A stretch of 64,000 nucleotides of DNA, from assembly GCA_958421325.1 (NCBI GenBank), contig CATZLO010000002.1:529-64528 (forward strand). Direction: 5' to 3'. Shown here in pieces: positions 1 to 64,000 of the stretch. Source of the stretch: an uncultured Bacilli bacterium (lineage in GTDB: Bacteria > Bacillota_I > Bacilli_A > RF39 > UBA660). Positions within the stretch are counted from its first letter, which is position 1. Each line of letters begins with the position of its first letter. Position numbers and translations under genes: made by a program. Below the pieces are notes generated by a model. It did no database searches. It was given only the letters and a program-made list of their open reading frames with translations, and had not been told where the DNA came from.

Positions 1-1298
1 TATCAGAAGAAAAGTATCGTAGTATTATTAGTAAACTTAAGACTAAATATAGAGCTTTAAATAAAGAATATAATGATCATAAAAATCTTTATGAGGAGAT
101 GGCTGAAGCGATAGAGTTGCAACTTGAAAATATTGAGAAGAGATTTTTAGAGTTTGAAAAAGCAATGGATGATAATATGTATAGTGAAGTTGTACATATT
201 GTTAAGGCTTTAGATACAATGGTTGAACATATGGAAATAGTAGTATCAGAAGTTCCTGATTTAATGCTTATGTGTAAACAGTTGATTCCTAAAAGAATTA
301 AAGAGATAGAAGATATAGGTAAAGAGATGACTGAAAAGGGATATCCTATTGAGTATCTTAACCTTAGTTATAATTTGGAAGAGTCTCGTAAGAATGTTAG
401 TACTATTTTAGATAGGATAAGAGTTTTAAATCTTGAAGATTGTATGTTTGAGCTTAAGACTATTCTCGATTATTTAGATAGTATTTTTGTGGATTTTGAA
501 AAAGAGAGACTTTCTCGTAAAGTTTATGAAGAGGGGATAAAAGCTTTTGCTAAAAAACTTAGAAAAACAGAAAAAGTTGTTACTGATATATATGAACAAT
601 TAGATGATATTAAGAATATGTATGATCTTAATGAAGAGGATGTTAATATTATTAATGAAGTTAATAAAGATTTAACTTCTATTAAAGATGAATATAAAAA
701 TGTTGTTGATAGGGTAAATAATAAGGCAACACCATTTTCTTTAGTTACAAAGGAAGTTGATGAGCTTACTTTAAACCTTAAACGAACTGAATCTACTTTA
801 GATGTTGCTTTAAAGAGTCTCGGTAATATGTATGAAGATGAACAAAGGGCTAGGGAACAACTTTCTGAAATAGATAAGTTATTAAGTGAATGCAAAGAAA
901 GAATGAGGATGTTTAAACTACCTATTATTAGTGATAACTATTTTGTTGAACTTAATGAAGCGAATGAAGCGATAGAGGAGGTAGTTAAAGAATTATCTCG
1001 TAAACCTATAGTTATTAAAACATTAAATACTAGAGTTGATACAGCAAGAGATTTAGTTTTAAAGCTTTATAATACTACTCTTAATATGGTTAAAAAGGCC
1101 AAGTTGACAGAGAGTTTAATTGTCTATGGAAATAGATATAGATTTTTGCATGAGGATATTAATAGTGGCCTTAATAGAGCTAGTTCTCTTTTCTATAAAG
1201 GAAGTTATGATAGTGCTTTAAAGGTTTGTGTTGCTACTATTAGAAAAGTTGATGATAATATAGAAGGAAAGATAAAAAACTATGAAAGTAAGATTTAA
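1..1298 (+). CDS. ezrA: Septation ring formation regulator EzrA, C-terminal part (5' end outside window)
   Basis: ORF is open to the window edge in frame 3. Long coiled-coil-type sequence with a ..VYGNRYRF.. patch near the C-terminus, as I recall for EzrA. Confidence 0.55.
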   Translation, partial: SEEKYRSIISKLKTKYRALNKEYNDHKNLYEEMAEAIELQLENIEKRFLEFEKAMDDNMYSEVVHIVKALDTMVEHMEIVVSEVPDLMLMCKQLIPKRIKEIEDIGKEMTEKGYPIEYLNLSYNLEESRKNVSTILDRIRVLNLEDCMFELKTILDYLDSIFVDFEKERLSRKVYEEGIKAFAKKLRKTEKVVTDIYEQLDDIKNMYDLNEEDVNIINEVNKDLTSIKDEYKNVVDRVNNKATPFSLVTKEVDELTLNLKRTESTLDVALKSLGNMYEDEQRAREQLSEIDKLLSECKERMRMFKLPIISDNYFVELNEANEAIEEVVKELSRKPIVIKTLNTRVDTARDLVLKLYNTTLNMVKKAKLTESLIVYGNRYRFLHEDINSGLNRASSLFYKGSYDSALKVCVATIRKVDDNIEGKIKNYESKI

Positions 1299-1905
1299 TG
1301 AACAAGGAAAGGGTAGTTATGAGTTTTTAACAGTAGTAGTTACTTGTCTTATAGTTAGTTCTATCTTTTTGTTTATTATTATTAATAATAGTGAAAAAGA
1401 GAAGATTCAGGTGTTTAAATATAATGCTAAAATAATAGGTATAAATGCTGTTAATTATAATAATTTGACTAGTGAAGATTCAGTTTATTTATATGAATTA
1501 ATTGATAATAATTTAGTATCTAGAATTAAAAATAATTTTTCTGGAGATGAGTATTGTGATTCCTATGAATCTAAAGTTGTTTTTTCTAAAAAGTCTAAAA
1601 AAGTTACATTAAGATGTGGAGAATACTTAATATATAATCAAGATATAACTGATGAGGAGTATAAAATATATAAAGTTAGTGATTGGTCATTTGATAAAAT
1701 AAGTGGTAATAATGTAGATAAAATAAAAGTTTATAGTCTTTTTAAAAATGGAAGGAATATCCTTAATAATTATTATGAAAAAGATCTTTTTATTAAATTA
1801 GTTGAGGATAATTATGGTAGTAAATATAATAGTTTTGATGCTATAGAAGAAGATTATAAAATAGATGAGAAAACTGTTTATAGGAAAAGGACATTAGTTA
1901 GTTAA
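1282..1905 (+). CDS. Hypothetical N-terminally membrane-anchored protein
   Basis: ATG overlaps the ezrA stop. One N-terminal hydrophobic helix (FLTVVVTCLIVSSIFLFIII). No family motif recognised. Confidence 0.45.
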   Translation: MKVRFNEQGKGSYEFLTVVVTCLIVSSIFLFIIINNSEKEKIQVFKYNAKIIGINAVNYNNLTSEDSVYLYELIDNNLVSRIKNNFSGDEYCDSYESKVVFSKKSKKVTLRCGEYLIYNQDITDEEYKIYKVSDWSFDKISGNNVDKIKVYSLFKNGRNILNNYYEKDLFIKLVEDNYGSKYNSFDAIEEDYKIDEKTVYRKRTLVS

Positions 1906-1957
1906 ATTAATAAAAATGTGATCCAATTATATTGGAATAAGAAAGGTAGGTATTTGT

Positions 1958-2659
1958 ATGAATAAAAGTAATGAAAGAGATTTTTTTGATAGTCCTAATA
2001 TGATTACATACATTTTAATTGGATTATTGGTTGTGCTTATAATATTATCACAATCTTTTGCTATTCAAAGTCATATGGAGGCAGGAGATATATTTAGGTC
2101 TATTATTAATCATAATAGTGTTTATTTAGTTAGTTTAATTTATTTTGTTTTAATTAAAGTTAAGTTTGGTAAGAAGTATTTTGATTACTTAAATGTTACC
2201 ATGTTTGTATTTTATTTACTTACTACTTTTGCTAGCTTATTTACAATTTTTCAATCATTTGGATTTTATTCTATCCTAAATTTAGCTTTTAATGTGCTAA
2301 TTACACTATATTTTGGATATTCATTTTTCACTAGTACTGTTATTGGTAAAGATTTAGGATTATCTGATAGCCCTTTATCAGAGATTAATAATGGTCAGTA
2401 TTATTATATTTTGATTGGTATTATTGCAATTAGCTTGATTGTGTCTTTAGTGTCAGTTAATAGTTTTGAAGATGTAGTTGTTTACTTATTAGAAGCTATG
2501 TATCAATTTATGTTTGTTAGATATGTTTATTTATATAAAGAGTATATTGAAAGAAAGGAATTAGAAGCATCTAAAGAAAAAAAACAGGATGAAGAAAAAC
2601 CTAAAGAAAAAAGGCGTGGTAGACCTAAAAAAAATAGGGATGAGGAGACTTTGAAATGA
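1958..2659 (+). CDS. Polytopic membrane protein with C-terminal K/R-rich AT-hook-like tail
   Basis: Several hydrophobic segments. The C-terminus KEKRRGRPKKNRDEE contains an RGRP core. Confidence 0.5.
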   Translation: MNKSNERDFFDSPNMITYILIGLLVVLIILSQSFAIQSHMEAGDIFRSIINHNSVYLVSLIYFVLIKVKFGKKYFDYLNVTMFVFYLLTTFASLFTIFQSFGFYSILNLAFNVLITLYFGYSFFTSTVIGKDLGLSDSPLSEINNGQYYYILIGIIAISLIVSLVSVNSFEDVVVYLLEAMYQFMFVRYVYLYKEYIERKELEASKEKKQDEEKPKEKRRGRPKKNRDEETLK

Positions 2660-2997
2660 GAGATTTATTTGATGAAATTGATGAAGAAAGAAAAGATTTG
2701 CCTAGATTGAAAAAGATAAGTAATGAAGTTCAAAAAAAGAGAAATTATAATTTTTATCAGCAATTAGCAGTGTGTTTATTTATATTCTTATTTATTGTGG
2801 GTGTAATTGTTGGTAATTTATTTCCAGCTTGTAGTGAGACATCAGAGCTATTTGCTACTTGTACCAAAACTGAATATAATTTATCTTTAACATTAATATT
2901 TTGGCTTGCTAGCTTTGTATTTTGTGCTATGATCTATGGACTTGGTGAAGTGATTAGATTGCTTAATATAATTGCAGATAATATTAGTAAAAAGTAA
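2656..2997 (+). CDS. Small membrane protein
   Basis: ATGA overlap with the upstream gene. Two hydrophobic helices. Confidence 0.4.
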   Translation: MRDLFDEIDEERKDLPRLKKISNEVQKKRNYNFYQQLAVCLFIFLFIVGVIVGNLFPACSETSELFATCTKTEYNLSLTLIFWLASFVFCAMIYGLGEVIRLLNIIADNISKK

Positions 2998-3109
2998 ATT
3001 GGAATAGAACTTGAAAATAGTAAATTCTATTTTTTCTTTATAGATAATTTGGTTAATAATAAAAATTTTAAGTTTATAAATTATGACATTTGTTTTTGAA
3101 TTTATGAGT

Positions 3110-3138
3110 TTGACAAGTATTTATCTGTATGATATTAT
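3110..3138 (+). promoter_or_regulatory. Sigma-A-type promoter upstream of the ABC exporter
   Basis: TTGACA (3110-3115), 17-nt spacer, extended -10 TGaTATTAT (3130-3138). Confidence 0.4.
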
Positions 3139-3301
3139 TAGTTGGATTAAAAGGGTAAGTGATTGATATGTTACTTTTATTTGTGGTTTAAATCAAAATT
3201 ATTTATGACGTATTTTGTAGTTGTTTACGGGATATGGCATCCTTTTATATGATATTTTTACAAACTACTGTAAAGTCGTTTTTTGTTGGAGGTGTAGTGT
3301 T

Positions 3302-5032
3302 GTGGAAAAGTTAAAACATTTTAAAATATTTTGGGACTATATTAAAGATGATAAATTAAGACTTATTCTTTATATTATCTTAGTGGCATTATCTTATTTA
3401 CCAGCTTTAATATCTGTATATTTTTGGGGTGTTGCAGTTGAAGCCTTAACTGCTAAAGATATAAATTCATTTATATTTTATCTTGCCATATATGAAGGAA
3501 TTTACATTATCTTCTACACTTTTTTACAGATACCAAGAGACGCTTTATATACATATTTTGAGATTAAGTTTACAAAAAATGTAAGTAAAGACCTATATAA
3601 AAAGATAGATAAGTTACCTGCAATTGCCTTTGAAGAGATTGGTGTGGGAGAGTTTATTAACCGTTTATATACAGATCCTGATAGGGTAATGGAATTATTA
3701 TCTAAAATGGTTAGACTTATTTGTAAAGCAGTAGTTGTAATTATAGTTATTGTTATTGCAATTAGAATATCTTTTGTCTTGTTCTTGGAGATTATGTTAC
3801 TTGCAGTTATTATGGGATTTATTTCAATGAAGTTTTTTCCTAGGATTAAGAAAAGTCAAGAGAATATAAAAAAAGAAAGTGATGCTTATGTAAAAGTTGC
3901 AACTGAAAATATTACAGGAATTAGAGAGATTAAGTCACTAGGTATTACTAGGATAATAGAGAATAATATTTTTAAGGTTATAAATAAACTTTATAGTCAT
4001 ACATCTAAAGTTAGAAAGTATGAGAGATGGTATTATGGTTTCAATAACCTTGCTTATTTCTTAATTCAGTTTTTAATACTCTTTACAACTGGTAAGTGTT
4101 ATTTAGATGGAGTTATTAGTCTTTCAGTATTTTTGATGATGGAGTCTTATATATGGAGAATTGATGAAGTAGTTGAGAGTATTAGTGACTTTGGAGTTAG
4201 TTTTAATAAAGTAACTGTTTCTTTAAAAAGAATAGGGGAATTATTAAATAATAGTTTATATAAAGATGAAGTATATGGTTCTAAGGAGTTAGGGGATACT
4301 ACAGGAGTTATTAAATTTAATAATGTTAAGTTCAAGTATAAAGAAGATGAAGATTATACTTTAAATGGTCTTAATTTAGAGATTGTTCCTAATAAAAAAA
4401 TCGCTATTGTAGGACGTAGTGGTAATGGTAAGAGTACTATCTTTAATTTGCTACTTAGGTATTTTGATGCTAGTAAAGGTTCTATTACTGTAGATGGCAT
4501 TAATATTAAAGATTTAACTGAAGAGTCTTTAAGAAGTAATATCTCTATTATTAGACAAAGTCCTTTTCTATTTAATTTAACAATCCTTGATAATTTTAGA
4601 TTAGTTAAGGAAGATGTTAGTTTAGAGGAAGTGAGAAAGTACTGTAAAAGAGCTTATATAGATGATTATATTATGAGTCTTCCTAAAGGATATGATACTG
4701 TTATTGGTGAAGGTGGCATTAACTTATCAGGTGGACAAAAACAAAGACTTGCTATTGCTAGAACTCTTCTTTTAAATACAAAGATAGTCCTTTTTGATGA
4801 GGCGACTAGTGCTTTAGATAATGAGTCTCAAGAGTATATTAAGAGAACTATTGATGATCTAGTTAAAGACCATACAGTTATTATAGTTGCTCATAGATTA
4901 TCTACTATTGTTGATGCTGATACTATTCATGTAATAGAAAAAGGTAAATTAGGTGGTAGTGGTACTCATAAGGAGTTGTTAGAAAGTTGTAAACAATATC
5001 AACATTTATATACTGCAGAAAGTGAAATATAA
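3302..5032 (+). CDS. ABC transporter, fused permease/ATP-binding exporter (MsbA/LmrA type)
   Basis: N-terminal 6-TM region. Walker A GRSGNGKST, signature LSGGQKQR, Walker B LFDEATSALD. Start chosen at GTG 3302, 7 nt after GGAGGTG; the track ORF begins at 3221. Confidence 0.9.
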   Translation: MEKLKHFKIFWDYIKDDKLRLILYIILVALSYLPALISVYFWGVAVEALTAKDINSFIFYLAIYEGIYIIFYTFLQIPRDALYTYFEIKFTKNVSKDLYKKIDKLPAIAFEEIGVGEFINRLYTDPDRVMELLSKMVRLICKAVVVIIVIVIAIRISFVLFLEIMLLAVIMGFISMKFFPRIKKSQENIKKESDAYVKVATENITGIREIKSLGITRIIENNIFKVINKLYSHTSKVRKYERWYYGFNNLAYFLIQFLILFTTGKCYLDGVISLSVFLMMESYIWRIDEVVESISDFGVSFNKVTVSLKRIGELLNNSLYKDEVYGSKELGDTTGVIKFNNVKFKYKEDEDYTLNGLNLEIVPNKKIAIVGRSGNGKSTIFNLLLRYFDASKGSITVDGINIKDLTEESLRSNISIIRQSPFLFNLTILDNFRLVKEDVSLEEVRKYCKRAYIDDYIMSLPKGYDTVIGEGGINLSGGQKQRLAIARTLLLNTKIVLFDEATSALDNESQEYIKRTIDDLVKDHTVIIVAHRLSTIVDADTIHVIEKGKLGGSGTHKELLESCKQYQHLYTAESEI

Positions 5033-5139
5033 AATTATAATCTATATTTAACTTATTTAAATTAACGTGCTGCTTTTTATAAAAACTCATGATATAATTG
5101 TAATGGTTATATTTTTAAATTGTAAAGGTGGTGTTCTTG

Positions 5140-6132
5140 ATGAGAAAATATAAAGTAGCAAGTTTATTTGCTGGAATAGGTGGTATAGATTATGGATTTA
5201 AGAAAGCAGGAGCACAACCAATATGGGCTAATGAAATTGATAAATATTGTGCTGTAACTTTTAAGGCTAATCATAAAAAAACTAAATTAGTTGTTGATGA
5301 TATATGTAATGTTAAAGGTATAGATATTCCTAAAATTGATATTTTAACTGCCGGTTTTCCATGTCAACCATTTTCTATAGCTGGCTATAGAAAAGGTTTT
5401 GAAGATGATCGTGGTAATATGTTTTATCAAATTATGCGTTTAGTTGATGAAATGGAAAATAATAGTAATAAACCTAGGATTATTTTTTTAGAAAATGTTA
5501 AAAATTTAGAAACACATGATAATAAAAAAACATATAGGACAATAAAAGAAGAGTTGAGAGATAGAGGATATTTTGTTACAAAAAAAGTTTTAAATACATG
5601 TGAGTATGGGAATGTGCCACAAAATAGAGAAAGAATTTTTATTATAGGTTTTTTAAATCAGCAAGATAGAGAGAAGTTTAAGTGGGAAAACATTCCTCCT
5701 ATTAAATTAACTAATACAATTGACAAGGTTGTTGATTGGAATGTAGCTGTTGATAAAAAATATTTATATGAAGATGATAAAAAGTGCTATAACTTATTAA
5801 AGGAGAATGTAACTGAAAAAAAAGTTATATATCAATATCGTCGAGTATATGTTAGAGCTAATAAATCAGGCTTGTGTCCAACTTTAACTGCTAATATGGG
5901 TATGGGAGGGCATAATGTTCCTTTGATTTTGGATAATAGAAATAGAATTAGAAAGCTATTACCTAGGGAGTGTTTATTGTTGCAAGGGTTTCCTAAAAAT
6001 ATGATTATTCCTCCTGAATTATGTGATTCTAGAGTTTATAAGCAAGCTGGTAATGCTGTATCTGTTCCAGTTGTAAAACGTGTGGCACAAGAAATTATTA
6101 GAGCAATGAGGGAGGTTGATAGTTTAGAATGA
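5140..6132 (+). CDS. DNA (cytosine-5)-methyltransferase
   Basis: m5C MTase motifs FAGIGG (I), GFPCQPFS (IV), ENV (VI), QNRERIF (VIII), GNAVSVPV (X). ATG 5140 follows AAAGGTGGTG. Confidence 0.9.
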   Translation: MRKYKVASLFAGIGGIDYGFKKAGAQPIWANEIDKYCAVTFKANHKKTKLVVDDICNVKGIDIPKIDILTAGFPCQPFSIAGYRKGFEDDRGNMFYQIMRLVDEMENNSNKPRIIFLENVKNLETHDNKKTYRTIKEELRDRGYFVTKKVLNTCEYGNVPQNRERIFIIGFLNQQDREKFKWENIPPIKLTNTIDKVVDWNVAVDKKYLYEDDKKCYNLLKENVTEKKVIYQYRRVYVRANKSGLCPTLTANMGMGGHNVPLILDNRNRIRKLLPRECLLLQGFPKNMIIPPELCDSRVYKQAGNAVSVPVVKRVAQEIIRAMREVDSLE

Positions 6133-7232
6133 AAATTATTAATTATGATAAAAAAACTTTTAAAAAGTATATGGAAGATTTACAGGTTGTAGGTATGTTG
6201 TCATATCTTTTTTCAGATAGTTCTACACCGATGTTATATTATAGGGCTACAGAAAATTTGTTTTGTAATGCTTTTAATGCAGAAAATTTGGCACGTTCTG
6301 ATGTTCCTGCTGATGCAAAATATGGAAATATTGGTGTTGGGATTAAAACATTTTTAGAAGGTAATAAGAAAACTTTCCAAAAAATTGAAGAATTTAATAA
6401 TCAACATTCTTTATATGAAAGTTTAAATCCTGAAGATAAAATAATTAAAATTGCTGAATTAAGAAATAATAGGTTAAAATTTACTATGGATACATACGGT
6501 ATTAAAAAAATGATATTTCATTGTATTGTTAGAAACAGCGAAGGTTTTCATTTTTTTGAAGAGCCAATGGATTTTATAGATATAGATAATATAAAAATTA
6601 AGAGTATAAATAAAAATACTATTGATTTTACTGATAATCAACATAATTATAAATTTAATATTACTAAAAGTACTTTATATAAACAGTTTTTAACTGATAG
6701 TTATTTTGCTGATATTAATGTTGTTATTGTTGGAGATCCTTTATCTTTGATTCAAAGGCCTGATGTCGATTCTTTAGTTACAATTACTGAAAATGAAATT
6801 TTAACTTTGCCTTTATATTCTTATTCGCATGGAAAAAAGATCGTTCCAGAGAAGAGTGGATTAAATCAATGGAATGCAGGTGGTAGGAAGAGAAATCTAA
6901 ATGAAGTATATATTCCTTTTCCTGCTAGTATAAGAAAAGAACATTTAGACTTTTTTCCTCCTAGAGATCAATGTTTTGATGTTAGATTGCCCAGTGGTAA
7001 AATACTTTCTATGAAAGTTTGTCAAGATAATGACAAAGCAATTATGTCTAATCCTAATAAATCTTTAGGTGAATGGATATTAAGAGAGGTTTTACATCTT
7101 GAGGAACTTGAATTACTTACTTATAATAAATTATTGGAATTGGGTATAGATAGTGTTATCTTTGAAAAGCATGGTGATTATTATTCTCTTGATTTTAATT
7201 CTTTAGAATTATCTAAAGAAGATGAAGTATAG
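6129..7232 (+). CDS. Putative type II restriction endonuclease, partner of the m5C methyltransferase
   Basis: ATGA 4-bp overlap with the MTase gene and same strand. Size (367 aa) and position are typical. Specificity family not recognised. Confidence 0.5.
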   Translation: MKIINYDKKTFKKYMEDLQVVGMLSYLFSDSSTPMLYYRATENLFCNAFNAENLARSDVPADAKYGNIGVGIKTFLEGNKKTFQKIEEFNNQHSLYESLNPEDKIIKIAELRNNRLKFTMDTYGIKKMIFHCIVRNSEGFHFFEEPMDFIDIDNIKIKSINKNTIDFTDNQHNYKFNITKSTLYKQFLTDSYFADINVVIVGDPLSLIQRPDVDSLVTITENEILTLPLYSYSHGKKIVPEKSGLNQWNAGGRKRNLNEVYIPFPASIRKEHLDFFPPRDQCFDVRLPSGKILSMKVCQDNDKAIMSNPNKSLGEWILREVLHLEELELLTYNKLLELGIDSVIFEKHGDYYSLDFNSLELSKEDEV

Positions 7233-7263
7233 ATTTATAAAATTTAAATTTTATATGAATAAA

Positions 7264-7296
7264 GGATAGTGTTTTATGGTTAATACTATCTTTTTG
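7264..7296 (+). terminator. Weak stem-loop plus T-run after the restriction gene
   Basis: GATAGT (7265-7270) / ACTATC (7285-7290) followed by TTTTT. Confidence 0.35.
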
Positions 7297-7323
7297 ATTG
7301 ATTTTATTTGTAACAAGACATAA

Positions 7324-7842
7324 TTATTTTTTGATAATATTCTCTAAAAATAATCCCATTAGGACTCCTCCGTTTGTTTCTTTCTTTTTATCTGCTTGTT
7401 TTATAATATTATCTCCTAGTTCTTTTAATACTTCCTCTGATTCTTCAGTATCTTTTCTTAATAGAGCATCCCAGTACTCATTATCTCTTAAGGTGTAATA
7501 GATTGGGTCTTTACCATTTGCTTTGATAATATTTGGAATGTTATCAGTACTAGTTTGTGATAATTATCTTTACTATTATATTTAAGGACTTCTTTAGGGA
7601 AACTTTATCAAAGTTAACTAATGTACCATTAAGTTTTTGATTATGCATTTCAGTTGCGAAACTTTTTATAATATTAATAATAGTATCTGCTTCATCTCTT
7701 GTAATATTATATTTTCCACATTCTTCACTAGTAATATTTACAGCTTTTAAGTGAAATTCAAAGAAAATGTCGGCTAAGTCTTTTCCTTTATTTATTTTTT
7801 CTACAACAAAAGGGTAATATCTTAAATCGGTTCTATAATATT
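7324..7842 (-). pseudogene. Remnant of an unidentified gene, internally frameshifted and 5'-truncated by the ISL3 insertion
   Basis: The minus strand reads as coding in two frames (..YYRTDLRYYPFVVEKINKGKDLADIFFEFHLKAV.. then ..DNIPNIIKANGKDPIYYTLRDNEYWDALLRK..ENIIKK*). The upstream part runs into the IS end. Confidence 0.4.
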
Positions 7843-9308
7843 TAGTGGGGATAGATAAAATTCTCGCTATTTTTATAAAATAAAAGAGACATATATAAGT
7901 CCTAAGATAAAATATAAATATTAACAATAAAAATATCGAAAGGATTTGATTATATATCTCAAGAAAATTATATAAGAAATTTATTAAATATTAAAGATAA
8001 AAATATAAAATTTTATAAAAACTTTTGTGAGGCTGGTATTAGTAAAGGTAAAAAATGTAAGTTTATTAATGCTTATTTATCTTATATTCCTACTCATTGC
8101 GAAAAGTGTGGTGTTATATTTGACTCTAAAGACGACTATGAGAAGAAAAGATTTTCTAATAGGTCCCCCTATGTTTTAATACCTAAAATATGTAAATTTA
8201 CTGCCTACCTTAAACTTGATAAACAACGTATTAAATGTCATCATTGTAACCAGTCTTTTACTTGTAAAACTGATTTAGTCGATTTTGGTTGTTTTATTTC
8301 TAACCCTACTAAACTTTCTATCGCTTCTGATTTAATAAAAAAAGAAGTGAAAAAGATATCGCCATTGATAATGATGTTTCTCCTAATACTGTTGAAAGAG
8401 TTATTGACTCTTATTATGATTCTAAAAAACTTTATAAGCATTATTTACCCGATGTTTTATGCTTTGATGAATTCAAATCTGTTAAATCTGCTGATGGTGT
8501 CATGAGTTTTAACATGTGTGATGGTACTAATGGCAAAACTATTGATATTGTTGAAGATAGAAAACCTTTTAGTCTTCTTAAATATTTTTCTTATTATTAC
8601 TCATAAGGCAAGAAGTAAGGTTAGGTTTATTGTTATTGATATGTATTCTCCTTATATTTCTCTTATTCTTAAGATGTTCCCTAATGCTTCTATTATTATT
8701 AATAAATTTCATTTGACTCAATTAATTTCCAAAGCTTTTAATAAAACTAGAATTATGGCTATGAAAAGGAATAAGAAAGACTATAGAAAACTTAAACGCT
8801 ATTGGAAATTGTTATTAAAATCTAGAGATGAACTTAAAGCCTCTGTATGGAAGAAATATACATGCTTTAATGATTTAACTACTGAAATTGATATTGTTAA
8901 TTATCTTATTAATTCTGATGATGAATTAAAAGATTCTTATCAAGCTTATCAAGATTTACCTTATGCTTTTCAACACAGTGATATTAAAGTATTAGAAGCT
9001 TCTTTAAATAATAATTATGAGCATCTTTCTTCATATATGACAACATCTATTAATACTCTAAAACGATTCCTACCTTATATTAAAAATACCTTTAATAATA
9101 ACTATCATAATGGTTATATTGAAGGAAATAACAACTTTATTAAAGTAATTAAAAAATTGCCTTTGGCTCTAGATCTTTTTCTCGATTTAAGGCTAGAATT
9201 ATGATTTGTAAAGGTCTAATTTTACCAAAAAGAAAAGAAGCATAATTCTATGCTTCAATTGATTATTTTGTCATTTGGATTTTCTTAAATCCCCACTATT
9301 TGACAAAG
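7843..9308 (+). mobile_element. Decayed ISL3-family insertion sequence
   Basis: Terminal inverted core TAGTGGGGAT (7843-7852) / ATCCCCACTA (9289-9298). The interior encodes an ISL3-type transposase in several frames. Confidence 0.7.
7930..9204 (+). pseudogene. ISL3 family transposase, multiple frameshifts
   Basis: Recognisable blocks: zinc-finger CEKCG..CHHCN, LCFDEFKSVKSADG.MSFNMCD, VIDMYSPYISLI..FPNA.III.KFHL.QLIS.AFNKTRI, KLKRYWKLLLK, GYIEGNNNFIKVIKK. The reading frame breaks near 8340, 8520 and 9150. Confidence 0.75.
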
Positions 9309-9439
9309 AAACTTTATATATTAAATTCGCACCAAATGCGAACAATTGTTCTGGCACGGAAACTGAACGAGTTTCCAAATTTTTAACGCCAAAGACTTTC
9401 TTTACAAAATCTATAACTATTTTACCATTTTTAATTGAT

Positions 9440-11149
9440 TTAAACAATAGTAATTATATTCTTCTGTGAACTTTCTTCATAATAACTATTAAAATTTCCA
9501 ACATCTAATAACCATAAACCAAAAACTTTTGATTTTTCAATGCAACTCTTAGGGTTAACTTTAATAATTTTAAACAACCACGGATTAACAAAATAGTCTT
9601 CTTCTTCTAAATAATCAACAACATCAAAGTCATACTTTTCTTGCAGTAATTCAATGTACTCTAAGGCATCTTTTTCATGTTTCATTTCTGCTATGCTTGC
9701 TTTATATACACCACTACCAACTATTTTATCTAACATATTACTATCTTCAAAATCTAATAGTTGTTTAACTTTATTTGATTTTAACTTCAAATCAGTTATT
9801 TCAATTTCGGTTATTTTGTTCCTTTTATTTTTAAGTTCCTTAATAACTACTGTATCAATGTAATTGTTAATAAACTCACATTTTGCCTCGTATGATGCCA
9901 TTTTCCATAACTCATTTAATTCTATGCTATCTAATAATTCCATTTTATCTTTAATGATTTTCTCATCAATAGCAAATCTTAATCTATGGTCTAATTTACA
10001 ATTATTAAATTTTTCTGCTGTTCTATTATCGGTTATATAATAATTATTTTTAATGATTGTACTAAGTTCTAATAAATTGTTTAATTCAGTAATTAAAGCA
10101 TTTTCTATAAGTTCTTCTCTAAGATAAATACCACAGTCCTTACACTTATAATAAAGATAATCATTTTTCATTTTATTTTTACAACCATTACAAGCAAGTA
10201 TTCGACCACAATGAGGACATACTAATCTTTGAATAAATAAGTAATTTTTAGACCGATAATAATTTCTACCATTTCTTGCTATCATTTCTTGGCAGTCATT
10301 ATATAATTCTTTACTTATTATTGCTGGAACAACTCCTATTATCTCCATAGTATCTTTATTTTTTACACTTTTACGATACTCATATACTCCCATATAAGAT
10401 TTATTATTTAATATCGTAGAAATAGAACTATCATTCCATTTTCTATAAATTATTTTTTCTTCGTTTGTTTCTTTATTTCTTCTAATACTTGATATTACTT
10501 TTGGATACTTTTCTTTTAATATCTTAGATATTTGAAAGTAAGTTTTACCACTAGCACATAACTCAAATATTTCTTTTACTATTTCCGCCTCATCTTTATC
10601 AATTTCCCATTCTTTTAATTTATGTTTACCACTATCATCTAATTTATGTTTATAGCCAAGTGGTGGCTTTCCTCCAATATGACCTTTATTAACTGCACTT
10701 TCAACACCTACTAATGTTCTTTCTTGTATCAGTTCTCTTTCAAACTGAGCAAATATTCCTAATATACGAGCAAACATCATACCTGCGGCACCAGTAGTAT
10801 CTATATTTTCACATAAGAACTCAATGCCACAATTATATTTTTTTAATTCTTTAAAAAATTCTTCAAAATCAATAATGCTACGACTTATTCTATCCATTTT
10901 AAAAGCCATTATCAAATTAAACTTACCTTTCTTCATATCCTTTAACATTTGCTGATAGGCAGGTCTGTTTTCAGCAGACTTGCCACTTATACCAGCATCA
11001 GTATATACTTTATATACTACATAATCATTAGACACACACCTTGCTTTTAATCTTTTTTCTTGCTCCTCTAAACTATGCCCTTCACGGGCTTGGTCTGTTG
11101 TGCTAACCCTAGTATAGATAGCAACTATTTTTTTATTTCCATTGTTCAT
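9440..11149 (-). CDS. Large serine recombinase (integrase of the left integrative element)
   Basis: N-terminal resolvase catalytic domain (VAIYTRVSTTDQ, MDRISRS), recombinase domain, zinc ribbon CPHCG..CKDCG, long coiled-coil C-terminus. 569 aa. Confidence 0.9.
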   Translation of the reverse strand: MNNGNKKIVAIYTRVSTTDQAREGHSLEEQEKRLKARCVSNDYVVYKVYTDAGISGKSAENRPAYQQMLKDMKKGKFNLIMAFKMDRISRSIIDFEEFFKELKKYNCGIEFLCENIDTTGAAGMMFARILGIFAQFERELIQERTLVGVESAVNKGHIGGKPPLGYKHKLDDSGKHKLKEWEIDKDEAEIVKEIFELCASGKTYFQISKILKEKYPKVISSIRRNKETNEEKIIYRKWNDSSISTILNNKSYMGVYEYRKSVKNKDTMEIIGVVPAIISKELYNDCQEMIARNGRNYYRSKNYLFIQRLVCPHCGRILACNGCKNKMKNDYLYYKCKDCGIYLREELIENALITELNNLLELSTIIKNNYYITDNRTAEKFNNCKLDHRLRFAIDEKIIKDKMELLDSIELNELWKMASYEAKCEFINNYIDTVVIKELKNKRNKITEIEITDLKLKSNKVKQLLDFEDSNMLDKIVGSGVYKASIAEMKHEKDALEYIELLQEKYDFDVVDYLEEEDYFVNPWLFKIIKVNPKSCIEKSKVFGLWLLDVGNFNSYYEESSQKNIITIV

Positions 11150-11834
11150 TTTTCTTTGCCTCTCTTTCTACTATATCGCTATATGTGTCAAATAGTTTTC
11201 GAGGTTTAACCTCTATTTTTGCTTTTTCTTGTTCACTCATTTTTATTCTCCCAAAACCTACAATTTCTTTCATAATTACAAAAACATCTCTACAAGTCCC
11301 CAAACAATTCCCATTATCGTCAAAAATAGGATTTTCTTCAAACCGAGATGTATCTTCTCCTAATAAATTTACCCAATTATATGGTGTTGTCGATTTAGGG
11401 TTTTTAACTTCAAATATGTTGAATTTAGGATAACATTTTGCTTTTCCCTTTTTTTCTTTTTTAATATTGTCATTTCTCTCTCTTTTAATTAGTGGTTTAA
11501 TGACTGGGGCATAAATATAAGAACTTTCTAATTGTAATTCATAATTATATTTATATAGTTCACCAATCAACTTATATAAATCTTCATCATTTTTTGCTAA
11601 TGTTTCCAAATTATACGAAAGTACAATATTAAATACTTTTGTTTTAATATCTTCAATCATTTTATTAAATTGTGGTTTTTTAACATTATCAGTATCAATA
11701 TATTCCTTAACTATATCTAAACCAAAATGCTTACAATATTTTTTTAAACGTTTTATTTGTTCATCTAAGGGTATTTCAACTTTAGAAGGTTTGCTACAAT
11801 ATATAGCAACCTCGTTTTTTACTAATATATTCAT
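11133..11834 (-). CDS. Resolvase-fold-like protein lacking catalytic residues, translationally coupled to the large serine recombinase
   Basis: N-terminus aligns by eye to the resolvase domain (VAIYCSKPS.. vs vaiYxRvSt; LETLAKNDEDL vs lDRlsR). The Arg/Ser/Asp-Arg positions are substituted. 17-nt overlap with the downstream LSR gene. Confidence 0.45.
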   Translation of the reverse strand: MNILVKNEVAIYCSKPSKVEIPLDEQIKRLKKYCKHFGLDIVKEYIDTDNVKKPQFNKMIEDIKTKVFNIVLSYNLETLAKNDEDLYKLIGELYKYNYELQLESSYIYAPVIKPLIKRERNDNIKKEKKGKAKCYPKFNIFEVKNPKSTTPYNWVNLLGEDTSRFEENPIFDDNGNCLGTCRDVFVIMKEIVGFGRIKMSEQEKAKIEVKPRKLFDTYSDIVEREAKKNEQWK

Positions 11835-11946
11835 TATTAGTCCTCCTTACATAATTTAATTTACTAGGAGGTTTTCTAAAACTATTCCAATTTAATTATA
11901 CTTATCATATAATATAAATAGGGAATTAGAAAACCCTACAACTTAT

Positions 11947-11986
11947 TATGAGGTTAGTACCTCGCTAAAGTTACTTTAACCTCATA
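11947..11986. other. Perfect 10-bp stem / 20-nt loop hairpin without flanking T-run (candidate recombination or replication site)
   Basis: TATGAGGTTA (11947-11956) pairs with TAACCTCATA (11977-11986). Not followed by a U-run on either strand. Confidence 0.4.
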
Positions 11987-12223
11987 TATCTTCAAGCATT
12001 ACTTTATGTAGTGCTTTTTATGTGCTGTCATTTATCACATTACCACCTACCTTTATTGAATAATAATTATAGTAGAATTTTACAAATAAACCAATCTACT
12101 ACTTACTAAGGGCAAAAATTTTTCCCTTGCACTTACATTATACTTAATTTGGTAGTATAATAATATATATCAATCGAACGCAATTTGTTAAATATTAGTT
12201 CGGTATATACGGGTGATAATATG

Positions 12224-13243
12224 AAATTGACTTATAGCGAAATATATGGAAAAGACACAAAAGGTAATGGCTATTGTTTACCTACATTAGAACTTTACTA
12301 TACTTATGAGGAAAGAAAACTGATACCTAAATCAAAATACTTAATAGAAGAAAAAGAAGAGGATAGTAATTTATATACTGCATATATACCTTTCTTTAGT
12401 ACATTTTTTGATGGGCTAAAGGAGGAAACCATATCAAAGTTAAAAAGTATATTTGATTTTACAAAAAAATATAACCGTAAAGATTACATTAGCAAAGAAA
12501 TATGGAAACCATTTTTATTTACATCTAATATTGCAATAGGAAACATCCAAAAAACTTACAATACCCACCTAGAAAAAGTAGAAAAACCTAATTCAAGACG
12601 ACCTCTATATAAAAAATATAACCGTAAAAGTGCTAATCAATTAGAAGTGGAAAAATATTATAAGAGTAGAGTCAGTAAATATAATCAAGAAATTGGTACT
12701 ATTCAGCGTAGCATATATAACGAACTAACAAATCATTTTTTAAATAACGTAAAACCTTCATTAAAACAAAATTATATAATTCAAAAAACAAGAGATAAAG
12801 ATTTACCTATATTAAGTATAATGAAACAAGGAGTATATGGTGGAATAATGAATATAGAATTTACTTTTGATTTTAGAAACGAATTAGAACTACTTTATTC
12901 CTTTTTGGAGTGTATTTTCCAATCTGATTATAACTATAAGATTAAAAGGTGTAATAATAAAGAATGCTTGAATTTTTACATAACATTAGATACCAAAACT
13001 AAACATTGCCCTTATTGTTTATCAACTATTAAAAAACTTCAAAAGCAGAAATATGAGAATAAAGATTTAGTTAAAATTGAAAGAAGGGTCTATCAGTTAG
13101 TTAATGCTCCTAATAGAAGAAATGAAAAAAAAGAATACTTAGGTACTAAACGAAAAAAAAAGAGAAAATTAGTAAATGGTATTATTACCGAAAAAGAATA
13201 TATTGATTGGCTTTTATCCTATTATAGAACTAAATATAACTAA
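12224..13243 (+). CDS. Hypothetical protein with C-terminal CxxC..CxxC zinc-ribbon-like motif and K/R-rich tail
   Basis: ATG 12224 inside track ORF 12185. Contains CNNKEC..HCPYC. No family recognised. Confidence 0.45.
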   Translation, partial: KLTYSEIYGKDTKGNGYCLPTLELYYTYEERKLIPKSKYLIEEKEEDSNLYTAYIPFFSTFFDGLKEETISKLKSIFDFTKKYNRKDYISKEIWKPFLFTSNIAIGNIQKTYNTHLEKVEKPNSRRPLYKKYNRKSANQLEVEKYYKSRVSKYNQEIGTIQRSIYNELTNHFLNNVKPSLKQNYIIQKTRDKDLPILSIMKQGVYGGIMNIEFTFDFRNELELLYSFLECIFQSDYNYKIKRCNNKECLNFYITLDTKTKHCPYCLSTIKKLQKQKYENKDLVKIERRVYQLVNAPNRRNEKKEYLGTKRKKKRKLVNGIITEKEYIDWLLSYYRTKYN

Positions 13244-13833
13244 TATTTTTTTACCATGTTATAAAAAGTATTAGGCTTTAACCCTAATAACTCCATTGCT
13301 TCTTTACTTTTAATCTCTTTATTTTTCCAACGACTAACCACAACATCAAAATCTTGTGGTTTTTCTATTTTTGGTCTACCAAACTTAACCCCATTATTTT
13401 TAGCATTAGTAATACCTTCTTTTTGCCTTTGTTTTATAAAAGTTCTTTCTTGCTCAGCAACATAACTTAATATTTGTAATACTAAATCACTAATAAAAGT
13501 TCCAAGCAAATCTTTATTCTTCCTAGTATCTAATAAAGGCATATCAATAACGACTATATCTGCCTTAATATTTTTAGTAATATCTTTCCACTCATCAATT
13601 ATTTGGTTATAATTTCTACCAAGTCTATCAATAGACTTAATAACCAACAAATCATTTTCCCTTAATATATGTTTTAATGTAATGTAATTTTCTCTATTAA
13701 AATCTTTACCACTTTGTTTATCGATATAAATATCTCTTTCATCAATACCATATTCTTTAAATGCTACTAATTGTCTTTCTTCGTTTTGCTCTTTGCTACT
13801 AACTCTAGCGTAGCCAAATATTTTACTTTTCAT
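13240..13833 (-). CDS. Small serine recombinase (resolvase/invertase family)
   Basis: IFGYARVSSKEQ catalytic serine block, IDRLGRN, C-terminal HTH. 197 aa. Confidence 0.85.
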   Translation of the reverse strand: MKSKIFGYARVSSKEQNEERQLVAFKEYGIDERDIYIDKQSGKDFNRENYITLKHILRENDLLVIKSIDRLGRNYNQIIDEWKDITKNIKADIVVIDMPLLDTRKNKDLLGTFISDLVLQILSYVAEQERTFIKQRQKEGITNAKNNGVKFGRPKIEKPQDFDVVVSRWKNKEIKSKEAMELLGLKPNTFYNMVKKY

Positions 13834-13839
13834 ATAAAC

Positions 13840-14070
13840 CTACCTCGCCAAATAATCGTTTGCTTCTTTTAAAACATTATCAATTATAGAATCGTTAACT
13901 AACTCATTATAATTAACCTTAATACATTTTCTTTGAAGCTCATCTATAAAATGTACTAATGCAATAGTATAAGGAAAGTAATGCTCATTTTCTTCTATGC
14001 CAGTTACTAAGGCATCTACATAACCATCACATATCCAGTCAACCAATTTTATTAAAATTGACTTATTCAC
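13840..14070 (-). CDS. Hypothetical small protein
   Basis: GTG 14070 lies 7 nt after AAGGAGGTG. The track ORF starts at 14091 inside the SD. Confidence 0.35.
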   Translation of the reverse strand: MNKSILIKLVDWICDGYVDALVTGIEENEHYFPYTIALVHFIDELQRKCIKVNYNELVNDSIIDNVLKEANDYLAR

Positions 14071-14195
14071 TTTATGACACCTCCTTACCATAAAATATAT
14101 AATATATGACTTTCAAAAAAGATACGAGCCGTTTTCTTTAAAAAAGTAGAAAAACTTTCCAAATATTTAAAAAGAATAGAAAAGACTTTTAACAA

Positions 14196-14233
14196 TACAA
14201 AAAAGACTTAAATTCTATTAAAATCTAAGTCTT
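14196..14233 (-). terminator. Rho-independent terminator after the HEPN gene
   Basis: AAGACTTA (14203-14210) / TAAGTCTT (14226-14233). On the minus strand it is followed by TTTTTTG. Confidence 0.6.
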
Positions 14234-14257
14234 TATAAACCTACACATTTTTAAATA

Positions 14258-15532
14258 TTATTTTAGATGTGTTATTAAATAATTCTCATCTACATTTATT
14301 CCTGCTAATGAATAAACCTCTAAATAAGCAACTGCCTTTATGAAATTTTTAACATCATACAACCATTGAATATCAATTTTTTTATATCTAATGGGATTAA
14401 AAGTTGGAATAGGTAATTCTTCTATATAATAACCATTATGTGAATAATAGTTTCTTAATGATCTAATTTCTTCTTCAATAATATTATTTTGTTGATTTTC
14501 AAAATATGTATCCTTAATCTTAGGGTATTTTTTTAATAATCCTATTAAAAAGTTAGTATTTTTTCCTTTATTCAACTTCTTTCTCATTTCAGTATCAGTA
14601 TATTCTAATACTCTATAATACTCTAAAAATTGTATTTCGGTTGAGGTAACCTTTCTATCAAAATTTAAAAAAGGAAAAAAACTATTACTGTTTTCATTTG
14701 TTATATTTAAAAATAAGTTAAACAATTTATCAAAATTAGTAATATTATTTTCTCTTTTGTCTAAATAAAAATTAGGTTGTTTTTCTTCCTTATCATTATT
14801 TTTAATATTATGGAATTCATAACTATTTTTTTTAGTATCATATATAGTCAATTCTTTACTCCTACCACTTGTAAGTAAAAATAGATGAATTACACTATCA
14901 ATTCTATTACTAATTTTTAAAACCGTATCTAAATCAACACTTTTTTGAAAAGCAATCTCTAAATATGCAGCTGGTTTGATATTAAGATTATATATGCTTC
15001 CACTATGACTATAACTGTTAATAAGTTTAATAATTATTTTATTATCTTTGTAAAAAGTACGAGAAATAATTTTTTCTTTTTGTTTTTTTGCTTCTATATT
15101 CATTTCATTTTCTTTCCTTTTAATAGTCATAGAAGCACTAGGGAATATATATTTAATATTATCATTATAATACACTATCTTTTTTATTTTAGTCTTATCT
15201 GTAAAGTGAGTAATAGGTGATAAAGCTTTATTTCCTACAATATACATTTGAGATGATATTATTGAATGAGGAATAGCATTAAAACTACTACTATTTATAC
15301 TACATCTATATAATGTTAGGGGATGATATGTACTATTTATCCCATAAAATATTTTTGTTTCTATCAACTTACCAAATTCGCTGTTATAAAAACCAAAAGT
15401 ACTAAATTTATCTATATCTTTTACTTTCAGTTCCAATCTATCTTCTTTTTTATTAACAATAACTAATTTTTGTTCTTCTTCATTTATTTCTTTAAAAGGA
15501 ACTAAATCTAAATAACCAAATTCATTATTCAT
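14258..15532 (-). CDS. ApeA-like HEPN-domain protein (candidate single-gene defence nuclease)
   Basis: C-terminal Rx4H motif (SLRNYYSHNGYY) preceded by FLEYYRVLEY helix. About 300-aa N-terminal domain. Architecture as recalled for ApeA. ATG 15532 follows GGTGG. Confidence 0.45.
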   Translation of the reverse strand: MNNEFGYLDLVPFKEINEEEQKLVIVNKKEDRLELKVKDIDKFSTFGFYNSEFGKLIETKIFYGINSTYHPLTLYRCSINSSSFNAIPHSIISSQMYIVGNKALSPITHFTDKTKIKKIVYYNDNIKYIFPSASMTIKRKENEMNIEAKKQKEKIISRTFYKDNKIIIKLINSYSHSGSIYNLNIKPAAYLEIAFQKSVDLDTVLKISNRIDSVIHLFLLTSGRSKELTIYDTKKNSYEFHNIKNNDKEEKQPNFYLDKRENNITNFDKLFNLFLNITNENSNSFFPFLNFDRKVTSTEIQFLEYYRVLEYTDTEMRKKLNKGKNTNFLIGLLKKYPKIKDTYFENQQNNIIEEEIRSLRNYYSHNGYYIEELPIPTFNPIRYKKIDIQWLYDVKNFIKAVAYLEVYSLAGINVDENYLITHLK

Positions 15533-15595
15533 AAATACCACCAAAAAATATTATACAATATTTTTATTATGTATCATAGGAATTTACGGTTTATT

Positions 15596-15685
15596 CCTCG
15601 CAAATTTCAATAAAAAAAGATAACTCAATATAATTTATACTAAATTACCTAAACGACCTTAAACTTACTAATATGCTGTTTTTTT
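15596..15685. repeat. Cassette-junction repeat copy R1 (AT-rich hairpin, T-run, TTGAAA)
   Basis: About 80 percent identical by eye to 16709-16800. Shared blocks TTTCAATAAAAAA, TAATATAATTTATACTAAA, CCTTAAACTTACTA. Confidence 0.6.
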
Positions 15686-15725
15686 ACTAACTATTCAATT
15701 TTTAAAACATATATTTTAAAACACA

Positions 15726-16670
15726 TTATTTTATAGCATTATAATAGTCATTGCATAATTGCAATAAATAGTCTTTTTTTACTATACTATCTAACCATTT
15801 GCTAGGTAAATTACCATAATATATTCCACTTAAACCGCCAACCAATGCTCCAATAGTATCACTATCATTTCCTAAATTGATGGCTTCAATGACACATTTA
15901 TCATAACTATTATTATTTATAAAACACCATATCACTGCCTCTAATGTATCAACAACAAAGCCCATACTACTAATACTATCTACATCTAATTTACTAATAT
16001 CGTTATTTAATAATTGGTCATAATATTTTATATTTTCCAAACTAAAATACTTTCTATAATTATATTTTCTTACATTACTATAAGCATTTTCTTTTTCCTT
16101 GCCACTTAATAACTCTATAACTAACAACACATATATAAAACAACCTAATATACTTATTTCATGGCTATGCGTAAGTGATGATATATCTTTTACTAAATTA
16201 TATATTTCATCATCATTTAATTTTTTATAATAACAATAGTAAACAATAGGTAATATTCGCATTAAACTACCATTACCATTATAATTAAAACCTTTCATAC
16301 CACATTCAGTTATCTTTTCATATCTTTTATTATGATAATTTCCTAAAGCAAAAAATGTTGCTCTGCCAATGCCGAATGCTTTATCTATGGCAATAAAATC
16401 TTTATTTGAAACCCATAAAATAAAATTATCCATAATACTTTCATAATTTATCTTGCCTTTATTATCTATAATTGATTTCATTGTAGCAATAACCATACTA
16501 CTATCATCAGACCAAACACCTTTTACACCAACTCTATCACTACTAATCATATCAATAACTTTATTATTTTTAAATAACTCTCTTTTTTTAAATTCTAATG
16601 GAACACCTAAGGCATCACCAATAATAAAACCTAATATTCCATTTTTCAATTTATTAAAATCACACATCAT
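15726..16670 (-). CDS. ADP-ribosylglycohydrolase family protein (DraG/ARH-like)
   Basis: Motifs GFIIGDALGVPLEF, WSDDSSM, GNGSLMRILP, LGNDSDTIGALVGGLSGIYYG. Confidence 0.85.
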   Translation of the reverse strand: MMCDFNKLKNGILGFIIGDALGVPLEFKKRELFKNNKVIDMISSDRVGVKGVWSDDSSMVIATMKSIIDNKGKINYESIMDNFILWVSNKDFIAIDKAFGIGRATFFALGNYHNKRYEKITECGMKGFNYNGNGSLMRILPIVYYCYYKKLNDDEIYNLVKDISSLTHSHEISILGCFIYVLLVIELLSGKEKENAYSNVRKYNYRKYFSLENIKYYDQLLNNDISKLDVDSISSMGFVVDTLEAVIWCFINNNSYDKCVIEAINLGNDSDTIGALVGGLSGIYYGNLPSKWLDSIVKKDYLLQLCNDYYNAIK

Positions 16671-16708
16671 TACCACCTAATTATATTATATATTAAATAC
16701 TTACTTAT

Positions 16709-16800
16709 TTCGCCTTTATTTCAATAAAAAAGAGTAACCTAATATAATTTATACTAAACTATATTAAATTACCTTAAACTTACTATAAATGCTAATTTTT
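16709..16800. repeat. Cassette-junction repeat copy R2
   Basis: Homologous to 15596-15685. Contains imperfect hairpin GTAACCTAATATA..TATATTAAATTAC, then a T-run and TTGAAA on the minus strand. Confidence 0.6.
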
Positions 16801-17626
16801 ACTTTATATACTCAACACCATCAATAATCAATGAGATAACATTTTTATTACTATCATATTTTATTTGGAACTCACTTCTTAACTTAGCACCAAAACTATT
16901 TTCACTATCTACATAGGCTTGCACTGTAACAATTCCATTATCTTTGCCAAACTTCCAATTATTTATATTAGGGAACTTTGCTGTACTTGGGGCCTTTAAT
17001 AATGACTTAATTCTTTCTTGGGCATCAATATTATACTCATTTTTCTCATCCCAACTGATTAAATAATCATTAAAATTCAACAATACCTTGCCATCTCTAT
17101 AAAAATCTTTATCTGCCCATCTTATACATATAATTTTATTATCACTACTAACATATAAAATTATATTATTATTTTGACTAAAACTGGCTTTAACTCTATA
17201 ACCTTTAGACCCAGCACCCTCATATTCATCTAATGCTTCATCTGCCTCTATACTATCAATTTCATCAATGCCAATGCTTTTAAAAATATTCTCCATTGCT
17301 ATTGCTTCTTCATTATTAACATTTAAACTACTTTTAATTTCTTTTACCATTTTTGAACTATTATCTACTGGCTCAACTTTTCCACCTGTCGCTATCATTG
17401 CAATTGCTACTACTAAAAATATTAAACCAACTGCACCACCAAATATAATAGCAAATATTTTACCAACACTTTTTTCTTTTGGCTTATCAACTTTTGGCTC
17501 CTTAATATTGCTTTCTTTCTTTACATATTTTTCTTTTTTACCCTTATTCTTAATAGCCTTAACTATAAAATAAATAGGCAATACTATAACCGCAACCCCT
17601 AACAACAAATAAAATAAATCTTCCAT
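16799..17626 (-). CDS. Hypothetical two-TM membrane protein with extracytoplasmic C-terminal domain
   Basis: Two hydrophobic helices separated by a K-rich linker. No family recognised. Confidence 0.45.
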   Translation of the reverse strand: MEDLFYLLLGVAVIVLPIYFIVKAIKNKGKKEKYVKKESNIKEPKVDKPKEKSVGKIFAIIFGGAVGLIFLVVAIAMIATGGKVEPVDNSSKMVKEIKSSLNVNNEEAIAMENIFKSIGIDEIDSIEADEALDEYEGAGSKGYRVKASFSQNNNIILYVSSDNKIICIRWADKDFYRDGKVLLNFNDYLISWDEKNEYNIDAQERIKSLLKAPSTAKFPNINNWKFGKDNGIVTVQAYVDSENSFGAKLRSEFQIKYDSNKNVISLIIDGVEYIK

Positions 17627-17757
17627 ATCTACACCTCACTATACATAATTATATATTATTTTAGCAAAATATACAATATCAATTATATAAATATAACTAA
17701 TATTGCTATCACTGATTTTTAATAATTCTAAAATTATATATAAAGGAGGGTAATCGC

Positions 17758-18090
17758 GTGGAGAATAATTTAAAACAAATTCGTAATAATAAAAATCTGT
17801 TGCAAACAAAAGTTGCTATGGATTTAAACATTACCCAAGAAGCTATATCTTCTTATGAAACTGGTAGGGTTTTCCCAAGTTCTGATATGTTAATTAAACT
17901 TGCTAACTACTACAATACATCTATTGACTACTTATTATGTCGAACTAAATATGATATGCCTATTGATGATGTTAAACCAAATAATATTTCCGATACTGAC
18001 TTTATCTTACTTAACAAAATCAACAAATTATCTACTACTAATAAAGCTAAAGTAGAGGGCTATATAGATGGTTTAAATGATAGTAAATAA
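17758..18090 (+). CDS. XRE-family helix-turn-helix transcriptional regulator
   Basis: LKQIRNNKNLLQTKVAMDLNITQEAISSYETGRVFPSSDMLIKLANYYNTSIDYLL. GTG start after AAAGGAGGG. Confidence 0.8.
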   Translation: MENNLKQIRNNKNLLQTKVAMDLNITQEAISSYETGRVFPSSDMLIKLANYYNTSIDYLLCRTKYDMPIDDVKPNNISDTDFILLNKINKLSTTNKAKVEGYIDGLNDSK

Positions 18091-18351
18091 TTATGCCACA
18101 GCCACATCTTCTGGCTTTGGCTTTTTTACTCCAATAAATTCTATTATTTCTATGTCTTTATATTTTTTAAGTAACTCCACATACTCTTTAACACTATTAC
18201 AATAAACAAATTTAACTTCTTCCTTATAAATTAAATCTAACCTTATAGGACTATCTTCTTTTATCCATACATAAATTTTTAAAATACCATTATTACCAAT
18301 GACTTTTTTTATTTTATCTAATTTATTTTCAATACTACTTAAACTAACCAT
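18091..18351 (-). CDS. Hypothetical small protein
   Basis: ATG 18351 overlaps the upstream gene's end by 8 nt. No motif recognised. Confidence 0.35.
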   Translation of the reverse strand: MVSLSSIENKLDKIKKVIGNNGILKIYVWIKEDSPIRLDLIYKEEVKFVYCNSVKEYVELLKKYKDIEIIEFIGVKKPKPEDVAVA

Positions 18352-18736
18352 TACTAGCACCAACCTTTTCATTTAATAATTCTTCTATCTCTTTCATCTT
18401 ATCCATAATATTTCTTTGTTCATTAAACTTTAATATCATATCTAAAATGCTTTTAGAAGCATTTAATCTAACATTACTACTAACATTTTCATCATCTAAC
18501 ATACTATTTAAGACTGTTATTGCCTTATTTCCAAGTAAATTTATCTTATCAATACAATTATCTACTATAATACTTTTTCTCTCGTTTAAAACTACTTTAA
18601 ACTCGGTATTAGCAAGCCATCTATTTAAAGTGGCTTCGCTAACACCTACATTCTTAGCACTTTCCACTATGCTATTGCCTTTTAATAATTCATTTATTGC
18701 TAATTCTTGTCTTACATTTAACTTACCCATAATCAT
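18344..18736 (-). CDS. HTH DNA-binding protein (phBC6A51-type / terminase-small-subunit-like HTH)
   Basis: LNVRQELAINELLKGNSIVESAKNVGVSEATLNRWLANTEF resembles the N-terminal HTH of small terminase-like phage proteins. Confidence 0.4.
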   Translation of the reverse strand: MIMGKLNVRQELAINELLKGNSIVESAKNVGVSEATLNRWLANTEFKVVLNERKSIIVDNCIDKINLLGNKAITVLNSMLDDENVSSNVRLNASKSILDMILKFNEQRNIMDKMKEIEELLNEKVGASNG

Positions 18737-18867
18737 TGCTCCTTTTATTATTTTTAGTAAAAATACTATTATTTCCTATTAAAAACTATTATTTTTACTG
18801 TCTTTTCTTTAATATTATATGTTTTTTTAATTATCTAATAGTTCTTATTATAATAGGGTAATCTAAT

Positions 18868-19593
18868 CTACTTAAAACCTTTATATTTATTATTATAAAA
18901 GCATTTTCTACTTACTGGTTTTGCCAATAAATTCAATTTTCGAGCAATATCAAAATAAGTAACTGTAAAACCTTTACTTTCAATAAACTGGGTTAAAATA
19001 CTTTGCTTCTCTATATATTTTATTATATGTTCATAATCTTCCTTTCTATTTTTGGTTTTTCTTCTATTCACATTCAAATTAGTTAAACTACATCTAGGAA
19101 CTCGCTGATTTTTATTCTTTCTCTTTGCTAATATTCCACTCATAAGGACATCTAAATTCTTGTTATACCCTTTATAGTAATGTTTATAAAAATTAGGGGT
19201 ATCGTAAACACTTTTATCAAATTCTTCTTTTGCTAATTTTTTATTTAATACTTTCTGCAAATATTCCTCAATATCTCTAACCATAGTACCTAATGGGGCA
19301 CCACAAACCATAACGTGTAAATGCCAATTAACATATTTAATTCCTTTTGTTATATTCTTAGGCATAAATTCAGTTCTAGGTCTGCCGACACCATTTGTCT
19401 TATATTTATAATCAACACTATCGCCATCAACATTAGATAAACCCACAAAGATACTGTAATCATAATCACTGCTTTTATATTTATATTTAATAAACTTAAT
19501 TAAATTATAATAGACTGCCTTCGCTTCATCTTCACTAAACAAATAATATATTGGGGTACTTAATAATGTAACACCAAATCTTCTATTACTCAT
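18868..19593 (-). CDS. Putative HUH-type rolling-circle Rep/relaxase-like protein
   Basis: Candidate motif 1 FGVTLLST, motif 2 NWHLHVMV (HUH), motif 3 YEHIIKYIEKQ (Tyr). Family not confirmed. Confidence 0.4.
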   Translation of the reverse strand: MSNRRFGVTLLSTPIYYLFSEDEAKAVYYNLIKFIKYKYKSSDYDYSIFVGLSNVDGDSVDYKYKTNGVGRPRTEFMPKNITKGIKYVNWHLHVMVCGAPLGTMVRDIEEYLQKVLNKKLAKEEFDKSVYDTPNFYKHYYKGYNKNLDVLMSGILAKRKNKNQRVPRCSLTNLNVNRRKTKNRKEDYEHIIKYIEKQSILTQFIESKGFTVTYFDIARKLNLLAKPVSRKCFYNNKYKGFK

Positions 19594-19883
19594 TAGACTG
19601 CCTCTTTCATAGTATCTAATATTAAATTTAGTTTTTTCATATCTATCGGCATTTTTCTATTATATAAAAACATATTATCTTCATCAAAGTACAGTACCAA
19701 TATCTTTTTACCATTTAATTTTATTAAAAATCTATGTGGCTCAATAAAACTTACATTAGTTCTATCTACATTTAGTATTCTTCCTTGCGTAAATTCATAT
19801 TTAGCACTATGAAAATCACAAGCTATTTTAATTTTCCTCTCAAACTTTTCATTTCTTCTTAAATCTACATAATCTTTTATCAT
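19593..19883 (-). CDS. Hypothetical small protein
   Basis: ATG 19883 follows GGAGGTG. ATGA-type overlap with the Rep-like gene. Confidence 0.4.
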   Translation of the reverse strand: MIKDYVDLRRNEKFERKIKIACDFHSAKYEFTQGRILNVDRTNVSFIEPHRFLIKLNGKKILVLYFDEDNMFLYNRKMPIDMKKLNLILDTMKEAV

Positions 19884-19907
19884 TTTCACCTCCAATTTTA
19901 TGGCAAA

Positions 19908-19941
19908 CTAAAACACGGACAAACTCTACGTTTTCCGTGCT
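19908..19941 (-). terminator. Terminator downstream of tRNA-Trp
   Basis: CACGGA (19915-19920) / TCCGTG (19935-19940). On the minus strand it is followed by TTTTAGTTT. Confidence 0.55.
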
Positions 19942-19983
19942 TTTATATATGTTTACTCCATATTTTTGGAGATTATCCACATC

Positions 19984-20057
19984 TGGCAGGGACATCAGGA
20001 TTTGAACCCGAATAGATGGTTTTGGAGACCACTATGTTACCATTACATCATGTCCCT
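19984..20057 (-). tRNA. trnW: tRNA-Trp (anticodon CCA), 3' CCA encoded
   Basis: Minus strand reads AGGGACA..GGTCTCCAAAACC..GGTTCAAATCC..TGTCCCTGCCA. 7-bp acceptor stem, anticodon loop CTCCAAA, T-loop GGTTCAAATCC. Confidence 0.9.
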
Positions 20058-20254
20058 ATAAAGCTCTTTTTAAGAGCAAATTTATTATAACATATTTTTA
20101 TTGTTTTTTAACACTATTTATTGTGTTTTACAATTTTTGAATTTGATTTAAATTATTGAGTTTGCCACCAATAGTGACCACACCTTAAATATCTAAATCT
20201 TAAAAACTCAATATTTACAAGGGATAATTGGCATTCCTTCTCTAAACAACAAGA

Positions 20255-20340
20255 GTTTTGGAGACTCCTATGTTTCCTATATGGGTTCTTTTTAGAACAT
20301 ATTAATTATAGCATAGTTTATAATGATTTGACAATATATT
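20255..20340 (-). pseudogene. Degenerate copy of the tRNA-Trp promoter, leader hairpin and D/anticodon arm
   Basis: GTTTTGGAGACTCCTATGTTTCC (20255-20277) vs GTTTTGGAGACCACTATGTTACC in the intact gene. The upstream hairpin GTTCTttttAGAAC parallels GCTCTTtttaAGAGC. The acceptor/D 5' part and the whole 3' half are missing. Confidence 0.5.
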
Positions 20341-20346
20341 TTTAAT

Positions 20347-20587
20347 GAAGAGGTGGACATACATTAGGATCCGGGGCATAGAAACAATGATTTTTAAATC
20401 TTCCTGCTAGGGTTTGATCATACCATGTACTAATACAGTTGTTATTTCTTCCAGGGGCATAGAACCATAAAGCATTAGTAGCAGGGTAGTAATATTCTCC
20501 TTTTAAGTTTCTTTCTGCTAGTTCTCTTTCTTTGATAGTAGAGCCTGATGTAAATTGTGGGCTGTTGATACCAGCGAAACCTCCAGG
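20347..20587 (-). pseudogene. cwlJ: cwlJ (SleB/CwlJ Hydrolase_2 family cortex-lytic enzyme), C-terminal fragment
   Basis: Minus strand reads (PGGF)AGINSPQFTSGSTIKERELAERNLKGEYYYPATNALWFYAPGRNNNCISTWYDQTLAGRFKNHCFYAPDPNVCPPLH*. It continues the N-terminal fragment at 53589-53782. Confidence 0.8.
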
Positions 20588-20606
20588 TTTTTGTTAGTTA
20601 GTACTA
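20580..20606. other. attL of the prophage (core CCTCCAGG plus phage arm TTTTTG-TTAGTTAGTACTA)
   Basis: Core at 20580-20587 is identical to 53589-53596. The 13-bp arm 20594-20606 is the exact inverted copy of 53570-53582. Confidence 0.75.
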
Positions 20607-21956
20607 TATAAAATTAACAGTTATGTTTTTGTTTTTGTCTATTGTTATATTATCAATAATACTTCGCCAAAGTCTTTGTTTTTCTACATCTGTTAAAGTG
20701 TCATAAATGGTTAAGAAATCCATTTTTAGAAACTTTTGTAGATTATCTATATTAATATTTTGCTCTTCTTGGTTCGCTTGTTCTTCTTTCTTTAACTCTT
20801 CTTTTAAATAGTTGTAGTCATTATTATACTTATCTTTGTCTATTAAATCATTAAGATATAGATCCACAAGTTTATTCATTTTATTTTTTATTTCTGTTGC
20901 TTTATTTTTTCTTGTTATCTTTTTCTTTTTATTTGCATTTAAGATATTATTTTCTGCTATTTTTAAAATATTTTCTTTTAAATAGTCCTCAATATACATT
21001 TCTGTTAATGCTGTTGTATTGATACAATTCCTTTCTACGTAGTGTTGTTTACATCTGTATATTTTTGTATAACCTGTTTTGGCACCTCTTGTTCCTCCTG
21101 CCATTTTAAAACCGCATTCTTCACATATTATTAAACCACTAAATATATAATCTCTCTTTGTGTTAGAGTTATATATTTTTATGTTTCTTTTTAATTCTTT
21201 TTGCACTCTGTAAAATTTATCTTCATCAATAATAGCAGGGCAGAAGTCTTCTATTAGTTCTTTGTTTTTAGTCGTTGTAAATTTTCCTATATATTTAGTA
21301 TCAGTAAGATAGTTTCTAATACTTCCTATACTCTTATTTCCTATATTATTTTTAAACCATTGATGAGTTTTTACTAAGCTTGATGTTTTTAAGTAGTAGT
21401 CATATAATTCATTTAATTGCTCTGCTTCTTTTTCATTAATTATAAGATGCTTATTTTTATCTATATCATAACCAAATATTTTAGCTCCTGTACAAACTGT
21501 CTTTGCAACTTTATATTTGTAGTTATTTACTCTATTAATACGTTCAGAGTCCTTATTTCTTTCGTGTTCTGCAAGGTTTACTTTAAGGTTGAATATAAAT
21601 CTACCATCAGCAGTAGAAGTGTCTATATCGTCCTCATCTATAGCTTTAAATGAAGTGTTATGTTTATCTAATTCTACTAGTAGGTTATTAGCATCTCTTA
21701 CATTTCTTGAAAACCTATCTAATTTTGTAAAAATGATTAAATCTATATTATCAAGGTCTTTAAGCAGTCTTACAAATTCTTTTCTTTTTGATATTGTTCC
21801 TGCTGATACACCTTCATCTATGTAATAGTCATATATTTTATATTTATTTCTTTTACAATATTGTGTTAAACTGTTCTTTTGATCGTCAACTGATATTCCA
21901 AACCTCTTTTGTTCTTCAGTTGATACCCGACAATATATTGCTACATTTTTAATCAT
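20604..21956 (-). CDS. Large serine recombinase (prophage integrase)
   Basis: VAIYCRVSTEEQ, LDRFSRN, recombinase domain, zinc ribbon CEECG..CKQH..C, coiled-coil C-terminus. The stop codon lies inside the att arm. Confidence 0.9.
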   Translation of the reverse strand: MIKNVAIYCRVSTEEQKRFGISVDDQKNSLTQYCKRNKYKIYDYYIDEGVSAGTISKRKEFVRLLKDLDNIDLIIFTKLDRFSRNVRDANNLLVELDKHNTSFKAIDEDDIDTSTADGRFIFNLKVNLAEHERNKDSERINRVNNYKYKVAKTVCTGAKIFGYDIDKNKHLIINEKEAEQLNELYDYYLKTSSLVKTHQWFKNNIGNKSIGSIRNYLTDTKYIGKFTTTKNKELIEDFCPAIIDEDKFYRVQKELKRNIKIYNSNTKRDYIFSGLIICEECGFKMAGGTRGAKTGYTKIYRCKQHYVERNCINTTALTEMYIEDYLKENILKIAENNILNANKKKKITRKNKATEIKNKMNKLVDLYLNDLIDKDKYNNDYNYLKEELKKEEQANQEEQNINIDNLQKFLKMDFLTIYDTLTDVEKQRLWRSIIDNITIDKNKNITVNFI

Positions 21957-22096
21957 TATAGCACTTCCTTTCTTTAATTTTATTGATAAGAAAAGATTTT
22001 AATGCTATAATTAAATAGCAGAAATAAATTTCTTATCGTAGTGGGTATTGAAATATTTTCTGTTTTGATCTCGTATGCCAGTACGAGGTCTTTTTT

Positions 22097-22609
22097 TTAA
22101 TTTAAATTATCAATAGCATATTGTGCCTCTTCGGCAGTAAATTGCTCTCCATATTCCGAAACTAATTGATCATATATTGCATTTTTAGACATACTCATTG
22201 TTTCTTGATAATCTTTAGCTTTTGCAAGTGCATTGGTATTCCAGTCGGCTTGAACATTATCTATTGCATATTGGGCTGCATCTGCTTCAAATTGTCCTCC
22301 ATATTCAGAAGTTAGTTGATCATATATTCCTTGTTTAGACATGTGCATAACATTAGCATAGGTATCAGCTTGATTTAAAGCATTTCTATATTCAGTTGGT
22401 ATATTTTCTTCAACAGTTTGAGTATCTTCTTTTTCTTCTATTGTTTCTGTTACTTCATCAGTTTGTTGTTCTTCTTGCTTATTGTTATCGTTACTATCAT
22501 CTGAAAGATTACTATTGTTTCCACCAGCTAATCCTCCAATTATACAAATAACTAGTACTATAATAACTACAATTGCCCATTTAGGCATTTTCTTTTTCTC
22601 TATTTCCAT
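22097..22609 (-). CDS. Ltp-family surface protein (superinfection-exclusion type), two Ltp repeats
   Basis: N-terminal membrane anchor. Duplicated module NA(L/I)..A..Y...M.MSK..IYDQL.SEYG.QF...AQYAIDN, as in Lipoprotein_Ltp repeats. Confidence 0.6.
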   Translation of the reverse strand: MEIEKKKMPKWAIVVIIVLVICIIGGLAGGNNSNLSDDSNDNNKQEEQQTDEVTETIEEKEDTQTVEENIPTEYRNALNQADTYANVMHMSKQGIYDQLTSEYGGQFEADAAQYAIDNVQADWNTNALAKAKDYQETMSMSKNAIYDQLVSEYGEQFTAEEAQYAIDNLN

Positions 22610-22669
22610 GATTTACACCTCCTTTACTACAGTAAAATTTATATTAAAAGCACCTATACTAGCATATTT

Positions 22670-22984
22670 TTAAACGTGTTTAATATTATTTAAAAGAAAG
22701 TCTATATATTTATCTGCTTCATCTTCTGCATTTTCTATTGAAAAAGCATATAGTTCACTATTTCTATCAATATGATGAAGTTCTATATGAGCAAATTCGT
22801 GAAGGATAGTTTTTATTTTTTTTTCTTTTGAAATGTTCCAGTTTATTACTATTAAATAAATGTCTTTATATTTATTAACAAAACCATATATTTTTTTTGG
22901 CAATTTTTTATAAATAATTCTTGCATTATTAATAATTAAATACTCTTCTTGGGTTAATTCTCCTCTTAATAATTCTATTAACAC
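22670..22984 (-). CDS. ImmA/IrrE-family zinc metallopeptidase
   Basis: HEFAHIELHH (HExxH). Sits directly downstream of the XRE repressor in the same operon. GTG start. Confidence 0.7.
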   Translation of the reverse strand: MLIELLRGELTQEEYLIINNARIIYKKLPKKIYGFVNKYKDIYLIVINWNISKEKKIKTILHEFAHIELHHIDRNSELYAFSIENAEDEADKYIDFLLNNIKHV

Positions 22985-23030
22985 AATATCACTCCTTATT
23001 TTGTATGAATAGGATACTGCTATATTTTTA

Positions 23031-23375
23031 TTAATTATCTAATTCCTTATCAATATCTTTGTGAATTGCATTAATAACTCCAAGAACTGCTTTTTTGTCT
23101 TCGCTTGATAATTCTTTAATTTTTGAAAAAAGTATTCTATCTAATTCATTGTTTTGCTTATCGTTAGGTGGGAAGAAATCATTAATTGATACATTAAAAT
23201 AGTCAGCTAGTTGAAATAAAAAATCTTGCTTAAATTGTCTAAGATTATTTTCGTAACGTGCTATTTGTTGTTGAGTAACACCTAAATCTTCAGCTAGTTC
23301 TTGTTGTGTTAAATTCTTAGAAAGCCTAAGAGATTTTAATTTATCAGCACAATATTTATTTACACTGTTACCCAT
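23031..23375 (-). CDS. CI-like XRE-family prophage repressor
   Basis: LKSLRLSKNLTQQELAEDLGVTQQQIARYENN. ATG 23375 follows AAAGGAGAG; the track ORF is extended upstream to 23471. Divergent from the cro-like gene. Confidence 0.8.
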   Translation of the reverse strand: MGNSVNKYCADKLKSLRLSKNLTQQELAEDLGVTQQQIARYENNLRQFKQDFLFQLADYFNVSINDFFPPNDKQNNELDRILFSKIKELSSEDKKAVLGVINAIHKDIDKELDN

Positions 23376-23412
23376 ATAAACTCTCCTTTCTGTAAATATA
23401 TTAACACCAATT

Positions 23413-23485
23413 ACTCCATAATGGAAGAAAAAAGTAAAAAAAAATACAAAAAAGTATTGACTATACTCCAAAATAGAGTTAATAT
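23413..23485. promoter_or_regulatory. Genetic-switch region: operators O1/O2 and divergent promoters
   Basis: O1 ACTCCATAATGGAAG (23413-23427). O2 ACTCCAAAATAGAGT (23465-23479) fills the spacer between TTGACT (23457-23462) and TAATAT (23480-23485). Confidence 0.6.
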
Positions 23486-23520
23486 GAAAATGTCATAAGA
23501 CAGAATTGAGGTGAAATTAT

Positions 23521-23742
23521 ATGCAAAGTAAATTAATTATTTTAAGAAAAGAGCGAGATATTAAGCAACAAGAATTGGCAGATTTGCTTAATATTAATGT
23601 TAAAACTTATAATTTTAAAGAAGCTGGTAAAAGTCAGTTTACTATGAATGAAATGTTTAAAATATCTGATTTTTTTGGTAAATCAGTAGAAGAAATTTTT
23701 TTACCAACAGTACTCCAAAATGGAGTTGAAATTAAGGGGTAA
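23521..23742 (+). CDS. Cro-like XRE-family HTH regulator
   Basis: LRKERDIKQQELADLLNINVKTYNFKEAGKSQFTMNEM. Divergent from the repressor. Confidence 0.75.
   Translation: MQSKLIILRKERDIKQQELADLLNINVKTYNFKEAGKSQFTMNEMFKISDFFGKSVEEIFLPTVLQNGVEIKG
23712..23726. promoter_or_regulatory. Third operator copy O3 (best palindrome) inside the 3' end of the cro-like gene
   Basis: ACTCCAAAATGGAGT: 6-bp arms ACTCCA/TGGAGT around a 3-nt spacer. Confidence 0.5.
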
Positions 23743-23811
23743 AATTTTAATAAATACTCACTACGTACTTATAAATAATAAGTCGAATAAAATTTAATAG
23801 GAGGTATGAAT

Positions 23812-23922
23812 ATGAAATTACCTAGCGACTTAGAAGTAAGACTCTGGCAAGCCTTAGCAGAAATATTAACTGATAAAGTTGGTGTAGAAATTGTAGCTAA
23901 AATTGAAAATAGTAATGAATAG
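23812..23922 (+). CDS. Small ORF (36 aa), below the track threshold
   Basis: ATG follows AGGAGGT. Product MKLPSDLEVRLWQALAEILTDKVGVEIVAKIENSNE. Confidence 0.3.
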   Translation: MKLPSDLEVRLWQALAEILTDKVGVEIVAKIENSNE

Positions 23923-24038
23923 GGAAGGAGATTATGGCATTAGATAAAAAAAGAAAGATTAAAGCCAGCCAGCAATTAATCTTTTGTTAAATAAATTAAC
24001 AATTTTATTTTATCACAAAATGTCATAAATGTAAAAAT

Positions 24039-24233
24039 ATGAGAAAAGTAAGATTAAGAAAACGGGTTAGATTAACTTTATTAATATTATTTGGAATTAT
24101 TATTGCAATTATTATTGCCAACTTAATATGTGATAGTTCTAGTTCTTTTGATAATTATGCTGCTATGTGTGATCGAGAAAAAGGATCATTGTGTACTTAT
24201 TATGAGGTTAGAAATTACATGATAAATAAGTAA
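24039..24233 (+). CDS. Small membrane protein
   Basis: Basic N-terminus plus one TM helix. Confidence 0.35.
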   Translation: MRKVRLRKRVRLTLLILFGIIIAIIIANLICDSSSSFDNYAAMCDREKGSLCTYYEVRNYMINK

Positions 24234-24249
24234 TTCAGGAGGGCTAGTT

Positions 24250-24915
24250 ATGATACAAGATAGTTTTGTTTTTTATGATAGTTTTAGAAATGCAGTAAAA
24301 AAGAAGAACGATGATAAGAGATTAGCATTTTATGAGGCAATAATTGATTATGCTTTAACTGGTATTGTGCCTAATTTAGATGAGGAATTAGAGTCATTGT
24401 TTATAATGGCAAAACCACAATTAGATGCTAATACTAAAAGAAAAAAAGATGGTAGAAAGGGTGGTAGGCCATCTAAAAAAGATGATAACAACCTATCGAA
24501 TAACTATGAAAAAAGTATAGTTTTGGAAGAAGAAAACTATAAAAAAACCAGTGGTTTTGAAGAAGAAAACCATAGGTTAGAAAGTAAAAAACCTAATGTA
24601 AATGTAAATGATAATGTAAATGTTAATGCTAATGTTAATGTATTAGAATTTGCAGAAAAAGAATTTGGCAGAACATTATCATCTACTGAAATTGGATTTA
24701 TTAATTCGTGGACGTATAATCCTGAAATTATAAAACTTGCTATTCAAGAGACAGTCCTGAATCAAGTTTATAATGTGAAATATACTGATAAGATTCTTTA
24801 TGAGTGGGATAAAGCTAATCTAAGAGATACTAATTCTATAAAAAAACATTTAAAAAAAAGAAGAGAGAATCAGTCTATAGATAATGAAGAATGTCATTAT
24901 CGGAGGTTAGAGTGA
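24250..24915 (+). CDS. DnaD-domain replication protein (replisome organiser)
   Basis: C-terminal EFGRTLSSTEIGFINSW...IKLAIQETV...YTDKILYEWDKANL is DnaD/DnaB_2-like. Central (NV)n linker. Confidence 0.6.
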   Translation: MIQDSFVFYDSFRNAVKKKNDDKRLAFYEAIIDYALTGIVPNLDEELESLFIMAKPQLDANTKRKKDGRKGGRPSKKDDNNLSNNYEKSIVLEEENYKKTSGFEEENHRLESKKPNVNVNDNVNVNANVNVLEFAEKEFGRTLSSTEIGFINSWTYNPEIIKLAIQETVLNQVYNVKYTDKILYEWDKANLRDTNSIKKHLKKRRENQSIDNEECHYRRLE

Positions 24916-26177
24916 TGTATGATTTAGAAGAAGAAATTATTGGATGCTTATTAGTTCATCCAGAGAATATTAGTAGGTTAGTAATATCAGACGAATGTTT
25001 CAAAAACAATGAGAACAGATTTATCGTTAAGCTTATAAAACAACAATATCAAGATATTAGAAATATTGATTTAATTGCTTTAGGAGAGAAATACAAGCAT
25101 TTGTTTAATCAAAAGTTTAATCAAGAAATAATCATAAAAAAGATGGTTAATATCATGACTAATACATTTGGTCATAATTTTGATTATTATCAAGAATTAT
25201 TATTTGAAAGGTATGTAAACGATTTAATTTTAAGTGTAATTGATAAATTTAAAAATAATCAAATATCACAAGATGAATTATTAACTTCTATTCATAAATA
25301 TGAAGCTTTAAGCATTAAGACAAATGCTAATAAATTAACTGGAGAGGAGGTTTTTAAAATAATAAATTCAAAAAATAAAGGGATTAATTTTAGATTTGAA
25401 AAATTGTCTAAGTATGCAAATATACAAGAGCATGATCTAGTTGTAGTAGCTGCTAGACCTGGTATAGGTAAGACTGGCTTTGTTCTAAATTTAATGGAAG
25501 ATTTATCAGACAGATATAATTGCATTTTATTCAACATGGAAATGAGTGATAAGCAAGTGTATCAAAGACTTGTTGGCATAAATACAAAGATACCAATTAT
25601 ATATCACGACAATCCTGCTACTGATTATCAAAAAGAACAGTTGGTTAAAAGTAGTAAAGCTATTGCAAGCAAAAACATCAAAGTAATCAGTAGAAGTCAA
25701 ACTATTTCTAGCATTAGAAAGAGAATAATTGAAGAGAGTAAACAAGGGCATACACTAGCATTTATTGACTATGTAGGTCTAATTGGAAGTAATGATAAGA
25801 CTAAGTCTCTATACGAGAAAACAACTGCTATTGTTAAAGAACTAAGACAAATTTCTTTAGATTACGACTGTACTATATTTCTAGTTGCTCAAATTAATAG
25901 AAATTCTGAAAATGCAAAAGATAAGAGACCTAAGATTAGTGATTTAAAAGAAACTGGAGAATTAGAACAATCTGCTACTACAGTGCTTATGCTCCATAAT
26001 GAAAATTATTACAAAGGAATTGAAATGAAAATTGAAGAAATAGAGGTAATAATTGGCAAAAATAGAAATGGTCAAACAGGAATTCTTACTCTTGAATACA
26101 ATCAACAAACACAAAGATTTGACGTTAAAGGAACTAATAAAATTTATAATGAACCAAATAAGTGGAGAAAGGAATAA
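24915..26177 (+). CDS. DnaB-type replicative DNA helicase
   Basis: Walker A AARPGIGKTGF, LFNMEMS, IDYVGLI, VAQINR. ATG 24915 overlaps the upstream TGA. Confidence 0.85.
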   Translation: MYDLEEEIIGCLLVHPENISRLVISDECFKNNENRFIVKLIKQQYQDIRNIDLIALGEKYKHLFNQKFNQEIIIKKMVNIMTNTFGHNFDYYQELLFERYVNDLILSVIDKFKNNQISQDELLTSIHKYEALSIKTNANKLTGEEVFKIINSKNKGINFRFEKLSKYANIQEHDLVVVAARPGIGKTGFVLNLMEDLSDRYNCILFNMEMSDKQVYQRLVGINTKIPIIYHDNPATDYQKEQLVKSSKAIASKNIKVISRSQTISSIRKRIIEESKQGHTLAFIDYVGLIGSNDKTKSLYEKTTAIVKELRQISLDYDCTIFLVAQINRNSENAKDKRPKISDLKETGELEQSATTVLMLHNENYYKGIEMKIEEIEVIIGKNRNGQTGILTLEYNQQTQRFDVKGTNKIYNEPNKWRKE

Positions 26178-26180
26178 AAA

Positions 26181-26456
26181 GTGGAAAAAGGACTGAAAGA
26201 ATTAGAAAAAAGGGTTAGTAGGTTAGAAAATGTAACAGGTAATACTTATGATTTTTATTGTAGCAACCGATACTTAATGTTACCTGTAGAATTATTAAAA
26301 CTAGGAGTATTTAATTACGATGATAATCACTTATTAGAAAATATAGAATTACATAAGGAAATAAACAAGCTTAAGCAAAAAAACAAACAACTTGAGGAAC
26401 TAGTAACTAATTTGTTGTTTAAATTAGAAAATAAGGAGGTAATAGATGTGATATGA
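26181..26456 (+). CDS. Hypothetical protein
   Basis: GTG start, coding-like, in operon. Confidence 0.35.
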   Translation: MEKGLKELEKRVSRLENVTGNTYDFYCSNRYLMLPVELLKLGVFNYDDNHLLENIELHKEINKLKQKNKQLEELVTNLLFKLENKEVIDVI

Positions 26457-26965
26457 AAGTTTTGACAAAAAGGAGATATGAAGAGTTGCAAAACGAACTT
26501 TCAAATAATGAACTAGAAATTTGTGATTTAAATAAAAGGTTAGATTTAAAAAAATCTAAAATAGATGAACTTGAACAAGATAAAAAATATATGAAAGAGC
26601 AAATCGATTCTTTTGCTAAAATACGGCAAGAATTACGAGAAAAAATAAAAGAATATAAACAAACATTAAGAAAAGCTAATGGTTCTGTTGGAGGGTTAAC
26701 TAAAGAGAACGAAAAGCTAAAAAACAAAATAAAAGCTTTAGAAAGCGAGGTTGAATTATTAACTGAAACTAAAAATAAATTAGTTAAAAATTGTAAAAAC
26801 TCAATTGATGAAAACACTAAATTAAAAAAAGCTTTAGAAAAGATTAATCAAGAGAAAAGTAAATTACAAACATCAGTAATTCAACTTAATGAAAAAAATA
26901 AAGTATTATCCAGCAAAAAGAAAGTTAAAGACTATTTAAGAAGAGAAGAAAGGAAAGAGAAATAA
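26453..26965 (+). CDS. Coiled-coil protein
   Basis: K/E-rich heptad sequence. ATGA overlap upstream. Confidence 0.4.
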   Translation: MKVLTKRRYEELQNELSNNELEICDLNKRLDLKKSKIDELEQDKKYMKEQIDSFAKIRQELREKIKEYKQTLRKANGSVGGLTKENEKLKNKIKALESEVELLTETKNKLVKNCKNSIDENTKLKKALEKINQEKSKLQTSVIQLNEKNKVLSSKKKVKDYLRREERKEK

Positions 26966-27213
26966 TGAAAGTAACAAATGTAAATTTAAAGAAAGTAGAA
27001 GATAAAGGATCAGTTAAAGCATATGCAACTATTATCTTAGATGATAGTTTAGCAATCCATAATATTAGATTAATCGAAGGGAAAGAGAGATTATTTATTG
27101 CTTTTCCAAACTACAAAGATAAGAATGAAGCATATCACGATTATGTTCATCCAATTGTTTCTAATTTAAGAGAGGCTATTGAAAAAGTTATTTTAGATAA
27201 ATATAATAACTAG
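26965..27213 (+). CDS. SpoVG-family protein
   Basis: MKVTNVNLKKVEDKGSVKAYATIILDDSLAIHNIRLIEGKERLFIAFPN matches the SpoVG fold consensus as recalled. Confidence 0.7.
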   Translation: MKVTNVNLKKVEDKGSVKAYATIILDDSLAIHNIRLIEGKERLFIAFPNYKDKNEAYHDYVHPIVSNLREAIEKVILDKYNN

Positions 27214-27348
27214 ACATTATAAAAAGTAAGTATAATAACACTCCTTGATTATCTTTCATTGCCTCCCTTCTTGTATTAATGGTGGTTTACAATGCGAGTT
27301 TGTCTTACTGGGTTTGGCATTGTTCTATTTTTAGAAAGGGGAAAATAA

Positions 27349-28175
27349 TGAATTTGGAAGAAAAATTAGAAGACTTTGAATTATCTTTAAAAGAAACAGA
27401 AAAAGCAGATGCAACTATAAAGAAGTATAGAACTAATGTTAATGCTTTTATAAAATATGTCGAAGATAAAAAACTCACTAAAAGAACAGTTATAGAGTTT
27501 AAAGAGCAATTAGATAGTGTAGATAAATATTTACCTAATACTACAAATAATTATCTAATTGTTCTAAACAAGTTTTTCAAATTTATTGATCGTGAAGATT
27601 TATGTGTGAAGATAATAAAACAGCAAAATAAGTTCTCTGTAGATTATTCTTTAAGTAAATCTGATTATCATAGATTATTAAGAACAACTAAGAAGTACGA
27701 AGAAGATGATAATTATATTATCTTAAGAATATTAGCCGAAACAGGTATACGTATTTCTGAGTTGTCTTTTTTTAAAGTAGAAAGTCTATCTAAAACTATA
27801 AAGGTTAGAAATAAAGGCAAAGATAGGGAAATACCTATCAAATTAGATTTATTACGAGTAATAAGAAAGTATTGCCGAGATAAAAAAATAAAAGAGGGAT
27901 TAGTTATATTTAATCCTAAAACTAATAAAGCCTATGCTGATTCTACTATTTGGAGAAGATTAAAGAAAATAGCTGGTCGAGCAAGAGTGAATAAAAATTC
28001 AGTACATCCGCATGCTTTTAGACATTACTTTGCAAAATGCTATTTAGAAACTTATCCAAATGATATAGCAGGATTAGCTGATATATTAGGTCATAATTCT
28101 TTAGAAACTACAAGAATTTATACAAAATTAACAAATAAAGAAAAAGAGTTGAAGATTAGAAATATTAAGTTTTAG
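27349..28175 (+). CDS. Tyrosine recombinase (XerC/D-like, short)
   Basis: ETGIRISEL, HPHAFRHYFA, LGHNSLETTRIYT (R..HxxR..Y). ATG 27349 follows AAAGGGGAAAA. Confidence 0.8.
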
Positions 28176-28192
28176 AGAGGAGAAAGTTAAAT

Positions 28193-28522
28193 ATGAAATA
28201 TATAGTAAAGGTAGGAGATATGTTTGTTGAAAATACAATAATGAGTCCAGGTTGGGATGATGGTTCTAGATTAAAAAATATAACATTATCAACCGATAAA
28301 ATTATGAATATGAGTTTGAAAGAAAAGAATGTTATAATGAATAGTTTATCTCTTTATGGAATAAAAGCCACTGCAAAAGAAATCAATGATAGTTATATCT
28401 TACAATATGATTTAGAATTTTTAATTAAAAGAGAAAATAAGTTGCAAAGAATAGAGCAATTATTTAAAAGTGAGGTAGTTGATCTAGAAGAATTAACAAA
28501 ATTAGTGAAAGGGGATAAATAG
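28193..28522 (+). CDS. Hypothetical protein
   Basis: RBS GAGAGGAG. In operon. Confidence 0.4.
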   Translation: MKYIVKVGDMFVENTIMSPGWDDGSRLKNITLSTDKIMNMSLKEKNVIMNSLSLYGIKATAKEINDSYILQYDLEFLIKRENKLQRIEQLFKSEVVDLEELTKLVKGDK

Positions 28523-28523
28523 A

Positions 28524-28715
28524 ATGAAATATTTTTTAAGTGTTATGAAGTATATTTCTTTATCAATCACATTGGTTATTACTTGCTTTATAATTTATTT
28601 TATATTTTTTAGTAGTTTATTAGATTTAGTTTTATTTATTATAATGGAAATAATTTCAATAGTTCAGACTTATACGATAGATAAAATGGCAAAGGAAACG
28701 TGGAGTAATGAATAA
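28524..28715 (+). CDS. Small two-TM membrane protein
   Basis: Hydrophobic 63-aa product. Confidence 0.35.
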   Translation: MKYFLSVMKYISLSITLVITCFIIYFIFFSSLLDLVLFIIMEIISIVQTYTIDKMAKETWSNE

Positions 28716-28726
28716 AGAGGTTCGTA

Positions 28727-28933
28727 ATGAAATTTAGCGATTATATAAAAAATCCTACTATTAATAATTTGATTAAATTAAAGAAAGAGCAACTTTTAAT
28801 ATTAGAAACTGATTTAAAAGACACAGGAGATGATGGTTTTGGCAGAAAGCAAAGAAGAATCGATAATATGAAAGAGGATTTGAGAAGGCTTGAAAATGAC
28901 GCTAAAGAACATATTACAACAAGAAATAAATAA
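28727..28933 (+). CDS. Hypothetical protein
   Basis: Charged 68-aa product. In operon. Confidence 0.35.
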   Translation: MKFSDYIKNPTINNLIKLKKEQLLILETDLKDTGDDGFGRKQRRIDNMKEDLRRLENDAKEHITTRNK

Positions 28934-30290
28934 TAATTACGAGATAGTTTCTAATTTATTAAATACTAGTGAGTGGGCTGCTAAAGAGGTAATTTGTGGT
29001 AATTTAGCTATAGAATTAGATAAATTACAAAAGTTATTAGACTACTTAAATATTGATTTTAAAATAAGTGAATCTCAAGATAACTCAACTTATGAAATAT
29101 CAACAGAAATAAATACTAAAATTTTTAAAAATTATGCTGGTTATTGGTTAGAGAAGAAAAAATATGAAATTAGAGAAAGTACTTTTGCTAATTATACTAA
29201 TTTATTTGTAAATAATATTATTCCGTGTTTAGGCAATATCCCTTGTGATCAGTTTAATAATAAATTATTACAAATGTTTGCTTATTGGTGCCATGATAAA
29301 GGTGGAAAAGATGGGAAAGGTTTATCAGAACATTATATTAAAGATTCATTATTATTAGTAAAGGCTGTAATTAGAGATGGTCAAGAAGAAGGAGTTTTTC
29401 CAGAATTTTCTTTTAGACAAATTAAAATTCCTAAGACTGAACAAATTACAAGTGCAAAGCAAATATATACGGAGAATGAATATAAGAAAATAATTGATTA
29501 TATATTAAAAAATATTAATTCACGTAGTTTAGGAATTCTATTAGGAATTTTTACTGGTATGCGAATTGGCGAAATATGTGCTTTACAATTTAAAGATGTT
29601 GATTTAGATGAAAACATTATTCATATAAATAAAACAGTGCAGAGAATTTATAATCCATTAGATGAATTAGAACCTAGTAAAATAATAATTACCCCAGGAA
29701 AAACAAAAAATTCCATTAGGGATGTACCAATTTCAAAAGATATTTCTAACATTATAAAAGCATTAAAGAAGGACGATAAATTTTATATCCTGAGTAATAA
29801 TAGTAAACCAATTGAACCTAGAACATATAGAAAATTTTATAATAAATTTATGAAAGAAGCAGGAGTAGAACCGATTAAATTTCATTCATTAAGACACACT
29901 TTTGCAAGTATGAATATCGAAAATGGGATTGATGTAAAAACTATAAGTGATATTCTAGGACATTCTGATATATCAATAACTCTACAGACATATACTCACA
30001 CTACGCAGAAAGCTAAAGAAAAAGCAATAGAAAAATTTAATAATATGTTTAAAACAGAAGAAGAAAAACTAAAATTTACTGCTAATTACAAAGGAAATGT
30101 TTGTTGTATTAATAAAAGAACTAGAAAAATAGATTTTTTGGGTACAATTGCAGAAATTGCGGATTATTTGGCTACAAAAAGTACTTATGTATGTAATGTA
30201 ATTAATGGTATAGAAGATGATAATGTTTATGAAATTGTACCAAAAATAGAAGGAATAACTCATAAAAATGGCTTTTACATGGGTGGCTAA
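28896..30290 (+). CDS. Tyrosine integrase (SAM-like N-domain plus catalytic domain plus C-terminal HTH-like extension)
   Basis: GMRIGEICAL, HSLRHTFAS, LGHSDISITLQTYTH. Extra C-terminal about 70 aa (..TIAEIADYLATKSTYVCNVINGIE..). Confidence 0.8.
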   Translation: MTLKNILQQEINNNYEIVSNLLNTSEWAAKEVICGNLAIELDKLQKLLDYLNIDFKISESQDNSTYEISTEINTKIFKNYAGYWLEKKKYEIRESTFANYTNLFVNNIIPCLGNIPCDQFNNKLLQMFAYWCHDKGGKDGKGLSEHYIKDSLLLVKAVIRDGQEEGVFPEFSFRQIKIPKTEQITSAKQIYTENEYKKIIDYILKNINSRSLGILLGIFTGMRIGEICALQFKDVDLDENIIHINKTVQRIYNPLDELEPSKIIITPGKTKNSIRDVPISKDISNIIKALKKDDKFYILSNNSKPIEPRTYRKFYNKFMKEAGVEPIKFHSLRHTFASMNIENGIDVKTISDILGHSDISITLQTYTHTTQKAKEKAIEKFNNMFKTEEEKLKFTANYKGNVCCINKRTRKIDFLGTIAEIADYLATKSTYVCNVINGIEDDNVYEIVPKIEGITHKNGFYMGG

Positions 30291-30530
30291 ATGAAAAAAC
30301 TAATATCTTATAAAAAAAATTCAAATAATATAGATAATTCATTAATTCAATTAAGAAAAAAATTAGAATTTATAGGTTTAGATTCTAATGAAATAAATGA
30401 GATTTTAGAAAAGTATAAAAGTACATATGATTATGCTTTTTATGAATTAAGAATAGCTTCTTATAGCTTTGTAACGACTATGAAAAAATCATTAAAAAAA
30501 TGTCAAAAGTATTTTAAGAAGAAAATGTAG
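30291..30530 (+). CDS. Hypothetical protein
   Basis: Start abuts the integrase stop. Confidence 0.35.
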   Translation: MKKLISYKKNSNNIDNSLIQLRKKLEFIGLDSNEINEILEKYKSTYDYAFYELRIASYSFVTTMKKSLKKCQKYFKKKM

Positions 30531-30619
30531 ATTTAATACTTATATAATAAAGGAAAAATGGCAATTTGATTTATGCAAGATAATATCAGGTTCTATTGCA
30601 TCATATAAAGGAGGAGAAT

Positions 30620-30814
30620 ATGTGGTTACTGATATTGTTAATTATAGATATATTACTTGTGTATTCCATTATGGTAACAATTAATTTAATTAAGTTAAAA
30701 AATCAAAATATAGTTGACCGTGAAAGATTTGAAAACACTTTAAATACATTAATTAATCTTGATCCTAAAATAAAAAAATATATGGAGGCTAGAAATGAAA
30801 GCAATTATAGATAA
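30620..30814 (+). CDS. Small membrane protein
   Basis: ATG 30620 follows AAAGGAGGAG. N-terminal TM helix. Confidence 0.4.
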   Translation: MWLLILLIIDILLVYSIMVTINLIKLKNQNIVDRERFENTLNTLINLDPKIKKYMEARNESNYR

Positions 30815-31103
30815 TAAAATTTATGATACAGATAAATGTGAATTATTATTTACATATCATCGTAGAATTTTGAAAAAAGGTATCTTTTATGAATATGGTG
30901 TTTGGTATGAAGCAAAAGTTTTAAAAACTACTAAAGGAACGTACTTAAGATATACAAATAAACCTGTAGAAAAAGGTTATGAAGATATTAATGAACTAAA
31001 TGAACTAGTTATTATAACCGAAGAAGAAGTTAAAAAAGTGTTAATAGAATTAAATGAAATTGATTTATATCAAAAAGAATTTGGAAAATTGGAGGAAGGA
31101 TAA
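30795..31103 (+). CDS. Hypothetical protein
   Basis: RBS GGAGG upstream. In operon. Confidence 0.4.
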   Translation: MKAIIDNKIYDTDKCELLFTYHRRILKKGIFYEYGVWYEAKVLKTTKGTYLRYTNKPVEKGYEDINELNELVIITEEEVKKVLIELNEIDLYQKEFGKLEEG

Positions 31104-31104
31104 A

Positions 31105-31290
31105 ATGGCAAAGTGGCAAGTAGCATTATTAAGTTCACTATGTACTTTGGTAGCGGTAATAATGGTTATATTTATTTATACTTTTATAGAGTGTGGGGTT
31201 ATAGATGTTATTGAAGAAGAAATAATAGATGATTATTGCAGTAATATATCAATTACAGAAGCTAGGGACTTGGAGGTTTGTAATGACTAG
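31105..31290 (+). CDS. Small membrane protein
   Basis: ATG 31105 follows GGAGGAAGG. One TM helix. Confidence 0.4.
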   Translation: MAKWQVALLSSLCTLVAVIMVIFIYTFIECGVIDVIEEEIIDDYCSNISITEARDLEVCND

Positions 31291-31519
31291 AGAAGATTAT
31301 TCAAAATATTACATTAATGGTTCAGACCATTACTTAATACCGAAAGATATATTTAATGAGTTATTTAATGAAATGGAGAACTGGAAGAAAGAAGCTCATC
31401 AATACAAAGAAGTAATTGATAAAGCAGTAGAAAAAATAGAAAGTTGGTATTTTGCTTTAGATTATGCTGAACGTAATAGATTAAAAATAATTATAGACAT
31501 ATTAAAAGAGGTGATTTAA
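31283..31519 (+). CDS. Hypothetical protein
   Basis: ATG 31283 follows GGAGG. C-terminus is paralogous to the next ORF (KE.IDKAVE...ILKEV). Confidence 0.4.
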   Translation: MTREDYSKYYINGSDHYLIPKDIFNELFNEMENWKKEAHQYKEVIDKAVEKIESWYFALDYAERNRLKIIIDILKEVI

Positions 31520-31803
31520 TGGACTATAAAGAAAGATTAAAACAATATCTTGAAGAAGATGTTATATATAGTGAATATAAAAGTGGCAAATGTGATATGA
31601 GCGATTTTGATAAATACTGTATAGAGCATTGCAAAGACATAGAGTGCCTATTAAAAAAAGTTCAAGAATATAAAGAAATAATTGATAAAGCAGTAGAACT
31701 ATTAGGTAATTATAAACATTATTCAACTCCTGATGAAAAACAGAATAGTGATAATGAAGCTTTAGTTGACAAAGCTTTTAATATTTTGAAAGAGGTGGAG
31801 TAA
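31519..31803 (+). CDS. Hypothetical protein (paralog of 31283-31519 C-terminus)
   Basis: Shared QEYKEIIDKAVE..FNILKEVE block. Confidence 0.4.
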   Translation: MDYKERLKQYLEEDVIYSEYKSGKCDMSDFDKYCIEHCKDIECLLKKVQEYKEIIDKAVELLGNYKHYSTPDEKQNSDNEALVDKAFNILKEVE

Positions 31804-32133
31804 ATGTTAGACGATAATGAATTACTATTTGATGAACTTTACGAAAAGACTAAAGATTGTGGCAGAGTTCAATTCATTAACTTGCTAATGGAAAAAGAAA
31901 GAGAAAATAGAGAGTTAAAGATGCAACTTGAAAAAAAATATGAAAAAGTTGGTACTTTGACTGGAGAATTATTATATGAAGAAAATACAAAATTAATTAA
32001 TCAACAAAAAGAGTTTATAAATTACTTAGAAAGTGAAAGTAAGGAATTAATAAGGGATGCCGGCTATCATCAAAGAATATGCCTAGAAATATTAGAAAAA
32101 TATAAAGAAATAATAGGAGTTAGAAATGAATAA
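31804..32133 (+). CDS. Hypothetical coiled-coil protein
   Basis: In operon, charged. Confidence 0.4.
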   Translation: MLDDNELLFDELYEKTKDCGRVQFINLLMEKERENRELKMQLEKKYEKVGTLTGELLYEENTKLINQQKEFINYLESESKELIRDAGYHQRICLEILEKYKEIIGVRNE

Positions 32134-32347
32134 AAAAGTAGCGGTTATTATTTTATTGCTATCACTAATATTAATAACTGGTTGTAGCAATAAAAAATGT
32201 GTTAAAAGCCATAAAGAAAAAAGTACTTGTGTATATTATACCTATGTTTATTCAGGAAAAGTATTAGTACCTATCCCACATTATTATGTGTGTGAAATAA
32301 CAGTTTGTGATAAATATGAAAGTGAGGTATCAGATGTTAAAGATTAA
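32126..32347 (+). CDS. Small lipoprotein
   Basis: Signal peptide with lipobox LITGC. Confidence 0.5.
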   Translation: MNKKVAVIILLLSLILITGCSNKKCVKSHKEKSTCVYYTYVYSGKVLVPIPHYYVCEITVCDKYESEVSDVKD

Positions 32348-32598
32348 AGAAATGTAGATTTAAAAGAGTTAGAAAAGTTTGGATTCAAATATAATCCTAA
32401 TTGTTATGAGAATTGGAGAAAAACTTTTGAAAATTCTATGAGTGGAGATGTAAAGATAAGGATAACAAATGAAAGAACTGTTTATCCAGTTATAGATTTG
32501 GATTTTTACAATTTAGGTCATTCATCTGAATTTAAATTGCACGATACTTTATATGACTTAATCAAAGCAGATTTAGTAGAGAAAGTAGAGGATAAGTA
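32334..32598 (+). pseudogene. Small phage ORF interrupted by a frameshift 6 codons after its start
   Basis: ATG 32334 (SD GTGAGGT) reads MLKIKEM*. The 83-codon ORF 32348-32598 (..NVDLKELEKFGFKYN..) has no start codon of its own and lies in the -1 frame. Confidence 0.45.
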
Positions 32599-32832
32599 AT
32601 GAAAGAAAAAGAATTACAAGAAAAAATTGATAAAGCATTAGATATAGCATTACAGTATGGGCAAACAGATGGAGAACATCATAAAGCTTGGGTAATAGAC
32701 CAAATAGTTAGAGTTCTTGCTGGAGATAACTATAAAAAAATTATAAATGAGTATGTATTTGATGGCAAAGATCCAGTAGAAGCAGTATTAGAGGAAGAGT
32801 TTTATGTTTGGGATATTGGTATTGCACCATAG
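32599..32832 (+). CDS. Hypothetical protein
   Basis: ATG overlaps the upstream stop (TAATG). Confidence 0.4.
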   Translation: MKEKELQEKIDKALDIALQYGQTDGEHHKAWVIDQIVRVLAGDNYKKIINEYVFDGKDPVEAVLEEEFYVWDIGIAP

Positions 32833-32843
32833 GAGGATAAGTA

Positions 32844-33080
32844 ATGAATGAAGAAGAATTAAAGTTGTTAGATAAAATAGAAGAACTACCTAGAGAATTA
32901 GATATTGAGATAAGAGGATTAATTCTTTCCGAAGTTTGTTTAAGAGAAGAAAACAAGCATTTAAAAGAAAAAATAAATAAAGCATTACATAGAATACAAT
33001 TACTTCAAATGGACGGAGAAGTATCAATAAGAGATTTAGGAAAAATAGCAAATATTTTAATAGATAAAGAGGTGGAATAA
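32844..33080 (+). CDS. Hypothetical protein
   Basis: RBS AGGAGG upstream. Confidence 0.4.
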   Translation: MNEEELKLLDKIEELPRELDIEIRGLILSEVCLREENKHLKEKINKALHRIQLLQMDGEVSIRDLGKIANILIDKEVE

Positions 33081-33353
33081 ATGATAGTACCTACTTATGA
33101 AACAAGTTCAAAGGAAAAGGAATTAATTATTTCAAAATTGCAACAAGAAAATCAAGAATTAAAGAAACAATATTGTGAAAGAACTGACTGTTCTGGAAGA
33201 ATAGGTAATAGCAAGAAATTGGAAAGGTTAGAAATGGAAAATAGAAATTTAAGGAGAGCGATAAAGAAACTTCTTAATAATGAAGATATAGGGACAGGTT
33301 TAATGAATACATTGTATGGTTATGGATTATTTAATGAACAAGATAATAATTAA
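33081..33353 (+). CDS. Hypothetical protein
   Basis: RBS GAGGTGG upstream. Confidence 0.4.
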   Translation: MIVPTYETSSKEKELIISKLQQENQELKKQYCERTDCSGRIGNSKKLERLEMENRNLRRAIKKLLNNEDIGTGLMNTLYGYGLFNEQDNN

Positions 33354-33374
33354 ATATAAAGATATGGAGGGTGT

Positions 33375-33923
33375 ATGGATAGTAAAATAAATAATAAAGA
33401 AATAGTTGGTATTGTTATTGATGAATTAGAAAAAAGGTCTATTATAAAAAAGAATTATTCAACTTATAAAAATACTGAAAGAATATTATATGATTACCCT
33501 AAACTTAAGGATACTATTGTTGAAAGAAAAGAACAGATAAAAGAACTTAAAGATTATGGCATACCTAATAAATCTAAATCTATAACATCTATTTCAACTA
33601 ATAGTTTTAGGCAAGATGCTGATGATATAATTGAACAGTCTATTAAAAATCTAAACAAGGATATCTATAAAACAGAAGTTATTATAAAGTTTATAGATAG
33701 AATATTAAATAAGTTTAAAGATGATCCTTATATATCAGTAATTAAGTTATACTATTTTGAGAATAAGACTCATGAACAAATTGCTGAATTATATGATCAA
33801 AAGAAGAAAACATCTAGACCAACAGCACCTACAACAATAGCGAATAATAAATATAGATTAGTAAAAGAACTTCAGAAATACATATTTCCAAACGATTATT
33901 TATATAACCTATTAGGGTATTGA
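33375..33923 (+). CDS. ArpU/RinA-like late-gene activator (sigma-70 region-4-like)
   Basis: Last gene before the packaging module. C-terminal ..LYYFENKTHEQIAELY..TIANNKYRLVKEL resembles sigma region 4 / ArpU. Confidence 0.45.
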   Translation: MDSKINNKEIVGIVIDELEKRSIIKKNYSTYKNTERILYDYPKLKDTIVERKEQIKELKDYGIPNKSKSITSISTNSFRQDADDIIEQSIKNLNKDIYKTEVIIKFIDRILNKFKDDPYISVIKLYYFENKTHEQIAELYDQKKKTSRPTAPTTIANNKYRLVKELQKYIFPNDYLYNLLGY

Positions 33924-34057
33924 CAAAATGAAAAACGTTTGAAAATGGCCGCTATTTTAATGTGAAAAAGAGTATATTATAATTTGTATAGTGAATTTAT
34001 TTTAAATATTCACTGAGGGAGATTATGTCTCTCTTTTTTTGTTGTAGGAAGGAAAAG

Positions 34058-34423
34058 ATGAAGAAAAGAAGAAAGAGAAGAAAATATTATGACTGGCCAA
34101 AGGAGATAGCGAAGGGTAATACTGATGCTTTCTATAACTCAACAGATTATGATATTTGGAGAGAAAAGGTATTAGAAAGAGATCATTATGAGTGTCAATT
34201 CTTTGCTGGTAAATGGGATGATGGCATCCATAAACCTAATGTTATAAAACCTGTTCGTGCCACAACTGCTCATCATAAGAAAGCTATAAAAGAAAGACCA
34301 GATTTATGTTTAGATGTAGATAATGGTGTAGCATTATCTTTTATTGCTCATGAGATAATAGAAGATAGGGCAAGGTTTCGTTTTAAAAAGAAAAAGAAAC
34401 TTTTAACAGAAGAAAAGTGGTAA
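34058..34423 (+). CDS. HNH endonuclease (packaging-associated)
   Basis: RDHYECQF...AHHKKAIKERPDL..DNGVALS..H pattern. Immediately upstream of the terminase genes. Confidence 0.8.
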   Translation: MKKRRKRRKYYDWPKEIAKGNTDAFYNSTDYDIWREKVLERDHYECQFFAGKWDDGIHKPNVIKPVRATTAHHKKAIKERPDLCLDVDNGVALSFIAHEIIEDRARFRFKKKKKLLTEEKW

Positions 34424-34439
34424 AAAAATAAAATATTCT

Positions 34440-34580
34440 TTTCTTTTCTAGAAAAAAACTCCCCCCATCAAAAACTAGGTATATAATTTGCTTAAGGCTA
34501 GCGGGTGTGTGGTTAATGACTAAATAAGTCTTCACGCGTACGCGTGCGTGGAAGGGGCGTAGATAGGTGGTGATTATTGT
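34440..34580. other. Candidate cos region (GC-rich island with 14-bp perfect palindrome)
   Basis: CACGCGTACGCGTG at 34533-34546, a C6 run at 34461-34466, TTTTCTAGAAAA. Lies between the HNH and terS genes. Confidence 0.5.
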
Positions 34581-34970
34581 GTGGCTTCTAAGGTAAAAAA
34601 ATATTCTAAAACAATAAAGAAAGTAACAGAAAAAGATATATCATTAATTGCAGAAGATATTAACGAACAGTTAGCATCTTTATCAAAATTTGGTAAATTT
34701 TATGATGATTTGGTTAATGATTATCTTTCTTTACTAACAATTAGGGATGCTTTAAAGGAAGATATTCAAGAAAAAGGTGTAAGATATACTTTTACAAATG
34801 GCAATGGTAAAGAGCAAGAAAAAGCTAATGAATCAGTAAGTAGTCTTATCAAAGTAGAGCAGATTATGCTAAAAATACTCAATGATTTAGGTATTAATCA
34901 GCCATTTATAAAGCCACCAATAGAGAAAAGCAATCAAGAGACTGGTTCTGATGAAGATGATTTATTGTAA
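34581..34970 (+). CDS. Terminase small subunit (P27-family-like)
   Basis: Position and size. GTG start after TAGGTGGTG. The ..LKILNDLGINQ.. C-terminus is typical of the P27 family. Confidence 0.65.
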   Translation: MASKVKKYSKTIKKVTEKDISLIAEDINEQLASLSKFGKFYDDLVNDYLSLLTIRDALKEDIQEKGVRYTFTNGNGKEQEKANESVSSLIKVEQIMLKILNDLGINQPFIKPPIEKSNQETGSDEDDLL

Positions 34971-36621
34971 GGAAATTAATGATTATTTAGAGTATTACAA
35001 TAAATGCTCAAATGTCTTTAACAATGAAAGAAAATTATTAATTGAAAATATTGTTAAACCTACTTTAGCAAGAGATGATATATTTTTTGATAAAGAAACT
35101 TATTATAAGTGTATTAGATTTGTTGAAAGATGGTACTATCCTCTATTTCCATATCAAAAGTTTGTGTATGCTTTTGTGTTTATGTATAAAAATGATGTAC
35201 CTGTCTTCAGAACATTTATTATTTTGGAAGGCAGAGGAAATGGTAAAGATGGCTTTATTGTTCCATTACTACATTTTTTAACTACTCAATATTATGGTGT
35301 AGAAAATTATAATATTGATATTGTGGCAACTTCTGAAGATCAAGCTAATGATACTTATGATGTTGCTTATAATGTTTTAGATAATAATAAAGATTTAATG
35401 AGAAAATATTTTTATTGGAACAAAGAATATTTTGTTAATAGAATTACAAAAGCTAGATTTAGGTTTAACACTTCAAATGCAGCTACTAAAGATGGTAAAA
35501 AGAGTGGTGCTATTCTTTTTAATGAGTATCATGCTTATCTAACTGATAAGAATATTAAAGTTTATCAGGGTGGCTTAGGAAAAGTAAAACATGGTCGAAT
35601 TTTTATTATTACCTCAAATGGTGATGTGAGAGGCGGACCATTAGACGAATTGTTAGAGATATGCCAGCAAGTATTAAAAACAGGTGAAAATGAGTTAAGA
35701 TATTTTCCTTTTTTATGTAAAATGGATAATTTAGAAGAAGTTGATAATCCAAATCTTTGGGAAAAAGCTAATCCTTCACTACCATTTCTTCCAGAACTTC
35801 AAGATGCAATTATGATAGATTGGGTAGAGCAAAAAAGTAGGCCATCAAAAAGAAGTGAATTTTTAAGTAAAAGAATGAATCTACCAGCAGAAAGAGATGA
35901 TTTAATCATAACTTCTTGGAGTAACATATTAAAGGCATCTTATAAGGATGTTGAAAATAAAATTCCAAGAGATTATATTCCAAAGAAAAATCAGTCAGCT
36001 ATAATTGGAATTGATTTTGCATCTCTTAGAGATTTTGCATCTGTTGGCATTTTAACAAAAAATGGAGAAGAATTATGTTGGAGACAAAAAACTGTTATTT
36101 GTTCTTCCAATAAATTTTATAAAGATATAAAATTCCCTTTTCATAATGTTGGGCAAGAAGGTTTCGAAGATTTTATTATAGTTGATACACCATCAATAGA
36201 TGAAAGCATCATTGTTAATTGGGCATTAGAATATTTTAATAATTATGACATTAAGAAAATTATTTTAGATAATTATAGGTATCAGCTTATTAAGAAAACT
36301 TTTGAGAGTTCCGGAATATCAGTGGAAACTAAAGATAATAAAAATGGCTTAATCAGAATGATTAGATATCCTGCATCTATTGCTTCAATTGTTGCTCCTA
36401 AACTTGAAGTGTTATTTGAAAATAACAATTTAAATATAGGTGATAGTGCAATTATGCGTTGGTCCATCAATAATACTTGTTTGAAAACAAAAAAAGATGG
36501 CAATATGTATTTTGAAAAGGTAGAACCTAAATTAAGAAAAAATGATCCATTTATGGCTATGATATGTGCTTTAAGTGGTGAAGAATTATTAGACGAAACA
36601 ATAGAGTACGTTTATGTTTAA
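34951..36621 (+). CDS. Terminase large subunit
   Basis: 556 aa. ATPase block ILEGRGNGKDG, nuclease half. Overlaps terS. Confidence 0.85.
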   Translation: MKMIYCKEINDYLEYYNKCSNVFNNERKLLIENIVKPTLARDDIFFDKETYYKCIRFVERWYYPLFPYQKFVYAFVFMYKNDVPVFRTFIILEGRGNGKDGFIVPLLHFLTTQYYGVENYNIDIVATSEDQANDTYDVAYNVLDNNKDLMRKYFYWNKEYFVNRITKARFRFNTSNAATKDGKKSGAILFNEYHAYLTDKNIKVYQGGLGKVKHGRIFIITSNGDVRGGPLDELLEICQQVLKTGENELRYFPFLCKMDNLEEVDNPNLWEKANPSLPFLPELQDAIMIDWVEQKSRPSKRSEFLSKRMNLPAERDDLIITSWSNILKASYKDVENKIPRDYIPKKNQSAIIGIDFASLRDFASVGILTKNGEELCWRQKTVICSSNKFYKDIKFPFHNVGQEGFEDFIIVDTPSIDESIIVNWALEYFNNYDIKKIILDNYRYQLIKKTFESSGISVETKDNKNGLIRMIRYPASIASIVAPKLEVLFENNNLNIGDSAIMRWSINNTCLKTKKDGNMYFEKVEPKLRKNDPFMAMICALSGEELLDETIEYVYV

Positions 36622-36630
36622 TACAAGGAG

Positions 36631-37839
36631 GTGAAAGACTTGGGATTAATAGAACGACTTTTTGGTAAAACTGATAATAAAAAGATGGAAGAATTTATTA
36701 GTGCAATATTTTTTGCTAAAAAGAAACAATTAGAAATTAAAAGGCATGCTATAGAGCATGCTATAGATATAATTGCTAAAACGATTTCTAAATCAGAAAT
36801 ACAAATTTATAGATTAAATCCTGAAAATGGTAAAGTTCAAAAAAATGGAAGTGATTTAGAATATTATAAATTAAATATAAGACCTAATGAAAATGAGACA
36901 GCAACCTCATTTTTTTATAAAGTAATTAAAAAATATTTGGAGGAAGAAGAAGCTTTAATTGTTTGTTTAAATGAAAAATTATATTTGGCTGATAGTTTTA
37001 TAGCAAACAAAAATATATTGCTTCCTAAAACATATACTAATGTTCAGATTAGTGATGATCAAGGAAATGCCATTATATTGGATAAAGCTTTTATTGAGGA
37101 AGATGTTATTCACTTAAGTTTAAAATCATCCAATATAAAAGAAACATTAGATAATTATTATAAAGAATTAGGAAGTTTATTAGGAATTGCTAGTTCTCAT
37201 TATAAATTAAATAATCTTCATAAGTTTCGATTAAAAATTCCTGGAGGACAACCCAAGTTAAAAGATCCTACTACTGATGATGAGATAAGTTATGAAGAAT
37301 ATAAAAATAGAATAACCAGAGGTCTGTTTGATGAAGAAGATGCAATTGTGTTGTTATCTGAGACTTTCGGACTTGAAAAAATTGATTTTGGTCAAGGAAC
37401 AACATCAGATGAATGGTCCAAATTAGAAAAAAAATGGTCAGATAAAGTTGCAATGAGTTATAACATTCCACTTGATATTTTTTATGGTAATAAAACTGAT
37501 AAATCTACATCTACAAATGATTTTATTACATTTGGAATATTACCTCATTTACAAATTATAGAAGATAATCTTAATGCAAAAATTATAGGTGTAGATAATT
37601 ATCTAAAGGGTGAGAGAATAAAAATAAATAGATTCAATATGAAACATTTAGATATTTTGGAAAGTGCTACTAGTATGGATAAATTATTCTCTAATGGTTA
37701 TAGTCATAATGAGATTAATGAATTTATTGGTTTACCAAAAATAGATGAAGAATGGGCTGATAAACATTATATTACTAAAAATTATCAAAATGCTGAAATA
37801 GCTTTGGAAGGAGGTGATGGGAATGAGGGAGAAGAATAA
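36631..37839 (+). CDS. Portal protein (HK97 family)
   Basis: Position after terL, about 400 aa. The start may be TTG 36640, 6 nt after AAGGAGGTG. Confidence 0.8.
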   Translation: MKDLGLIERLFGKTDNKKMEEFISAIFFAKKKQLEIKRHAIEHAIDIIAKTISKSEIQIYRLNPENGKVQKNGSDLEYYKLNIRPNENETATSFFYKVIKKYLEEEEALIVCLNEKLYLADSFIANKNILLPKTYTNVQISDDQGNAIILDKAFIEEDVIHLSLKSSNIKETLDNYYKELGSLLGIASSHYKLNNLHKFRLKIPGGQPKLKDPTTDDEISYEEYKNRITRGLFDEEDAIVLLSETFGLEKIDFGQGTTSDEWSKLEKKWSDKVAMSYNIPLDIFYGNKTDKSTSTNDFITFGILPHLQIIEDNLNAKIIGVDNYLKGERIKINRFNMKHLDILESATSMDKLFSNGYSHNEINEFIGLPKIDEEWADKHYITKNYQNAEIALEGGDGNEGEE

Positions 37840-38548
37840 ATATTTTCAGTTTGTGAAATTAGATGATACAGTAACAGAATTATACATTTATGGAGATATT
37901 AGAAAGCCTGATTTAATTGAAAAATGGCTCGATATTGATGATGAGTCAAGAGTAGATGCTTATAGCTTTAAAGATGCTTTAAAGGCAGTTGATACACCTA
38001 ATCTTTTAGTTAGAATTAATTCAATGGGAGGTAGTGTATCAGAAGGATTAGCAATTTATAGTCTATTATCTGATTTCCCAGGAAATATTATTACTCAAGT
38101 TGATGGATTTGCTTGTAGTGCTGCAAGTGTTATTTTTATGGCAGGAAAAGAAAGAATTATGCAGAAAAGTGGGTTAATTATGATTCATAATGCTTGGATG
38201 GAAGCAACTGGTGATTCAAATGAATTGAGAAAAGCTGCTGATGATTTAGAAATTATTACTAAACCAAGTGTAAATATTTATGTATCTAAAACAGGTTTAT
38301 CAGAAGAAGAGATAAAAGCAATGATGGATAAAGAAACTTGGATGGATTATAAACTTGCATTTGAAAAAGGCTTTGCTACATCAATTCAAAGTGAGAATGA
38401 TGCAGAACAGTCAATTAAAGATATTAATTCTTATATAAGAAATCTAGTTAATGAAAATTTTAAGTTGAAAAAAGAAGTTGAAAACTTAACAATAACTAAT
38501 ACAAATAAAGAAAATAAAGACTCTTGGAAGTCTTTTTTAAATTTATAA
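37814..38548 (+). CDS. ClpP-like head maturation protease
   Basis: INSMGGSVSEG, GFACSAASVIFMAG, IMIHNAW (Ser/His blocks). Confidence 0.85.
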   Translation: MMGMREKNKYFQFVKLDDTVTELYIYGDIRKPDLIEKWLDIDDESRVDAYSFKDALKAVDTPNLLVRINSMGGSVSEGLAIYSLLSDFPGNIITQVDGFACSAASVIFMAGKERIMQKSGLIMIHNAWMEATGDSNELRKAADDLEIITKPSVNIYVSKTGLSEEEIKAMMDKETWMDYKLAFEKGFATSIQSENDAEQSIKDINSYIRNLVNENFKLKKEVENLTITNTNKENKDSWKSFLNL

Positions 38549-38568
38549 AAAGAAAGAAGGTAAAAAAT

Positions 38569-39729
38569 ATGGTATTAAATGATAAGAAATTTAATGAATT
38601 AAAACAAAAAGCAATAACTATGCTAAATGAAAGTGAAGATAAAGCTACAGCAATAGCTGATGTAGTTGATATGTTTGCTAGTGAAAAAAATAAAGATTTA
38701 ATTGAAGAGATTCAAGCTCAAGCTATAAAAGCTAATTCTGATAGTGATTATGCAAGTAAATTAGGTTTACGTGTTTTAAGCAAAGAAGAAGAAAACTTTT
38801 ATGAAAAATTTAAAGATATTAAACAAGCTATTACTGGTGCACAAATTGATTTAATTCCAACATCAATTGTTGATCTAACTTTAGAAAATGTAAAAGCAAC
38901 AGAACCAGTATTAAAATTAATTACATTTACACCTGCTGGAGTTAAAAGATGGATTACAGCAGAAAGAACTGGTGCTTATTCTTGGTCTGGACTAACAGAA
39001 AAATTAAAAGGTGAATTAAGCGCCAATGTAAAAGGTTTAGTAACTGATTTAGGTAAATTAGAGGCTTATTTAATAATTCCAAAGGCTATTAGAGAATTAA
39101 GTTATCAATTTATTGATAAATACTTTATGGCTATTTTATCAGAAGCTTTAAGAGATGGTATAGCATATGGTTATTTACAAGGAACAGGTAAAGAACAACC
39201 AATTGGAATTTATAAACAAATTGATAAAACTAATGAGGATGGGACTCATCAAGATAAGACTGTTAATAATAGTTTAACTAAATTTACACCTAAAGGTATG
39301 GCTCCTGCTAAAGTATATTTAAGTAACAAAGGTAAAAGAGTAGTTGATAAAATATATGTAGTTTGTAATCCAGAAGACGAAGCAAATTATGTAGCTCCTG
39401 CTATTTATGATGCAGAAGGAAATTTAGTTTCTGCTTTTAAAAATCTAGAAGTTATAACATGTACAGAAAATCCTAAAGGTAAAGCTGCTTTAACTCTTGA
39501 AGGCAAGTATACAATGGGAATAACTGAGGTTAAAATGAATGAGTATAAAGAAACTCTAGCCACTGATGATGCAGATCTAATTGTTGGAAAAGTTTATGCT
39601 AATGGTAGAGCAACAGCAGATAATGTTGCTTATATTTTTGATGTAACCAAACTAGAAGAATATATACCAACTATTAAAACTTTAGCAACAGTAGCATCTT
39701 TACCAGAAGGAACAGATGTAGGAGCTTAA
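38569..39729 (+). CDS. Major capsid protein (HK97-like)
   Basis: Position after the protease, about 386 aa. ATG 38569 inside track ORF 38524. Confidence 0.75.
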   Translation: MVLNDKKFNELKQKAITMLNESEDKATAIADVVDMFASEKNKDLIEEIQAQAIKANSDSDYASKLGLRVLSKEEENFYEKFKDIKQAITGAQIDLIPTSIVDLTLENVKATEPVLKLITFTPAGVKRWITAERTGAYSWSGLTEKLKGELSANVKGLVTDLGKLEAYLIIPKAIRELSYQFIDKYFMAILSEALRDGIAYGYLQGTGKEQPIGIYKQIDKTNEDGTHQDKTVNNSLTKFTPKGMAPAKVYLSNKGKRVVDKIYVVCNPEDEANYVAPAIYDAEGNLVSAFKNLEVITCTENPKGKAALTLEGKYTMGITEVKMNEYKETLATDDADLIVGKVYANGRATADNVAYIFDVTKLEEYIPTIKTLATVASLPEGTDVGA

Positions 39730-39764
39730 TGCTCCTCGTCTTTATTTAAGGAGGAATAAATAAT

Positions 39765-40133
39765 ATGCATGTAGCAATAGATAAATTTAGGGATTTGAAA
39801 GATAATCATCTATACGTTAAAGGAGATCTTTACCCATATAAAAAGAAAAAGATTGATCAAGAAAGACTAGAGGAATTAATTGGATCTGATAATAAGTTAA
39901 ACAAACCACTAATTAAAGAGGTTAATATAACTGAGTTAACAGATTCACAACTAATTGAATATGCAGTAATTGAAGGAATTGATTTGAAAAGTTATATATT
40001 AGACGTAATAAATACAACTGGACTTGAAAAGCTAAAGAAGAAAGCAAAAAAATTAAAAATAGACTTTAATGATGATACTACATTAGAAGAATTAACAAGT
40101 TTGATAGTTGAAAAAGAAAGTTCTGAAGAATAA
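39765..40133 (+). CDS. Hypothetical head-associated protein
   Basis: Position only. Confidence 0.35.
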   Translation: MHVAIDKFRDLKDNHLYVKGDLYPYKKKKIDQERLEELIGSDNKLNKPLIKEVNITELTDSQLIEYAVIEGIDLKSYILDVINTTGLEKLKKKAKKLKIDFNDDTTLEELTSLIVEKESSEE

Positions 40134-40426
40134 TGATTTTTGATGAGAAATCTGTAGCAGATATTGTTAAAGAAGTTAGAATAGAACAGTCAATTTCACC
40201 TAAAATACCAGATGATAATTTTACAAATTATGTTAAGGAGGGTATGTATAACATAAATGATTCTGTTGGTTGTATGATTAATTATGATGAAGATTTAGAG
40301 GCTAGAGTTTTGTTAAAAAATTATGTTTTATACGCAAATCATAAAAGACTAGCAGAATTCAAAGAATTATACATAGCAGATTATGTCAAACTTCAAATTA
40401 AATATAACATCGATACCAGTATATAA
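40133..40426 (+). CDS. Head-tail connector (gp6-like)
   Basis: Size and position. Confidence 0.45.
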   Translation: MIFDEKSVADIVKEVRIEQSISPKIPDDNFTNYVKEGMYNINDSVGCMINYDEDLEARVLLKNYVLYANHKRLAEFKELYIADYVKLQIKYNIDTSI

Positions 40427-40769
40427 TGATGGTGCTTTTAAATTATTTAAAATAGTGCAAGATGATAAAGCATTTCCTTTTGAAAGAATTAAGCAACTTT
40501 ATTCTGATAATTTTTTCTATGAAGAATTGTCATTAACAGATGATATAGCATTTGAAAATGATAAAAGGGATAGAAAGATAAAATATAAGATTAGGATTGC
40601 TCAAGATAAGGACATAACATCAGAAAACGTTTTAAAAATAGATAATGAATATTATCAAGTTTTTAATATATATCATTTTAAAAATAAAGATGGATATTTA
40701 CAAAGTGATATTACATTACAAGAATATCCATCGCCTAAAATTATGGAGGATAATGATGACAAAAAGTGA
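40383..40769 (+). CDS. Head closure / head-tail adaptor protein
   Basis: Size, position, and a ..IDNEYYQVFNIY.. block typical of adaptors. Confidence 0.4.
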   Translation: MSNFKLNITSIPVYNDGAFKLFKIVQDDKAFPFERIKQLYSDNFFYEELSLTDDIAFENDKRDRKIKYKIRIAQDKDITSENVLKIDNEYYQVFNIYHFKNKDGYLQSDITLQEYPSPKIMEDNDDKK

Positions 40770-41097
40770 TTTAGAAAAAATATTTAAGAAACTTGAAATT
40801 ACTTATAATGAAGGTATTCAATATATGGAAAAAAATGATTTATATCCCAGAATAGTTTATTTTGAATATTTGTGGGAAGATATATTAGCATCTGGAAAAA
40901 AATATGATGGTATTGTTCATTATCAAGTATCTTTTAGATCATTAGAACCTCGTGATTTTAAATTAATAGAGTTGAAAAAACTTTTAAATGATTCTGATAT
41001 ACATCCTAGAATTTCTATAGAATATATAAAAGATAAAAGGGAGTGGCATTCATATTTTGCAGTAGAGGTAATAGAGGATGTCTGTTCAGGCTTATGA
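40756..41097 (+). CDS. Hypothetical tail-completion protein
   Basis: ATG follows ATGGAGGA. Position only. Confidence 0.35.
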   Translation: MTKSDLEKIFKKLEITYNEGIQYMEKNDLYPRIVYFEYLWEDILASGKKYDGIVHYQVSFRSLEPRDFKLIELKKLLNDSDIHPRISIEYIKDKREWHSYFAVEVIEDVCSGL

Positions 41098-41434
41098 TGG
41101 GTTTGCTTCTTTAATTGATGAATTAGATTTCTTAATTAAAAATGTTGAAAAACCAACTGAAATATTAGAAGTTGGCGCTAAAGAACTTGTTAAAGATTTG
41201 TTGAAACTAACTAAACCTTATTCAAAAATAACGGGTAGTGGTTATACTCATTTAGTTAATAGCTTTTGCTATGAAGTAAAAGACAACGAAGTAGAAGTAG
41301 GGTGGGGCAAATATTATGGGAGAATGGTTGAAGAAGGAACAAAGTTAACTTCTCCACACCCTCATTTAGTTCCCACTTTTGAAAAAAATAATGATAAATA
41401 TTATGAAAAAATGATAGAAAGAATTTATAGATAG
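41078..41434 (+). CDS. HK97 gp10-family tail component
   Basis: ..VGWGKYYGRMVEEGT.. block and position. Confidence 0.55.
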   Translation: MSVQAYDGFASLIDELDFLIKNVEKPTEILEVGAKELVKDLLKLTKPYSKITGSGYTHLVNSFCYEVKDNEVEVGWGKYYGRMVEEGTKLTSPHPHLVPTFEKNNDKYYEKMIERIYR

Positions 41435-41445
41435 GAGGAATATAA

Positions 41446-42075
41446 ATGCCAATAAAATCAAAAAGACCAATGATGAAAGAAACAGTGGGTGCACAATATT
41501 ATGCATTTAATGTTCTTGATGAAGATGGTAACGTAGACTTAGAAAATTATGAGGAAACAATAAAGACAGATGTTGTTAAGCAAATAGGAACTACTGAAAA
41601 TGGAGAAAATACTACTGTTCGTGCTTCTGGTAAAGACTATGCTAGTTTTAATAATATATCTAGTACTGATTTAGCAGTAGAAGTAGTTGCATTTCCACAA
41701 GAAGATTTAGCACGTATGAGAGGAGAAACTATTGATGAAGGTGGGCTCAATTCTTCTGGAGGTGTTAAAGAAAGACCATATTTTGCATATGGTAAAGTTG
41801 TCAAATTAGTTGGGGGAGGAGTAAGATATGACTGGTATCCTAAATGCCAATTAATTGAAAATACAGATGACATTGCAACTAGTGAAGAAAGTTTTTCTGA
41901 ACAAAATGATACAGTTACAATTAGAGCTTATGAATTTAATGATAAAGGTGATAATAAAAATTATGTTGATAGTACAATGACAAACTTTCCTGAAGGTCTT
42001 ACAGAAGAAAAGTTCTTTGAAAAACCTATTGTTACTAAAGAAGATTTGGCTAGTGCTATTACACCAGCAGCTTAA
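41446..42075 (+). CDS. Major tail protein
   Basis: Position upstream of the chaperone and tape measure genes. 209 aa. Confidence 0.65.
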   Translation: MPIKSKRPMMKETVGAQYYAFNVLDEDGNVDLENYEETIKTDVVKQIGTTENGENTTVRASGKDYASFNNISSTDLAVEVVAFPQEDLARMRGETIDEGGLNSSGGVKERPYFAYGKVVKLVGGGVRYDWYPKCQLIENTDDIATSEESFSEQNDTVTIRAYEFNDKGDNKNYVDSTMTNFPEGLTEEKFFEKPIVTKEDLASAITPAA

Positions 42076-42124
42076 GAGAGTTAATTTATATTAGTTCTCT
42101 GTTTTTTTATTTAGGAGGTGACTT

Positions 42125-42457
42125 ATGGCAATTATTATTTTAAAAAATGGCAAAAAAGTTGAGTTAGAGTGGAGTTTTCTTGTTATGCAATATTTAGAAG
42201 ACTACGAAGGTGGTTTAAAGAAATTAAAACTAGATATGCAACAAAAAAAGAATTTACTAAAAATAGAAAGTTTATTTATTTATGCTGCTGTAAGATCTAA
42301 TTATGATGAACCACTTGGTTATCAAGAGGCCATTAGATTAGTAAAAATGGAAGATATTAACACTATTAATAAATTTTTTGAAGATAATTTAAAAACACAA
42401 ACTGATTTTAAAAAAAAAGGCCAGAAATATATACCACGAAAGAAATCGAAAAAATAG
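42125..42457 (+). CDS. Tail assembly chaperone (G)
   Basis: Position. Contains the slippery A9 run near its 3' end. Confidence 0.6.
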   Translation: MAIIILKNGKKVELEWSFLVMQYLEDYEGGLKKLKLDMQQKKNLLKIESLFIYAAVRSNYDEPLGYQEAIRLVKMEDINTINKFFEDNLKTQTDFKKKGQKYIPRKKSKK

Positions 42458-42591
42458 ATTGGCCTACTATTAAATATACTGCAATTACAATTGGATTAAG
42501 TATAGATGAATTAATGCATTTAAATCCGATTGATTTTTATAAAATGGTTGATATGTACACAAAAATGCAAAGGAAGAAATATGGCAAATGA
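42125..42591 (+). CDS. Tail assembly chaperone GT fusion via -1 programmed frameshift
   Basis: A9 run at 42410-42418. The -1 frame is open from 42412 to TGA 42589-42591 and reads KKRPEIYTTKEIEKIDWPTIKYTAITIGLSIDELMHLNPIDFYKMVDMYTKMQRKKYGK. Confidence 0.55.
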
Positions 42592-45124
42592 TTTAAAAAA
42601 AGTAGGCCTTATATTTAATGCTGATGGTAGTGCTGATTTTATAAAATCATTAAATAGTGTAAATGCTTCTTTGAAAGAAAATTATCAAGATTTTAAAGCA
42701 GTTCAAGCTCAATATGATGAAAATACTACTTCTAGTCAAAAATTACTTGATAAATTAGATTATTTAAATTCTGCATATGATCTTCAAAAAAATAAAGTTA
42801 AAGTTTTAAAGGAAGAGTTAGAGGAACTAGAAAATTCTGAAAATAGAAATGAGGTAGCAATAACTAAAAAAAGAACATCTTTAAAAGCAGCAGAAACACA
42901 GTTAACAAGATATGGTTTTCAAATAAAGGATGTTAGTAAACAAATAGAGCTGGGAACAGCAAATTTAAAAGATTATTCAAAACAACTTCAAGAAAATGGG
43001 CAAAAATTAACAGATGCCGGTAAGAAAGCATCTATTCTTTCTGCAGGAATAATCGGTGTTGATACTGCTATTGTAAGTACCGCTATGTCGTTAGAATCTG
43101 CTACAAATAGATATATAACTGCTACTGGAACTAGTGTAACAGAAACAGAACGGTTCGGAACAATATTAAAAAATATACATGATAATAATTATGGTAGTGA
43201 TTATGCTGATATAGCAGATAAAATGGCATTAGTGAAACAACAATTAGGCGATATTAATGATGCTGATTTGCAAAATATAACAGAAAAAGCATATTTTTTA
43301 GAAGATGCTTTTGGTATGGATTTTAATGAAACTATTAGAGGTGTTACTGGCCTAATAAATAATATGGGATTAACTGCTGATGAAGCATTTAATTATATTG
43401 TTGTAGGGGCGCAAAACGGTCTTAATAAATCTGATGAATTAACGGATAATATAGCTGAATATTCTCAGTTATGGGGCCAAGCAGGCTTTTCGGCTAAAGA
43501 AATGTTTACTATATTACAAAATGGATTAGATAGTGGTGCTTATAATTTAGATAAAGTAAATGATTTTGTTAAAGAATTTACTATATCCTTATCCGATGGA
43601 AGAATAGAAGAAAATTTAAGTTCTTTTTCATCTAGTACTAGAAATTTATTCACTGAATTTAAAAATGGAAATGCAACTGCCAAGGATGTATTTTATTCTG
43701 TTATTTCTGATTTAGAACAAATGGAAAATAAACAGGAGGCTTTAACTTTAGCTTCTAATGTATGGTCTGCCTTAGGTGAAGATAATGCTATGGCTATTAT
43801 TACATCTTTAAATGATGTTAGTAGTACTTATGAGGATGTTGCTAATAAAGCTAATTCTGCACAAGATACTATGTATAGTGGTTCAGAAGCTAAAGTTGAA
43901 AGTATGAAGAATAAAATACAGACATCTTTTTCATCAATGGGTGAAACAATGTTAGCAAATATACTTCCAGTTTTAGATAGTATGGCTAATGGTTTAGATA
44001 ATTTAATTAATTGGTTTGATAACTTAGATACTGGAACAAAAAATGTAATTATTACAATAGGATTATTAGTTGCTGCTATTGGTCCGCTATTAATAGTATT
44101 TGGTACATTAGCAAGTAGTATGAGTAAAATTATAAATTTATTTACTAATGAAAATGTTGTCTTAGCATTAAATGCTGTAAAAAAAGTTAAAGTAACGATT
44201 GCTACTAATGCGCTAAAAGTGGCGCAAATAGGATTAAATGGAGTTCTTACTATTGGAAAAATGGCAATAAATGGTGTATCCACAGCATTATCTTTTTTGG
44301 CTGCTAATCCAATTGTTTTAGTAATAACAGCAATAACAGCATTAGTTGCACTTTTTATTTATTTGTGGAATACAAACGAAAATTTTAAAAATTCAATTAT
44401 AAATGGTTGGAATTTTATTTTAGGTGTATTTGCTTCTGTTGATGAGTTTCTAACAGGAATTTTTCAAGCTGACTGGACTAATTCTTTTGGAATAGCTGGA
44501 AATGTAGTTAATGCTTTTATTGTAAATATATCAAATTTTTATAATTCTATTAAACAAATATTACAAGGTATTATAGACTTTGTTACAGGAGTTTTTACTG
44601 GCAATTGGTCTTTGGCTTGGGAAGGTGTTAGAAACATATTTGCAGGTGTGTTTAATAGTTTATTATCTATTGCTAAAGTTCCTTTGAATGGTATTATTGG
44701 ACTTTTGAACATTGTAATAGATGGATTAAATTTCTTAATAAGGGGATTAAATAAAATCAGTTTTGAAGTTCCTGACTGGGTTCCTGAGTATGGTGGAAAA
44801 AAAATAGGAATAAATATAAAACAAATAGGTAAAATTCCTTATATGGCAAATGGTGGTACCTTATTAAACGGAGCTGCAATCGTTGCTGAGGCAGGCCCAG
44901 AATTACTTTTGCAACAAGGAAATAAAACTAAAGTTGTTCCACTTAATAATAGAACTAAAAATACTAATGTAGATGGCAATAGTATTAATAATAATGACAA
45001 ACCAGTAGAATTTAAACCTACTATTAACATTAATAGTTATTCTAAGTATATTGGTCCAGCAGATGCTGCAAGAGAAGCTAGAAACGAGATGAGACAGTTA
45101 ATATGGAAATTGAAAAGAGGTTAA
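42581..45124 (+). CDS. Tape measure protein
   Basis: About 848 aa, coiled-coil N-terminus, hydrophobic central segments. ATG 42581 inside track ORF 42530. Confidence 0.85.
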   Translation: MANDLKKVGLIFNADGSADFIKSLNSVNASLKENYQDFKAVQAQYDENTTSSQKLLDKLDYLNSAYDLQKNKVKVLKEELEELENSENRNEVAITKKRTSLKAAETQLTRYGFQIKDVSKQIELGTANLKDYSKQLQENGQKLTDAGKKASILSAGIIGVDTAIVSTAMSLESATNRYITATGTSVTETERFGTILKNIHDNNYGSDYADIADKMALVKQQLGDINDADLQNITEKAYFLEDAFGMDFNETIRGVTGLINNMGLTADEAFNYIVVGAQNGLNKSDELTDNIAEYSQLWGQAGFSAKEMFTILQNGLDSGAYNLDKVNDFVKEFTISLSDGRIEENLSSFSSSTRNLFTEFKNGNATAKDVFYSVISDLEQMENKQEALTLASNVWSALGEDNAMAIITSLNDVSSTYEDVANKANSAQDTMYSGSEAKVESMKNKIQTSFSSMGETMLANILPVLDSMANGLDNLINWFDNLDTGTKNVIITIGLLVAAIGPLLIVFGTLASSMSKIINLFTNENVVLALNAVKKVKVTIATNALKVAQIGLNGVLTIGKMAINGVSTALSFLAANPIVLVITAITALVALFIYLWNTNENFKNSIINGWNFILGVFASVDEFLTGIFQADWTNSFGIAGNVVNAFIVNISNFYNSIKQILQGIIDFVTGVFTGNWSLAWEGVRNIFAGVFNSLLSIAKVPLNGIIGLLNIVIDGLNFLIRGLNKISFEVPDWVPEYGGKKIGINIKQIGKIPYMANGGTLLNGAAIVAEAGPELLLQQGNKTKVVPLNNRTKNTNVDGNSINNNDKPVEFKPTININSYSKYIGPADAAREARNEMRQLIWKLKRG

Positions 45125-45127
45125 GAT

Positions 45128-45976
45128 ATGGAAAAATTAGTATATGAAAATTCTTATGGTAATAAAATTGAATTAACAAATAAATTTCCTTATTTTTTAG
45201 AAGATTACACAGGAATTCACGAAAAGTCTTCTGAATTATATGGTATTAGCTCTGCTTTTGGAATTGGAGAACTCTATGTAGGAAGAAGTATAAATAAAAG
45301 GAATATTATGATTTATGGCTATTTTAAAAATAATTTTATTGAAAGAAGACAATTCCTATATAATGCTTTTCCAGATAATGATGAGGGAACACTTTTTTAT
45401 TATGAAGATGATTTTTCTTCAAAAATAAAATGCAGAGTTGAAAAAGTAGAAATTACTAAAACTGGTCCAATTAGATATTTTACAATTTCTTTAATTGCCT
45501 TTGAACCTTTCTTTACTGATATAGAAGAAACTATTATCCCTCTTGCTTCTTGGGAAGGAGGAATAGAATTCCCTTTAGAGATACCTGAAGAGGGAATAGA
45601 GTTTGAAACTAAAAATAATAATGTGGTAGCGGAAATTGATAATCCTACAAAAATTGAAAATGGCTTAACCATTATATTTACTTGTAGTGGTGCAGTGGGT
45701 AAACCTTCAATTAAAAACATAGTTAATCAAGAAATATTAACTTTAGATTATGATCTTGAGATAGGCGATGTAGTTACAATTACTACAGGCATAAATAATA
45801 AAAATATCATTCTAGCTAGAGATGGAGTTGAAACGAATATAAATAATTATTTATTATTTGGTACAAAGTTTTTACAATTAAAACCAGGACAAAATAATTT
45901 TAAAATTTTAGCAGAAGAAGGAATAGAAAATTTAACGACTGAAATTAGATATTCCTTATCTTATGAGGCAATTTAA
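45128..45976 (+). CDS. Distal tail protein (Dit)
   Basis: Position after the tape measure gene. 282 aa. Confidence 0.65.
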   Translation: MEKLVYENSYGNKIELTNKFPYFLEDYTGIHEKSSELYGISSAFGIGELYVGRSINKRNIMIYGYFKNNFIERRQFLYNAFPDNDEGTLFYYEDDFSSKIKCRVEKVEITKTGPIRYFTISLIAFEPFFTDIEETIIPLASWEGGIEFPLEIPEEGIEFETKNNNVVAEIDNPTKIENGLTIIFTCSGAVGKPSIKNIVNQEILTLDYDLEIGDVVTITTGINNKNIILARDGVETNINNYLLFGTKFLQLKPGQNNFKILAEEGIENLTTEIRYSLSYEAI

Positions 45977-47970
45977 TGAAATGGGTTGAAGTAGATACCA
46001 AGGTTAAGGGGTATGGTAGAGATATTATTTATGCTAATGAAATGTTTTGGCTTGCTCACTACAATCCTAATGGAATTGCATATAGTAATGATTTAAAAAA
46101 ATGGATTGATATTAAACTAGACGATTCAAAATTTGAATTATCCAATCTTGCATATGGTAATGGGATATTTATAGCGAACGGTTCTTCTGGAACTGAAAAT
46201 AAAACTTATATTGCAATATCTGAGGATGGGATAAACTGGAATTATAAACAATTAGATATTCAAACAACAAGTAAACTTTCTTTAAATATAAATTCTTGTA
46301 AGTTTATAAATAATAGATTTATTTTTATTGCTGGTTTTAGTAGTTATAATACATTAACTAACATAAGGACCAATACAATTTTAATTTATGAAACTTTAGA
46401 TGGGCAAAACATCAATATTCATAAATATATTCATCAAACAATAGGTGATTTAAAATATGGAATAATGGATATAGATTATAATAATAATCTGTATGTATTA
46501 GTAGGCGAAAATGGTTTTATTATAACTTCACCTGATTTAAAATCTTGGACTGTTAGAAATAGTACTGTAAATTGTAAGTTGGTAGGTATAACATATGGAA
46601 GAAACATTTTTGTAATAACAGGTGCTAATGGTACTATTTTAACATCAGAAGATGGTATTAATTGGCATAAACAAAAGTCTGATACATCGGCATATTTAAT
46701 ACGTTCTAGATATGGTAATGGGACTTTTGTTGCAGTAGGATATAATGGTACAATATTAACTTCTATAAATGGTACAGACTGGATAGAAGAGCAAGATAAT
46801 TTTGTTAAAACAATTATGTTTGGCCTTGTTTTTGCTAACAATTACTATGTAGTTTCGGCTGGAAGATACTCATCTACTGATACTATTCCTATAACTTATT
46901 CACAAATTTCAAGAGAATTAACTTATTCTAATGATGAAGCTCTATATATTTTTGATAAAAAGTTAAACTTTTTAGGTGTAATTGATCAATTTATTTCGCT
47001 GAGGTGGAGACGTAAATATTACGAAGCAGGAGAGTTTGAATTAATTGTTGCTCCATATCAAAATAATATTAATTTGTTGTCTAAAAAAGATAATATAATT
47101 ATAAGACAGGATTATAATGAAGCTGCTTTAATTGATACTGTTGAATTTAATGATGATGGCAACAATGTTCAATTAAAAGTATCTGGTAATTTTCTGTCTT
47201 ATTTAACTAAGAGAAGAATTATTCGTAAAATTATAAATTTCAAAGGAAACATAATAGAAGGGCAGAAACAGCTTTTAAGAGAAATGACTGCTTTAACAGA
47301 TGATTTTGAAATAGAACCTACTTCAATAGATAGTAATTATGTTGAATTTCAATGCAGTTACAAAAATGTTTATGAGTATTTATGCAAGTTGTCAAAACTT
47401 TCAAGTGTGGGTTTTAGGATAGTTCCTAATATAGAAAATAAAGTTTATAGATTTGAAAATTTTGTTGGTTTAAATCGTTCTAGTCAACAGAGCCTTAATG
47501 AACGATATGTATTTTCTACAACACATAACAATTTAGAAAAATCTAATTATATAGATACTTTGATAGATAAATGTAATTATGTATTAGTAGGTGGTGTTGG
47601 AGAAGGTACTAGTAGAACTTTAGTAGAGGTTAAAAATGGTGATCATGAAGGTTTTGATTTATTTGAAACTTTTCTTGATGCTAAAAATGAAAGTAATAAT
47701 AATCTTTCATCTTCTGAATATAAAAATGTGCTAGAAACTAAGGGAAAAGAAAAGTTGAATGATGAAACAAAAAATATAGAGTTTACTGCTATATCTAATG
47801 ATTATCGAACTAAATGGGATCTAGGAGATATAGTTGATGTAGAAATTGTTGACTGGAATATAAAAGAAACATTGAGAATTACTGAGGTTGAAGAAACTAT
47901 AGAAAATGGTAAAAGAACCGTATATCCTACGTTCGGACAACCTCTGGCTGAAAAAATAGAATTAGATTAA
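45976..47970 (+). CDS. Tail-associated protein: N-terminal Asp-box/beta-propeller-like repeats fused to a Sipho_Gp37-like domain
   Basis: Repeated S/T-x-D/N-G-x-x-W units (SEDGINWNY, SPDLKSWTV, SEDGINWHK, SINGTDWIE). C-terminal half has ..LYIFDKKLNFLGVIDQFISLRWRRKYYEAGEFELIVAP.. Confidence 0.6.
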   Translation: MKWVEVDTKVKGYGRDIIYANEMFWLAHYNPNGIAYSNDLKKWIDIKLDDSKFELSNLAYGNGIFIANGSSGTENKTYIAISEDGINWNYKQLDIQTTSKLSLNINSCKFINNRFIFIAGFSSYNTLTNIRTNTILIYETLDGQNINIHKYIHQTIGDLKYGIMDIDYNNNLYVLVGENGFIITSPDLKSWTVRNSTVNCKLVGITYGRNIFVITGANGTILTSEDGINWHKQKSDTSAYLIRSRYGNGTFVAVGYNGTILTSINGTDWIEEQDNFVKTIMFGLVFANNYYVVSAGRYSSTDTIPITYSQISRELTYSNDEALYIFDKKLNFLGVIDQFISLRWRRKYYEAGEFELIVAPYQNNINLLSKKDNIIIRQDYNEAALIDTVEFNDDGNNVQLKVSGNFLSYLTKRRIIRKIINFKGNIIEGQKQLLREMTALTDDFEIEPTSIDSNYVEFQCSYKNVYEYLCKLSKLSSVGFRIVPNIENKVYRFENFVGLNRSSQQSLNERYVFSTTHNNLEKSNYIDTLIDKCNYVLVGGVGEGTSRTLVEVKNGDHEGFDLFETFLDAKNESNNNLSSSEYKNVLETKGKEKLNDETKNIEFTAISNDYRTKWDLGDIVDVEIVDWNIKETLRITEVEETIENGKRTVYPTFGQPLAEKIELD

Positions 47971-47984
47971 GGTGGTGAAATAAA

Positions 47985-48659
47985 ATGGAAGAATCAGGAT
48001 TTTTTGCTTCTATAAAAGGAGATAGAAAATATAAGAGTGACTTAATAGCCACTTTTTTTTCTAAATTATTTACTAATGGTGTTTTTAATAATGAATTGCA
48101 AGTACAAGCTAATAACGATATGACAGTAACTTTAAAGTCTGGAATAGCTTTTATTAATGGCTACTTTTATAATAACACAATTGATAAAGTAATTAATATT
48201 AGTTTGTCGGATACAGAACAATCTAGAATTGATAGTGTTGTATTAAGGCTTTCTAAGGAAAATAGACAGATAATAGTGGATGTTCTAGAAGGTGCATATG
48301 CTGATAATCCAGTAGTTCCAGAACTTACGAGAAATTCAAACATATATGAGTTGAGATTATGCAATATTCTAGTTAACAAACAAGCTGATAGCATAACACC
48401 AGCAATGATAGAAGATTGTAGATTTAATTCAACTGATTGTGGTCAAGTAATATCAGCAGTACAACAATTAGATACTACAGAAATATTTGCTCAATATCAA
48501 GCAGTTTTTGAGGATTTATTTGAACAGATGAAAGGAATATTGAGCGGAGATGTAGTGGGAGAACTACTTGTTGAAATAAATAATATAAAGAATAAAATGG
48601 TTAGTCTTGGCACTTGTACTGATGAAGAATTAGAAGCAGCAATTGCCGAAAGTGATTAA
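47985..48659 (+). CDS. Hypothetical baseplate/tail-fibre-associated protein
   Basis: Position only. Confidence 0.4.
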   Translation: MEESGFFASIKGDRKYKSDLIATFFSKLFTNGVFNNELQVQANNDMTVTLKSGIAFINGYFYNNTIDKVINISLSDTEQSRIDSVVLRLSKENRQIIVDVLEGAYADNPVVPELTRNSNIYELRLCNILVNKQADSITPAMIEDCRFNSTDCGQVISAVQQLDTTEIFAQYQAVFEDLFEQMKGILSGDVVGELLVEINNIKNKMVSLGTCTDEELEAAIAESD

Positions 48660-48710
48660 TTTAAATAAGAAAGGAATGTGATAAATATGACAATAAAACA
48701 AATATTCGTA

Positions 48711-48718
48711 GGGGGGGG
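48711..48718. repeat. G8 homopolymer tract
   Basis: gggggggg within the tiny ORF 48687-48797, upstream of the tail-tip gene triplet. Confidence 0.9.
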
Positions 48719-48789
48719 CTTTATTGGCTTAACTCCTCTTATGAAAGGAGAGGTACTAATGAATAATTATCTCTCAAAAGAGGTGGACT

Positions 48790-49215
48790 ATGAGTAATAG
48801 TGCGCTTAAAGATAAAGAAGGAACTATCCTTAATCCTAAAATACCGAGGTATGAAAAACTGATTGCTGTCGAACTCTATAACAATCCAGATGGGGTTGCT
48901 AAAGATATTGATTTAAATGATTCACTTGCTAATTATAAATATATAGAAATTTATTATACTAATCCAACTTTTGATATATTTGACAGTTCTAGAATTGATG
49001 AGCCTAACGGAAAGAAGACATCTTTAACTGTCGCTATGAGATATTCTGAAGGTGGTAACTACTACACTTATTTTAAAGATGTTTCTTTTAGTGGTAATAA
49101 AATAATTAATTTATTTGGTGGCTATTATGCAGTTAAACCTGATGGTAGTATTGAATATTTCAATAATAATAACTATATATCGATTACAAAGGTGCTAGGA
49201 TATAAGAAAACATAA
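48790..49215 (+). CDS. Tail-tip/receptor-binding candidate 1 (141 aa)
   Basis: Shares the N-terminal LKDK(E/D)..ILNPKIPRYE.L with the next gene. Position in the fibre region. Confidence 0.45.
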   Translation: MSNSALKDKEGTILNPKIPRYEKLIAVELYNNPDGVAKDIDLNDSLANYKYIEIYYTNPTFDIFDSSRIDEPNGKKTSLTVAMRYSEGGNYYTYFKDVSFSGNKIINLFGGYYAVKPDGSIEYFNNNNYISITKVLGYKKT

Positions 49216-49252
49216 TACTCGTGGTTGATCGTTAAGTTAAAAAACAAAATAT

Positions 49253-49675
49253 ATGAATGAAGTATTAAAAGATAAAGATGATGAAATATTAAATCCAAAA
49301 ATACCAAGATATGAAGAATTAAAATATAATCTTAAAACAAATGGCAGTCCAGTAAAAACAGGACGAAAGGTTGATGGAAAAGATGAGTATATAAAAAGAA
49401 TAGGTATAGCTCAATTACCAAATGCAAGTGCCCTAGAAGTAAATACTGGTTTAAATATTAATGAAATAGTTGTAACAAGTATTGAATGTTTGGCTTATAG
49501 AAGTAGTGATAAAACATATATTCCTGTTCCTTTTATAAGTATGGCAAATAGTAATATTGGTCTGAATACAAAAGTCAATAGTAATATATTATATCTTTTA
49601 ATTGAAACTACAATTGATAGGTCAAATTTTAGTGGTTGGGCTGAAATAAAGTTTATATATAATTCTAATAGTTGA
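49253..49675 (+). CDS. Tail-tip/receptor-binding candidate 2 (140 aa)
   Basis: N-terminus is paralogous to candidate 1. Body is paralogous to candidate 3 (G..DGK..Y.K.I....LPN). Confidence 0.45.
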   Translation: MNEVLKDKDDEILNPKIPRYEELKYNLKTNGSPVKTGRKVDGKDEYIKRIGIAQLPNASALEVNTGLNINEIVVTSIECLAYRSSDKTYIPVPFISMANSNIGLNTKVNSNILYLLIETTIDRSNFSGWAEIKFIYNSNS

Positions 49676-49702
49676 GAGGGAATAAAATGGTTAGCCAATT
49701 GT

Positions 49703-50118
49703 ATGGCACAACACAATATATTAAAAAAAGGAAATAATATCCTAGTAGTTGATAATCCTAACAAAGAATATGAAAAATTAAAATTATATTCCAAAGAGGA
49801 AATAATTATTGGCAAATGGTTTGATGGAAAAAAATTATATAGGAAAATAGTAGATTTTGGCTCTTTTCCAAGCAATGGTCAAAGACAGTAAATCATAATA
49901 TATTAAATTTGAGCGAAATATGTTGGTTTAATTATAGTTGGTATGATACAGCTGATAATATATATTTTAATGGTCCTAGAATTGATAGTTCAGGTATTAT
50001 ATGTAAACTTGCAATTAATTATACATCATTGATTATTGAAGTTTTAGGCAATGTGGCTTGGGCAGATAGAACAACAGGAGGTAAATGTATTATTTATTAT
50101 ACTAAAACAGCTGATTAA
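49703..50118 (+). pseudogene. Tail-tip/receptor-binding candidate 3, split by a -1 frame change near 49878
   Basis: Frame 1 ends ..DFGSFPSNGQRQ* (49889-49891). The -1 frame, open from 49843, continues SKTVNHNILNLSEICWFNYSWYD.. to 50118. No slippery run at the switch point. Confidence 0.5.
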
Positions 50119-50128
50119 AGGAGGAACA

Positions 50129-50737
50129 ATGAATGAAATAATAGAAACAGCTAAAGAATTAGGCTTATTTATTGCAGAGATAATAATAGCCTTATTTGCA
50201 TGTAAAAAGTATCTAAATCAATACTTTAAAAAGACCAATGTAGGCAAAATGCTACCAAAACAGAATAAGTTAGATCTAGAAATCTTAAATAAATTAGAGT
50301 ATGTAAAAGAAATTTTAAATGCTGATAGGATTCATGTGTACGAGTTTCATAATGGAGAACATTATTCAGATAATAGACCTGCTTATAAATTTTCTTGCAC
50401 CTATGAAGTCTATAAAGCTGGTAATAAACCCATTCAGCAACAATGTAAAGGTATTGCTACAAATTGTATGCCACAATTTATTGATAGAATTACAGAAGAA
50501 GGTAAATTTGTATGTAAAGATATAGAAGAATTAAAAGAAACTATGCCAAGTACTTATAACTTTAAGAGGAGCATAGAAATTAATTCTTTTTATGATATAG
50601 CAATTCACAACAAAGAAGGTAATATTATAGGCTTTGTTGCTATTCATTGGTTTAATAAAAACAATATGGAAGTAGATAAAGATGTAATTAATCAACTAGT
50701 TTGGTATGTAGAAGAACATCTTATCAATTCCAAATAA
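50129..50737 (+). CDS. Hypothetical protein with N-terminal TM helix
   Basis: ATG 50129 follows AAGGAGGAAC. No family recognised. Confidence 0.4.
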   Translation: MNEIIETAKELGLFIAEIIIALFACKKYLNQYFKKTNVGKMLPKQNKLDLEILNKLEYVKEILNADRIHVYEFHNGEHYSDNRPAYKFSCTYEVYKAGNKPIQQQCKGIATNCMPQFIDRITEEGKFVCKDIEELKETMPSTYNFKRSIEINSFYDIAIHNKEGNIIGFVAIHWFNKNNMEVDKDVINQLVWYVEEHLINSK

Positions 50738-50756
50738 GAGAGGAGGATAGATAAAT

Positions 50757-51005
50757 ATGGAAATAACTTACGTGATCATAATAGCAATAGTTGCTTACAT
50801 TTGTGGTGCTATTACTAAAATGTTTATTGAGAATGTACCTAATAAATATATACCTATTCAAAATGTAGCAGTGGGAATTGTGAGTGCATTAATTTGTTAT
50901 TTTACAGGTATTGAGCCAAACCTATTACAAGCATTGGTATTATGTATTGTAGCAACTATGGGTGCTGGTGGAATAGCAGATTTAATTAATATTAAAAATA
51001 AGTAG
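50757..51005 (+). CDS. Holin
   Basis: 82 aa, three hydrophobic segments. Lies just upstream of the lysis enzyme. Confidence 0.6.
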   Translation: MEITYVIIIAIVAYICGAITKMFIENVPNKYIPIQNVAVGIVSALICYFTGIEPNLLQALVLCIVATMGAGGIADLINIKNK

Positions 51006-51020
51006 AGGAGGTAAAAATAA

Positions 51021-51293
51021 ATGAAAAATGATGAAATGTTAGATCTATGTAAAGAAGTTGTTGTTAATTACTTTAATGATAATGTTGATAAAACAGATGG
51101 ATTAAAAATTAATAAAGATAATGTTTTCATTGTGTGGTTTTCTAAGACATTACAAAACTTTAAAGCATTAGTAAGTACTACTGTAAGTGACGGAATGTAC
51201 TATGAACTTACTTATAACGGTGATAAGCAAGAGCTTTATTTAGATGCTTATAAAAAATGGGAAAATAAATGTATTAAAGTAGAGGAGGAATAA
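51021..51293 (+). CDS. Hypothetical protein
   Basis: RBS GAGGAGG upstream. Confidence 0.4.
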   Translation: MKNDEMLDLCKEVVVNYFNDNVDKTDGLKINKDNVFIVWFSKTLQNFKALVSTTVSDGMYYELTYNGDKQELYLDAYKKWENKCIKVEEE

Positions 51294-51296
51294 TAT

Positions 51297-51398
51297 ATGG
51301 CAACATTTAAAGAAGGTACAAGCCTTCCAAAAGAAGAAGCTAATTTAGAAGAAGTAAAAAATGGAATAGCTGAAGATGGAAAAGGAAGTGATGAATAA
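51297..51398 (+). CDS. Small acidic ORF (33 aa), below the track threshold
   Basis: ATG follows GAGGAGGAA. Its stop overlaps the endolysin ATG (TAATG). Confidence 0.3.
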   Translation: MATFKEGTSLPKEEANLEEVKNGIAEDGKGSDE

Positions 51399-52294
51399 TG
51401 GAAATAATCGAAATGCTAGCACCACTTGGCTATAATTGTAGATCTGGAATTTCTAGGCCTGGTTTTAAAGGTATTTCAATTCATAATACTTCTAATTGGA
51501 ATAAAGGAGCAAATGCAATAGCTCACGCAAATTTATTAAGAGGTTCTTGGAAAAACAATTATACTTCTTGGAATTATGTAGTAGATCAAGATCGAGCAGT
51601 TAGATGCGTTCCTGAAAATGAAGTTGCATGGTGTCAAGGGGACGGCAGAGGAGATGGAAATATGAAAACTATTTCTATTGAAATTTGTGATAATTCTGAT
51701 GGCGATATTAAAAAAGCAACTGATAATGCAGTAGAGCTTTGTGCTGAAATTTTAAAAAGATATGGTGTAAAAAATGCAAGTAGTTATTTATTTCAACACA
51801 ATCATTGGACTGGTAAAGACTGCCCTTACGATATAAGAAGAGGAAATCCTTATGACTGGAACACTTTTGTTTCTAAAGTACAAGAAAAATTAAATGGAAG
51901 TTCATCTAGTATTAGTAATAGTGCAGATCAAGTGTTAACAGTAGGATCTAAAGTAAGATTCAACGGAGTATTCAAAGTAAATGAATTAATACTTCCTAAC
52001 AACAAATATCCTAATGGAGCTATTGGATGTTATGTGACTTGCTATGGTTCTCCTTGTGGGGTTGATGATTATATTCCGAGTGGACCTATTGCTAAATGTG
52101 ATGCTAATGGAAATAATGCTAACTATAATGCAATTCTAAAAAATGGAGATTATTGGAAATGTGATAAAGAGTTCACAGTAATAGGAATAGAATTACCTAC
52201 TAAATATCTAAAGAATGGAGTAGCAATACTAGAAGCAGACGGTGTAAGATTTAGATGTGATTGCGGTCCTTTATATGAAGTATCTAATAATTAA
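51398..52294 (+). CDS. Endolysin: N-acetylmuramoyl-L-alanine amidase (Amidase_2/PGRP) with C-terminal binding domain
   Basis: GISIHNT..AHANLL..SWNYVVDQDRAV.CVPE..AWCQGDG..ISIEICDN. Confidence 0.85.
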   Translation: MEIIEMLAPLGYNCRSGISRPGFKGISIHNTSNWNKGANAIAHANLLRGSWKNNYTSWNYVVDQDRAVRCVPENEVAWCQGDGRGDGNMKTISIEICDNSDGDIKKATDNAVELCAEILKRYGVKNASSYLFQHNHWTGKDCPYDIRRGNPYDWNTFVSKVQEKLNGSSSSISNSADQVLTVGSKVRFNGVFKVNELILPNNKYPNGAIGCYVTCYGSPCGVDDYIPSGPIAKCDANGNNANYNAILKNGDYWKCDKEFTVIGIELPTKYLKNGVAILEADGVRFRCDCGPLYEVSNN

Positions 52295-52329
52295 AAGGTA
52301 GAGTCTTAATTGGCTCTACCTGTTTTTTT
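52293..52329. terminator. Bidirectional terminator between the endolysin and the convergent moron operon
   Basis: GGTAGAG (52297-52303) / CTCTACC (52314-52320), flanked by AAAA and TTTTTTT. Confidence 0.7.
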
Positions 52330-52341
52330 ATGTTAAACTTT

Positions 52342-52794
52342 TTATTTATAATTACTGATTAGTTCTTCGTAATCTTTATAAGTAATATATCCATCTGCTA
52401 CTTGCTCATCTTTATCATCAAATACTGATATGTAAGCATAAGTATGGTCATCTAATACTGTAGTATTAAAGCTACCATCTTCTAACTCATAATATTTTTC
52501 TAATAATGTATCTTGAGTAGAGTAGTGACCTGCAGAGAAGTCTTCTCTAAAATTTTCTTTCTCTTCTACTTCATTTCTTTTTAAAAAGTTAATTACATCA
52601 AATTTATTCATCATAATCTTTATTCCTTTCTTAAATTCATAAATACTTTGTTTTAGAAAGTCTGTTTTTGTTATATTTTCTCTTTCTAAAAGTTTATCTA
52701 AGCTTTCTTTTTCTTCAATTTTTAACTTTGCTTTAAATTGACTATAATGTTCTTTTTCATAATTATTGTCATATTCTCTTTTATTAAAAGCCAT
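52342..52794 (-). CDS. Hypothetical protein (basic N-terminal helix region, acidic C-terminal half)
   Basis: Second gene of the minus-strand operon at the prophage right end. Confidence 0.4.
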   Translation of the reverse strand: MAFNKREYDNNYEKEHYSQFKAKLKIEEKESLDKLLERENITKTDFLKQSIYEFKKGIKIMMNKFDVINFLKRNEVEEKENFREDFSAGHYSTQDTLLEKYYELEDGSFNTTVLDDHTYAYISVFDDKDEQVADGYITYKDYEELISNYK

Positions 52795-52796
52795 AT

Positions 52797-53075
52797 TTAC
52801 ACCTCACTTTTAAAGAAATTCTCTTTTTCTTCATAATCTAAGTCTCTAAATTCTTTAACACTTATACTCTTTAAAGTATTCCAGTTATAATTATCTTCAT
52901 CTTCTGTAGTTACTTTAGATAGAGTATACACATGCTCTTTATTAACCTTATACATATAACTACTTTCATCTTCTAAAGTCTTCCTTAAATCTTCTAATGC
53001 TTCTTCATAACTATTATATTCATTACCTCCGTTGAAACTTCCTTCTTCTTCTACTACATAAAATTCTCTTTCCAT
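52797..53075 (-). CDS. Small strongly acidic protein
   Basis: ATG 53075 follows GAGGAAGG (the track ORF starts at 53105). E/D-rich 92-aa product. Confidence 0.4.
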   Translation of the reverse strand: MEREFYVVEEEGSFNGGNEYNSYEEALEDLRKTLEDESSYMYKVNKEHVYTLSKVTTEDEDNYNWNTLKSISVKEFRDLDYEEKENFFKSEV

Positions 53076-53108
53076 TTTTCCTTCCTCACTTTCTAAATTT
53101 CTCATAAT

Positions 53109-53230
53109 TTGACAAGTGATAATTTTCTATGTTATATTATTAGCGAAGAGGAGCATTAGCTCCATCTTCTCGAATGTTTAGTGACTTTATGTTTTCGGTT
53201 TATCTGAAAATGTAAGGTCACTTTTATTTT
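53109..53230 (+). ncRNA. Candidate antisense sRNA (promoter to intrinsic terminator)
   Basis: TTGACA (53109-53114), 18 nt, TATATT (53133-53138). 17-bp stem 53180-53196 / 53206-53222 (3 G-U pairs), then TTTATTTT. No plus-strand ORF. Confidence 0.45.
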
Positions 53231-53254
53231 CCATAATACTATAGAAAATTTCAC
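53156..53254 (-). CDS. Small basic ORF (32 aa) at the head of the moron operon
   Basis: AAAGGAGGA, 6 nt, GTG. Product MKFSIVLWKIKVTLHFQINRKHKVTKHSRRWS. Almost fully overlapped by the antisense candidate. Confidence 0.3.
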   Translation of the reverse strand: MKFSIVLWKIKVTLHFQINRKHKVTKHSRRWS

Positions 53255-53278
53255 TTTTCTTCCTCCTTTCATGATAAT

Positions 53279-53308
53279 AGTATACAACAACTAGGTACCT
53301 AGTGTCAA
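53279..53308 (-). promoter_or_regulatory. Promoter of the moron operon with a 12-bp palindrome in the spacer
   Basis: Minus strand: TTGACA (53308-53303), 18-nt spacer containing CTAGGTACCTAG (53291-53302), TATACT (53284-53279). Confidence 0.5.
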
Positions 53309-53569
53309 TAAGTTTTTAGAAAAATGTTGATTTTTTTTAAAATTTATTTTATACTCTAATTACTTTATAATATTTGATTCAGACAAATTGATTAAAGTGA
53401 TACAGTGCTACAATTGTTCTTTTTAATTCTATGTCTTCTTAAATGGTTGTAGCGAGTTGTGTTTTTCCAATATTATATTAATTGACAGAGTCATATGAAT
53501 ATAGCTCACCCCTAAAAAAATAACTAGGTCTATAACCTAGTTTTCTTTATATAATGGTATGCCTTTTTG

Positions 53570-53596
53570 TAGTACTAACTAATAAAAGCCTCCAGG
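53570..53596. other. attR of the prophage (phage arm TAGTACTAACTAA-TAAAAG plus core CCTCCAGG)
   Basis: Exact inverted copy of the attL arm. Identical 8-bp core. Confidence 0.75.
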
Positions 53597-53782
53597 ATTT
53601 TGATAAACCATTTTAGTAATAGTATTTATATTTCTAAAAGTATAGCAGTTAGCAAGTACTCTATTTACGCCAACATTACCTACCATAAGCATACCGTATT
53701 CTCCTTCGCCTACTGCTTCGGCTCGCATTAGTCTTGCTAATAAATCTAATTCTTTACTTGTATATTGAACTACTTGAGACAT
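53589..53782 (-). pseudogene. cwlJ: cwlJ, N-terminal fragment
   Basis: MSQVVQYTSKELDLLARLMRAEAVGEGEYGMLMVGNVGVNRVLANCYTFRNINTITKMVYQNPGGF, then phage-derived Y*. The LARLxRAEA.GEG..GM..VGNV..NR block is typical of CwlJ/SleB. Confidence 0.8.
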
Positions 53783-53864
53783 ATAATCACCTAATATAAT
53801 TTATGATTTTTATAGTAAATTGTTCTACTAAGTATTAGTAAACTGTGGTAAAATTAATGTAGAG

Positions 53865-54917
53865 GTGAATTTCGTGAAAAAGAAAAAGGGAAAAAGAATT
53901 GTTTTTATTATATTTATTATTCTTTTGCTAACTTTAGTAGGTGGTGCTTATTATTATTTTATTTATCTTGGTAATGATATTCCTTTAGTTGAAAAAAAGG
54001 AGGAGTTGAGTGTTTATGATGTTAATAGTAATAAACGTCCTATTGCTGTTATGATTGATAACAATGTAGAGAATGATGAGCAAGTAGGGTTACAAGATGC
54101 TTATTTAACTTATGAGATAATAGTAGAAGGTGGGCTAACTCGTATAATGGCTATTTATAAAGATGTTGATACTGGTGTTATTGGACCAGTTAGAAGTAGT
54201 AGACATTACTTTTTAGATTATGCTCTTGAAAATGATGCTATTTATGCTCATTATGGATGGAGTATGTATGCTCAAAATGACATAAAAGCTTTAGGTGTTA
54301 ATAATATTAATGGACTTTATGATGATGCTTTTTATAGAGATAGTAGTATAGTAGCGCCTCATAATGTTTTCACTAGTATTGATAATTTATATTTAGTGGC
54401 AGAAGAACTTGGTTATGATACTACATCTGATAGTTACGAAAACTTAAATTATGTTACTAAAAAAGTAGATTTAGAGAAAACTGATAAATTACAAAATTGT
54501 GATGGTGATAATTGTAGTTTAGAAGGAACTGCTTTAACTAATATTGAGATACCTTATTCTAATAGTGAGGTTAGAAGTTATACTTATGATAGTGAGAAAG
54601 GTTATTATTTACGTTATATGAATGGTATTGCCCATACTGATAGGGATGGTGGCGAACAATATCATTATAAAAATATAATTATTATGAAAGTAGATAATAG
54701 TACTCTTGATGATTATGGTAGGCAAGATTTAGATACAGTAGGTAGTGGGGAAGGCTATTATATTACTAATGGTTATATGATGCCTATTACTTGGGAGAAA
54801 GATTCTAGAAGTGGTAAGACATATTATTCTTATAGTAATGGTGATGAGATAGAAGTTAGTGATGGTAATACTTTTATACAAGTAATGCCTAGTGATAGAG
54901 ATATAGTTGTTAATTAA
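53865..54917 (+). CDS. DUF3048-domain protein (YerB-like), paralog A
   Basis: N-terminal TM/signal. RPIAVMIDN..GLQDAYLTYEIIVEGGLTRIMAIYKD..GPVRSSRHYFLDYA. The start may be GTG 53874. Confidence 0.7.
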   Translation: MNFVKKKKGKRIVFIIFIILLLTLVGGAYYYFIYLGNDIPLVEKKEELSVYDVNSNKRPIAVMIDNNVENDEQVGLQDAYLTYEIIVEGGLTRIMAIYKDVDTGVIGPVRSSRHYFLDYALENDAIYAHYGWSMYAQNDIKALGVNNINGLYDDAFYRDSSIVAPHNVFTSIDNLYLVAEELGYDTTSDSYENLNYVTKKVDLEKTDKLQNCDGDNCSLEGTALTNIEIPYSNSEVRSYTYDSEKGYYLRYMNGIAHTDRDGGEQYHYKNIIIMKVDNSTLDDYGRQDLDTVGSGEGYYITNGYMMPITWEKDSRSGKTYYSYSNGDEIEVSDGNTFIQVMPSDRDIVVN

Positions 54918-54933
54918 TAGGGGGGGTTGGTTT

Positions 54934-55155
54934 ATGGGAATGGCAGATAAAATGAAAGAAAAGGCTTTGCCTGCTACTAGTGTGGTAAGGTCAAGTAAAG
55001 TTTTAAAAAGTATTGATAAAGCAGATGAGTTTGAATTGAAGAATGCTAATGAACTTGTTACTTTACAGAATAGAAGGGAAGATATTGCTAGTACAGAGAC
55101 TTTTAAAGGGTATAAATCTATGGAAAGTTCTTATGTAAAAAAACTAGTTAGGTAA
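54934..55155 (+). CDS. Hypothetical small protein
   Basis: ATG 54934 follows a G7 run acting as SD. Originally followed by a terminator that is now split by IS3. Confidence 0.4.
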   Translation: MGMADKMKEKALPATSVVRSSKVLKSIDKADEFELKNANELVTLQNRREDIASTETFKGYKSMESSYVKKLVR

Positions 55156-55172
55156 TAATAAAAGACTATCTA

Positions 55173-56625
55173 TGAACTGAACCCCAAAAGTTGGACAGTT
55201 TATAAATAGCTTCTAATAAGAGGATTGTAGCCTGTAATTTACAGGAGACAGTCCTTTTAATTTCACTTTAATTCTATCATGATTATAATAATAAATATAG
55301 TCATTTATCGCAATTATTAAATCATCAATAGTTTTGTAGTTATTTTCTTGGTCATAAAACATTTTTGTTTTTAAGAGTCCAAAAAAGTTTTCCATTAATC
55401 CATTATACATACTATTACCTTTTCTGGACATGCTTTGTTTAATACCTTTATTTTTTAATTGTTTTTGATAAGACTGATGTTGATATTGCCATCCTTGATC
55501 TGAATGAAATATTAAATCTTCTAAATCTTTATCATCTGTTTTACAAAATGCTTTATTAAGCATATCATTTATTTGTTCTAAATTAGGAGACTTAGAAATA
55601 TTATGAGAAATTACTTCCTGATTAAATCCATCAATTATTGGAGATAAATAAATTTTTTCTCCACGTAAGTTAAATTCAGTTACATCGGTATACCATTTTT
55701 CATTTGGTTTATCTGCTTCAAAATCTCTTTCAATAAGATTATCAGCAATTTTTCCAACTGTTCCCTTATAAGAAGAATATTTTCTTTTATTCCTTTTTAA
55801 TGGCTTTAATCCTAATTTAACCATTATTCTATAAACCTTCTTATGGTTTACATCATATCCTTGATTTCTTAATTCTAAAGTAATTCTACGATAGCCATAT
55901 CTTTCTTTATGTTGCAAGAATATTTCTTTTATCTTATCTATAATTTCTTTATTTTTATCATCTTTATCTGTTTTAGATAAAGTATAATAATATACTGATT
56001 TAGCTAAACCAGAAATACTAAGAAGAATCTTTAAGGGATATATTAGCCGAAGTTCACTAACAACACTTACTTTTTCTTCTGTTGTCGATTCTTCCTTGCC
56101 TGAACAACGGCTCTCAATTTTTTTGAGTATTCTAGCTCAGCTTTCAAATATAAATTTTCTTTTTTTAATCTTTCAACTTCTTCTTCAATAGTTTCAGATT
56201 TTTTAGCTTCTTTTGGCTTCTTCATAATAGTTGGACTCCTTCCACGTTTTCGTTCAACTATATTATAACCGTTTTCTTTATATTTTTTAATCCAATTATG
56301 CAACATTCCATCACTTAATAAGCCGATGTCTATAGCAACAGCTTGAATTGGTTCATTATCTATTAAAACTCTATTTATTGCTTCTTCTTTAAATTGTCTT
56401 GGATATTCTTTATTTTTGGTTGTTCTAAGAATATCAAACCCATGTTTATCTATTAGCCATACTAAATATTGAATATTGTGTTTAGTCATCCCATATTTGG
56501 ATTGTAAAATTTTTAAAGTTTCTCTTTCTTTTCTTTTGTTATATATTTCTATTTTCTCTTCATAATTAAATTTTGACATATAAAAACCTCGTTTCTATTT
56601 TGTCCAAGAAACGGGGTTCATATCA
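55173..56625 (-). mobile_element. IS3-family insertion sequence, apparently intact, with 3-bp target duplication CTA
   Basis: Ends TGAACTGAACCCC..TTGGACA / TGTCCAA..GGGGTTCATATCA (TG..CA). CTA at 55170-55172 and 56626-56628. 1453 bp. Confidence 0.85.
55213..56579 (-). CDS. IS3 transposase OrfA/OrfAB (-1 frameshift near the orfA stop)
   Basis: orfA 56067-56579 (HTH, leucine zipper). The orfB frame is open from about 56085 and carries the DDE region (..WYTDVTEF.., ..HSDQGWQY.., ..ENFFGLLK..). AAGAAAAAG at the orfA end. Confidence 0.85.
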
Positions 56626-56791
56626 CTATGGATTATTATAGATAGTCACTTTTTTCGTTCCCGTTTTGGTTGGGAACACCACTTTTTAATTATGCTTATA
56701 ATGTATTATATTTTTCGATACTTTGTAAATAGTATATTTTTTTGTCAAGTATTGGAAACTTTAAGGTAAAAGTTTAATTATTCTTTATTAT

Positions 56792-57898
56792 ATGGTAAAA
56801 TTTAGGTGGGTGGTAGTCGTGAGAAAGCTAAAGTCTTTAGGAGAAGTTAGAATTAAGCCTAAAAGTAATAAAAAGAAAATAATTATAATTAGTGTTATTA
56901 GTGGAGCATTACTTTTAATATTAATAGGTCTTTTCTATTTTTTGTTGTCTATCAATGATAGTAATTCTAAGAAAAAAGATAAGGTAAAAATAGATGATGC
57001 TAGTACTATAGAGAAGAAGAGTTTAACTGTTTATGATGTTAATAGTAATAAACGTCCTATTGCTATTATGATAGATAATAATGTTGGTAATAATGCTCAT
57101 GTAGGATTACAAGATGCTTATTTAACTTATGAAATAATAGTTGAAGGTGGTTTGACTCGAATAATGGCTATTTTTAAAGATGTTAATACTAGTGTAATTG
57201 GACCTGTTAGAAGTAGTAGGCATTATTTTTTAGATTATGCTCTTGAGAGTGATGCAATTTATGCTCATTATGGTTGGAGTACTTTTGCCCAAAATGATAT
57301 TAGAACTTTAGGGGTTAATAATATAAATGGACTTTATGATGATGGCTATTATCGTAACTACAATATTGCAGCACCTCATAATGTTTTTACTAATATAGAA
57401 AATTTATATAATGTTGCTGCTAGTAAAGGCTATAGTACGGCTAGTAATAATTATAACCTTTTAAATTATACTACTGATGATATTGCTTTTAATGATACAA
57501 GTGATTTATTAACTGCCAACAATATCAGTATGACATATTCTAATAGTCAAGTTAGAAGTTATACTTATGATGCTACTAATAGGTATTATTTACGTTATAT
57601 GAATAACAGTCCTCATACTGATAGAGATAGTGGGGAAGGGTATCATTATAAGAATATAATTATTATGAAAGTTAATAACTATACTTTAGATAGTTATGGT
57701 AGACAAGATTTAGATACTGTAGGTAATGGGGAAGGTTATTATATTACTAATGGATATGCTATACCTATTACTTGGAGTAAAGCTTCTAGAAGTGATAAAA
57801 CTAATTATTATTATAAGCGTGGAAATGAGTTAGTGGTTGCTGATGGTAATACAATGATACAGGTAGTACCACTTAATAGTAATATTACATTTAGTTAG
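56792..57898 (+). CDS. DUF3048-domain protein (YerB-like), paralog B
   Basis: Central 250 aa are near-identical in pattern to paralog A. The start may be GTG about 56819. Confidence 0.7.
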   Translation: MVKFRWVVVVRKLKSLGEVRIKPKSNKKKIIIISVISGALLLILIGLFYFLLSINDSNSKKKDKVKIDDASTIEKKSLTVYDVNSNKRPIAIMIDNNVGNNAHVGLQDAYLTYEIIVEGGLTRIMAIFKDVNTSVIGPVRSSRHYFLDYALESDAIYAHYGWSTFAQNDIRTLGVNNINGLYDDGYYRNYNIAAPHNVFTNIENLYNVAASKGYSTASNNYNLLNYTTDDIAFNDTSDLLTANNISMTYSNSQVRSYTYDATNRYYLRYMNNSPHTDRDSGEGYHYKNIIIMKVNNYTLDSYGRQDLDTVGNGEGYYITNGYAIPITWSKASRSDKTNYYYKRGNELVVADGNTMIQVVPLNSNITFS

Positions 57899-57906
57899 GG
57901 GGACTT

Positions 57907-60426
57907 ATGAAGAGTTTAAGTAAACATAAAAATGATATTATAAATATTTTAACTTTAATTATAATTAGTTTAGTTATTGTATTAGTACTTGTTAACTTTA
58001 CTAATTTTTTTGGCTCTAAGAAAGATTGGATAAGTCAACACGTTATGTTTCCTGATTATTTAAGGAAGCTATTTTATGATACAGGTGATATTTTTCCTAA
58101 TTTTGCTTTTAACCTTGGAGGGGGCCAAAATATCTATAATATTTCTTATTATGGACTTTTTAATCCTATTATTTTAATTTCTTATTTATTACCTTTTGTA
58201 TCTATGATTACTTATATAGAGCTTAGTATGATTGTTTGTCTAATAGTAAGTATTATTTTAATGTATTATTTTTTAAGAAGAAGATTTGATTTGAAAGTAA
58301 GTTTTGTTAGTACTTTGTTATTTTTAACGGCAGGATGTTTTATCTTTCATCTACACAGACATATTATGTTTGTAGATTATATGCCTTTTTTACTTATGGC
58401 TTTAATAGGTGTTGATAAATATTTTGATAAGAAAAAAATAACTTTATTAGTTATAGCTATCTTCTTAATGATTTTAACTAGTTATTATTTTAGCGTTGTA
58501 GGATTAGTTTGTGTTTTACTTTATGGTATTTTTAGATATATAGAAGATAAAAGATGTGATAAAATTGCAGTAAAAGATTTCTTTAGGGAAGGCTTTAAGT
58601 TTATCTTTATAATGTTAATACCAGTGTTTTTGAGTTGTTTCCTTTTACTGCCAACAGCTTATTCATTACTTGATGGTAGAACTGCTACTAATAAAAGTAT
58701 TTCATTACTTGGATTGTTTATTCCCAATTTTGATATTTCTAATACTTTGTATTCATCTTATTCTTTAGGGCTTAGTGCTATTTTTATAATAGCTTTAATA
58801 TATGGAATCATTACTAAAGAACGTGCAGTCAAAGTAATTAGTATAATCTTTAGTGTTTTGTTGGTTTTTCCTATTTTTGATTATGTATTTAATGGAGGTA
58901 TGTATTTAAATGGTAAAGCTTTTATACCAATAATACCTCTTGCAATTCTTTTAATTAGTTATTTTCTTAAGAATGTTTTTAATAATAAGAATAAATTAAA
59001 GATAAGTATTATTATTTCTTTAATAGTTGTAGTTATTAATCTTCTTGTTTTCGTTTATAAAGAACAGAACTTATGTTTATTGTTTGTTGTTGATATGGTT
59101 CTTTTGATTATATTTTTATTAATTGGTTATAAGTTAGAGAAGAAGATAATCCTTCATATCTATCTTGGAGTTATGTCTTTAGTTTTAGTTATTCCAACTA
59201 ACTTTTCAGATACCTTTGTAACTAAAGAGTTTTATGATACTTTAGATTATAGAGAAACTAATAATATAGTAAAACAAGTATTAGATAAGGATAATAGTTT
59301 TTATAGGATGAGTGATCAAAGTGATAAGTTAAATAAGGCAAATTATATTTATAATATAGATTATTATACGGGTAGTATTTATTCTTCGTTATCTAACTCT
59401 TATTATAAGGATTTTTATAATAATTTAATTAATAATGAATTTATTTATAGAAGTTATGGTATGCTTACAGGTAATAATAATATTTTTTATAACTTTTATA
59501 TGGGTAATAAGTATTTACTTAATAGTAGTAATGGAATGATTGGGTATGATGAGATAAGTGATGGTATTTATAGGAATGAAGATGTCTTACCCATTGGATA
59601 TAGTACTAGTAAGATAATGAGTTTAGATGAATATAATAGACTTAATTATTTCGAGAAGTTAGATGCTTATTTAAACTATGCTATTGTTGATGGTGATTAT
59701 AGTGGTAGTTATGTTAAAAAGATAAAAGACTACGTTCCAGATTACAGTATTTTAGAAAATAAAAATTTAAAGATAGAAGAAAATAATGGTGAATATTTTA
59801 TTAAAGCTTTTAAAGATAATAAGTTAGTTATTAAGTTAAATAATATTAGTGATAGTGATATTTTGCTTTTAAGATTTAAGATGCTTTATGATAATAAATG
59901 TAGTGAAGATGATTCTTATATTACTATTAATGGAGTTAGTAATAAACTTACTTGTAGAAGTTGGAAGTATCATAATAATAATTATGATTTTGAATATTCT
60001 TTGAGTGGTAATGATAATTTAGAGATTACTTTTAGTGAAGGTAAATTTAAGTTATCTAATCCTTCTTTTGCTATCTATAATTATAATGATTTAACATCTA
60101 TTAATGATGAAATATCTCCTTTTGTTATTGATAGAGATAAGACTAAAGGTGATGTTATAGAAGGTAGTATTAATGTAAAAGATGATGGTTACTTTAAGCT
60201 GTCTATTCCTTATGATAAAGGTTTTGAAATATATGTAGATGGTAAAAATACTCCTTATGAAGTTGTTAACAAGAGCTTTATTGGCTTTAAGATAAATGAA
60301 GGTAGTCATGATATTAGAATTGTTTATGTCTCTCCTTTATTTAAAGAAGGATTAGTTATATCGGGCGTTGGTTTAGTGTTGTTTGTAGTAATTGTTATTT
60401 ATAATAGGGAAAGAAAGCAGAGTTGA
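57907..60426 (+). CDS. yfhO: YfhO-family polytopic membrane glycosyltransferase-like protein
   Basis: 839 aa, more than 12 TM segments plus a large C-terminal domain and a final TM. Typical YfhO layout. Confidence 0.7.
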   Translation: MKSLSKHKNDIINILTLIIISLVIVLVLVNFTNFFGSKKDWISQHVMFPDYLRKLFYDTGDIFPNFAFNLGGGQNIYNISYYGLFNPIILISYLLPFVSMITYIELSMIVCLIVSIILMYYFLRRRFDLKVSFVSTLLFLTAGCFIFHLHRHIMFVDYMPFLLMALIGVDKYFDKKKITLLVIAIFLMILTSYYFSVVGLVCVLLYGIFRYIEDKRCDKIAVKDFFREGFKFIFIMLIPVFLSCFLLLPTAYSLLDGRTATNKSISLLGLFIPNFDISNTLYSSYSLGLSAIFIIALIYGIITKERAVKVISIIFSVLLVFPIFDYVFNGGMYLNGKAFIPIIPLAILLISYFLKNVFNNKNKLKISIIISLIVVVINLLVFVYKEQNLCLLFVVDMVLLIIFLLIGYKLEKKIILHIYLGVMSLVLVIPTNFSDTFVTKEFYDTLDYRETNNIVKQVLDKDNSFYRMSDQSDKLNKANYIYNIDYYTGSIYSSLSNSYYKDFYNNLINNEFIYRSYGMLTGNNNIFYNFYMGNKYLLNSSNGMIGYDEISDGIYRNEDVLPIGYSTSKIMSLDEYNRLNYFEKLDAYLNYAIVDGDYSGSYVKKIKDYVPDYSILENKNLKIEENNGEYFIKAFKDNKLVIKLNNISDSDILLLRFKMLYDNKCSEDDSYITINGVSNKLTCRSWKYHNNNYDFEYSLSGNDNLEITFSEGKFKLSNPSFAIYNYNDLTSINDEISPFVIDRDKTKGDVIEGSINVKDDGYFKLSIPYDKGFEIYVDGKNTPYEVVNKSFIGFKINEGSHDIRIVYVSPLFKEGLVISGVGLVLFVVIVIYNRERKQS

Positions 60427-60477
60427 TTTTGGGTTAATAATATGATATTCTAATAGCAAGAGGAGAAATATACGCGT

Positions 60478-60714
60478 ATGGATAACAAAATAAAAACAAG
60501 TAATGATTATAGTATTTGTAATTTAACAGATTATGGAAGAGGGCTTGAACCTAAATTTGATGCAAGGACTAATTATGGTAAGGGAATTAATTATAAGGCT
60601 AAGGATGGTAAGGAATATGCAACTATGGAACAAGTTGAAGCAGTAAATAAAGCTTTTTATGATGCCTTGATGAATTCTTTACAAGAAGAGGAACAACATA
60701 AGCATCGTAGATAA
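60478..60714 (+). CDS. Hypothetical small protein
   Basis: RBS AGAGGAG upstream. No motif recognised. Confidence 0.4.
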   Translation: MDNKIKTSNDYSICNLTDYGRGLEPKFDARTNYGKGINYKAKDGKEYATMEQVEAVNKAFYDALMNSLQEEEQHKHRR

Positions 60715-60886
60715 TTATATATTGAATTCTAACATTATTTTTTAGTATATAATGATATATTAATTATGTGAGAAAAAATGTTTAATCATTTTTACAAGGG
60801 TACTATCTATTGATGGGGTCCTATTTTTTTGTTTAAATATTTACTTAACATTAAGTGTTTGATAAAATGTTAATGGAGATGATTTT

Positions 60887-61891
60887 ATGGAATTTATTGA
60901 TAAAATAAAAGTAAGAGTTAAAGATGATTTTAAGAAAATAGTTTTACCTGAATCTAATGATGTTAGAGTATTAGAGGCTGCTTCTACTATAAAAAAAGAA
61001 GCTTTCGCTGATATTATTTTAGTAGGTAAGGAAAGTGAAATAGAAAGTCTTGCTAAAGATAATAATATTGATATTAATGGTGTTACTATTATTAATCCAG
61101 ATACTTTTAGTGACAGAGAAAAGTTAATTAATGATTACTATGAATTAAGAAAACATAAAGGTATAAGTTTAGAAGGTGCTAAAAATACTATTTTAAATGA
61201 TTATGTTTATTTTGCTAATATGTTAGTTAAAGATGGCTATGCTGATGGGGTTGTGTCTGGAGCATGTCACAGTAGTGCTGATACATTAAGACCAGCTTTA
61301 CAGATAATTAAGACTAGTAAAGATACAAAAGTTGCTTCTGCTTTCTTTTTAATGGTTGTTCCTAATTGTGAATATGGTTCTAATGGAGTGTTTGTTTATT
61401 CTGATTGTGGAATGAATAGGAATCCTAGTAGTGAAGAGTTAGTAGAGATTGGAAAAGAGAGTGCTAATACTTTTAAATTCTTAGTAGAAGAAGAACCTAA
61501 TGTAGCTTTTTTATCCCATTCTACTTTTGGTTCTTCTAAATGTAGTGATGTTGATAAAGTAGTAAAGGCAGTTGAGATGGCTAAGAAAGAATATCCTGAT
61601 ATTAATTTAGATGGGGAGTTACAATTTGATGCTGCTGTTGTTCCAGAGGTTGCTAAGAGTAAAGCTCCTAATAGTAGTGTAGCAGGTAAGGCAAATGTCT
61701 TGATTTTTCCAGATTTAGATGCAGGAAATATTGGTTATAAGATTACAGAACGTCTTGCTAAAGCGAAAGCATATGGTCCTATTACCCAAGGCCTTGCTAA
61801 ACCTGTTAATGATTTATCACGTGGTTGTAATGCTAATGATATAGTAGGTGTTGTTGCTATAACTGCTTTACAAGCGATGAATAGTAAGTAG
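60887..61891 (+). CDS. pta: Phosphate acetyltransferase
   Basis: ..IVLPE..D.RVLEAA.., GADGVVSGA.HSSADTLRPALQIIKT, DLDAGNIGYKI, PVNDLSRGC. Confidence 0.9.
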   Translation: MEFIDKIKVRVKDDFKKIVLPESNDVRVLEAASTIKKEAFADIILVGKESEIESLAKDNNIDINGVTIINPDTFSDREKLINDYYELRKHKGISLEGAKNTILNDYVYFANMLVKDGYADGVVSGACHSSADTLRPALQIIKTSKDTKVASAFFLMVVPNCEYGSNGVFVYSDCGMNRNPSSEELVEIGKESANTFKFLVEEEPNVAFLSHSTFGSSKCSDVDKVVKAVEMAKKEYPDINLDGELQFDAAVVPEVAKSKAPNSSVAGKANVLIFPDLDAGNIGYKITERLAKAKAYGPITQGLAKPVNDLSRGCNANDIVGVVAITALQAMNSK

Positions 61892-61898
61892 GTGGGTT

Positions 61899-62651
61899 AT
61901 GAAGATAGTATCTTTTAATGTAGCAGGTTTTAGAGCTTGTTTAAAGAAAGGTTTTGAAGACTTTTTTGAAGAAAGTAATGTAGATGTTTATTGTTTGCAG
62001 GAAGTAAAAGCTGTTGAAAGTGAGATACCCTTTAGACCGGAAGGGTATAACTTTTATTTAAATACAGCTGATAAGAAAGGTTATTCCGGAGTAGCGGTTT
62101 ATTCTAGAGTTAAACCTCTTGATGTTGCTTATGGCATAGATGTTGATATTCATGACCATGAGGGTAGAGTTATAACACTTGAATATGATGACTTTTTCTT
62201 AGTTTGTGTGTATGTTCCTAATGTAAAGCGAGACTTGTCAAGACTTGATTATCGTATGATTTGGGAAAAAGACTTTCTTAAATATTTACAGAGTCTTGAT
62301 AAGAAAAAGCCTGTTATTGTTTGTGGAGATTTTAATGTTGCTCATAAGGAAATAGATCTTGCTAACCCTAAAGGTAATGTTGGTAATGCTGGTTTTACTA
62401 TTGAAGAACGTGATGCTTTTACAAGACTTTTAGGTGGGGGTTTTACTGATGTTTACCGTTATCTATATAAAGATAGAACTGATGCTTATACTTGGTGGAG
62501 TTATATGGGTAGAGCAAGAGAGAAGAATATAGGCTGGAGAATTGACTATTTTCTAGTGTCAAATAGATTTATAGATAGTGTAAAGGATATGAAAATTGAC
62601 AATGAAGTGTTTGGAAGTGATCACTGTCCTATAGAATTAGAAGTTATGTAA
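61899..62651 (+). CDS. xth: Exodeoxyribonuclease III (AP endonuclease)
   Basis: SFNV.G, CLQEVK, GDFNVAH, WWSY, IDYFLVS, SDHCPI. Confidence 0.9.
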   Translation: MKIVSFNVAGFRACLKKGFEDFFEESNVDVYCLQEVKAVESEIPFRPEGYNFYLNTADKKGYSGVAVYSRVKPLDVAYGIDVDIHDHEGRVITLEYDDFFLVCVYVPNVKRDLSRLDYRMIWEKDFLKYLQSLDKKKPVIVCGDFNVAHKEIDLANPKGNVGNAGFTIEERDAFTRLLGGGFTDVYRYLYKDRTDAYTWWSYMGRAREKNIGWRIDYFLVSNRFIDSVKDMKIDNEVFGSDHCPIELEVM

Positions 62652-62782
62652 AAAGTTGATATTTTGATAATTTAGAAAAAAGAAAAGATAGGAATGCTAG
62701 TATACTTAAGAAAAGCTATCATGAATTTGTAGATAGTTTTTCTTTTGGTGTGATATAATATATTTGTATTTGCAAGAAAGTA

Positions 62783-63502
62783 GTGATGCTAATGGATCAA
62801 GAGAAAATTGGTAAATTTATAAAGAAGCTTAGGAAAGATAATAATTTAACTCAAGATGAACTTGCTAAAAAGTTAGGGGTTACTTATCAAGCAGTTAGTA
62901 AATGGGAAAATGGTAAGAGTATTCCTGATATTGCAATATTAAAAACTATTAGTGAGATATTTAACGTTAATATAGATGAGTTGTTAGAGGGAACTGTTAA
63001 AGATAAGAAAAAATTAAATAAGAAAATATTTATTCCGATAACAGTTTTAGGTATTTGTCTTATAGGAATATTGGTATTTTTTGTCGTACATAAAGAAACT
63101 TATGAGTTTAAAGTGTTAGAGACTGATTCTAATGATTTTGATGTTAGTGGAGTGCTTGCTTTTTCTCCTGATAAGTCATCTATTTACATATCTAGTATTA
63201 ACTATAATAATAGTGATGATGATACGAAATATAAGAGCTTAAGTTGCAATCTTTATGATGTTAATGGAGATGCTAAGACTAGGATTAGTAGTTGTAAAAG
63301 TGATAATAGTGATGTAGAGACTCTTAAGTATTTACTTAGTAATATAGATTTTACAGTAGATGATTATGCTAGTAGTTGTAAGTTATTTAAAGATAACCAG
63401 TTAGTATTAGAGATTAATGCTACTAGTCTTGATGATAAGACTGTTACTTATGAAGTTCCTTTAGGTTTTGATGATAATTGCTTAGACTCAACTGATAGTT
63501 GA
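62783..63502 (+). CDS. XRE-family HTH protein with a TM segment and extracytoplasmic C-terminal domain
   Basis: IKKLRKDNNLTQDELAKKLGVTYQAVSKWENGKSIPD, then a TM helix. The start may be ATG 62792. Confidence 0.7.
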   Translation: MMLMDQEKIGKFIKKLRKDNNLTQDELAKKLGVTYQAVSKWENGKSIPDIAILKTISEIFNVNIDELLEGTVKDKKKLNKKIFIPITVLGICLIGILVFFVVHKETYEFKVLETDSNDFDVSGVLAFSPDKSSIYISSINYNNSDDDTKYKSLSCNLYDVNGDAKTRISSCKSDNSDVETLKYLLSNIDFTVDDYASSCKLFKDNQLVLEINATSLDDKTVTYEVPLGFDDNCLDSTDS

Positions 63503-63573
63503 GTTTTTTCAACTGGTGTTTTATTTACTTACTATTTTTCTTTAAAGTAAAATGAAACTGTGGAGGAGATTTT

Positions 63574-64000
63574 ATGAAAAAGAAAATTGTTATTATAGCT
63601 ATTATAATTATTTTAGTTTTAGGAATTTTGTTAGTCTTAAATGATTTAAGTGCTAATAATAAAGAAGTAGAGCTTGCTAGTAGTTTAATAGAGAAGGAAA
63701 GTAAATTAGAAAACGATTTTCCTACGAAACTTAAGGATATTGATAATGCTGATGTAATAGTTAATCCTTACAAGATTTCACCATTAACGGCACTTATTAT
63801 TTTTAAGACTGAGGAGGAAGTTAGTCCTAAGGTTACTATAGAAGGTGATGATGAACTTACAACTTATGAATATACTTTTAAGGAGGAAAAAGAACATTAT
63901 TTACCTATTTATGGACTTTATCCTGATAGAGATAATACTGTGGTTGTAGAATATGGTGATGTAAGAAAAGAGTTTACTATTACTACGGAAGCTTTACCAG
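63574..64000 (+). CDS. Arylsulfotransferase (ASST)-family protein, N-terminal part (3' end outside window)
   Basis: Signal/TM helix, then ..VIVNPYKISPLTALIIFKT..HYLPIYGLYPDRDNTVVV.. resembling the Arylsulfotran_N domain. Open to the window edge. Confidence 0.5.
   Translation, partial: MKKKIVIIAIIIILVLGILLVLNDLSANNKEVELASSLIEKESKLENDFPTKLKDIDNADVIVNPYKISPLTALIIFKTEEEVSPKVTIEGDDELTTYEYTFKEEKEHYLPIYGLYPDRDNTVVVEYGDVRKEFTITTEALP

Follow-up and report, generated by a model that had tools for sequence, protein, structure and literature searches.

The locus raises the question of whether the genes found between an ISL3 remnant and a tRNA-Trp gene belong to a single mobile element and, if they do, how this element is inserted and how it may be transferred. 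The window, i.e. the whole stretch of DNA analysed, is 64,000 nucleotides long and comes from an uncultured Bacilli bacterium. A preliminary description had placed there an integrated mobilisable element or phage satellite and had put its ends near 9340-9360 and 19900-19992. The tRNA-Trp, the two copies of an 11-mer, the palindrome and the gene content that it listed were all found where it had placed them.

Ends of the element and insertion at tRNA-Trp

Comparison with related genomes lacking the element defined the empty site, and the presence/absence polymorphism bore out the proposed ends. Three independent metagenome contigs (L008, L010 and L013) carry an empty-site chromosome, whose blast segments match the window from 234 to 9360 and then directly from 19982 to 20593. 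The two segments overlap by 11 bp, which are exactly the 11-mer. As the empty sites join there through a single copy of it, the ends are fixed at 9360/19982 and the element, 9350-19981 of the window, is 10,632 bp long. Flanks are ~99.7% identical between strains with and without the whole element, and tRNA-Trp is also present in the empty-site contigs. The ISL3 remnant on the left is not part of the element, since it occurs in an empty-site contig too. The element is independent of the adjacent prophage; L001/L007 and L011 contain it without this neighbour. The prophage measures 33,008 bp, a size ratio (element to prophage) of 0.32 that was counted in favour of a satellite-like reading. We conclude that the element is a real 10.6-kb mobile DNA, inserted precisely at the CCA end of tRNA-Trp.

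The target is the chromosomal tRNA-Trp(cca) gene at 19984-20057, on the minus strand (ARAGORN; Rfam tRNA model, 62.2 bits). At the proximal junction, the core TCTGGCAgGGA (19982-19992) comprises, on the minus strand, the last 9 nt of the tRNA including CCA, plus GA. The distal core, TCTGGCAcGGA (9350-9360), was delimited by the overlap of the blast segments, with a crossover zone at 9350-9354, and its first positions are shared with the palindrome GAACAATTGTTC (9340-9351). With at most one mismatch, the 11-mer is found at only two places in the 64 kb; 0.20 matches were expected from shuffled sequences, 2 of 100 of which reached two matches. All three empty sites have the tRNA-side “g” variant, so the crossover took place to the left of the mismatch; the “c” at 9357 derives from the element attP. 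In L024 and L036-L041, the two junctions have only TGCCA in common, which is what positions 9350-9354 read on the tRNA strand. The crossover occurs inside TGCCA, the discriminator base and CCA of tRNA-Trp, and the tRNA is therefore left intact. The match between the two ends noted in the preliminary description is thus present at both junctions, but part of it is host-specific, TGCCA being all that is common across hosts. Other copies keep the element-side TTTCCGTGCCA at their distal junction and have a tRNA at the proximal one, so that the refuting outcome named in the preliminary description did not occur.

On its distal side, next to the LSR (large serine recombinase) gene, the element ends with the attP P arm (9361-9439, minus strand, reading ...AAATTTGGAAACTCGTTCAGTTTCCG), which contains the hairpin GGAAAC-N7-GTTTCC. 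L024 and L036-L041 keep this arm where their distal junction lies, and it is also conserved in a solo attP-like contig, L033. The P-prime arm, next to the tRNA (19896-19981, minus strand), has two hairpins and a promoter-like site for the first gene, orf100. Its sequence, GATGTGGATAATCTCCAAAAATATGGAG..., is nearly unchanged after the divergent tRNA-Trp genes of L022-L024. The hairpins downstream of the tRNA are supplied by the element itself. Dyad symmetry in the reconstructed attP was no better than in shuffled sequence, which counts against the explanation favoured below.

About 20 related elements, of 7-11 kb, were found in uncultured gut Bacilli. All of them abut the 3′ end of a tRNA gene, either Trp or His, and the orf100 homolog lies about 90-110 bp downstream of the tRNA end; in L016, a perfect 12-bp direct repeat is present at tRNA-His. 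Element-side sequences are conserved at both junctions, whereas tRNA bodies and distal host flanks differ. The universal core consists of orf100, a protein family with HxH and Tyr motifs (HxH...Y), an XRE regulator, variable cargo, a small invertase-like resolvase and an LSR. Large serine integrases usually insert into protein genes. The family is undescribed and appears to use such enzymes against tRNA ends, which are the classical targets of tyrosine integrases and, it is stated, are not known to be used by serine integrases (PMC4383910).

Proposed replication, packaging and transfer

The HxH...Y protein (241 aa, 18868-19593, minus strand) had been described as a Rep-like HUH protein. What holds is an invariant HxH (H91, H93) and an invariant Tyr (Y193), conserved in relatives down to 19% identity, and what fails is any significant family or fold match. 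No sequence match was obtained in Pfam, PHROG, NCBIfam or PDB, and only 16 relatives were found among 1.84 billion representative proteins. In the topology predicted by the AF2 model (pLDDT 64.7), a strand bears the HxH and a helix bears the Tyr. Foldseek returned nothing significant with this model, Rep proteins recur among its weak BFVD fold matches, and two distant relatives have sub-threshold matches to REP_ORF2-G2P. The protein is a new family, putatively an HUH-type replication initiator or nickase. Beside it, a conserved non-coding region with iteron-like repeats (18737-18867, minus strand) contains the motifs CTATTATAAT ... ACATATAAT ... AATAATAG-N5-AATAG-N3-ATAATAG. These do not vary among 9 loci, although the proteins encoded on either side share only 65-97% identity. 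The region could be an origin, a pac site or an operator. Judging from these motifs, the HxH...Y protein could act on this region to replicate the excised circle.

The next gene encodes the TerS-like protein (130 aa, 18344-18736, minus strand), in which two long helices come after an N-terminal helix-turn-helix. It matches two terminase small subunit profiles over most of its length (phrog_2538, 3.5e-8; phrog_7344, 1.2e-7). Its AF2 model (pLDDT 84) has 2AO9 as best Foldseek match (E 0.01, prob 1.0), then solved small terminases. The terS-like gene of the preliminary description is therefore real by profile, model and fold, but it is missing from a sister subfamily, and the satellite reading attached to it is not secure. 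It is always accompanied by orf93 (93 aa, 18091-18372, minus strand), which gave no match in family searches (Pfam, PHROGs) and is 55-89% identical in relatives having the TerS-like gene. The sister subfamily is abundant and lacks both genes, so packaging piracy is not the general strategy of the family. The TerS of the neighbouring prophage is unrelated to the TerS-like protein, and no helper phage was identified.

Our preferred reading, to which we give a probability of about 60%, is that of an excising, self-replicating, satellite-like member of this gut-Bacilli family, integrated site-specifically by its LSR. Integration is well supported by the empty sites and by the copies found without the prophage; the transfer route is one that we infer. 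In the most speculative step, the TerS-like protein of the window subfamily would redirect the packaging machinery of a helper phage to the element.

A less likely but still credible alternative is an integrative and mobilizable element, integrated and excised by the LSR and transferred by conjugation, with the TerS-like protein as a mere DNA-binding accessory. Clostridia do have mobilizable elements that carry an LSR (Tn4451 and relatives), and in Firmicutes Rep-related proteins act as relaxases (PMC5704250). All family members have the HUH-like gene, while the TerS-like gene is optional; moreover, viral contig collections are devoid of family members, none having been found in IMG/VR or in phage or plasmid collections. 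On the other hand, searches of the element gave no gene for a canonical relaxase, a coupling protein or a T4SS. The extent of the small-terminase match also argues against a mere accessory, as does the fact that only three tblastn matches to the TerS-like protein were found among 50,697 phage records, all in streptococcal satellite prophages.

Rather doubtful is the reading as a decaying island, or as an integrated replicon that once moved and is no longer transmissible. Such an element would carry its accessory genes by vertical inheritance alone, and its TerS-like and HUH-like genes would be relics. Decayed copies do exist, as L024 is a 6.3-kb remnant in which the LSR is reduced to its C-terminal 170 aa, and the LSR match is split in L023; also, no excised circle of the window element was found. 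However, the core ORFs of the window copy are all intact, and strains differ by presence or absence of the whole element in spite of nearly identical flanks. Furthermore, near-identical element ends are found beside divergent tRNA-Trp genes in different species, and recent horizontal movement is therefore required.

Recombinases and the choice of target

Back to the satellite-like reading, the enzyme expected to integrate the element is the LSR (569 aa, 9440-11149, minus strand; Pfam Resolvase 1.2e-36 and Recombinase 9.9e-18; phrog_95 integrase 4e-103), whose gene is placed at the element end, 80 bp from the distal junction. It is 52-83% identical to the LSRs of tRNA-Trp elements and about 32% identical to those of tRNA-His elements. 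The first gene by the tRNA, orf100 (19593-19895, minus strand, called as 96 aa), changes type together with it (77-97% identity in tRNA-Trp elements, 30-44% in tRNA-His ones) and gave no match in family searches. The remaining core is 68-96% identical across target types. A second serine recombinase, of the invertase/resolvase type (197 aa, 13240-13833, minus strand; Pfam Resolvase 1.2e-25; phrog_125 DNA invertase 1.9e-48), is 74-90% identical in all complete relatives, with both targets. The LSR type thus follows the target, unlike the small recombinase, which stays at 83-90% identity between elements of either target type; this points to the LSR as the presumed integrase. From this co-variation and from gene position, the LSR would catalyse attP x attB recombination, the T-arm/acceptor half of the tRNA would probably be the sequence-specific half-site, and orf100, which would adjoin attP once the element is circular, may be a directionality factor. 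The small recombinase, by its motifs, may resolve multimers.

It is highly improbable that a tyrosine integrase acting in trans, or the 197-aa recombinase, performs integration at a shared att site: such a scheme would suit the classical use of tRNA 3′ ends by tyrosine integrases and the contig L033, where a contiguous attP (about 95 bp, 98-100% identical, unrelated flanks) lies some 1.2 kb away from a tyrosine integrase gene with a frameshift and no LSR or HUH gene is present, but this contig has 2x coverage and may be chimeric, none of the about 20 family members encodes a tyrosine recombinase, the target is tracked by the LSR type, and the shared core of only 5-6 bp is typical of serine, not tyrosine, integrases.

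The gene overlapping the LSR start by 17 nt encodes a 233-aa resolvase-like protein (11133-11834, minus strand; Pfam Resolvase 1.1e-8, profile positions 15-99 only). It had been taken for an LSR partner, and a 239-aa homolog, 55% identical, indeed overlaps the LSR in the sister subfamily (L036-L039). However, the RVSTxxQ and DRxxR catalytic motifs are missing from the alignment, and the protein, which has a weak CcrB match in NCBIfam, is absent from L016-L029. It may be catalytically dead and assist the LSR in some variants only. A conserved ORF preceding the small recombinase gene (83 aa, called as 76 aa; 13840-14091, minus strand) has homologs 29-51% identical at the same position in relatives, and no match in Pfam or PHROGs.

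Known systems, regulator and cargo

PICIs and streptococcal satellite prophages (Javan230, Javan228, Javan343) resemble the element in several ways. They measure about 9-10 kb, have their integrase at one end, encode an HTH regulator, a replication module and an accessory protein of abortive-infection type, and lack structural or lysis genes. The Javan satellites also have a homolog of the TerS-like protein (22-29% identity over 92% of its length, E 4e-7), downstream of their replication genes. They differ by a tyrosine recombinase in place of an LSR, and by a primase/helicase or DnaD/DnaI-type module in place of the HxH...Y protein. The element core further includes a small invertase-type recombinase, the sister subfamily lacks the TerS-like gene, and no helper phage or induction is known. 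The XRE gene (17758-18090, plus strand; Pfam HTH_3 2.8e-13, phrog_8 7.8e-22), which shows 72-100% identity within the family, is transcribed towards the core operon and away from the cargo genes; not being divergently paired beside the integrase, it is unlike a PICI master repressor in position, which was counted against the satellite-like reading.

Compared by description only, PLE of Vibrio cholerae is also a phage satellite with LSR integration and its own replication initiator, but it is about 18 kb long, integrates into Vibrio cholerae repeats rather than a tRNA, and has a RepA_N-type initiator. In SCCmec, an LSR inserts at the 3′ end of rlmH without inactivating this conserved gene, and the recombinase genes can be an adjacent pair, as in the window. 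CcrA and CcrB are however both full-length, catalytically competent recombinases, whereas the 233-aa partner lacks catalytic motifs and C-terminal domains, and the target here is a tRNA gene. Prochlorococcus tycheposons, PICI-like or cargo-carrying, are likewise small elements integrated at tRNA genes; they combine a site-specific integrase with a replication module and exchangeable cargo, and some have terS; 27 of 937 have an LSR, and small serine recombinases are also among their genes (10.1101/2020.12.28.424599). Their hosts are Cyanobacteria instead of Bacilli, they replicate by means of polymerases, primases or helicases, and the likeness is by description. Elements of the Tn4451/Tn4453 type are small Firmicute elements moved by an LSR that recombines at 2-bp identity (PMC5704250), but with low target specificity and a Mob relaxase, as opposed to the strict tRNA-end insertion of the present family, in which no relaxase is recognisable.

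The “defence-type cargo” of the preliminary description is weakened. Three cargo genes are present, but PADLOC found nothing, and the ApeA match is below threshold. The latter concerns a 428-aa protein (14258-15544, minus strand) with an ApeA-like N-terminus (Pfam ApeA_NTD1, 4.9e-5, 23.4 bits for a 25.5-bit cutoff) and, read from the translation, an R-x4-H (HEPN-like) motif, RNYYSH, near its C-terminus. Apart from the three cargo genes, a 352-aa ORF with a Cys-rich C-terminal part (12185-13243, plus strand) is specific to the window variant; none of the related loci was found to have it, and it had no match in Pfam, PHROGs, PADLOC or NCBIfam. The second cargo protein, a 275-aa protein with N-terminal hydrophobic segments (16799-17626, minus strand; phrog_26910, of unknown function, 1.6e-58) is 80-83% identical in L025 and L026. 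The remaining cargo gene encodes an ADP-ribosylglycohydrolase (15726-16676, minus strand; Pfam ADP_ribosyl_GH 1e-59; NCBIfam Tri1 model 2e-39, below cutoff). Exchangeable accessory genes, for ADP-ribose-removing enzymes, an ApeA-like HEPN protein and a membrane protein, would occupy the slot that separates the XRE regulator from the recombinase module, a proposal as speculative as that on packaging. In relatives, the ADP-ribosylglycohydrolase position is occupied by the same gene or by a Macro-domain gene.

Ends of the element and its target site

The window has a G+C content of about 25%, and its sole tRNA gene is tRNA-Trp(cca), located at 19984-20057 on the minus strand. The preliminary description had placed the ends of an integrative element near two 11-mers in direct orientation, TCTGGCAcGGA (9350-9360) and TCTGGCAgGGA (19982-19992). 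Both were confirmed, as was the palindrome GAACAATTGTTC at 9340-9351. Read on the minus strand, the right-hand 11-mer consists of the final nine bases of the tRNA (TCCCTGCCA, CCA being encoded) followed by GA. With at most one mismatch allowed, the 11-mer was found at just these two positions in 64 kb, while 0.20 matches are expected from shuffled sequences.

Near-identical chromosomes were then retrieved from public assemblies, using the exact protein sequences of the large serine recombinase (LSR) and of the flanking DUF3048 protein. They were recovered in three states with respect to the element and the neighbouring prophage. The element is absent from three contigs originating from three different samples (L008, L010 and L013). 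L008 aligns with the window from 234 to 9360 and then directly from 19982 to 20593, at 99.7-99.8% identity, and the two segments overlap by 11 bp, which are precisely the 11-mer. We concluded that the element is 10,632 bp long (9350-19981 or 9361-19992), so that comparison with element-free relatives bears out the ends proposed initially. The empty site reads GAACAATTGT-TCTGGCAgGGA-CATCAGG. Since it carries the 'g', the 'c' of the left junction is derived from the element, and the crossover took place inside TCTGGCA. The attP junction expected in the circular form was reconstructed as ...GTTCAGTTTCCGTGCCAGATGTGGATAATC....

The three empty-site contigs are also devoid of the neighbouring prophage, and near-identical contigs L001/L007 and L011 have the element without the prophage. 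As the two are found separately, they are independent. Samples ERZ27242107 and ERZ28616973 are examples of those with the element. The tRNA gene is retained in the empty-site contigs and was therefore rejected as a component of the element. The ISL3 remnant and the restriction-modification genes were rejected likewise, being present in L008 together with the leftward ABC transporter: all three are chromosomal or older insertions, outside the element.

When metagenome contigs were searched for exact copies of the reconstructed attP, one match was obtained, in a human-gut contig of 2x coverage (L033, ENA OURU01007286.1). There, positions 1715-1798 hold a contiguous attP-like sequence, 98-100% identical over about 95 bp and matching both element ends, which shows that the two ends exist joined in nature. 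This contig was not retained as an excised copy of the element, as the match is limited to these ~95 bp and the sequence on either side is unrelated: the flanks encode a frameshifted tyrosine integrase (about 1.2 kb away), a Fic protein (adjacent gene) and an M78 peptidase, and no LSR, HUH or tRNA gene was found on the contig.

A family of elements at tRNA-Trp and tRNA-His genes

Loci related to the element were gathered via homologs of its 241-aa protein, hereafter the HxH protein, and via LSR homologs. In the 21 loci whose contig includes the corresponding element end, the homolog of orf100 (the 100-aa ORF that adjoins the tRNA gene in the window) has the end of a tRNA gene about 90-110 bp upstream. 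The target is tRNA-Trp in L022-L024, L036, L037, L039, L040 and L041 (Trp type), and tRNA-His in L016/L031, L021, L025-L030 and L032 (His type), the exception being L038, where another LSR gene lies directly upstream of orf100. The tRNA bodies vary among hosts and the sequence following CCA is almost constant within each type (GATGTGGATAATCTCCAAAAATATGGAG... for Trp, TTTATGGGAAAATCAAACCTTTTGGTTTG... for His). At the distal end, a conserved element arm (...TTTGGAAACTCGTTCAGTTTCCGTGCCA for Trp, ...AAAGGTTTAATGCCTATTGGAATTTTGCCCCA for His) always comes last and gives way to unrelated host DNA, in many cases a terminator hairpin. Across hosts, the core common to both junctions is very short, as for large serine recombinases: 5 bp, TGCCA, in the Trp type and 6 bp, GCCCCA, in the His type. 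L016 has a perfect 12-bp repeat. Sizes in the family range from 7.0 to 10.6 kb. The copy in L024, of 6.3 kb and with its LSR truncated, is a decayed one.

In three loci (L021, 17475-19710; L028, 13672-15177; L038, 779-2383), a further LSR gene, different from the first, directly adjoins the element on one side or the other, in L021 along with a weak match to orf100. LSR elements thus seem to be arrayed in tandem at one and the same tRNA. Some relatives also contain a tRNA gene inside the element, a second tRNA-Trp(cca) in L037 and L038 (7679-7751 in both) and a tRNA-Phe in L023 (13832-13905).

The LSR of the window (569 aa, 9440-11149) has a catalytic domain recognised by Pfam Resolvase (1.2e-36, residues 9-157), with YTRVSTTDQ and MDRISR in the alignment, and a Pfam Recombinase domain (9.9e-18). 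The Zn_ribbon_recom model gave no match, but the translated sequence does contain a cluster of cysteines, CPHCG...CKDCG. No tyrosine recombinase is encoded by family members. When Trp and His types were compared, the small resolvase was 83-90% identical, the XRE regulator 78-96%, the TerS-like protein 68-81% and the HxH protein 69-82%; the corresponding values were about 32% for the LSR and 30-44% for orf100. Within the Trp type, LSRs are 52-83% identical and orf100 77-97%. Based on the co-variation of LSR type with target tRNA, and on the 5-6-bp core, we infer that the LSR is the integrase. In the circular form the order would be LSR, attP, orf100, and this adjacency points to one exchangeable module deciding the target, with orf100 as a candidate directionality factor.

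The host half of attB beyond CCA differs in every host, so that it is chiefly the tRNA half that must be recognised. Dyad symmetry of the reconstructed attP was not significant, being no better than in shuffled sequences; the best symmetry centres fall in the allowed crossover zone, with TG for Trp and GC for His among them, and shuffles did equally well.

The 233-aa ORF overlapping the LSR gene had been described as the partner of the LSR. It is indeed resolvase-like, but the RVSTxxQ and DRxxR motifs are missing from it in the alignment. A 239-aa homolog, 55% identical, overlaps the LSR gene in L036-L039, which belong to a sister subfamily of tRNA-Trp elements, and in other relatives the protein is a remnant or absent. 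It is thus a recurrent yet dispensable accessory.

Putative replication and packaging genes, and cargo

The gene content listed earlier was confirmed. Besides the LSR and the 233-aa ORF, the interval between the two 11-mers comprises a 352-aa ORF on the opposite strand, a small invertase-like resolvase of 197 aa (phrog_125, 1.9e-48), three cargo genes, the XRE regulator (17758-18090, plus strand), orf93 (93 aa), the TerS-like HTH protein (130 aa), the HxH protein and orf100. The XRE gene is central. It is convergent with the operon containing orf100 and the genes for the HxH, TerS-like and 93-aa proteins, and is transcribed divergently from the cargo.

The HxH protein belongs to a new family. 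It matched nothing in Pfam, PHROG or NCBIfam, a sequence search of the PDB was also empty, and a profile search of 1.84 billion representative proteins returned 16 relatives only. Its homologs are all close ones, from gut metagenomes or MAGs labelled Bacilli, 'Tenericutes', 'Mycoplasma sp. CAG:776' or Candidatus Onthocola. An alignment including distant relatives and the 266-270-aa proteins of the sister subfamily left S53, G70, H91, H93, Y111 and Y193 invariant. H91 and H93, in the motif WHLHVMV, are kept in relatives down to 19% identity; the invariance of Y193 (YIEKQS) is to be read with a weak alignment at this position for the 266-aa subfamily. In a mediocre AF2 model (pLDDT 64.7), HxH lies on a strand (91-99) and Y193 on a helix (184-197). 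Foldseek searches with this model gave no significant match (best E 0.036 in PDB, 0.011 in BFVD); Rep proteins recur among the weak viral fold matches, and two distant relatives have sub-threshold matches to a Rep family. The proposal of a Rep-like HUH protein draws on the invariant HxH and tyrosine, and no known HUH family was significantly matched by profile or fold. The protein is probably an HUH-type initiator or nickase of a new family. The non-coding region between its gene and the TerS-like gene is conserved across nine loci; its motifs are CTATTATAAT, ACATATAAT and a set of three repeats resembling ATAATAG. At the same position, the sister subfamily has a different, repeat-rich spacer of 240 bp.

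For the 130-aa protein, the likeness to small terminases noted initially was recovered by profile (phrog_2538, 3.5e-8; phrog_7344, 1.2e-7; profile positions 2-92 of 129). Its confident AF2 model (pLDDT 84) has helices at 8-42 forming an HTH, followed by long helices at 44-81 and 87-128, that is, the HTH and helical core expected of TerS. By fold, however, no match passes E 0.001. The best one is 2AO9 (E 0.01, probability 1.0, TM 0.43-0.53), a protein from a Bacillus cereus prophage whose PDB entry contains nine chains, and weaker ones are the solved small terminases 7JOQ, 4DZJ and 7UXE. Among 50,697 phage records, relatives were found only in three 'Streptococcus satellite phage' records of 9-10 kb. 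There, the homologs sit downstream of the replication genes, and the one that was scanned, from Javan230, also matches small-terminase PHROGs. Like the element of the window, the tRNA-His relatives have the TerS-like gene; from the abundant sister subfamily (L036-L042) it is absent, together with orf93. No TerL is encoded within the element.

The cargo consists of an ApeA-N-terminal-like protein, an ADP-ribosylglycohydrolase and a membrane protein. The slot, from the XRE gene to the small ORF orf83, differs between copies, and may hold an ADP-ribosylglycohydrolase or a Macro-domain protein, PH_gly_zipper or phrog_26910 membrane proteins, ApeA-like or DUF4268 proteins, and others. Three cargo genes are thus present as first described, but their defence-type nature is only a suggestion: the Pfam ApeA_NTD1 score, 23.4 bits, is below the 25.5-bit cutoff, PADLOC gave no match for this protein, and it recognised no known defence system across the cargo. 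The ApeA-like gene and the ADP-ribosylglycohydrolase gene each have upstream of them one copy of a 57-nt repeat (15591-15647 and 16705-16761; 79% identical, extending to about 75 nt in the alignment), which may be a promoter or operator common to the two, or a cassette boundary.

Possible lifestyle and comparison with known elements

The architecture, with an integrase, a regulator, a putative initiator and its repeats, a TerS-like gene, no structural genes, cargo and a size of 10.6 kb, suggests an element that would excise, replicate as a circle and, in the TerS-bearing subfamily, may be packaged by a helper phage. Several traits are PICI-like, namely the 10,632-bp size, an integrase at one end and no structural or lysis match for any ORF. 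On the other hand, a firm satellite call is opposed by the position of the XRE gene, which is not placed like the PICI master repressor, divergent beside the integrase, and by the existence of a sister subfamily without the TerS-like gene and orf93. It is also opposed by the searches of viral collections: no family member was found in IMG/VR, using protein patterns for the HUH-like and TerS-like proteins, or in phage records by megablast. The whole element had no megablast match in phage and plasmid collections, and an exact search for attP in IMG/VR returned nothing.

The main rival explanation is a conjugatively mobilised element in which the HxH protein would act as relaxase. The earlier alternative of a mobilisable element or a satellite is supported by the integrated state and the precise ends. 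Against mobilisation, no ORF of the element matches a relaxase, coupling protein or T4SS family, and against the satellite stand the XRE position and the missing TerS-like gene of the sister subfamily. The adjacent prophage as an obvious helper was dropped, since comparison with its TerS and HNH proteins showed no similarity and its packaging set (HNH, TerS and TerL) is unrelated to the TerS-like protein of the element, which also counts against a firm satellite call. In length, the element represents 0.32 of this 33,008-bp prophage, and three copies (31,896 bp) amount to about 97% of it, which may be a coincidence. Such a ratio is familiar from satellites packaged as multimers.

The most far-reaching reading, to which we give a probability of roughly 0.3, would see in these elements a hitherto undescribed family of replicons, satellite-like and hosted by gut Bacilli, whose serine integrases would have evolved to use the T-arm/acceptor-CCA end of the tRNA as essentially the sole specific half of attB, because the other half differs in every host. 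As this specific half is a conserved tRNA end, one integrase could enter many species, leaving the tRNA undamaged. At least one retargeting between Trp and His would have occurred by a swap of the LSR-attP-orf100 module. The catalytically dead resolvase-like partner and orf100 would be LSR cofactors of new kinds, and the HxH...Y protein would found a new family of HUH initiators.

Serine integrases are the workhorses of genome engineering, but as a rule they require a defined site within a protein-coding gene. The natural family seen here comprises about 20 mapped insertions of LSR-bearing elements at the CCA end of tRNA-Trp or tRNA-His, in several host species, with the tRNA intact and the downstream flank not conserved. 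If the enzyme assignment holds, it would provide integrases for which many bacteria already contain a conserved landing site, and a natural experiment in integrase target change. It would also give a first handle on the mobile elements, possibly phage satellites, of poorly known small-genome gut Bacilli, including exchangeable ADP-ribose-removing and HEPN-like cargo. According to a 2017 review, mobilizable elements with serine recombinases insert within genes (PMC5704250). The tycheposons of Prochlorococcus are tRNA-associated; an LSR is present in 27 of 937, and PICI-like members with terS occur among them (preprint 10.1101/2020.12.28.424599), so that this kind of element is already known. 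The novelty lies in a well-mapped gut-Bacilli family that brings together an LSR directed to the CCA end of tRNAs, a change of target through exchange of a module, a still unclassified HxH...Y protein and a TerS-like protein that streptococcal satellites also have.

Other features were observed around the element. On its left, the degenerate ISL3 transposase (8027-9309, in fragments, with a 228-aa ORF at 8518-9204) stops about 40 bp away from the terminator hairpin of the tRNA, and several short-read contigs break at 9281, as expected at the edge of a repeat. Just to the left of this remnant, a type II restriction-modification pair (5128-7232) associates a Dcm-type C5 methylase with an NgoFVII-like endonuclease having a B3-like DNA-binding domain. 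On the other side, the prophage insertion is bounded by a 17-bp repeated core (20577-20593 and 53585-53601) and splits a 143-aa Hydrolase_2 gene (SleB-like cell-wall hydrolase), uninterrupted in contigs L001, L008, L009 and L010. The prophage has its own 450-aa LSR at its end (20604-21956), and inside it a 466-aa tyrosine-integrase-like ORF (phrog_1, 1.8e-64) at 28890-30290. Finally, a pair of DUF3048 paralogs occupies 53865-57898; they share about 86% identity across 383 nt, and an IS of the IS3 family lies between them (rve and HTH_Tnp_1 ORFs, 55213-56579).

Follow-up and report, generated by a model that had tools for sequence, protein, structure and literature searches.

The DNA analysed was a 64,000-nucleotide stretch (the window) from an uncultured gut bacterium. 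A large serine recombinase (LSR) of 569 residues was located at 9440 to 11149 on the minus strand, with Pfam matches to Resolvase (126 bits) and Recombinase (64.7 bits), a weak zinc-ribbon match (E 0.028) and an intact active site (YTRVST, MDRISRS). A 233-residue ORF (11133 to 11834, minus strand), hereafter the partner gene, overlaps the start of the LSR by 17 nt at its 3′ end, as the sequence-only reading had claimed and the ORF list and sequence confirmed. Its ATG is preceded at 7-8 nt by the ribosome-binding site AGGAGG. The pair closes a ∼10.6 kb tRNA-Trp island (9352 to 19988, minus strand) of which the LSR is the integrase. The island looks satellite-like and has a terS-like gene.

The ends of the island were defined by junction comparison, which gave the shared core TGCCA. 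The right junction is formed by the element-side arm TTTGGAAACTCGTTCAGTTTCCGTGCCA (9352 to 9379, minus strand), and homology among copies stops exactly after ...GTGCCA. The 28-mer occurs nowhere else in the window, and 0 occurrences would be expected by chance. The left junction is the 3′ end (...CCCTGCCA) of a tRNA-Trp gene at 19984 to 20057 on the minus strand, located with ARAGORN and from the sequence. The tRNA-Trp junction recurs in four other genomes (L154-L157), in which the tRNA bodies and flanks differ. On the minus strand attP was reconstructed as ...AAAAATTTGGAAACTCGTTCAGTTTCCGTGCCA followed by GATGTGGATAATCTCCAAAAATATGGAG, and attB as the tRNA-Trp 3′ end ...GGGTTCAAATCCTGATGTCCCTGCCA followed by GAACAATTGTTCGCATTTGGTGCGAA. 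The native attL lies at 19960-20010 and the native attR at 9330-9400. A tRNA-Trp-like gene in locus L014 was rejected as a junction, as it sits in variable cargo. Positions 14149-14170 partly repeat the att arm but were also set aside; they resemble a promoter −35 region, and no att-like site is conserved there.

Upstream of the partner gene lies a small serine resolvase/invertase of 197 residues (13240 to 13833, minus strand; Pfam 90.7 bits) with an intact active site. Copies are present in most related loci at 59-99% identity, with dN/dS of 0.04-0.16. Directly upstream of it is a conserved 83-residue ORF (13840 to 14091, minus strand), found in L004, L015, L016, L022, L027 and L036 among others. 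An antisense ORF of 352 residues with Cys-rich motifs (12185 to 13243, plus strand) is present in some copies only (78% identical in L004 and L006, 52-53% in L016 and L022) and often sits between the partner gene and the small resolvase. Neither the 83-residue nor the 352-residue ORF had a family match in Pfam or PHROG. A search for inverted repeats that would let the small resolvase invert the antisense ORF returned AT-rich noise only.

The partner is a two-module protein under purifying selection

The partner was modelled with AlphaFold2 (pLDDT 79.9). Residues 1-105 (11520 to 11834, minus strand, as are all parts of the gene) form a degenerate serine-recombinase catalytic-domain fold, assigned from PF00239, Foldseek and alignments. 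A Lys-rich linker of low confidence follows (residues 106-133, 11436 to 11519; pLDDT 54-64), its length differing among homologs. Residues 134-200 (11235 to 11435; pLDDT ∼88) make up a beta-rich C-terminal module with the motifs PxNW, FE..PIFD..GNYLG and GF. The protein ends in a basic tail (residues 201-233, 11133 to 11234) that carries a conserved P(R/K)KLF(E/D)T motif and closes with a helix; in the alignment of 17 homologs K213 of the tail is invariant and L214 nearly so.

Full-length homologs numbered 33, at 48-95% identity. Purifying selection acts on the partner, which is a real protein: dN/dS is 0.18-0.40 at dS up to ∼1.3, and its two modules are constrained separately (0.15-0.34 for the N-domain, 0.15-0.36 for the C-terminal module). 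A truncated and mutated copy of a catalytic domain beside an intact one might be taken for a decaying duplicate, that is, a functionless pseudogene fragment of the integrase. This is already effectively refuted by the selection values, a frame that is intact in at least 33 homologs down to 48% identity, invariant residues in both modules, the good ribosome-binding site and the confident model. When the partner was searched by tblastn against phage and plasmid collections, the N-domains of genuine integrases were the only matches and no family member was returned.

At the junction between partner and LSR, orthologs have overlaps of 17, 8 or 11 nt, a shared start/stop, or gaps of 18-78 nt. Because the spacing varies in this way, a programmed frameshift joining the two proteins is unlikely. 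A scan for a promoter inside the partner gene that would serve the integrase alone gave 37 sites against 36 expected by chance and was uninformative.

No match to the C-terminal half was found in Pfam, PHROG, PDB or BFVD, the best Foldseek E-values for the module being 0.65 (PDB) and 0.1 (BFVD). Modelled alone, the module gave a pLDDT of 73 and a pTM of 0.38, moderate values at which a weak similarity could escape. The sequence-only reading had dismissed this half as unrelated; the term fits the search results but the dismissal does not, since the module is conserved, selected and also free-standing. Its free-standing homologs have 108-121 residues, one of ∼112 residues lies directly upstream of related LSRs in sister elements, and triplets of C-terminal module, dead N-domain and LSR genes also occur. 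L154 carries a split version, with a C-terminal module of 112 residues and a dead domain of 135. The C-terminal module is a separable, conserved, beta-rich unit with no known fold and, because of its free-standing occurrence upstream of related LSRs, at least as good a candidate for LSR binding as the N-domain.

Fold and active site of the N-terminal domain

The first ∼100 residues had been read as a resolvase fold, and profile and structure searches agreed. Pfam Resolvase (PF00239) matched residues 22-103 at 35.8 bits (cut-off 23.3), over profile positions 15-99 of 145. The top Foldseek match of the model was the catalytic domain of TP901-1 integrase (3bvp; E 9e-7), with an rmsd of 2.4 Å over 101 columns and 29% identity, and an HMM search of the PDB with the N-domain reached the same structure at E 1e-11. 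The best NCBIfam match of the N-domain was the CcrB model, over residues 8-100 only and at 38.5 bits against a cut-off of 900 bits. By sequence, the dead domains resemble LSR catalytic domains (TP901-1 Int, CcrB model) more closely than they do small resolvases.

Aligned with the three active recombinases of the window, the partner has YCSKPS for YxRVS and E-T..K for D-R..R. Relative to gamma-delta resolvase, R8 is replaced by Ser or deleted, R68 by the invariant Thr78, R71 by Lys81 (H, M or L in distant members) and D67 by E, D or N. All 17 homologs aligned have Ser in place of Arg8 and Thr in place of Arg68, and most have Lys in place of Arg71; A10, I11, Y12 and S14 are likewise invariant. 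MAFFT set Pro16 (P, L, V or S in homologs) on the position of the nucleophilic Ser. HMMER alignment to 3bvp set the invariant Ser14 there instead, by dropping the preceding 'RV', and absence of the nucleophile is therefore alignment-dependent. Of the three catalytic arginines, Arg8 and Arg68 are lost whichever alignment is used. The earlier claim that the catalytic residues are replaced thus stands for these arginines and depends on the alignment for the serine.

Helix E is missing from the partner, the Pfam match ending at 99/145 and the model having no helix after beta-4. Profile searches with Pfam and NCBIfam found no HTH, Recombinase or zinc-ribbon domain. Given the loss of Arg8, Arg68 and helix E, together with the missing DNA-binding domain, the partner N-domain is predicted to be unable to recombine DNA alone. 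The HMMER alignment and the invariance of A10, I11, Y12 and S14 would suit an unorthodox enzyme with a remodelled active site and Ser14 as its working nucleophile. Such an enzyme would, however, have to act with Arg8 deleted or replaced, Arg68 an invariant Thr, Arg71 a Lys or variable, and both helix E and a DNA-binding domain missing. In the serine recombinases that have been studied, single substitutions of the catalytic arginines abolish catalysis, and an active partner is considered very improbable.

Two families with comparable features were examined. CcrA and CcrB of staphylococcal SCC are likewise encoded by two adjacent genes of the serine recombinase family and presumably act together, but both are full-length with DNA-binding domains, whereas the partner has 233 residues, neither Arg8 nor Arg68, and no Recombinase or zinc-ribbon domain. 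An active pair of this type, left as an alternative by the sequence-only reading, does not describe this locus. Poxvirus F16 (PF04708; weak Pfam match, E 0.0047) resembles the partner in having kept the catalytic fold and lost catalysis. At 16.9 bits against a 30-bit cut-off the partner is not a member of PF04708. F16 acts in a eukaryotic virus and is not known to be paired with an active recombinase.

Occurrence beside related integrases

Relatives seeded with the LSR were surveyed for the gene on their 5′ side. A serine-less catalytic-domain ORF lies directly upstream in 12 of 15, the C-terminal module alone, as a protein of ∼115 residues, in two (L015, L016), and the remaining one (L025) has no partner of any kind, so that a partner is not universally required. 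In the first loci examined (L001-L010) the partner directly precedes the orthologous LSR in 10/10, and LSR orthologs in the same position are 61-88% identical. Neither module was found at any of 77 more distant LSR loci, and the second LSR of the window (20604-21956) has no such partner. A scan of IMG/VR with the LSR alignment gave nothing above 42% identity and is usable as a negative control only. Within this clade the paralog is a regular upstream neighbour of the LSR, a point that the earlier reading had raised as a question; one or both modules abut or overlap the 5′ side of the integrase gene in almost every clade member, and more distant integrases lack them.

A second, independent family of dead proteins consists of the N-domain only (∼135 residues, YCRV followed by A, G or D). 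Its genes always abut LSRs, some of which are just 41-44% identical to the 569-residue LSR, and its members retain the three catalytic arginines (Arg8, Arg68 and Arg71) together with ∼20 residues at the start of helix E. Among integrases with different partner types, the catalytic core and helix E are 74-100% identical; because of this, no co-variation marking an interface is visible, a point against the cofactor reading, and comparison of per-domain LSR identity with partner type gave no pattern.

The N-domain-only family bears on the reading of the dead protein as a brake, a dominant-negative that forms mixed inactive complexes or caps the catalytic domain, limiting recombination and stabilising the island in either state instead of promoting excision. 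All four subunits of a serine recombinase tetramer must be active, which would make a serine-less paralog a natural poison subunit, and in their arginines and partial helix E the N-domain-only proteins keep what entry into an integrase oligomer would need. Co-translation at a fixed ratio also suits a buffer or brake. The fused partner, however, is poorly equipped without helix E to replace a subunit, and without a DNA-binding domain would not be delivered to the att sites. It also seems wasteful to make an inhibitor constitutively alongside its target, and the conserved C-terminal module would be left unexplained. A brake is on balance unlikely.

The neighbouring genes offer another explanation, in which the partner assists the small resolvase, perhaps as one of its accessory subunits, or has an unrelated role (DNA binding, replication or defence, for example), and its adjacency to the LSR reflects module inheritance only. 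Most loci have the small resolvase and the 83-residue ORF nearby, both more strongly conserved than the partner itself, and the basic character of the linker and tail might allow nucleic-acid binding. Yet it is the LSR that partner genes always abut, rather than the small resolvase, from which the antisense gene often separates them, and the sequence affinity of the dead domains is to LSR catalytic domains. In L166-L168 a dead N-domain ORF abuts the LSR with no small resolvase within 4 kb. We regard a role apart from the LSR as quite improbable.

Proposed function of the partner

Large serine integrases are important tools of genome engineering whose weak point is direction control. Each integrase needs its own cofactor, and the cofactors are hard to find and have no common fold. 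On its sequence and gene context, the partner is probably a cofactor of the adjacent LSR of one sign or another. A dedicated non-catalytic cofactor acting like a directionality factor (RDF) or as a regulatory subunit is a credible reading that falls a little short of being probable, and a specific stimulation of excision is suggested more tentatively still. The gene pairing looks like an undescribed kind of integrase cofactor.

From the overlapping genes, partner and integrase would be co-produced at a fixed ratio, and the partner would bind the integrase. Known RDFs dock on the second DNA-binding domain of the integrase and its coiled coil, and by analogy the C-terminal module would be the part most likely to dock on the integrase, while the dead catalytic-fold module may touch the integrase catalytic domain or its helix E. 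Acting together, the two modules would determine which complexes can assemble, those for excision (attL x attR) or those for integration (attP x attB). The sequence-only reading had placed the contact at the catalytic-domain interface, as a heterodimer. Serine recombinases dimerise and tetramerise mainly through helix E, and since the partner has none (the profile match stops at 99/145 and no helix follows beta-4) a canonical helix-E heterodimer is unlikely and that proposal doubtful.

The RDFs SPbeta SprB, phiC31 gp3, Bxb1 gp47, gin GirX and skinCd CD1234 are, like the partner, small accessory proteins encoded in the integrase's own element, the partner gene lying within the island at 9352-19988. 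To our knowledge, no RDF is a paralog of a recombinase catalytic domain. Searches of Pfam, PHROG and, with Foldseek, PDB and BFVD gave no match between the C-terminal module and any of these RDFs. Known RDFs of LSRs are structurally unrelated to one another; similarity to one of them is therefore a weak criterion, and a new fold for an RDF would be unsurprising. GirX is under developmental control, whereas the partner gene is translationally coupled to the integrase gene. Given this tight coupling, synthesis of the integrase probably always brings synthesis of the partner with it, and in characterised systems a pure RDF, such as GirX, blocks integration, which makes the coupling awkward for a pure RDF.

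Coupling of this kind, and the near-universal pairing across the clade, would be expected of an obligate subunit acting in both directions by the logic of CcrA with CcrB, the LSR alone being inactive or mis-targeted and direction being set elsewhere, for example by a helper phage or the small resolvase. SCC-type LSRs are two-protein systems without an RDF (PMC12286644), and helper phages can supply excision factors to satellites (PLE literature), to which this island is similar. Characterised large serine integrases nevertheless integrate without any cofactor, and no domain or active-site residue is missing from the LSR here. L025 has no partner, and L015 and L016 have no dead domain. An obligate holoenzyme is accordingly improbable, and the reading of the partner as a dedicated, non-catalytic cofactor is retained.

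The arrangement of the pair recalls phage lambda, in which xis is a small accessory gene immediately upstream of int and overlapping it; the partner holds a xis-like position, with its 17-nt overlap. Lambda Int is a tyrosine recombinase and Xis a DNA-bending winged-helix protein, whereas the present pair combines a serine integrase with a dead catalytic fold. In the Tn3, gamma-delta and Sin resolvase synaptosomes, recombinase-fold subunits with a non-catalytic, architectural role control firing (PMC9943657). There, the architectural subunits are copies of the active recombinase that sit at accessory sites on the DNA, whereas the partner is a separate gene product, permanently disabled and without a DNA-binding domain.

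It is conceivable, though rather doubtful, that pseudo-recombinase cofactors make up a new class of integrase regulator, in which disabled catalytic domains, alone, fused to a beta module or alongside it, join the active LSR at its catalytic domain or helix E and select between excisive and integrative synapses. The control point would then differ from the DBD2/coiled-coil hinge of all characterised RDFs, possibly giving a new regulatory interface on the catalytic domain. The reconstructed att sites make the system directly testable in E. coli reporters. If the cofactor role is true, a disabled paralog always beside the integrase gene would be an easily searchable signature of integrase cofactors, and the pair would be a clean natural case in which a pseudo-enzyme controls the DNA recombination carried out by its active paralog.

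The partner protein and its two halves

The large serine recombinase (LSR) of the tRNA-Trp island, a 569-aa ORF running from 11149 to 9440 on the minus strand, is complete: it scored 126 bits against Pfam Resolvase and 64.7 bits against Recombinase, and both active-site motifs (YTRVST and MDRISRS) were intact in the alignment. As the sequence-only reading had described, a 233-aa ORF (11834 to 11133, minus strand), here called the partner, ends 17 nt inside the LSR ORF. It is preceded by an AGGAGG ribosome-binding site; GC content of the window is ~26%.

The partner scored 35.8 bits against Pfam Resolvase (curated threshold 23.3), the match spanning only profile positions 15-99 of 145. Its structure was modelled with AlphaFold2 from 17 homologs (pLDDT 79.9, pTM 0.71), giving a beta-alpha-beta domain at residues 1-105. 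The closest PDB structure to the model was the catalytic domain of TP901-1 integrase (3bvp; E 9e-7, 29% identity, rmsd 2.4 Å), followed by the catalytic domains of IS607 TnpA, Sin, phiC31 and Bxb1. Because the Pfam score is above threshold and the model matches 3bvp, the predicted resolvase fold, previously read from residue patterns over roughly the first 100 aa, is real and not a chance pattern.

The active site was aligned with those of the three active recombinases of the window (the LSR, a 197-aa small resolvase and a second LSR of 450 aa). Y-x-R-V-S of the active enzymes is YCS(K)(P/L/H/F) in the partner family, and D-R-x-x-R is (E/D/N)-T-x-x-(K/H/M/L). In a profile alignment to 3bvp the invariant Ser14 of the family falls on the nucleophile serine, with the preceding two residues (RV) deleted. 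The strand 1-helix A loop of the partner is four residues shorter than that of the LSR, so gap placement at the nucleophile is ambiguous. Whichever alignment is used, the equivalent of Arg8 (gamma-delta numbering) is lost and that of Arg68 is an invariant Thr. The proposed replacement of the catalytic residues thus holds for these arginines, while loss of the serine depends on the alignment. Helix E, the main dimer/tetramer interface, is also missing, as the match to Pfam breaks off well before the profile ends and the model has no helix past beta-4, and domain searches detected no HTH, recombinase or zinc-ribbon domain in the partner. Since Arg8, Arg68, helix E and the DNA-binding domains are missing, the partner cannot be an autonomous recombinase. 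Nor, judged by sequence, is it a CcrA/CcrB-type active partner; the active pair of that type that had been considered as an alternative is excluded by the missing arginines and DNA-binding domains.

The C-terminal half, earlier called unrelated, had no match in Pfam, PHROGs, PDB or BFVD, which agrees with that description as far as it went; the half is in addition separable and constrained. In the models it begins with a beta sheet of 3-4 strands, beyond which lie a basic tail, the conserved motif P(R/K)KLF(E/D)T and, at the end of the protein, a helix. Sister elements encode it as a free-standing protein of 108-121 aa (30-36% identity, motifs retained), termed the C-module. When 1.84 billion representatives were searched exhaustively with a profile, only two forms were recovered, proteins of ≤136 aa and the ~220-250-aa fused form, and no fusion of the C-module to anything else; both forms together made up <20 clusters at 50% identity. 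By these searches the C-module is separable, narrowly distributed and specific to these elements.

Among 5.8 billion proteins searched, 33 full-length homologs of the partner were recovered (48-95% identity), with invariant residues in both halves. dN/dS, computed against five or six orthologs, was 0.18-0.40 for the whole partner (dS up to about 1.3), 0.15-0.34 for its N-domain and 0.15-0.36 for its C-terminal domain, compared with 0.12-0.22 for the LSR and 0.04-0.16 for the small resolvase. These values point to a functional protein under somewhat less constraint than its neighbours.

The tRNA-Trp island and its surroundings

The partner-LSR pair is carried by an island at 9352-19988, ~10.6 kb in the window and ~8.5 kb in the related locus L154. 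A conserved 28-mer, TTTGGAAACTCGTTCAGTTTCCGTGCCA (9379 to 9352), lies about 60-100 nt beyond the LSR stop, and homology among island copies stops abruptly past it. The tRNA-Trp gene (20057 to 19984) has the 3' end ...CCCTGCCA, with island sequence directly after. Four other genomes, whose tRNA-Trp bodies and flanking genes differ, have the island starting right after ...CCCCTGCCA and ending ...CCGTGCCA. Because the same junctions recur between different flanks, integration is assigned to the tRNA-Trp 3' end, with TGCCA as the predicted core. In the attP as reconstructed, inverted ends (TTTGG/CCAAA) lie ~47 bp apart, the usual size of an LSR attP.

In the window the cargo consists of ApeA-like, ADP-ribosylglycohydrolase and terS-like proteins, and in other copies of Macro, reverse transcriptase and DUF4268; the element resembles a small island of defence cargo. 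The recombination block stays the same, in the order 83-aa ORF, small resolvase, sometimes an antisense Cys-rich ORF, partner(s) and LSR. The 83-aa ORF and the active small resolvase (13240-14091, minus strand) are more conserved than the LSR and accompany it at most loci; the Cys-rich ORF (283-357 aa; 12185-13243, plus strand, in the window) lies between the small resolvase block and the partner in some copies. The terS-like ORF (130 aa; 18344-18736, minus strand) matched phage small terminase subunit families (phrog_2538, E 3.5e-8) and a complete prophage directly adjoins the island, which together suggest a phage-satellite lifestyle.

Fragmented ISL3-family transposase ORFs (8518-9204, plus strand, and upstream to about 8000) lie just beyond the right junction, and the related locus L004 has an ISL3 copy at the same relative position. 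A diverged sister element in loci L160-L162 (LSR 44% identical) ends GTTGGAAACGGGCTTTATATTCGGACCA ~170 nt past the LSR stop, with unrelated flanks beyond; this end mirrors that of the window island (GGAAAC motif, ...CCA end), which hints that its target is a further tRNA 3' end. The second LSR (20604-21956, minus strand; Resolvase, Recombinase and Zn_ribbon_recom domains), unrelated to the island LSR, lies at the edge of a prophage (about 22-52.3 kb) with DnaB, TerL, portal protein and amidase. Between it and the tRNA-Trp, a Hydrolase_2 gene (SleB/CwlJ-type cell-wall hydrolase) is represented by its orphan C-terminal half (20342-20569, minus strand) and was probably split by the prophage; the other half was not located, and the ORF at 52342-52794 had no Pfam match. 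A type II restriction-modification pair with overlapping genes, a C5 cytosine methylase then an NgoFVII-like endonuclease, is at 5128-7232 (plus strand).

Partner genes across the integrase clade

The initial search with the partner yielded ten loci, in MAGs of uncultured Bacilli, Erysipelotrichaceae and Candidatus Faecisoma, and in every one the partner lay directly before an LSR ortholog (61-86% identity). Against the sampling bias of this set, a metagenome scan was seeded with the LSR, and 15 loci with LSR identity ≥54% and ≥900 nt of upstream sequence qualified (about nine distinct lineages, several being near-duplicates). A serine-less catalytic-domain ORF directly preceded the LSR in 12 of the 15, a free C-module alone in two (L015, L016) and neither in one (L025). 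Directly before the LSR, L025 has a 466-aa ORF (L025:4477-5877) that, judged by eye from sequence, resembles a P-loop (PIF1/RecD-like) helicase. Architectures were the fused form, as in the window; C-module, ~135-aa N-domain-only protein and LSR with every junction abutting (L027, L036, L154-L158); the fused form accompanied by an N-domain-only protein (L004, L022, L163-L165); and other short dead N-domains (L026, L031, L055). An adjacent small N-domain ORF or C-module was found at 0 of 77 more distant LSR loci (≤42% identity, mostly IMG/VR prophages), and neither module adjoins the second LSR of the window, an internal control. The pairing is frequent in the LSR clade and missing from these comparisons, and is therefore a clade-specific architecture, repeatedly remodelled, which is more than a single occurrence but not common to LSRs in general; the sequence-only reading had proposed such a survey.

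The N-domain-only family (~135 aa; L154:7339-7746, L036:5995-6402, L004:8698-9135, L166:4001-4447 and the sequences P0202-P0260), labelled 'recombinase family protein' by NCBI, reads YCRV(A/G/D), without the nucleophile, and in the alignment retains all three arginines (Arg8, Arg68 and Arg71) as well as ~20 residues at the start of helix E. It is abundant (202 matches with E ≤ 1e-15; the contigs reach 1.2 Mb), and its members abut an LSR in all contexts examined, including LSRs just 44% and 41% identical to that of the window. The latter LSR (638 aa) belongs to a different element, beside scpA/scpB, with no small resolvase nearby.

Possible roles of the partner

The partner is a non-catalytic protein of two modules that is under selection, and throughout the clade its gene is physically coupled to that of the integrase. 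It would act as a dedicated cofactor of the adjacent integrase. A role like that of a recombination directionality factor (RDF), as proposed earlier, is favoured by three points: the gene position mirrors lambda xis-int, in which the accessory gene is likewise placed before the integrase gene; the island must excise and other candidate genes are few; and known LSR RDFs are small proteins encoded by the element itself, with no structural relationship among them. Two points argue against a pure RDF, since the coupling implies that the integrase is never made without the partner, while RDFs block integration in characterised systems, e.g. GirX; a promoter scan demonstrated no int-only promoter. 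Given these two points, the partner may instead be a dominant-negative brake on the integrase or its obligate subunit.

Heterodimerisation with the LSR through the canonical catalytic interface, the mechanism first suggested, is unlikely for the fused partner because the model has no helix E, and more plausible for the N-domain-only family because part of that helix is retained. The separable C-module qualifies at least equally well as the candidate part that binds the integrase. When conservation of the integrase was compared domain by domain, it did not co-vary with the type of partner.

The partner belongs to no known RDF family, and the pair is not of the CcrAB type. Pox_F16 is, to our knowledge, the only inactivated serine-recombinase family described, and the partner scores below its Pfam threshold. 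A full-text literature search, with subscription journals mostly outside its coverage, turned up no account of an LSR partnered by a recombinase paralog that is catalytically dead. An LSR with an accessory factor is a known kind of system, and the pair in the window would work alike. We infer this function; the partner-LSR architecture, as read from the loci compared, is robust and lends itself readily to testing.

Follow-up and report, generated by a model that had tools for sequence, protein, structure and literature searches.

A repeat with a predicted terminator core between the cargo genes of an integrative island in gut Bacilli and its possible part in cargo exchange

Promoter-early stem-loop (PeSL) cassettes were described in T4-type phages, where they were proposed to drive modular shuffling by homologous recombination, with the expression signals carried aboard (Arbiol et al. 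2010, PMC2839356; Comeau et al. 2014, PMC4122927). The PeSL motif is the closest analogue of the junction module reported here, which separates cargo genes of an integrative island in a 64-kb stretch of DNA from an uncultured Bacilli bacterium (hereafter the window). Both are intergenic motifs of ~100 bp that start at the upstream stop codon and contain a stem-loop terminator with G-T or G·U pairs; both are repeated in hyperplastic or variable regions, at the boundaries of insertions, deletions and replacements, and both include chimeric motifs. In related islands, the module likewise marks the boundaries of swaps in a PeSL-like manner. However, the two sequences are unrelated, and PeSLs belong to lytic T4-like myoviruses, whereas the module belongs to an integrative island of gut Bacilli. 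Moreover, the defining part of a PeSL is a strong sigma-70 promoter, in or next to which the stem-loop lies, while the core of the module is a predicted terminator and its promoter part is doubtful; unlike in PeSLs, the -10 boxes of the island genes lie in leaders that are cargo-specific or separately shared. A phage genome holds about 50 PeSLs, while an island holds one or two modules, confined to the cargo zone.

Defence hotspots of phage satellites and prophages, such as those of P4 and P2, also resemble the island (Rousset et al. 2022, PMC9122126; PMC13586616). Both consist of a short variable zone between core genes of a small integrative satellite-like element, in which known or candidate anti-phage genes (in the island, DRT, KAP NTPases, Abi and HEPN) appear to be rapidly swapped. 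Passages of a 2026 survey of the P4/P2 hotspots state that homologous recombination would need shared flanks and leave the mechanism of swapping open; the word "terminator" does not occur in its main text, and repeated junction sequences were not found in those of its passages that were searched (PMC13586616). The island differs from P4/P2 in its large serine recombinase, XRE repressor and TerS-like gene, in its uncultured low-GC host and in having a slot-structured hotspot with a repeated junction module.

Morons of temperate phages are autonomous promoter-gene-terminator units situated between phage genes. Island cargo is similar in that each gene has its own -10 box and RBS, is bounded by terminators and is gained or lost as a block. 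To our knowledge, morons usually have no shared repeated sequence at their bounds, whereas the island junctions repeatedly show a conserved module and conserved leaders. Integron cassettes, like the island cargo, form a single-gene array beside a site-specific recombinase gene, with a structured repeat between the units and ORFs packed tightly against a downstream conserved sequence. However, integrons rely on the tyrosine recombinase IntI and on attC sites with R and L boxes, whereas the island has a serine resolvase, a terminator with a T-run formed in sense-strand RNA, units with their own promoters and no single crossover point. The module was therefore ruled out as an attC site between promoterless cassettes, given its serine resolvase neighbour, the lack of attC architecture and the TATAAT boxes of the genes themselves.

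The island is about 10.7 kb long (9350-20030, no strand assigned), as delimited by the limits of homology with three related loci (L001, L002 and L003) and by a tRNA gene. A large serine recombinase gene (9440-11149) lies at one end, and the other end runs partway into the tRNA gene (19987-20057). Islands of this group were found in uncultured low-GC gut Bacilli, and a near-identical resolvase is on record from Firmicutes bacterium CAG:822. The element of which the earlier note speaks is this island, which is separate from the 33-kb prophage that takes up much of the window, since L002 has an identical island and no prophage. A 13/14 match between ACTATTTTACCATT (9416-9429) and ACTATGTTACCATT in the tRNA gene near the two island ends was not taken as the att core because it fails to coincide with the homology limits. 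The island encodes an integrase, a repressor and a 130-aa TerS-like protein (18344-18736; phrog_2538, E = 3.5e-8), with no capsid or tail genes, and might be satellite-like. Its cargo zone is anchored on the left by the divergently transcribed gene of an XRE-type repressor (17758-18090, plus strand; HTH_3, E = 3e-13), which is present in all islands, and on the right by the conserved gene of a 197-aa small serine recombinase (13240-13833, minus strand; PF00239, E = 1e-25), whose best matches among solved structures are the Sin/Bin3 (PDB, E = 4e-29) and gamma-delta resolvases. Directly 5' of the resolvase gene, nearly all islands examined carry a small ORF of 76-83 aa (13840-14091, minus strand), which is missing from L012. 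An invertase role for the small recombinase is unsupported, as the ~60 loci contain no inverted segments and convincing flanking inverted repeats were not found.

Three minus-strand genes fill the cargo zone of the window. Slot 1 holds the gene of a 275-aa membrane protein (16799-17626; phrog_26910, E = 1.6e-58), which by clustering forms one family with the 200-322-aa PH_gly_zipper, zinc-ribbon and DZR proteins of other islands. Slot 2 is occupied by an ADP-ribosylglycohydrolase (ARH) gene (15726-16667; PF03747, E = 1e-59), whose product has 313 aa counted from the second ATG, the start used in the gene calls of public assemblies. Slot 3, which holds the defence cargo, encodes a 424-aa ApeA-like HEPN candidate (14258-15532), with a match to PF18862 (ApeA_NTD1; E = 3.7e-5) of 23.8 bits, under the cut-off of 25.5, and an RNYYSH motif near the C-terminus that a relative with 77% identity conserves. 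The candidate had no sequence match in the PDB, and PADLOC recognised none of the cargo proteins of the window. The labels given to the two genes beforehand hold, that of ARH by its strong Pfam match and that of HEPN, as a candidate, by the sub-threshold domain together with the motif.

The module, roughly 97 bp long, occurs in the 64-kb window only twice, on the minus strand, and its two copies bracket one gene, ARH. With limits set by an nhmmer profile, copy B (16702-16798; 72.7 bits, E = 1.2e-20; also aligned to copy A) reaches from the stop codon of the membrane-protein gene to a point 31 nt 5' of the first ARH ATG (16670), and copy A (15587-15683; 80.1 bits, E = 6e-23) lies between ARH and the HEPN gene. 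The two were found by MAFFT and a repeat finder to be 79-80% identical over ~82-97 nt, with one 1-nt indel. Their spacers gave a local alignment score of 89, which was reached by none of 1000 dinucleotide-preserving shuffles (26.7 +/- 4.3, maximum 47), confirming the homology of about 80% over about 90 bp claimed for these intergenic segments. The hairpin is flanked by the blocks AGCATWT(A)TAGTAAGTTTAAGG on its 5' side and ATTGAAAT-N5-GARRAATAA on its 3' side, and the module includes three tandem ~10-bp units (AGTTTAAGGT / AGTTTAGGT / AATTTAGT). Inside one island, A and B are 80% alike, while orthologous copies across islands are about 93% alike; frequent A-B exchange within one molecule is therefore not evident.

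Folding recovered in both window copies the order that had been described, an AT-rich hairpin, then a T-run and then TTGAAA. In copy B, the hairpin (16730-16775, minus strand) has 21 pairs and a 3-nt loop and folds at -20.3 kcal/mol (z = -3.6), with the T-run at 16726-16731 and TTGAAA at 16719-16724; in copy A, it has 15 pairs and a 3-nt loop (15618-15650, minus strand), with the T-run at 15612-15618 and TTGAAA at 15605-15610. Both hairpins were identified by folding, pattern match and strand asymmetry. In each of the 18 distinct copies of the module, a stem of 11-19 bp leads directly into T5-7, and the stems are rich in A-U and G·U, with 1-6 G·U pairs each, so that a simple terminator scan, which demands at least 3 G-C pairs, misses them. 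On average, sense strands fold at -13.3 kcal/mol and antisense strands at -4.2, and in 17 of the 18 copies the sense strand gives the more stable fold (Wilcoxon p = 1.5e-5). Pairing is kept in 97.2% of the cells of the consensus helix, against 31-50% when the 3' partner was slid as a control, and each of the 14 helix pairs varies, 12 by one-sided changes that keep pairing and two by compensatory changes. The module is always placed 3' of a stop codon and in sense orientation relative to the genes. As its hairpin is stable on the sense RNA strand only, the module is best read as a predicted Rho-independent (intrinsic) terminator, and the gene-terminating role assigned to it earlier is well supported in silico by the hairpin with its T-run, the sense-strand stability and the kept pairing. 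Two alternative 5' arms, GGTAGTTTAG and GTAATTTAG, are both able to pair with the same 3' arm. Nothing relevant was found in Rfam, either at gathering thresholds or at E <= 1.

The same note held that the module also supplies the -35 box of the next gene, and this claim is weak: TTGAAA is present in 13 of the 18 distinct copies and mutated in the other five, the nearest good TATAAT lies 28-51 nt 3' of it, within the leaders, and every cargo gene has its own TATAAT ~8-10 nt 5' of the RBS. The candidate -10 sequences 17-19 nt 3' of TTGAAA (TAAATT, TAATTT and TATTTA) are all weak, and TTGAAA as a -35 box is doubtful. For the HEPN gene, sequence comparison pointed to the promoter-like site ATGATA-N16-TATAAT (15550-15577, minus strand), in a leader that also stands 5' of the cargo genes for a 286-aa protein and a KAP NTPase. 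The ARH leader has its TATAAT box at 16685-16690 (minus strand), and its ATTTAATATATAAT block is common to Macro leaders in other islands.

The conserved right flank of the cargo zone, IG-C (14092-14257, minus strand; alignment, module HMM and folding), had been regarded as a diverged third copy of the module. It does contain a terminator hairpin of its own with a T-run (14202-14234, minus strand), as well as TTGAAA, here in a promoter-like site, TTGAAA-N18-TATGGT, 5' of the small ORF. Homology was not borne out, and the third copy was rejected, because 14105-14245 aligns with either module no better than expected by chance (as high a score in 581 and 696 of 1000 shuffles) and the module HMM gave only negative-score matches on the IG-C spacer of 14 related islands. 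IG-C is probably a functional analogue of the module, with hairpin, T-run and promoter-like site, and not a homologue. At its cargo side, unrelated cargo genes stop 1-3 nt from one conserved block, ATTTAAAAANGTRWAGG.

The related islands on ~60 public contigs differ in what lies between the XRE repressor gene and the pair of small ORF and resolvase: at least 18 cargo layouts were distinguished, 15 of which contain the module, always in sense orientation. Apart from the window, true copies were found at six genome or MAG loci and three metagenome loci, and further ones in many island contigs retrieved via neighbouring proteins; the question raised earlier, whether the module occurs elsewhere with other neighbours, can thus be answered in the affirmative. 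To the left of the module are membrane or PH_gly_zipper proteins of 275 or 303-304 aa, a DZR protein, ARH or Macro and, in L057, a 206-aa protein next after DUF4268, while ARH, Macro, HEPN, a DRT reverse transcriptase, a KAP NTPase and 286-aa or 195-aa proteins are found to its right. The cargo zone measures 3-4 kb, and its slots run from a membrane protein through ARH or Macro to a defence gene. Besides ARH or Macro, the ApeA-like HEPN, DRT reverse transcriptases, KAP NTPases, an AbiN-like protein and others, the cargo includes proteins that carry no annotation and are examples of new candidate defence genes (286-aa, 195/196-aa and 219+145-aa). Defence-family matches comprise DRT UG13b (E = 1e-130), PDC-S20 (1e-45), PDC-S49 (3e-53), the AbiN-like protein (5e-17) and also Macro; the cargo zone, with variable content between conserved core genes and known defence families in its cargo, is in this sense a defence hotspot. 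Beyond the island copies, one exact module pattern had only chance matches in GTDB genomes and JGI metagenomes, scans of IMG/VR with three exact patterns (IG-C, the module and the hairpin core) yielded at most chance matches, and GenBank phages had no BLASTN match to the region.

Comparisons between islands place many ends of homology at or within the module. L029, with a reverse transcriptase gene, and L037, with the HEPN gene, share 98% identity that ends precisely at the 3' edge of the module and are then unrelated until the cargo stop codon, while homology sets in exactly at the 5' edge between the window and L036 and between L055 and L057. In L012, compared with either L048 or the window, the module is the lone homologous patch (77-89% identity) amid unrelated genes, and between L012 and L025 the break falls inside it. 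Two modules are chimeric, one in L036 (L036a), with an A-type left half and a B-type right half, and one in L026. By an informal count, ~12 of 17 internal ends of homology lie within roughly 15 nt of a module. Other breaks are found inside the 5' end of ARH (window and L037) or at the RBS (window and L020; L036 and L025), and cargo varies in L047, L076 and L063 with no module or only a diverged hairpin; the diverged copies in L050 and L063 have kept the hairpin and lost the flanking blocks. L017 was rejected as a clean empty site, since its remnant of a Macro-type leader points rather to an origin by deletion. A better example of an island without cargo is L076, which lacks the module too. A module B-to-module A deletion product or an inversion was not found among the about 60 island loci. 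The proposal that cassettes are exchanged at these junctions is accordingly upheld in part: differing cargo, breaks at or inside the module and chimeras speak for it, whereas some swaps occurred elsewhere or are module-free. That recombination took place at the module, and in which direction each event ran, we infer from the compared sequences.

We favour, with a probability of roughly 60%, the reading in which a terminator-cored junction module insulates the cargo genes and also serves as a portable homology arm for their exchange. The module lies between single-gene units of the cargo zone that would be expressed independently, and its first function might be to keep each cargo gene insulated as a separate transcription unit, a role suggested by the fact that each gene also has its own TATAAT box and RBS. 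Its second function might be that of a short homology arm, portable between junctions and islands, as the same sequence recurs at several junctions and in many island lineages. Together with the XRE-side and resolvase-side flanks, the module could allow general or phage-type homologous recombination to swap, add and delete cargo, with co-resident islands as the potential exchange partners, while the large serine recombinase would integrate the island itself. The idea of cassette junctions that work by homologous recombination, with no dedicated recombinase, is largely supported.

Selection for intact genes alone would, however, be expected to give intergenic breakpoints as well, and the module might be a terminator with no recombination role, inherited with the upstream gene or duplicated once, in a mosaic that arose via long flanks and selected illegitimate events. 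We consider this unlikely, though it accounts for the module-free swaps and deletions in L047, L076 and L063, for the breaks at the RBS or inside ARH and for the lack of concerted evolution between copies A and B; moreover, the flanks, which comprise >180 bp of IG-C and the resolvase gene at the right and the XRE gene at the left, have the length that ordinary homologous recombination needs. It fits poorly with the lone patch of similarity that L012 shares with L048 and the window, with the clustering of homology ends near modules, with the two chimeras and with the occurrence of the module 3' of at least six different upstream gene families. A regulatory RNA (attenuator or riboregulator) or a small RNA, conserved through the binding of a ligand or protein, would explain the conserved blocks beside the hairpin, which are surplus to a minimal terminator, as well as the two 5' arms able to pair with one 3' arm. 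Such a role is very improbable, as even at E <= 1 no Rfam family matched, both pairings still give a terminator and hence no anti-terminator, and L050 and L063 keep the hairpin while losing the blocks. A MITE- or REP-like miniature mobile repeat, inserted at several spacers, could likewise be a ~100-bp repeat with internal dyad symmetry at several junctions; yet terminal inverted repeats and target-site duplications are absent, orientation and position relative to stop codons are fixed, only two copies occur in 64 kb, and the scans found none outside the cargo zone of the island family, so that we give this origin almost no credence.

Homologous recombination is no explanation for the very sharp right-hand junctions, and these could suit a reading that we regard as very unlikely, in which the cargo zone is a dedicated "expression socket" and the Sin-like recombinase, with its 76-83-aa partner, captures ORFs. 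The module or the left edge of the right flank would then be a recombinase site of an integron-like platform, and the repeats could excise an ARH circle. Exchange would be nearly ORF-precise, with a shared promoter/RBS leader, or else the module, as one limit and the conserved post-stop block that starts 1-3 nt past the cargo stop codon as the other. Sin/Bin3 and gamma-delta resolvases have directly repeated res sites of about 100 bp, a size similar to that of the module with its three tandem units, and the recombinase stands to the right of the cargo zone in every island, with the small ORF in nearly all; the abrupt ends of unrelated cargo near ATTTAAAAANGTRWAGG point the same way. However, the hairpin relies on G·U pairing and, as its antisense folding energy indicates, forms a poor palindrome at the DNA level; it is followed by a T-run, and the spacer beside the recombinase gene has no module homology. 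Breaks are scattered over the 5' edge, core and 3' edge of the module and beyond, cargo genes have their own promoters, and the expected B-A deletion product and inversions are missing from the loci compared. The module as a res site of Sin/Tn3-type resolvases was rejected, for its copies lie ~1.75 and 2.9 kb from the recombinase gene and show weak DNA symmetry. If true, the socket reading would mean an integron-like cassette system based on a serine recombinase.

With homologous recombination at a terminator-cored module as the preferred reading, the island family offers a compact natural case for the swapping of anti-phage genes in hotspots. The module and the shared leaders at the junctions would provide a concrete, testable source of homology, in an uncultured low-GC gut lineage whose mobile elements are little known, and the PeSL idea of lytic T4-like phages might also hold for an integrative, satellite-like island. 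In addition, the XRE gene, module, IG-C and resolvase could be used as probes for new candidate defence genes in gut metagenomes.

This region of the island, read on the minus strand, comprises a gene for a 275-aa membrane protein (17626 to 16799), ARH (16667 to 15726), a 424-aa HEPN candidate (15532 to 14258) and a small ORF (14091 to 13840), followed by a 197-aa Sin/Bin3-like small serine recombinase (13833 to 13240), and an XRE repressor gene (17758–18090) lies divergent from the membrane gene. The spacers before ARH (spacer B) and after it (spacer A) are homologous, as had been noticed by eye, with about 80% identity and one 1-nt indel according to MAFFT and a repeat finder; their local alignment score of 89 was reached by none of 1000 dinucleotide-preserving shuffles (26.7 ± 4.3). 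An nhmmer profile places the two module copies, both on the minus strand, at 15587–15683 (copy A) and 16702–16798 (copy B), and these are the only copies in the 64-kb window. Spacer C, between HEPN and the small ORF, had been counted by the earlier note as a third copy, which does not hold, as its alignment to either module is at chance level (581 and 696 of 1000 shuffles) and the module HMM detected nothing in this spacer in any of 14 related islands. Since spacer C nevertheless carries its own hairpin, T-run and TTGAAA-N18-TATGGT site, it is analogous, not homologous, to the module.

Eighteen distinct module copies, from the window and related loci, were aligned. They share a common helix in which 97.2% of cells are paired, compared with 31–50% when the 3' partner is slid, and all 14 helix pairs are variable, 12 through one-sided G-U/A-U/G-C changes that keep the pairing and two through compensatory changes. 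The mean hairpin energy is −13.3 kcal/mol for the sense RNA and −4.2 kcal/mol for the antisense, the sense hairpin being stabler in 17 of the 18 copies (p = 1.5e-5) because each stem holds 1–6 G·U pairs. Every copy has 5–7 T directly after the hairpin, with the T-run at 15612–15618 in copy A and at 16726–16731 in copy B, and the module always lies right behind a stop codon, oriented with the genes. A sense-specific hairpin, a T-run and a post-stop position are together the signature of a predicted intrinsic terminator and, with the paired helix, lend good in silico support to the terminator role proposed earlier for modules A and B. The same three features disfavour a double-stranded palindromic protein site. 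No family in Rfam matched the module.

The companion proposal, that the TTGAAA of the module supplies a −35 for the next gene, is weak, as only poor −10 candidates are found at 17–19 nt downstream. Good TATAAT boxes lie 28–51 nt from TTGAAA, inside leaders that are cargo-owned or separately shared, and TTGAAA itself is changed in 5 of the 18 module copies, in L055 to GTAAAA. Every cargo gene has its own TATAAT, 8–10 nt upstream of a GGTG-type RBS; two such boxes of the window are at 15550–15555 and 16685–16690.

Among the related loci from public assemblies and metagenomes (designated L001–L076), L002 matches the window with 99.97% identity at 9047–20593 and 53585–58541 and lacks 20594–53584, so that the missing stretch is a separate 33-kb prophage, and the cargo region, which L002 carries, is ruled out as a part of it. 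The prophage encodes its own 450-aa large serine recombinase (20604–21956) and interrupts a Hydrolase_2 (SleB-like) gene; its junctions have a common core of ~17 bp around CCTCCAGG, and immediately inside them lie inverted TAGTACTAACTAA arms. The island itself is ~10.7 kb long, roughly 9350–20030, as limited by homology with L001 and L003, whose flanks differ, and one end falls within a tRNA gene (19987–20057). It carries a 569-aa large serine recombinase, the small Sin/Bin3-like one, a 233-aa partial-resolvase protein, the XRE repressor and a TerS-like 130-aa protein (18344–18736; phrog_2538, E = 3.5e-8), and no virion genes are encoded in its ~10.7 kb; on this basis it resembles a phage satellite or a small integrative island. 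The TerS-like gene, the lack of virion genes and the end inside a tRNA gene suggest a phage satellite. Phage satellites are not known to have been described in this host group.

Related islands with a 520-aa recombinase are integrated within an NMT1-family gene instead. The island hosts are uncultured low-GC gut Bacilli, with MAG titles such as "uncultured Bacilli/Tenericutes/Mycoplasma", and one source attributes a near-identical resolvase to Firmicutes bacterium CAG:822. The 233-aa ORF (11133–11834) and the large serine recombinase gene overlap at the start of the latter; the ORF has a partial resolvase N-terminal domain only (E = 1e-8) and is kept in related islands. In L001 the large recombinase gene has a 45-bp deletion and is divided into two ORFs. 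An IS3-type transposase ORF pair is present in the host flank (window 55213–56579), and an IS110-family element lies just upstream of the RBS of the small ORF in L075 (1782–3407). Tandem arrangements occur in L049 (1–3000) and L056 (11371–14591), where the same site is occupied by two islands or by one island and an island-like element; the second element of L056 carries a separate XRE gene, a Macro fragment and a KAP NTPase of 842 aa.

An exact-pattern scan of GTDB, with one genome per species, found true module copies in L011, L012, L015, L017, L018 and L020, all such islands, plus four chance hits, and a JGI metagenome scan added copies in L025–L027. Look-ups of the HEPN protein and five resolvase variants led to about 60 island contigs; the island loci derive from metagenome assemblies and were ascertained with a single DNA pattern plus a few protein anchors. 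The stretch bounded by the XRE gene on one side and by the small ORF and resolvase on the other has at least 18 layouts, 15 of which contain the module (M). The window has membrane275-M-ARH-M-HEPN; others have DUF4268-200aa-ARH followed by M-HEPN, by M and a DRT UG13b reverse transcriptase replacing HEPN, or by nothing (L076). Further layouts are membrane303-M-ARH-M-286aa, membrane304-M-Macro-286aa, membrane275-M-Macro, membrane303-M-195aa, DZR-M-Macro-196aa, 266aa-198aa-Macro-HEPN, 266aa-198aa-Macro-M-KAP NTPase, membrane303-M-ARH317-KAP NTPase and PH_gly_zipper-DUF6508-AbiN-like, and in several, small unknown genes come after Macro fragments.

The second slot holds either ARH (window 15726–16667) or a Macro-domain protein (L020, 5425–5940), unrelated families that both remove ADP-ribose; further loci listed for this observation are L025, L047, L048, L050 and L056–L062. 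Islands with the 317-aa ARH still have a 61–67-aa Macro fragment just downstream as the trace of a replacement. In L036 (1869–2974), a frameshift divides the ARH gene, which has a module on either side, into ORFs of 189 and 221 aa; this slot can therefore decay with the modules intact.

Comparison of islands places many swap boundaries at the module. From the XRE gene up to precisely the 3' edge of the module, L029, with the reverse transcriptase, and L037, with HEPN, share 98% identity, and beyond it they are unrelated as far as the cargo stop codon. Homology begins exactly at the module 5' edge, with different genes upstream, between the window and L036 and between L055 and L057, while the module stands out as a lone patch of 78–89% identity among unrelated genes when L012 is compared with L048 or with the window. 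L012 and L025 break within the module, and chimeric copies occur in L026 and in L036a, whose left half is A-type and right half B-type. By a rough tally, with no formal test, a module is within ~15 nt of about 12 of the 17 internal ends of homology. The earlier idea of cassette junctions thus stands in part: other junctions lie at the RBS, away from the module (window/L020 and L036/L025), or within the ARH 5' end (window/L037), and some belong to islands that have no module (L047 and L076), so the module is a frequent, not obligatory, boundary.

Cargo ends are also sharply defined outside the module. Unrelated last-position genes, namely HEPN, the 286-aa protein, two KAP NTPases, 145-aa and 196-aa proteins and ARH in L076, have their own stop codon 1–3 nt before a common conserved block, ATTTAAAAANGTRWAGGTTTATAAAG (window 14231–14257; also in L025, L036, L037, L047, L048, L050, L055, L057 and L076). 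On the left side, leaders are homologous until just before the RBS, both between ARH and Macro and among HEPN, 286-aa and KAP genes. The cargo is therefore exchanged with near ORF precision. Homologous recombination accounts for the inheritance of such precise junctions, not for their first origin.

The module is best read, with a probability of about 0.6 and from sequence comparison, as a terminator-centred junction module that would insulate single-gene cargo units and would also offer co-resident islands, besides the long conserved flanks, a short stretch of homology at which to recombine. The latter role is proposed because several junctions and many lineages have the module. A role of the neighbouring Sin-like recombinase at the module is very improbable: the hairpin is RNA-strand-specific, the spacer adjoining the recombinase gene has no homology to the module, breakpoints are scattered over the module with no single crossover point, and neither a module-B × module-A deletion product nor an inversion was seen among the about 60 island loci.

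The closest described analogue of the junction module is the PeSL motif. PeSLs of T4-type phages are ~100-bp repeats with an early promoter and a stem-loop terminator; they are found in hyperplastic regions at the boundaries of indels and have been proposed as mediators of modular shuffling (PMC2839356, PMC4122927). The module is like them in position, terminator, boundary association and chimeras, but has no demonstrable promoter and belongs to a different element type and host. For the defence hotspots of satellites and prophages, the swap mechanism is still debated (PMC9122126, PMC13586616), and the cargo zone as a whole fits the concept of such a hotspot.
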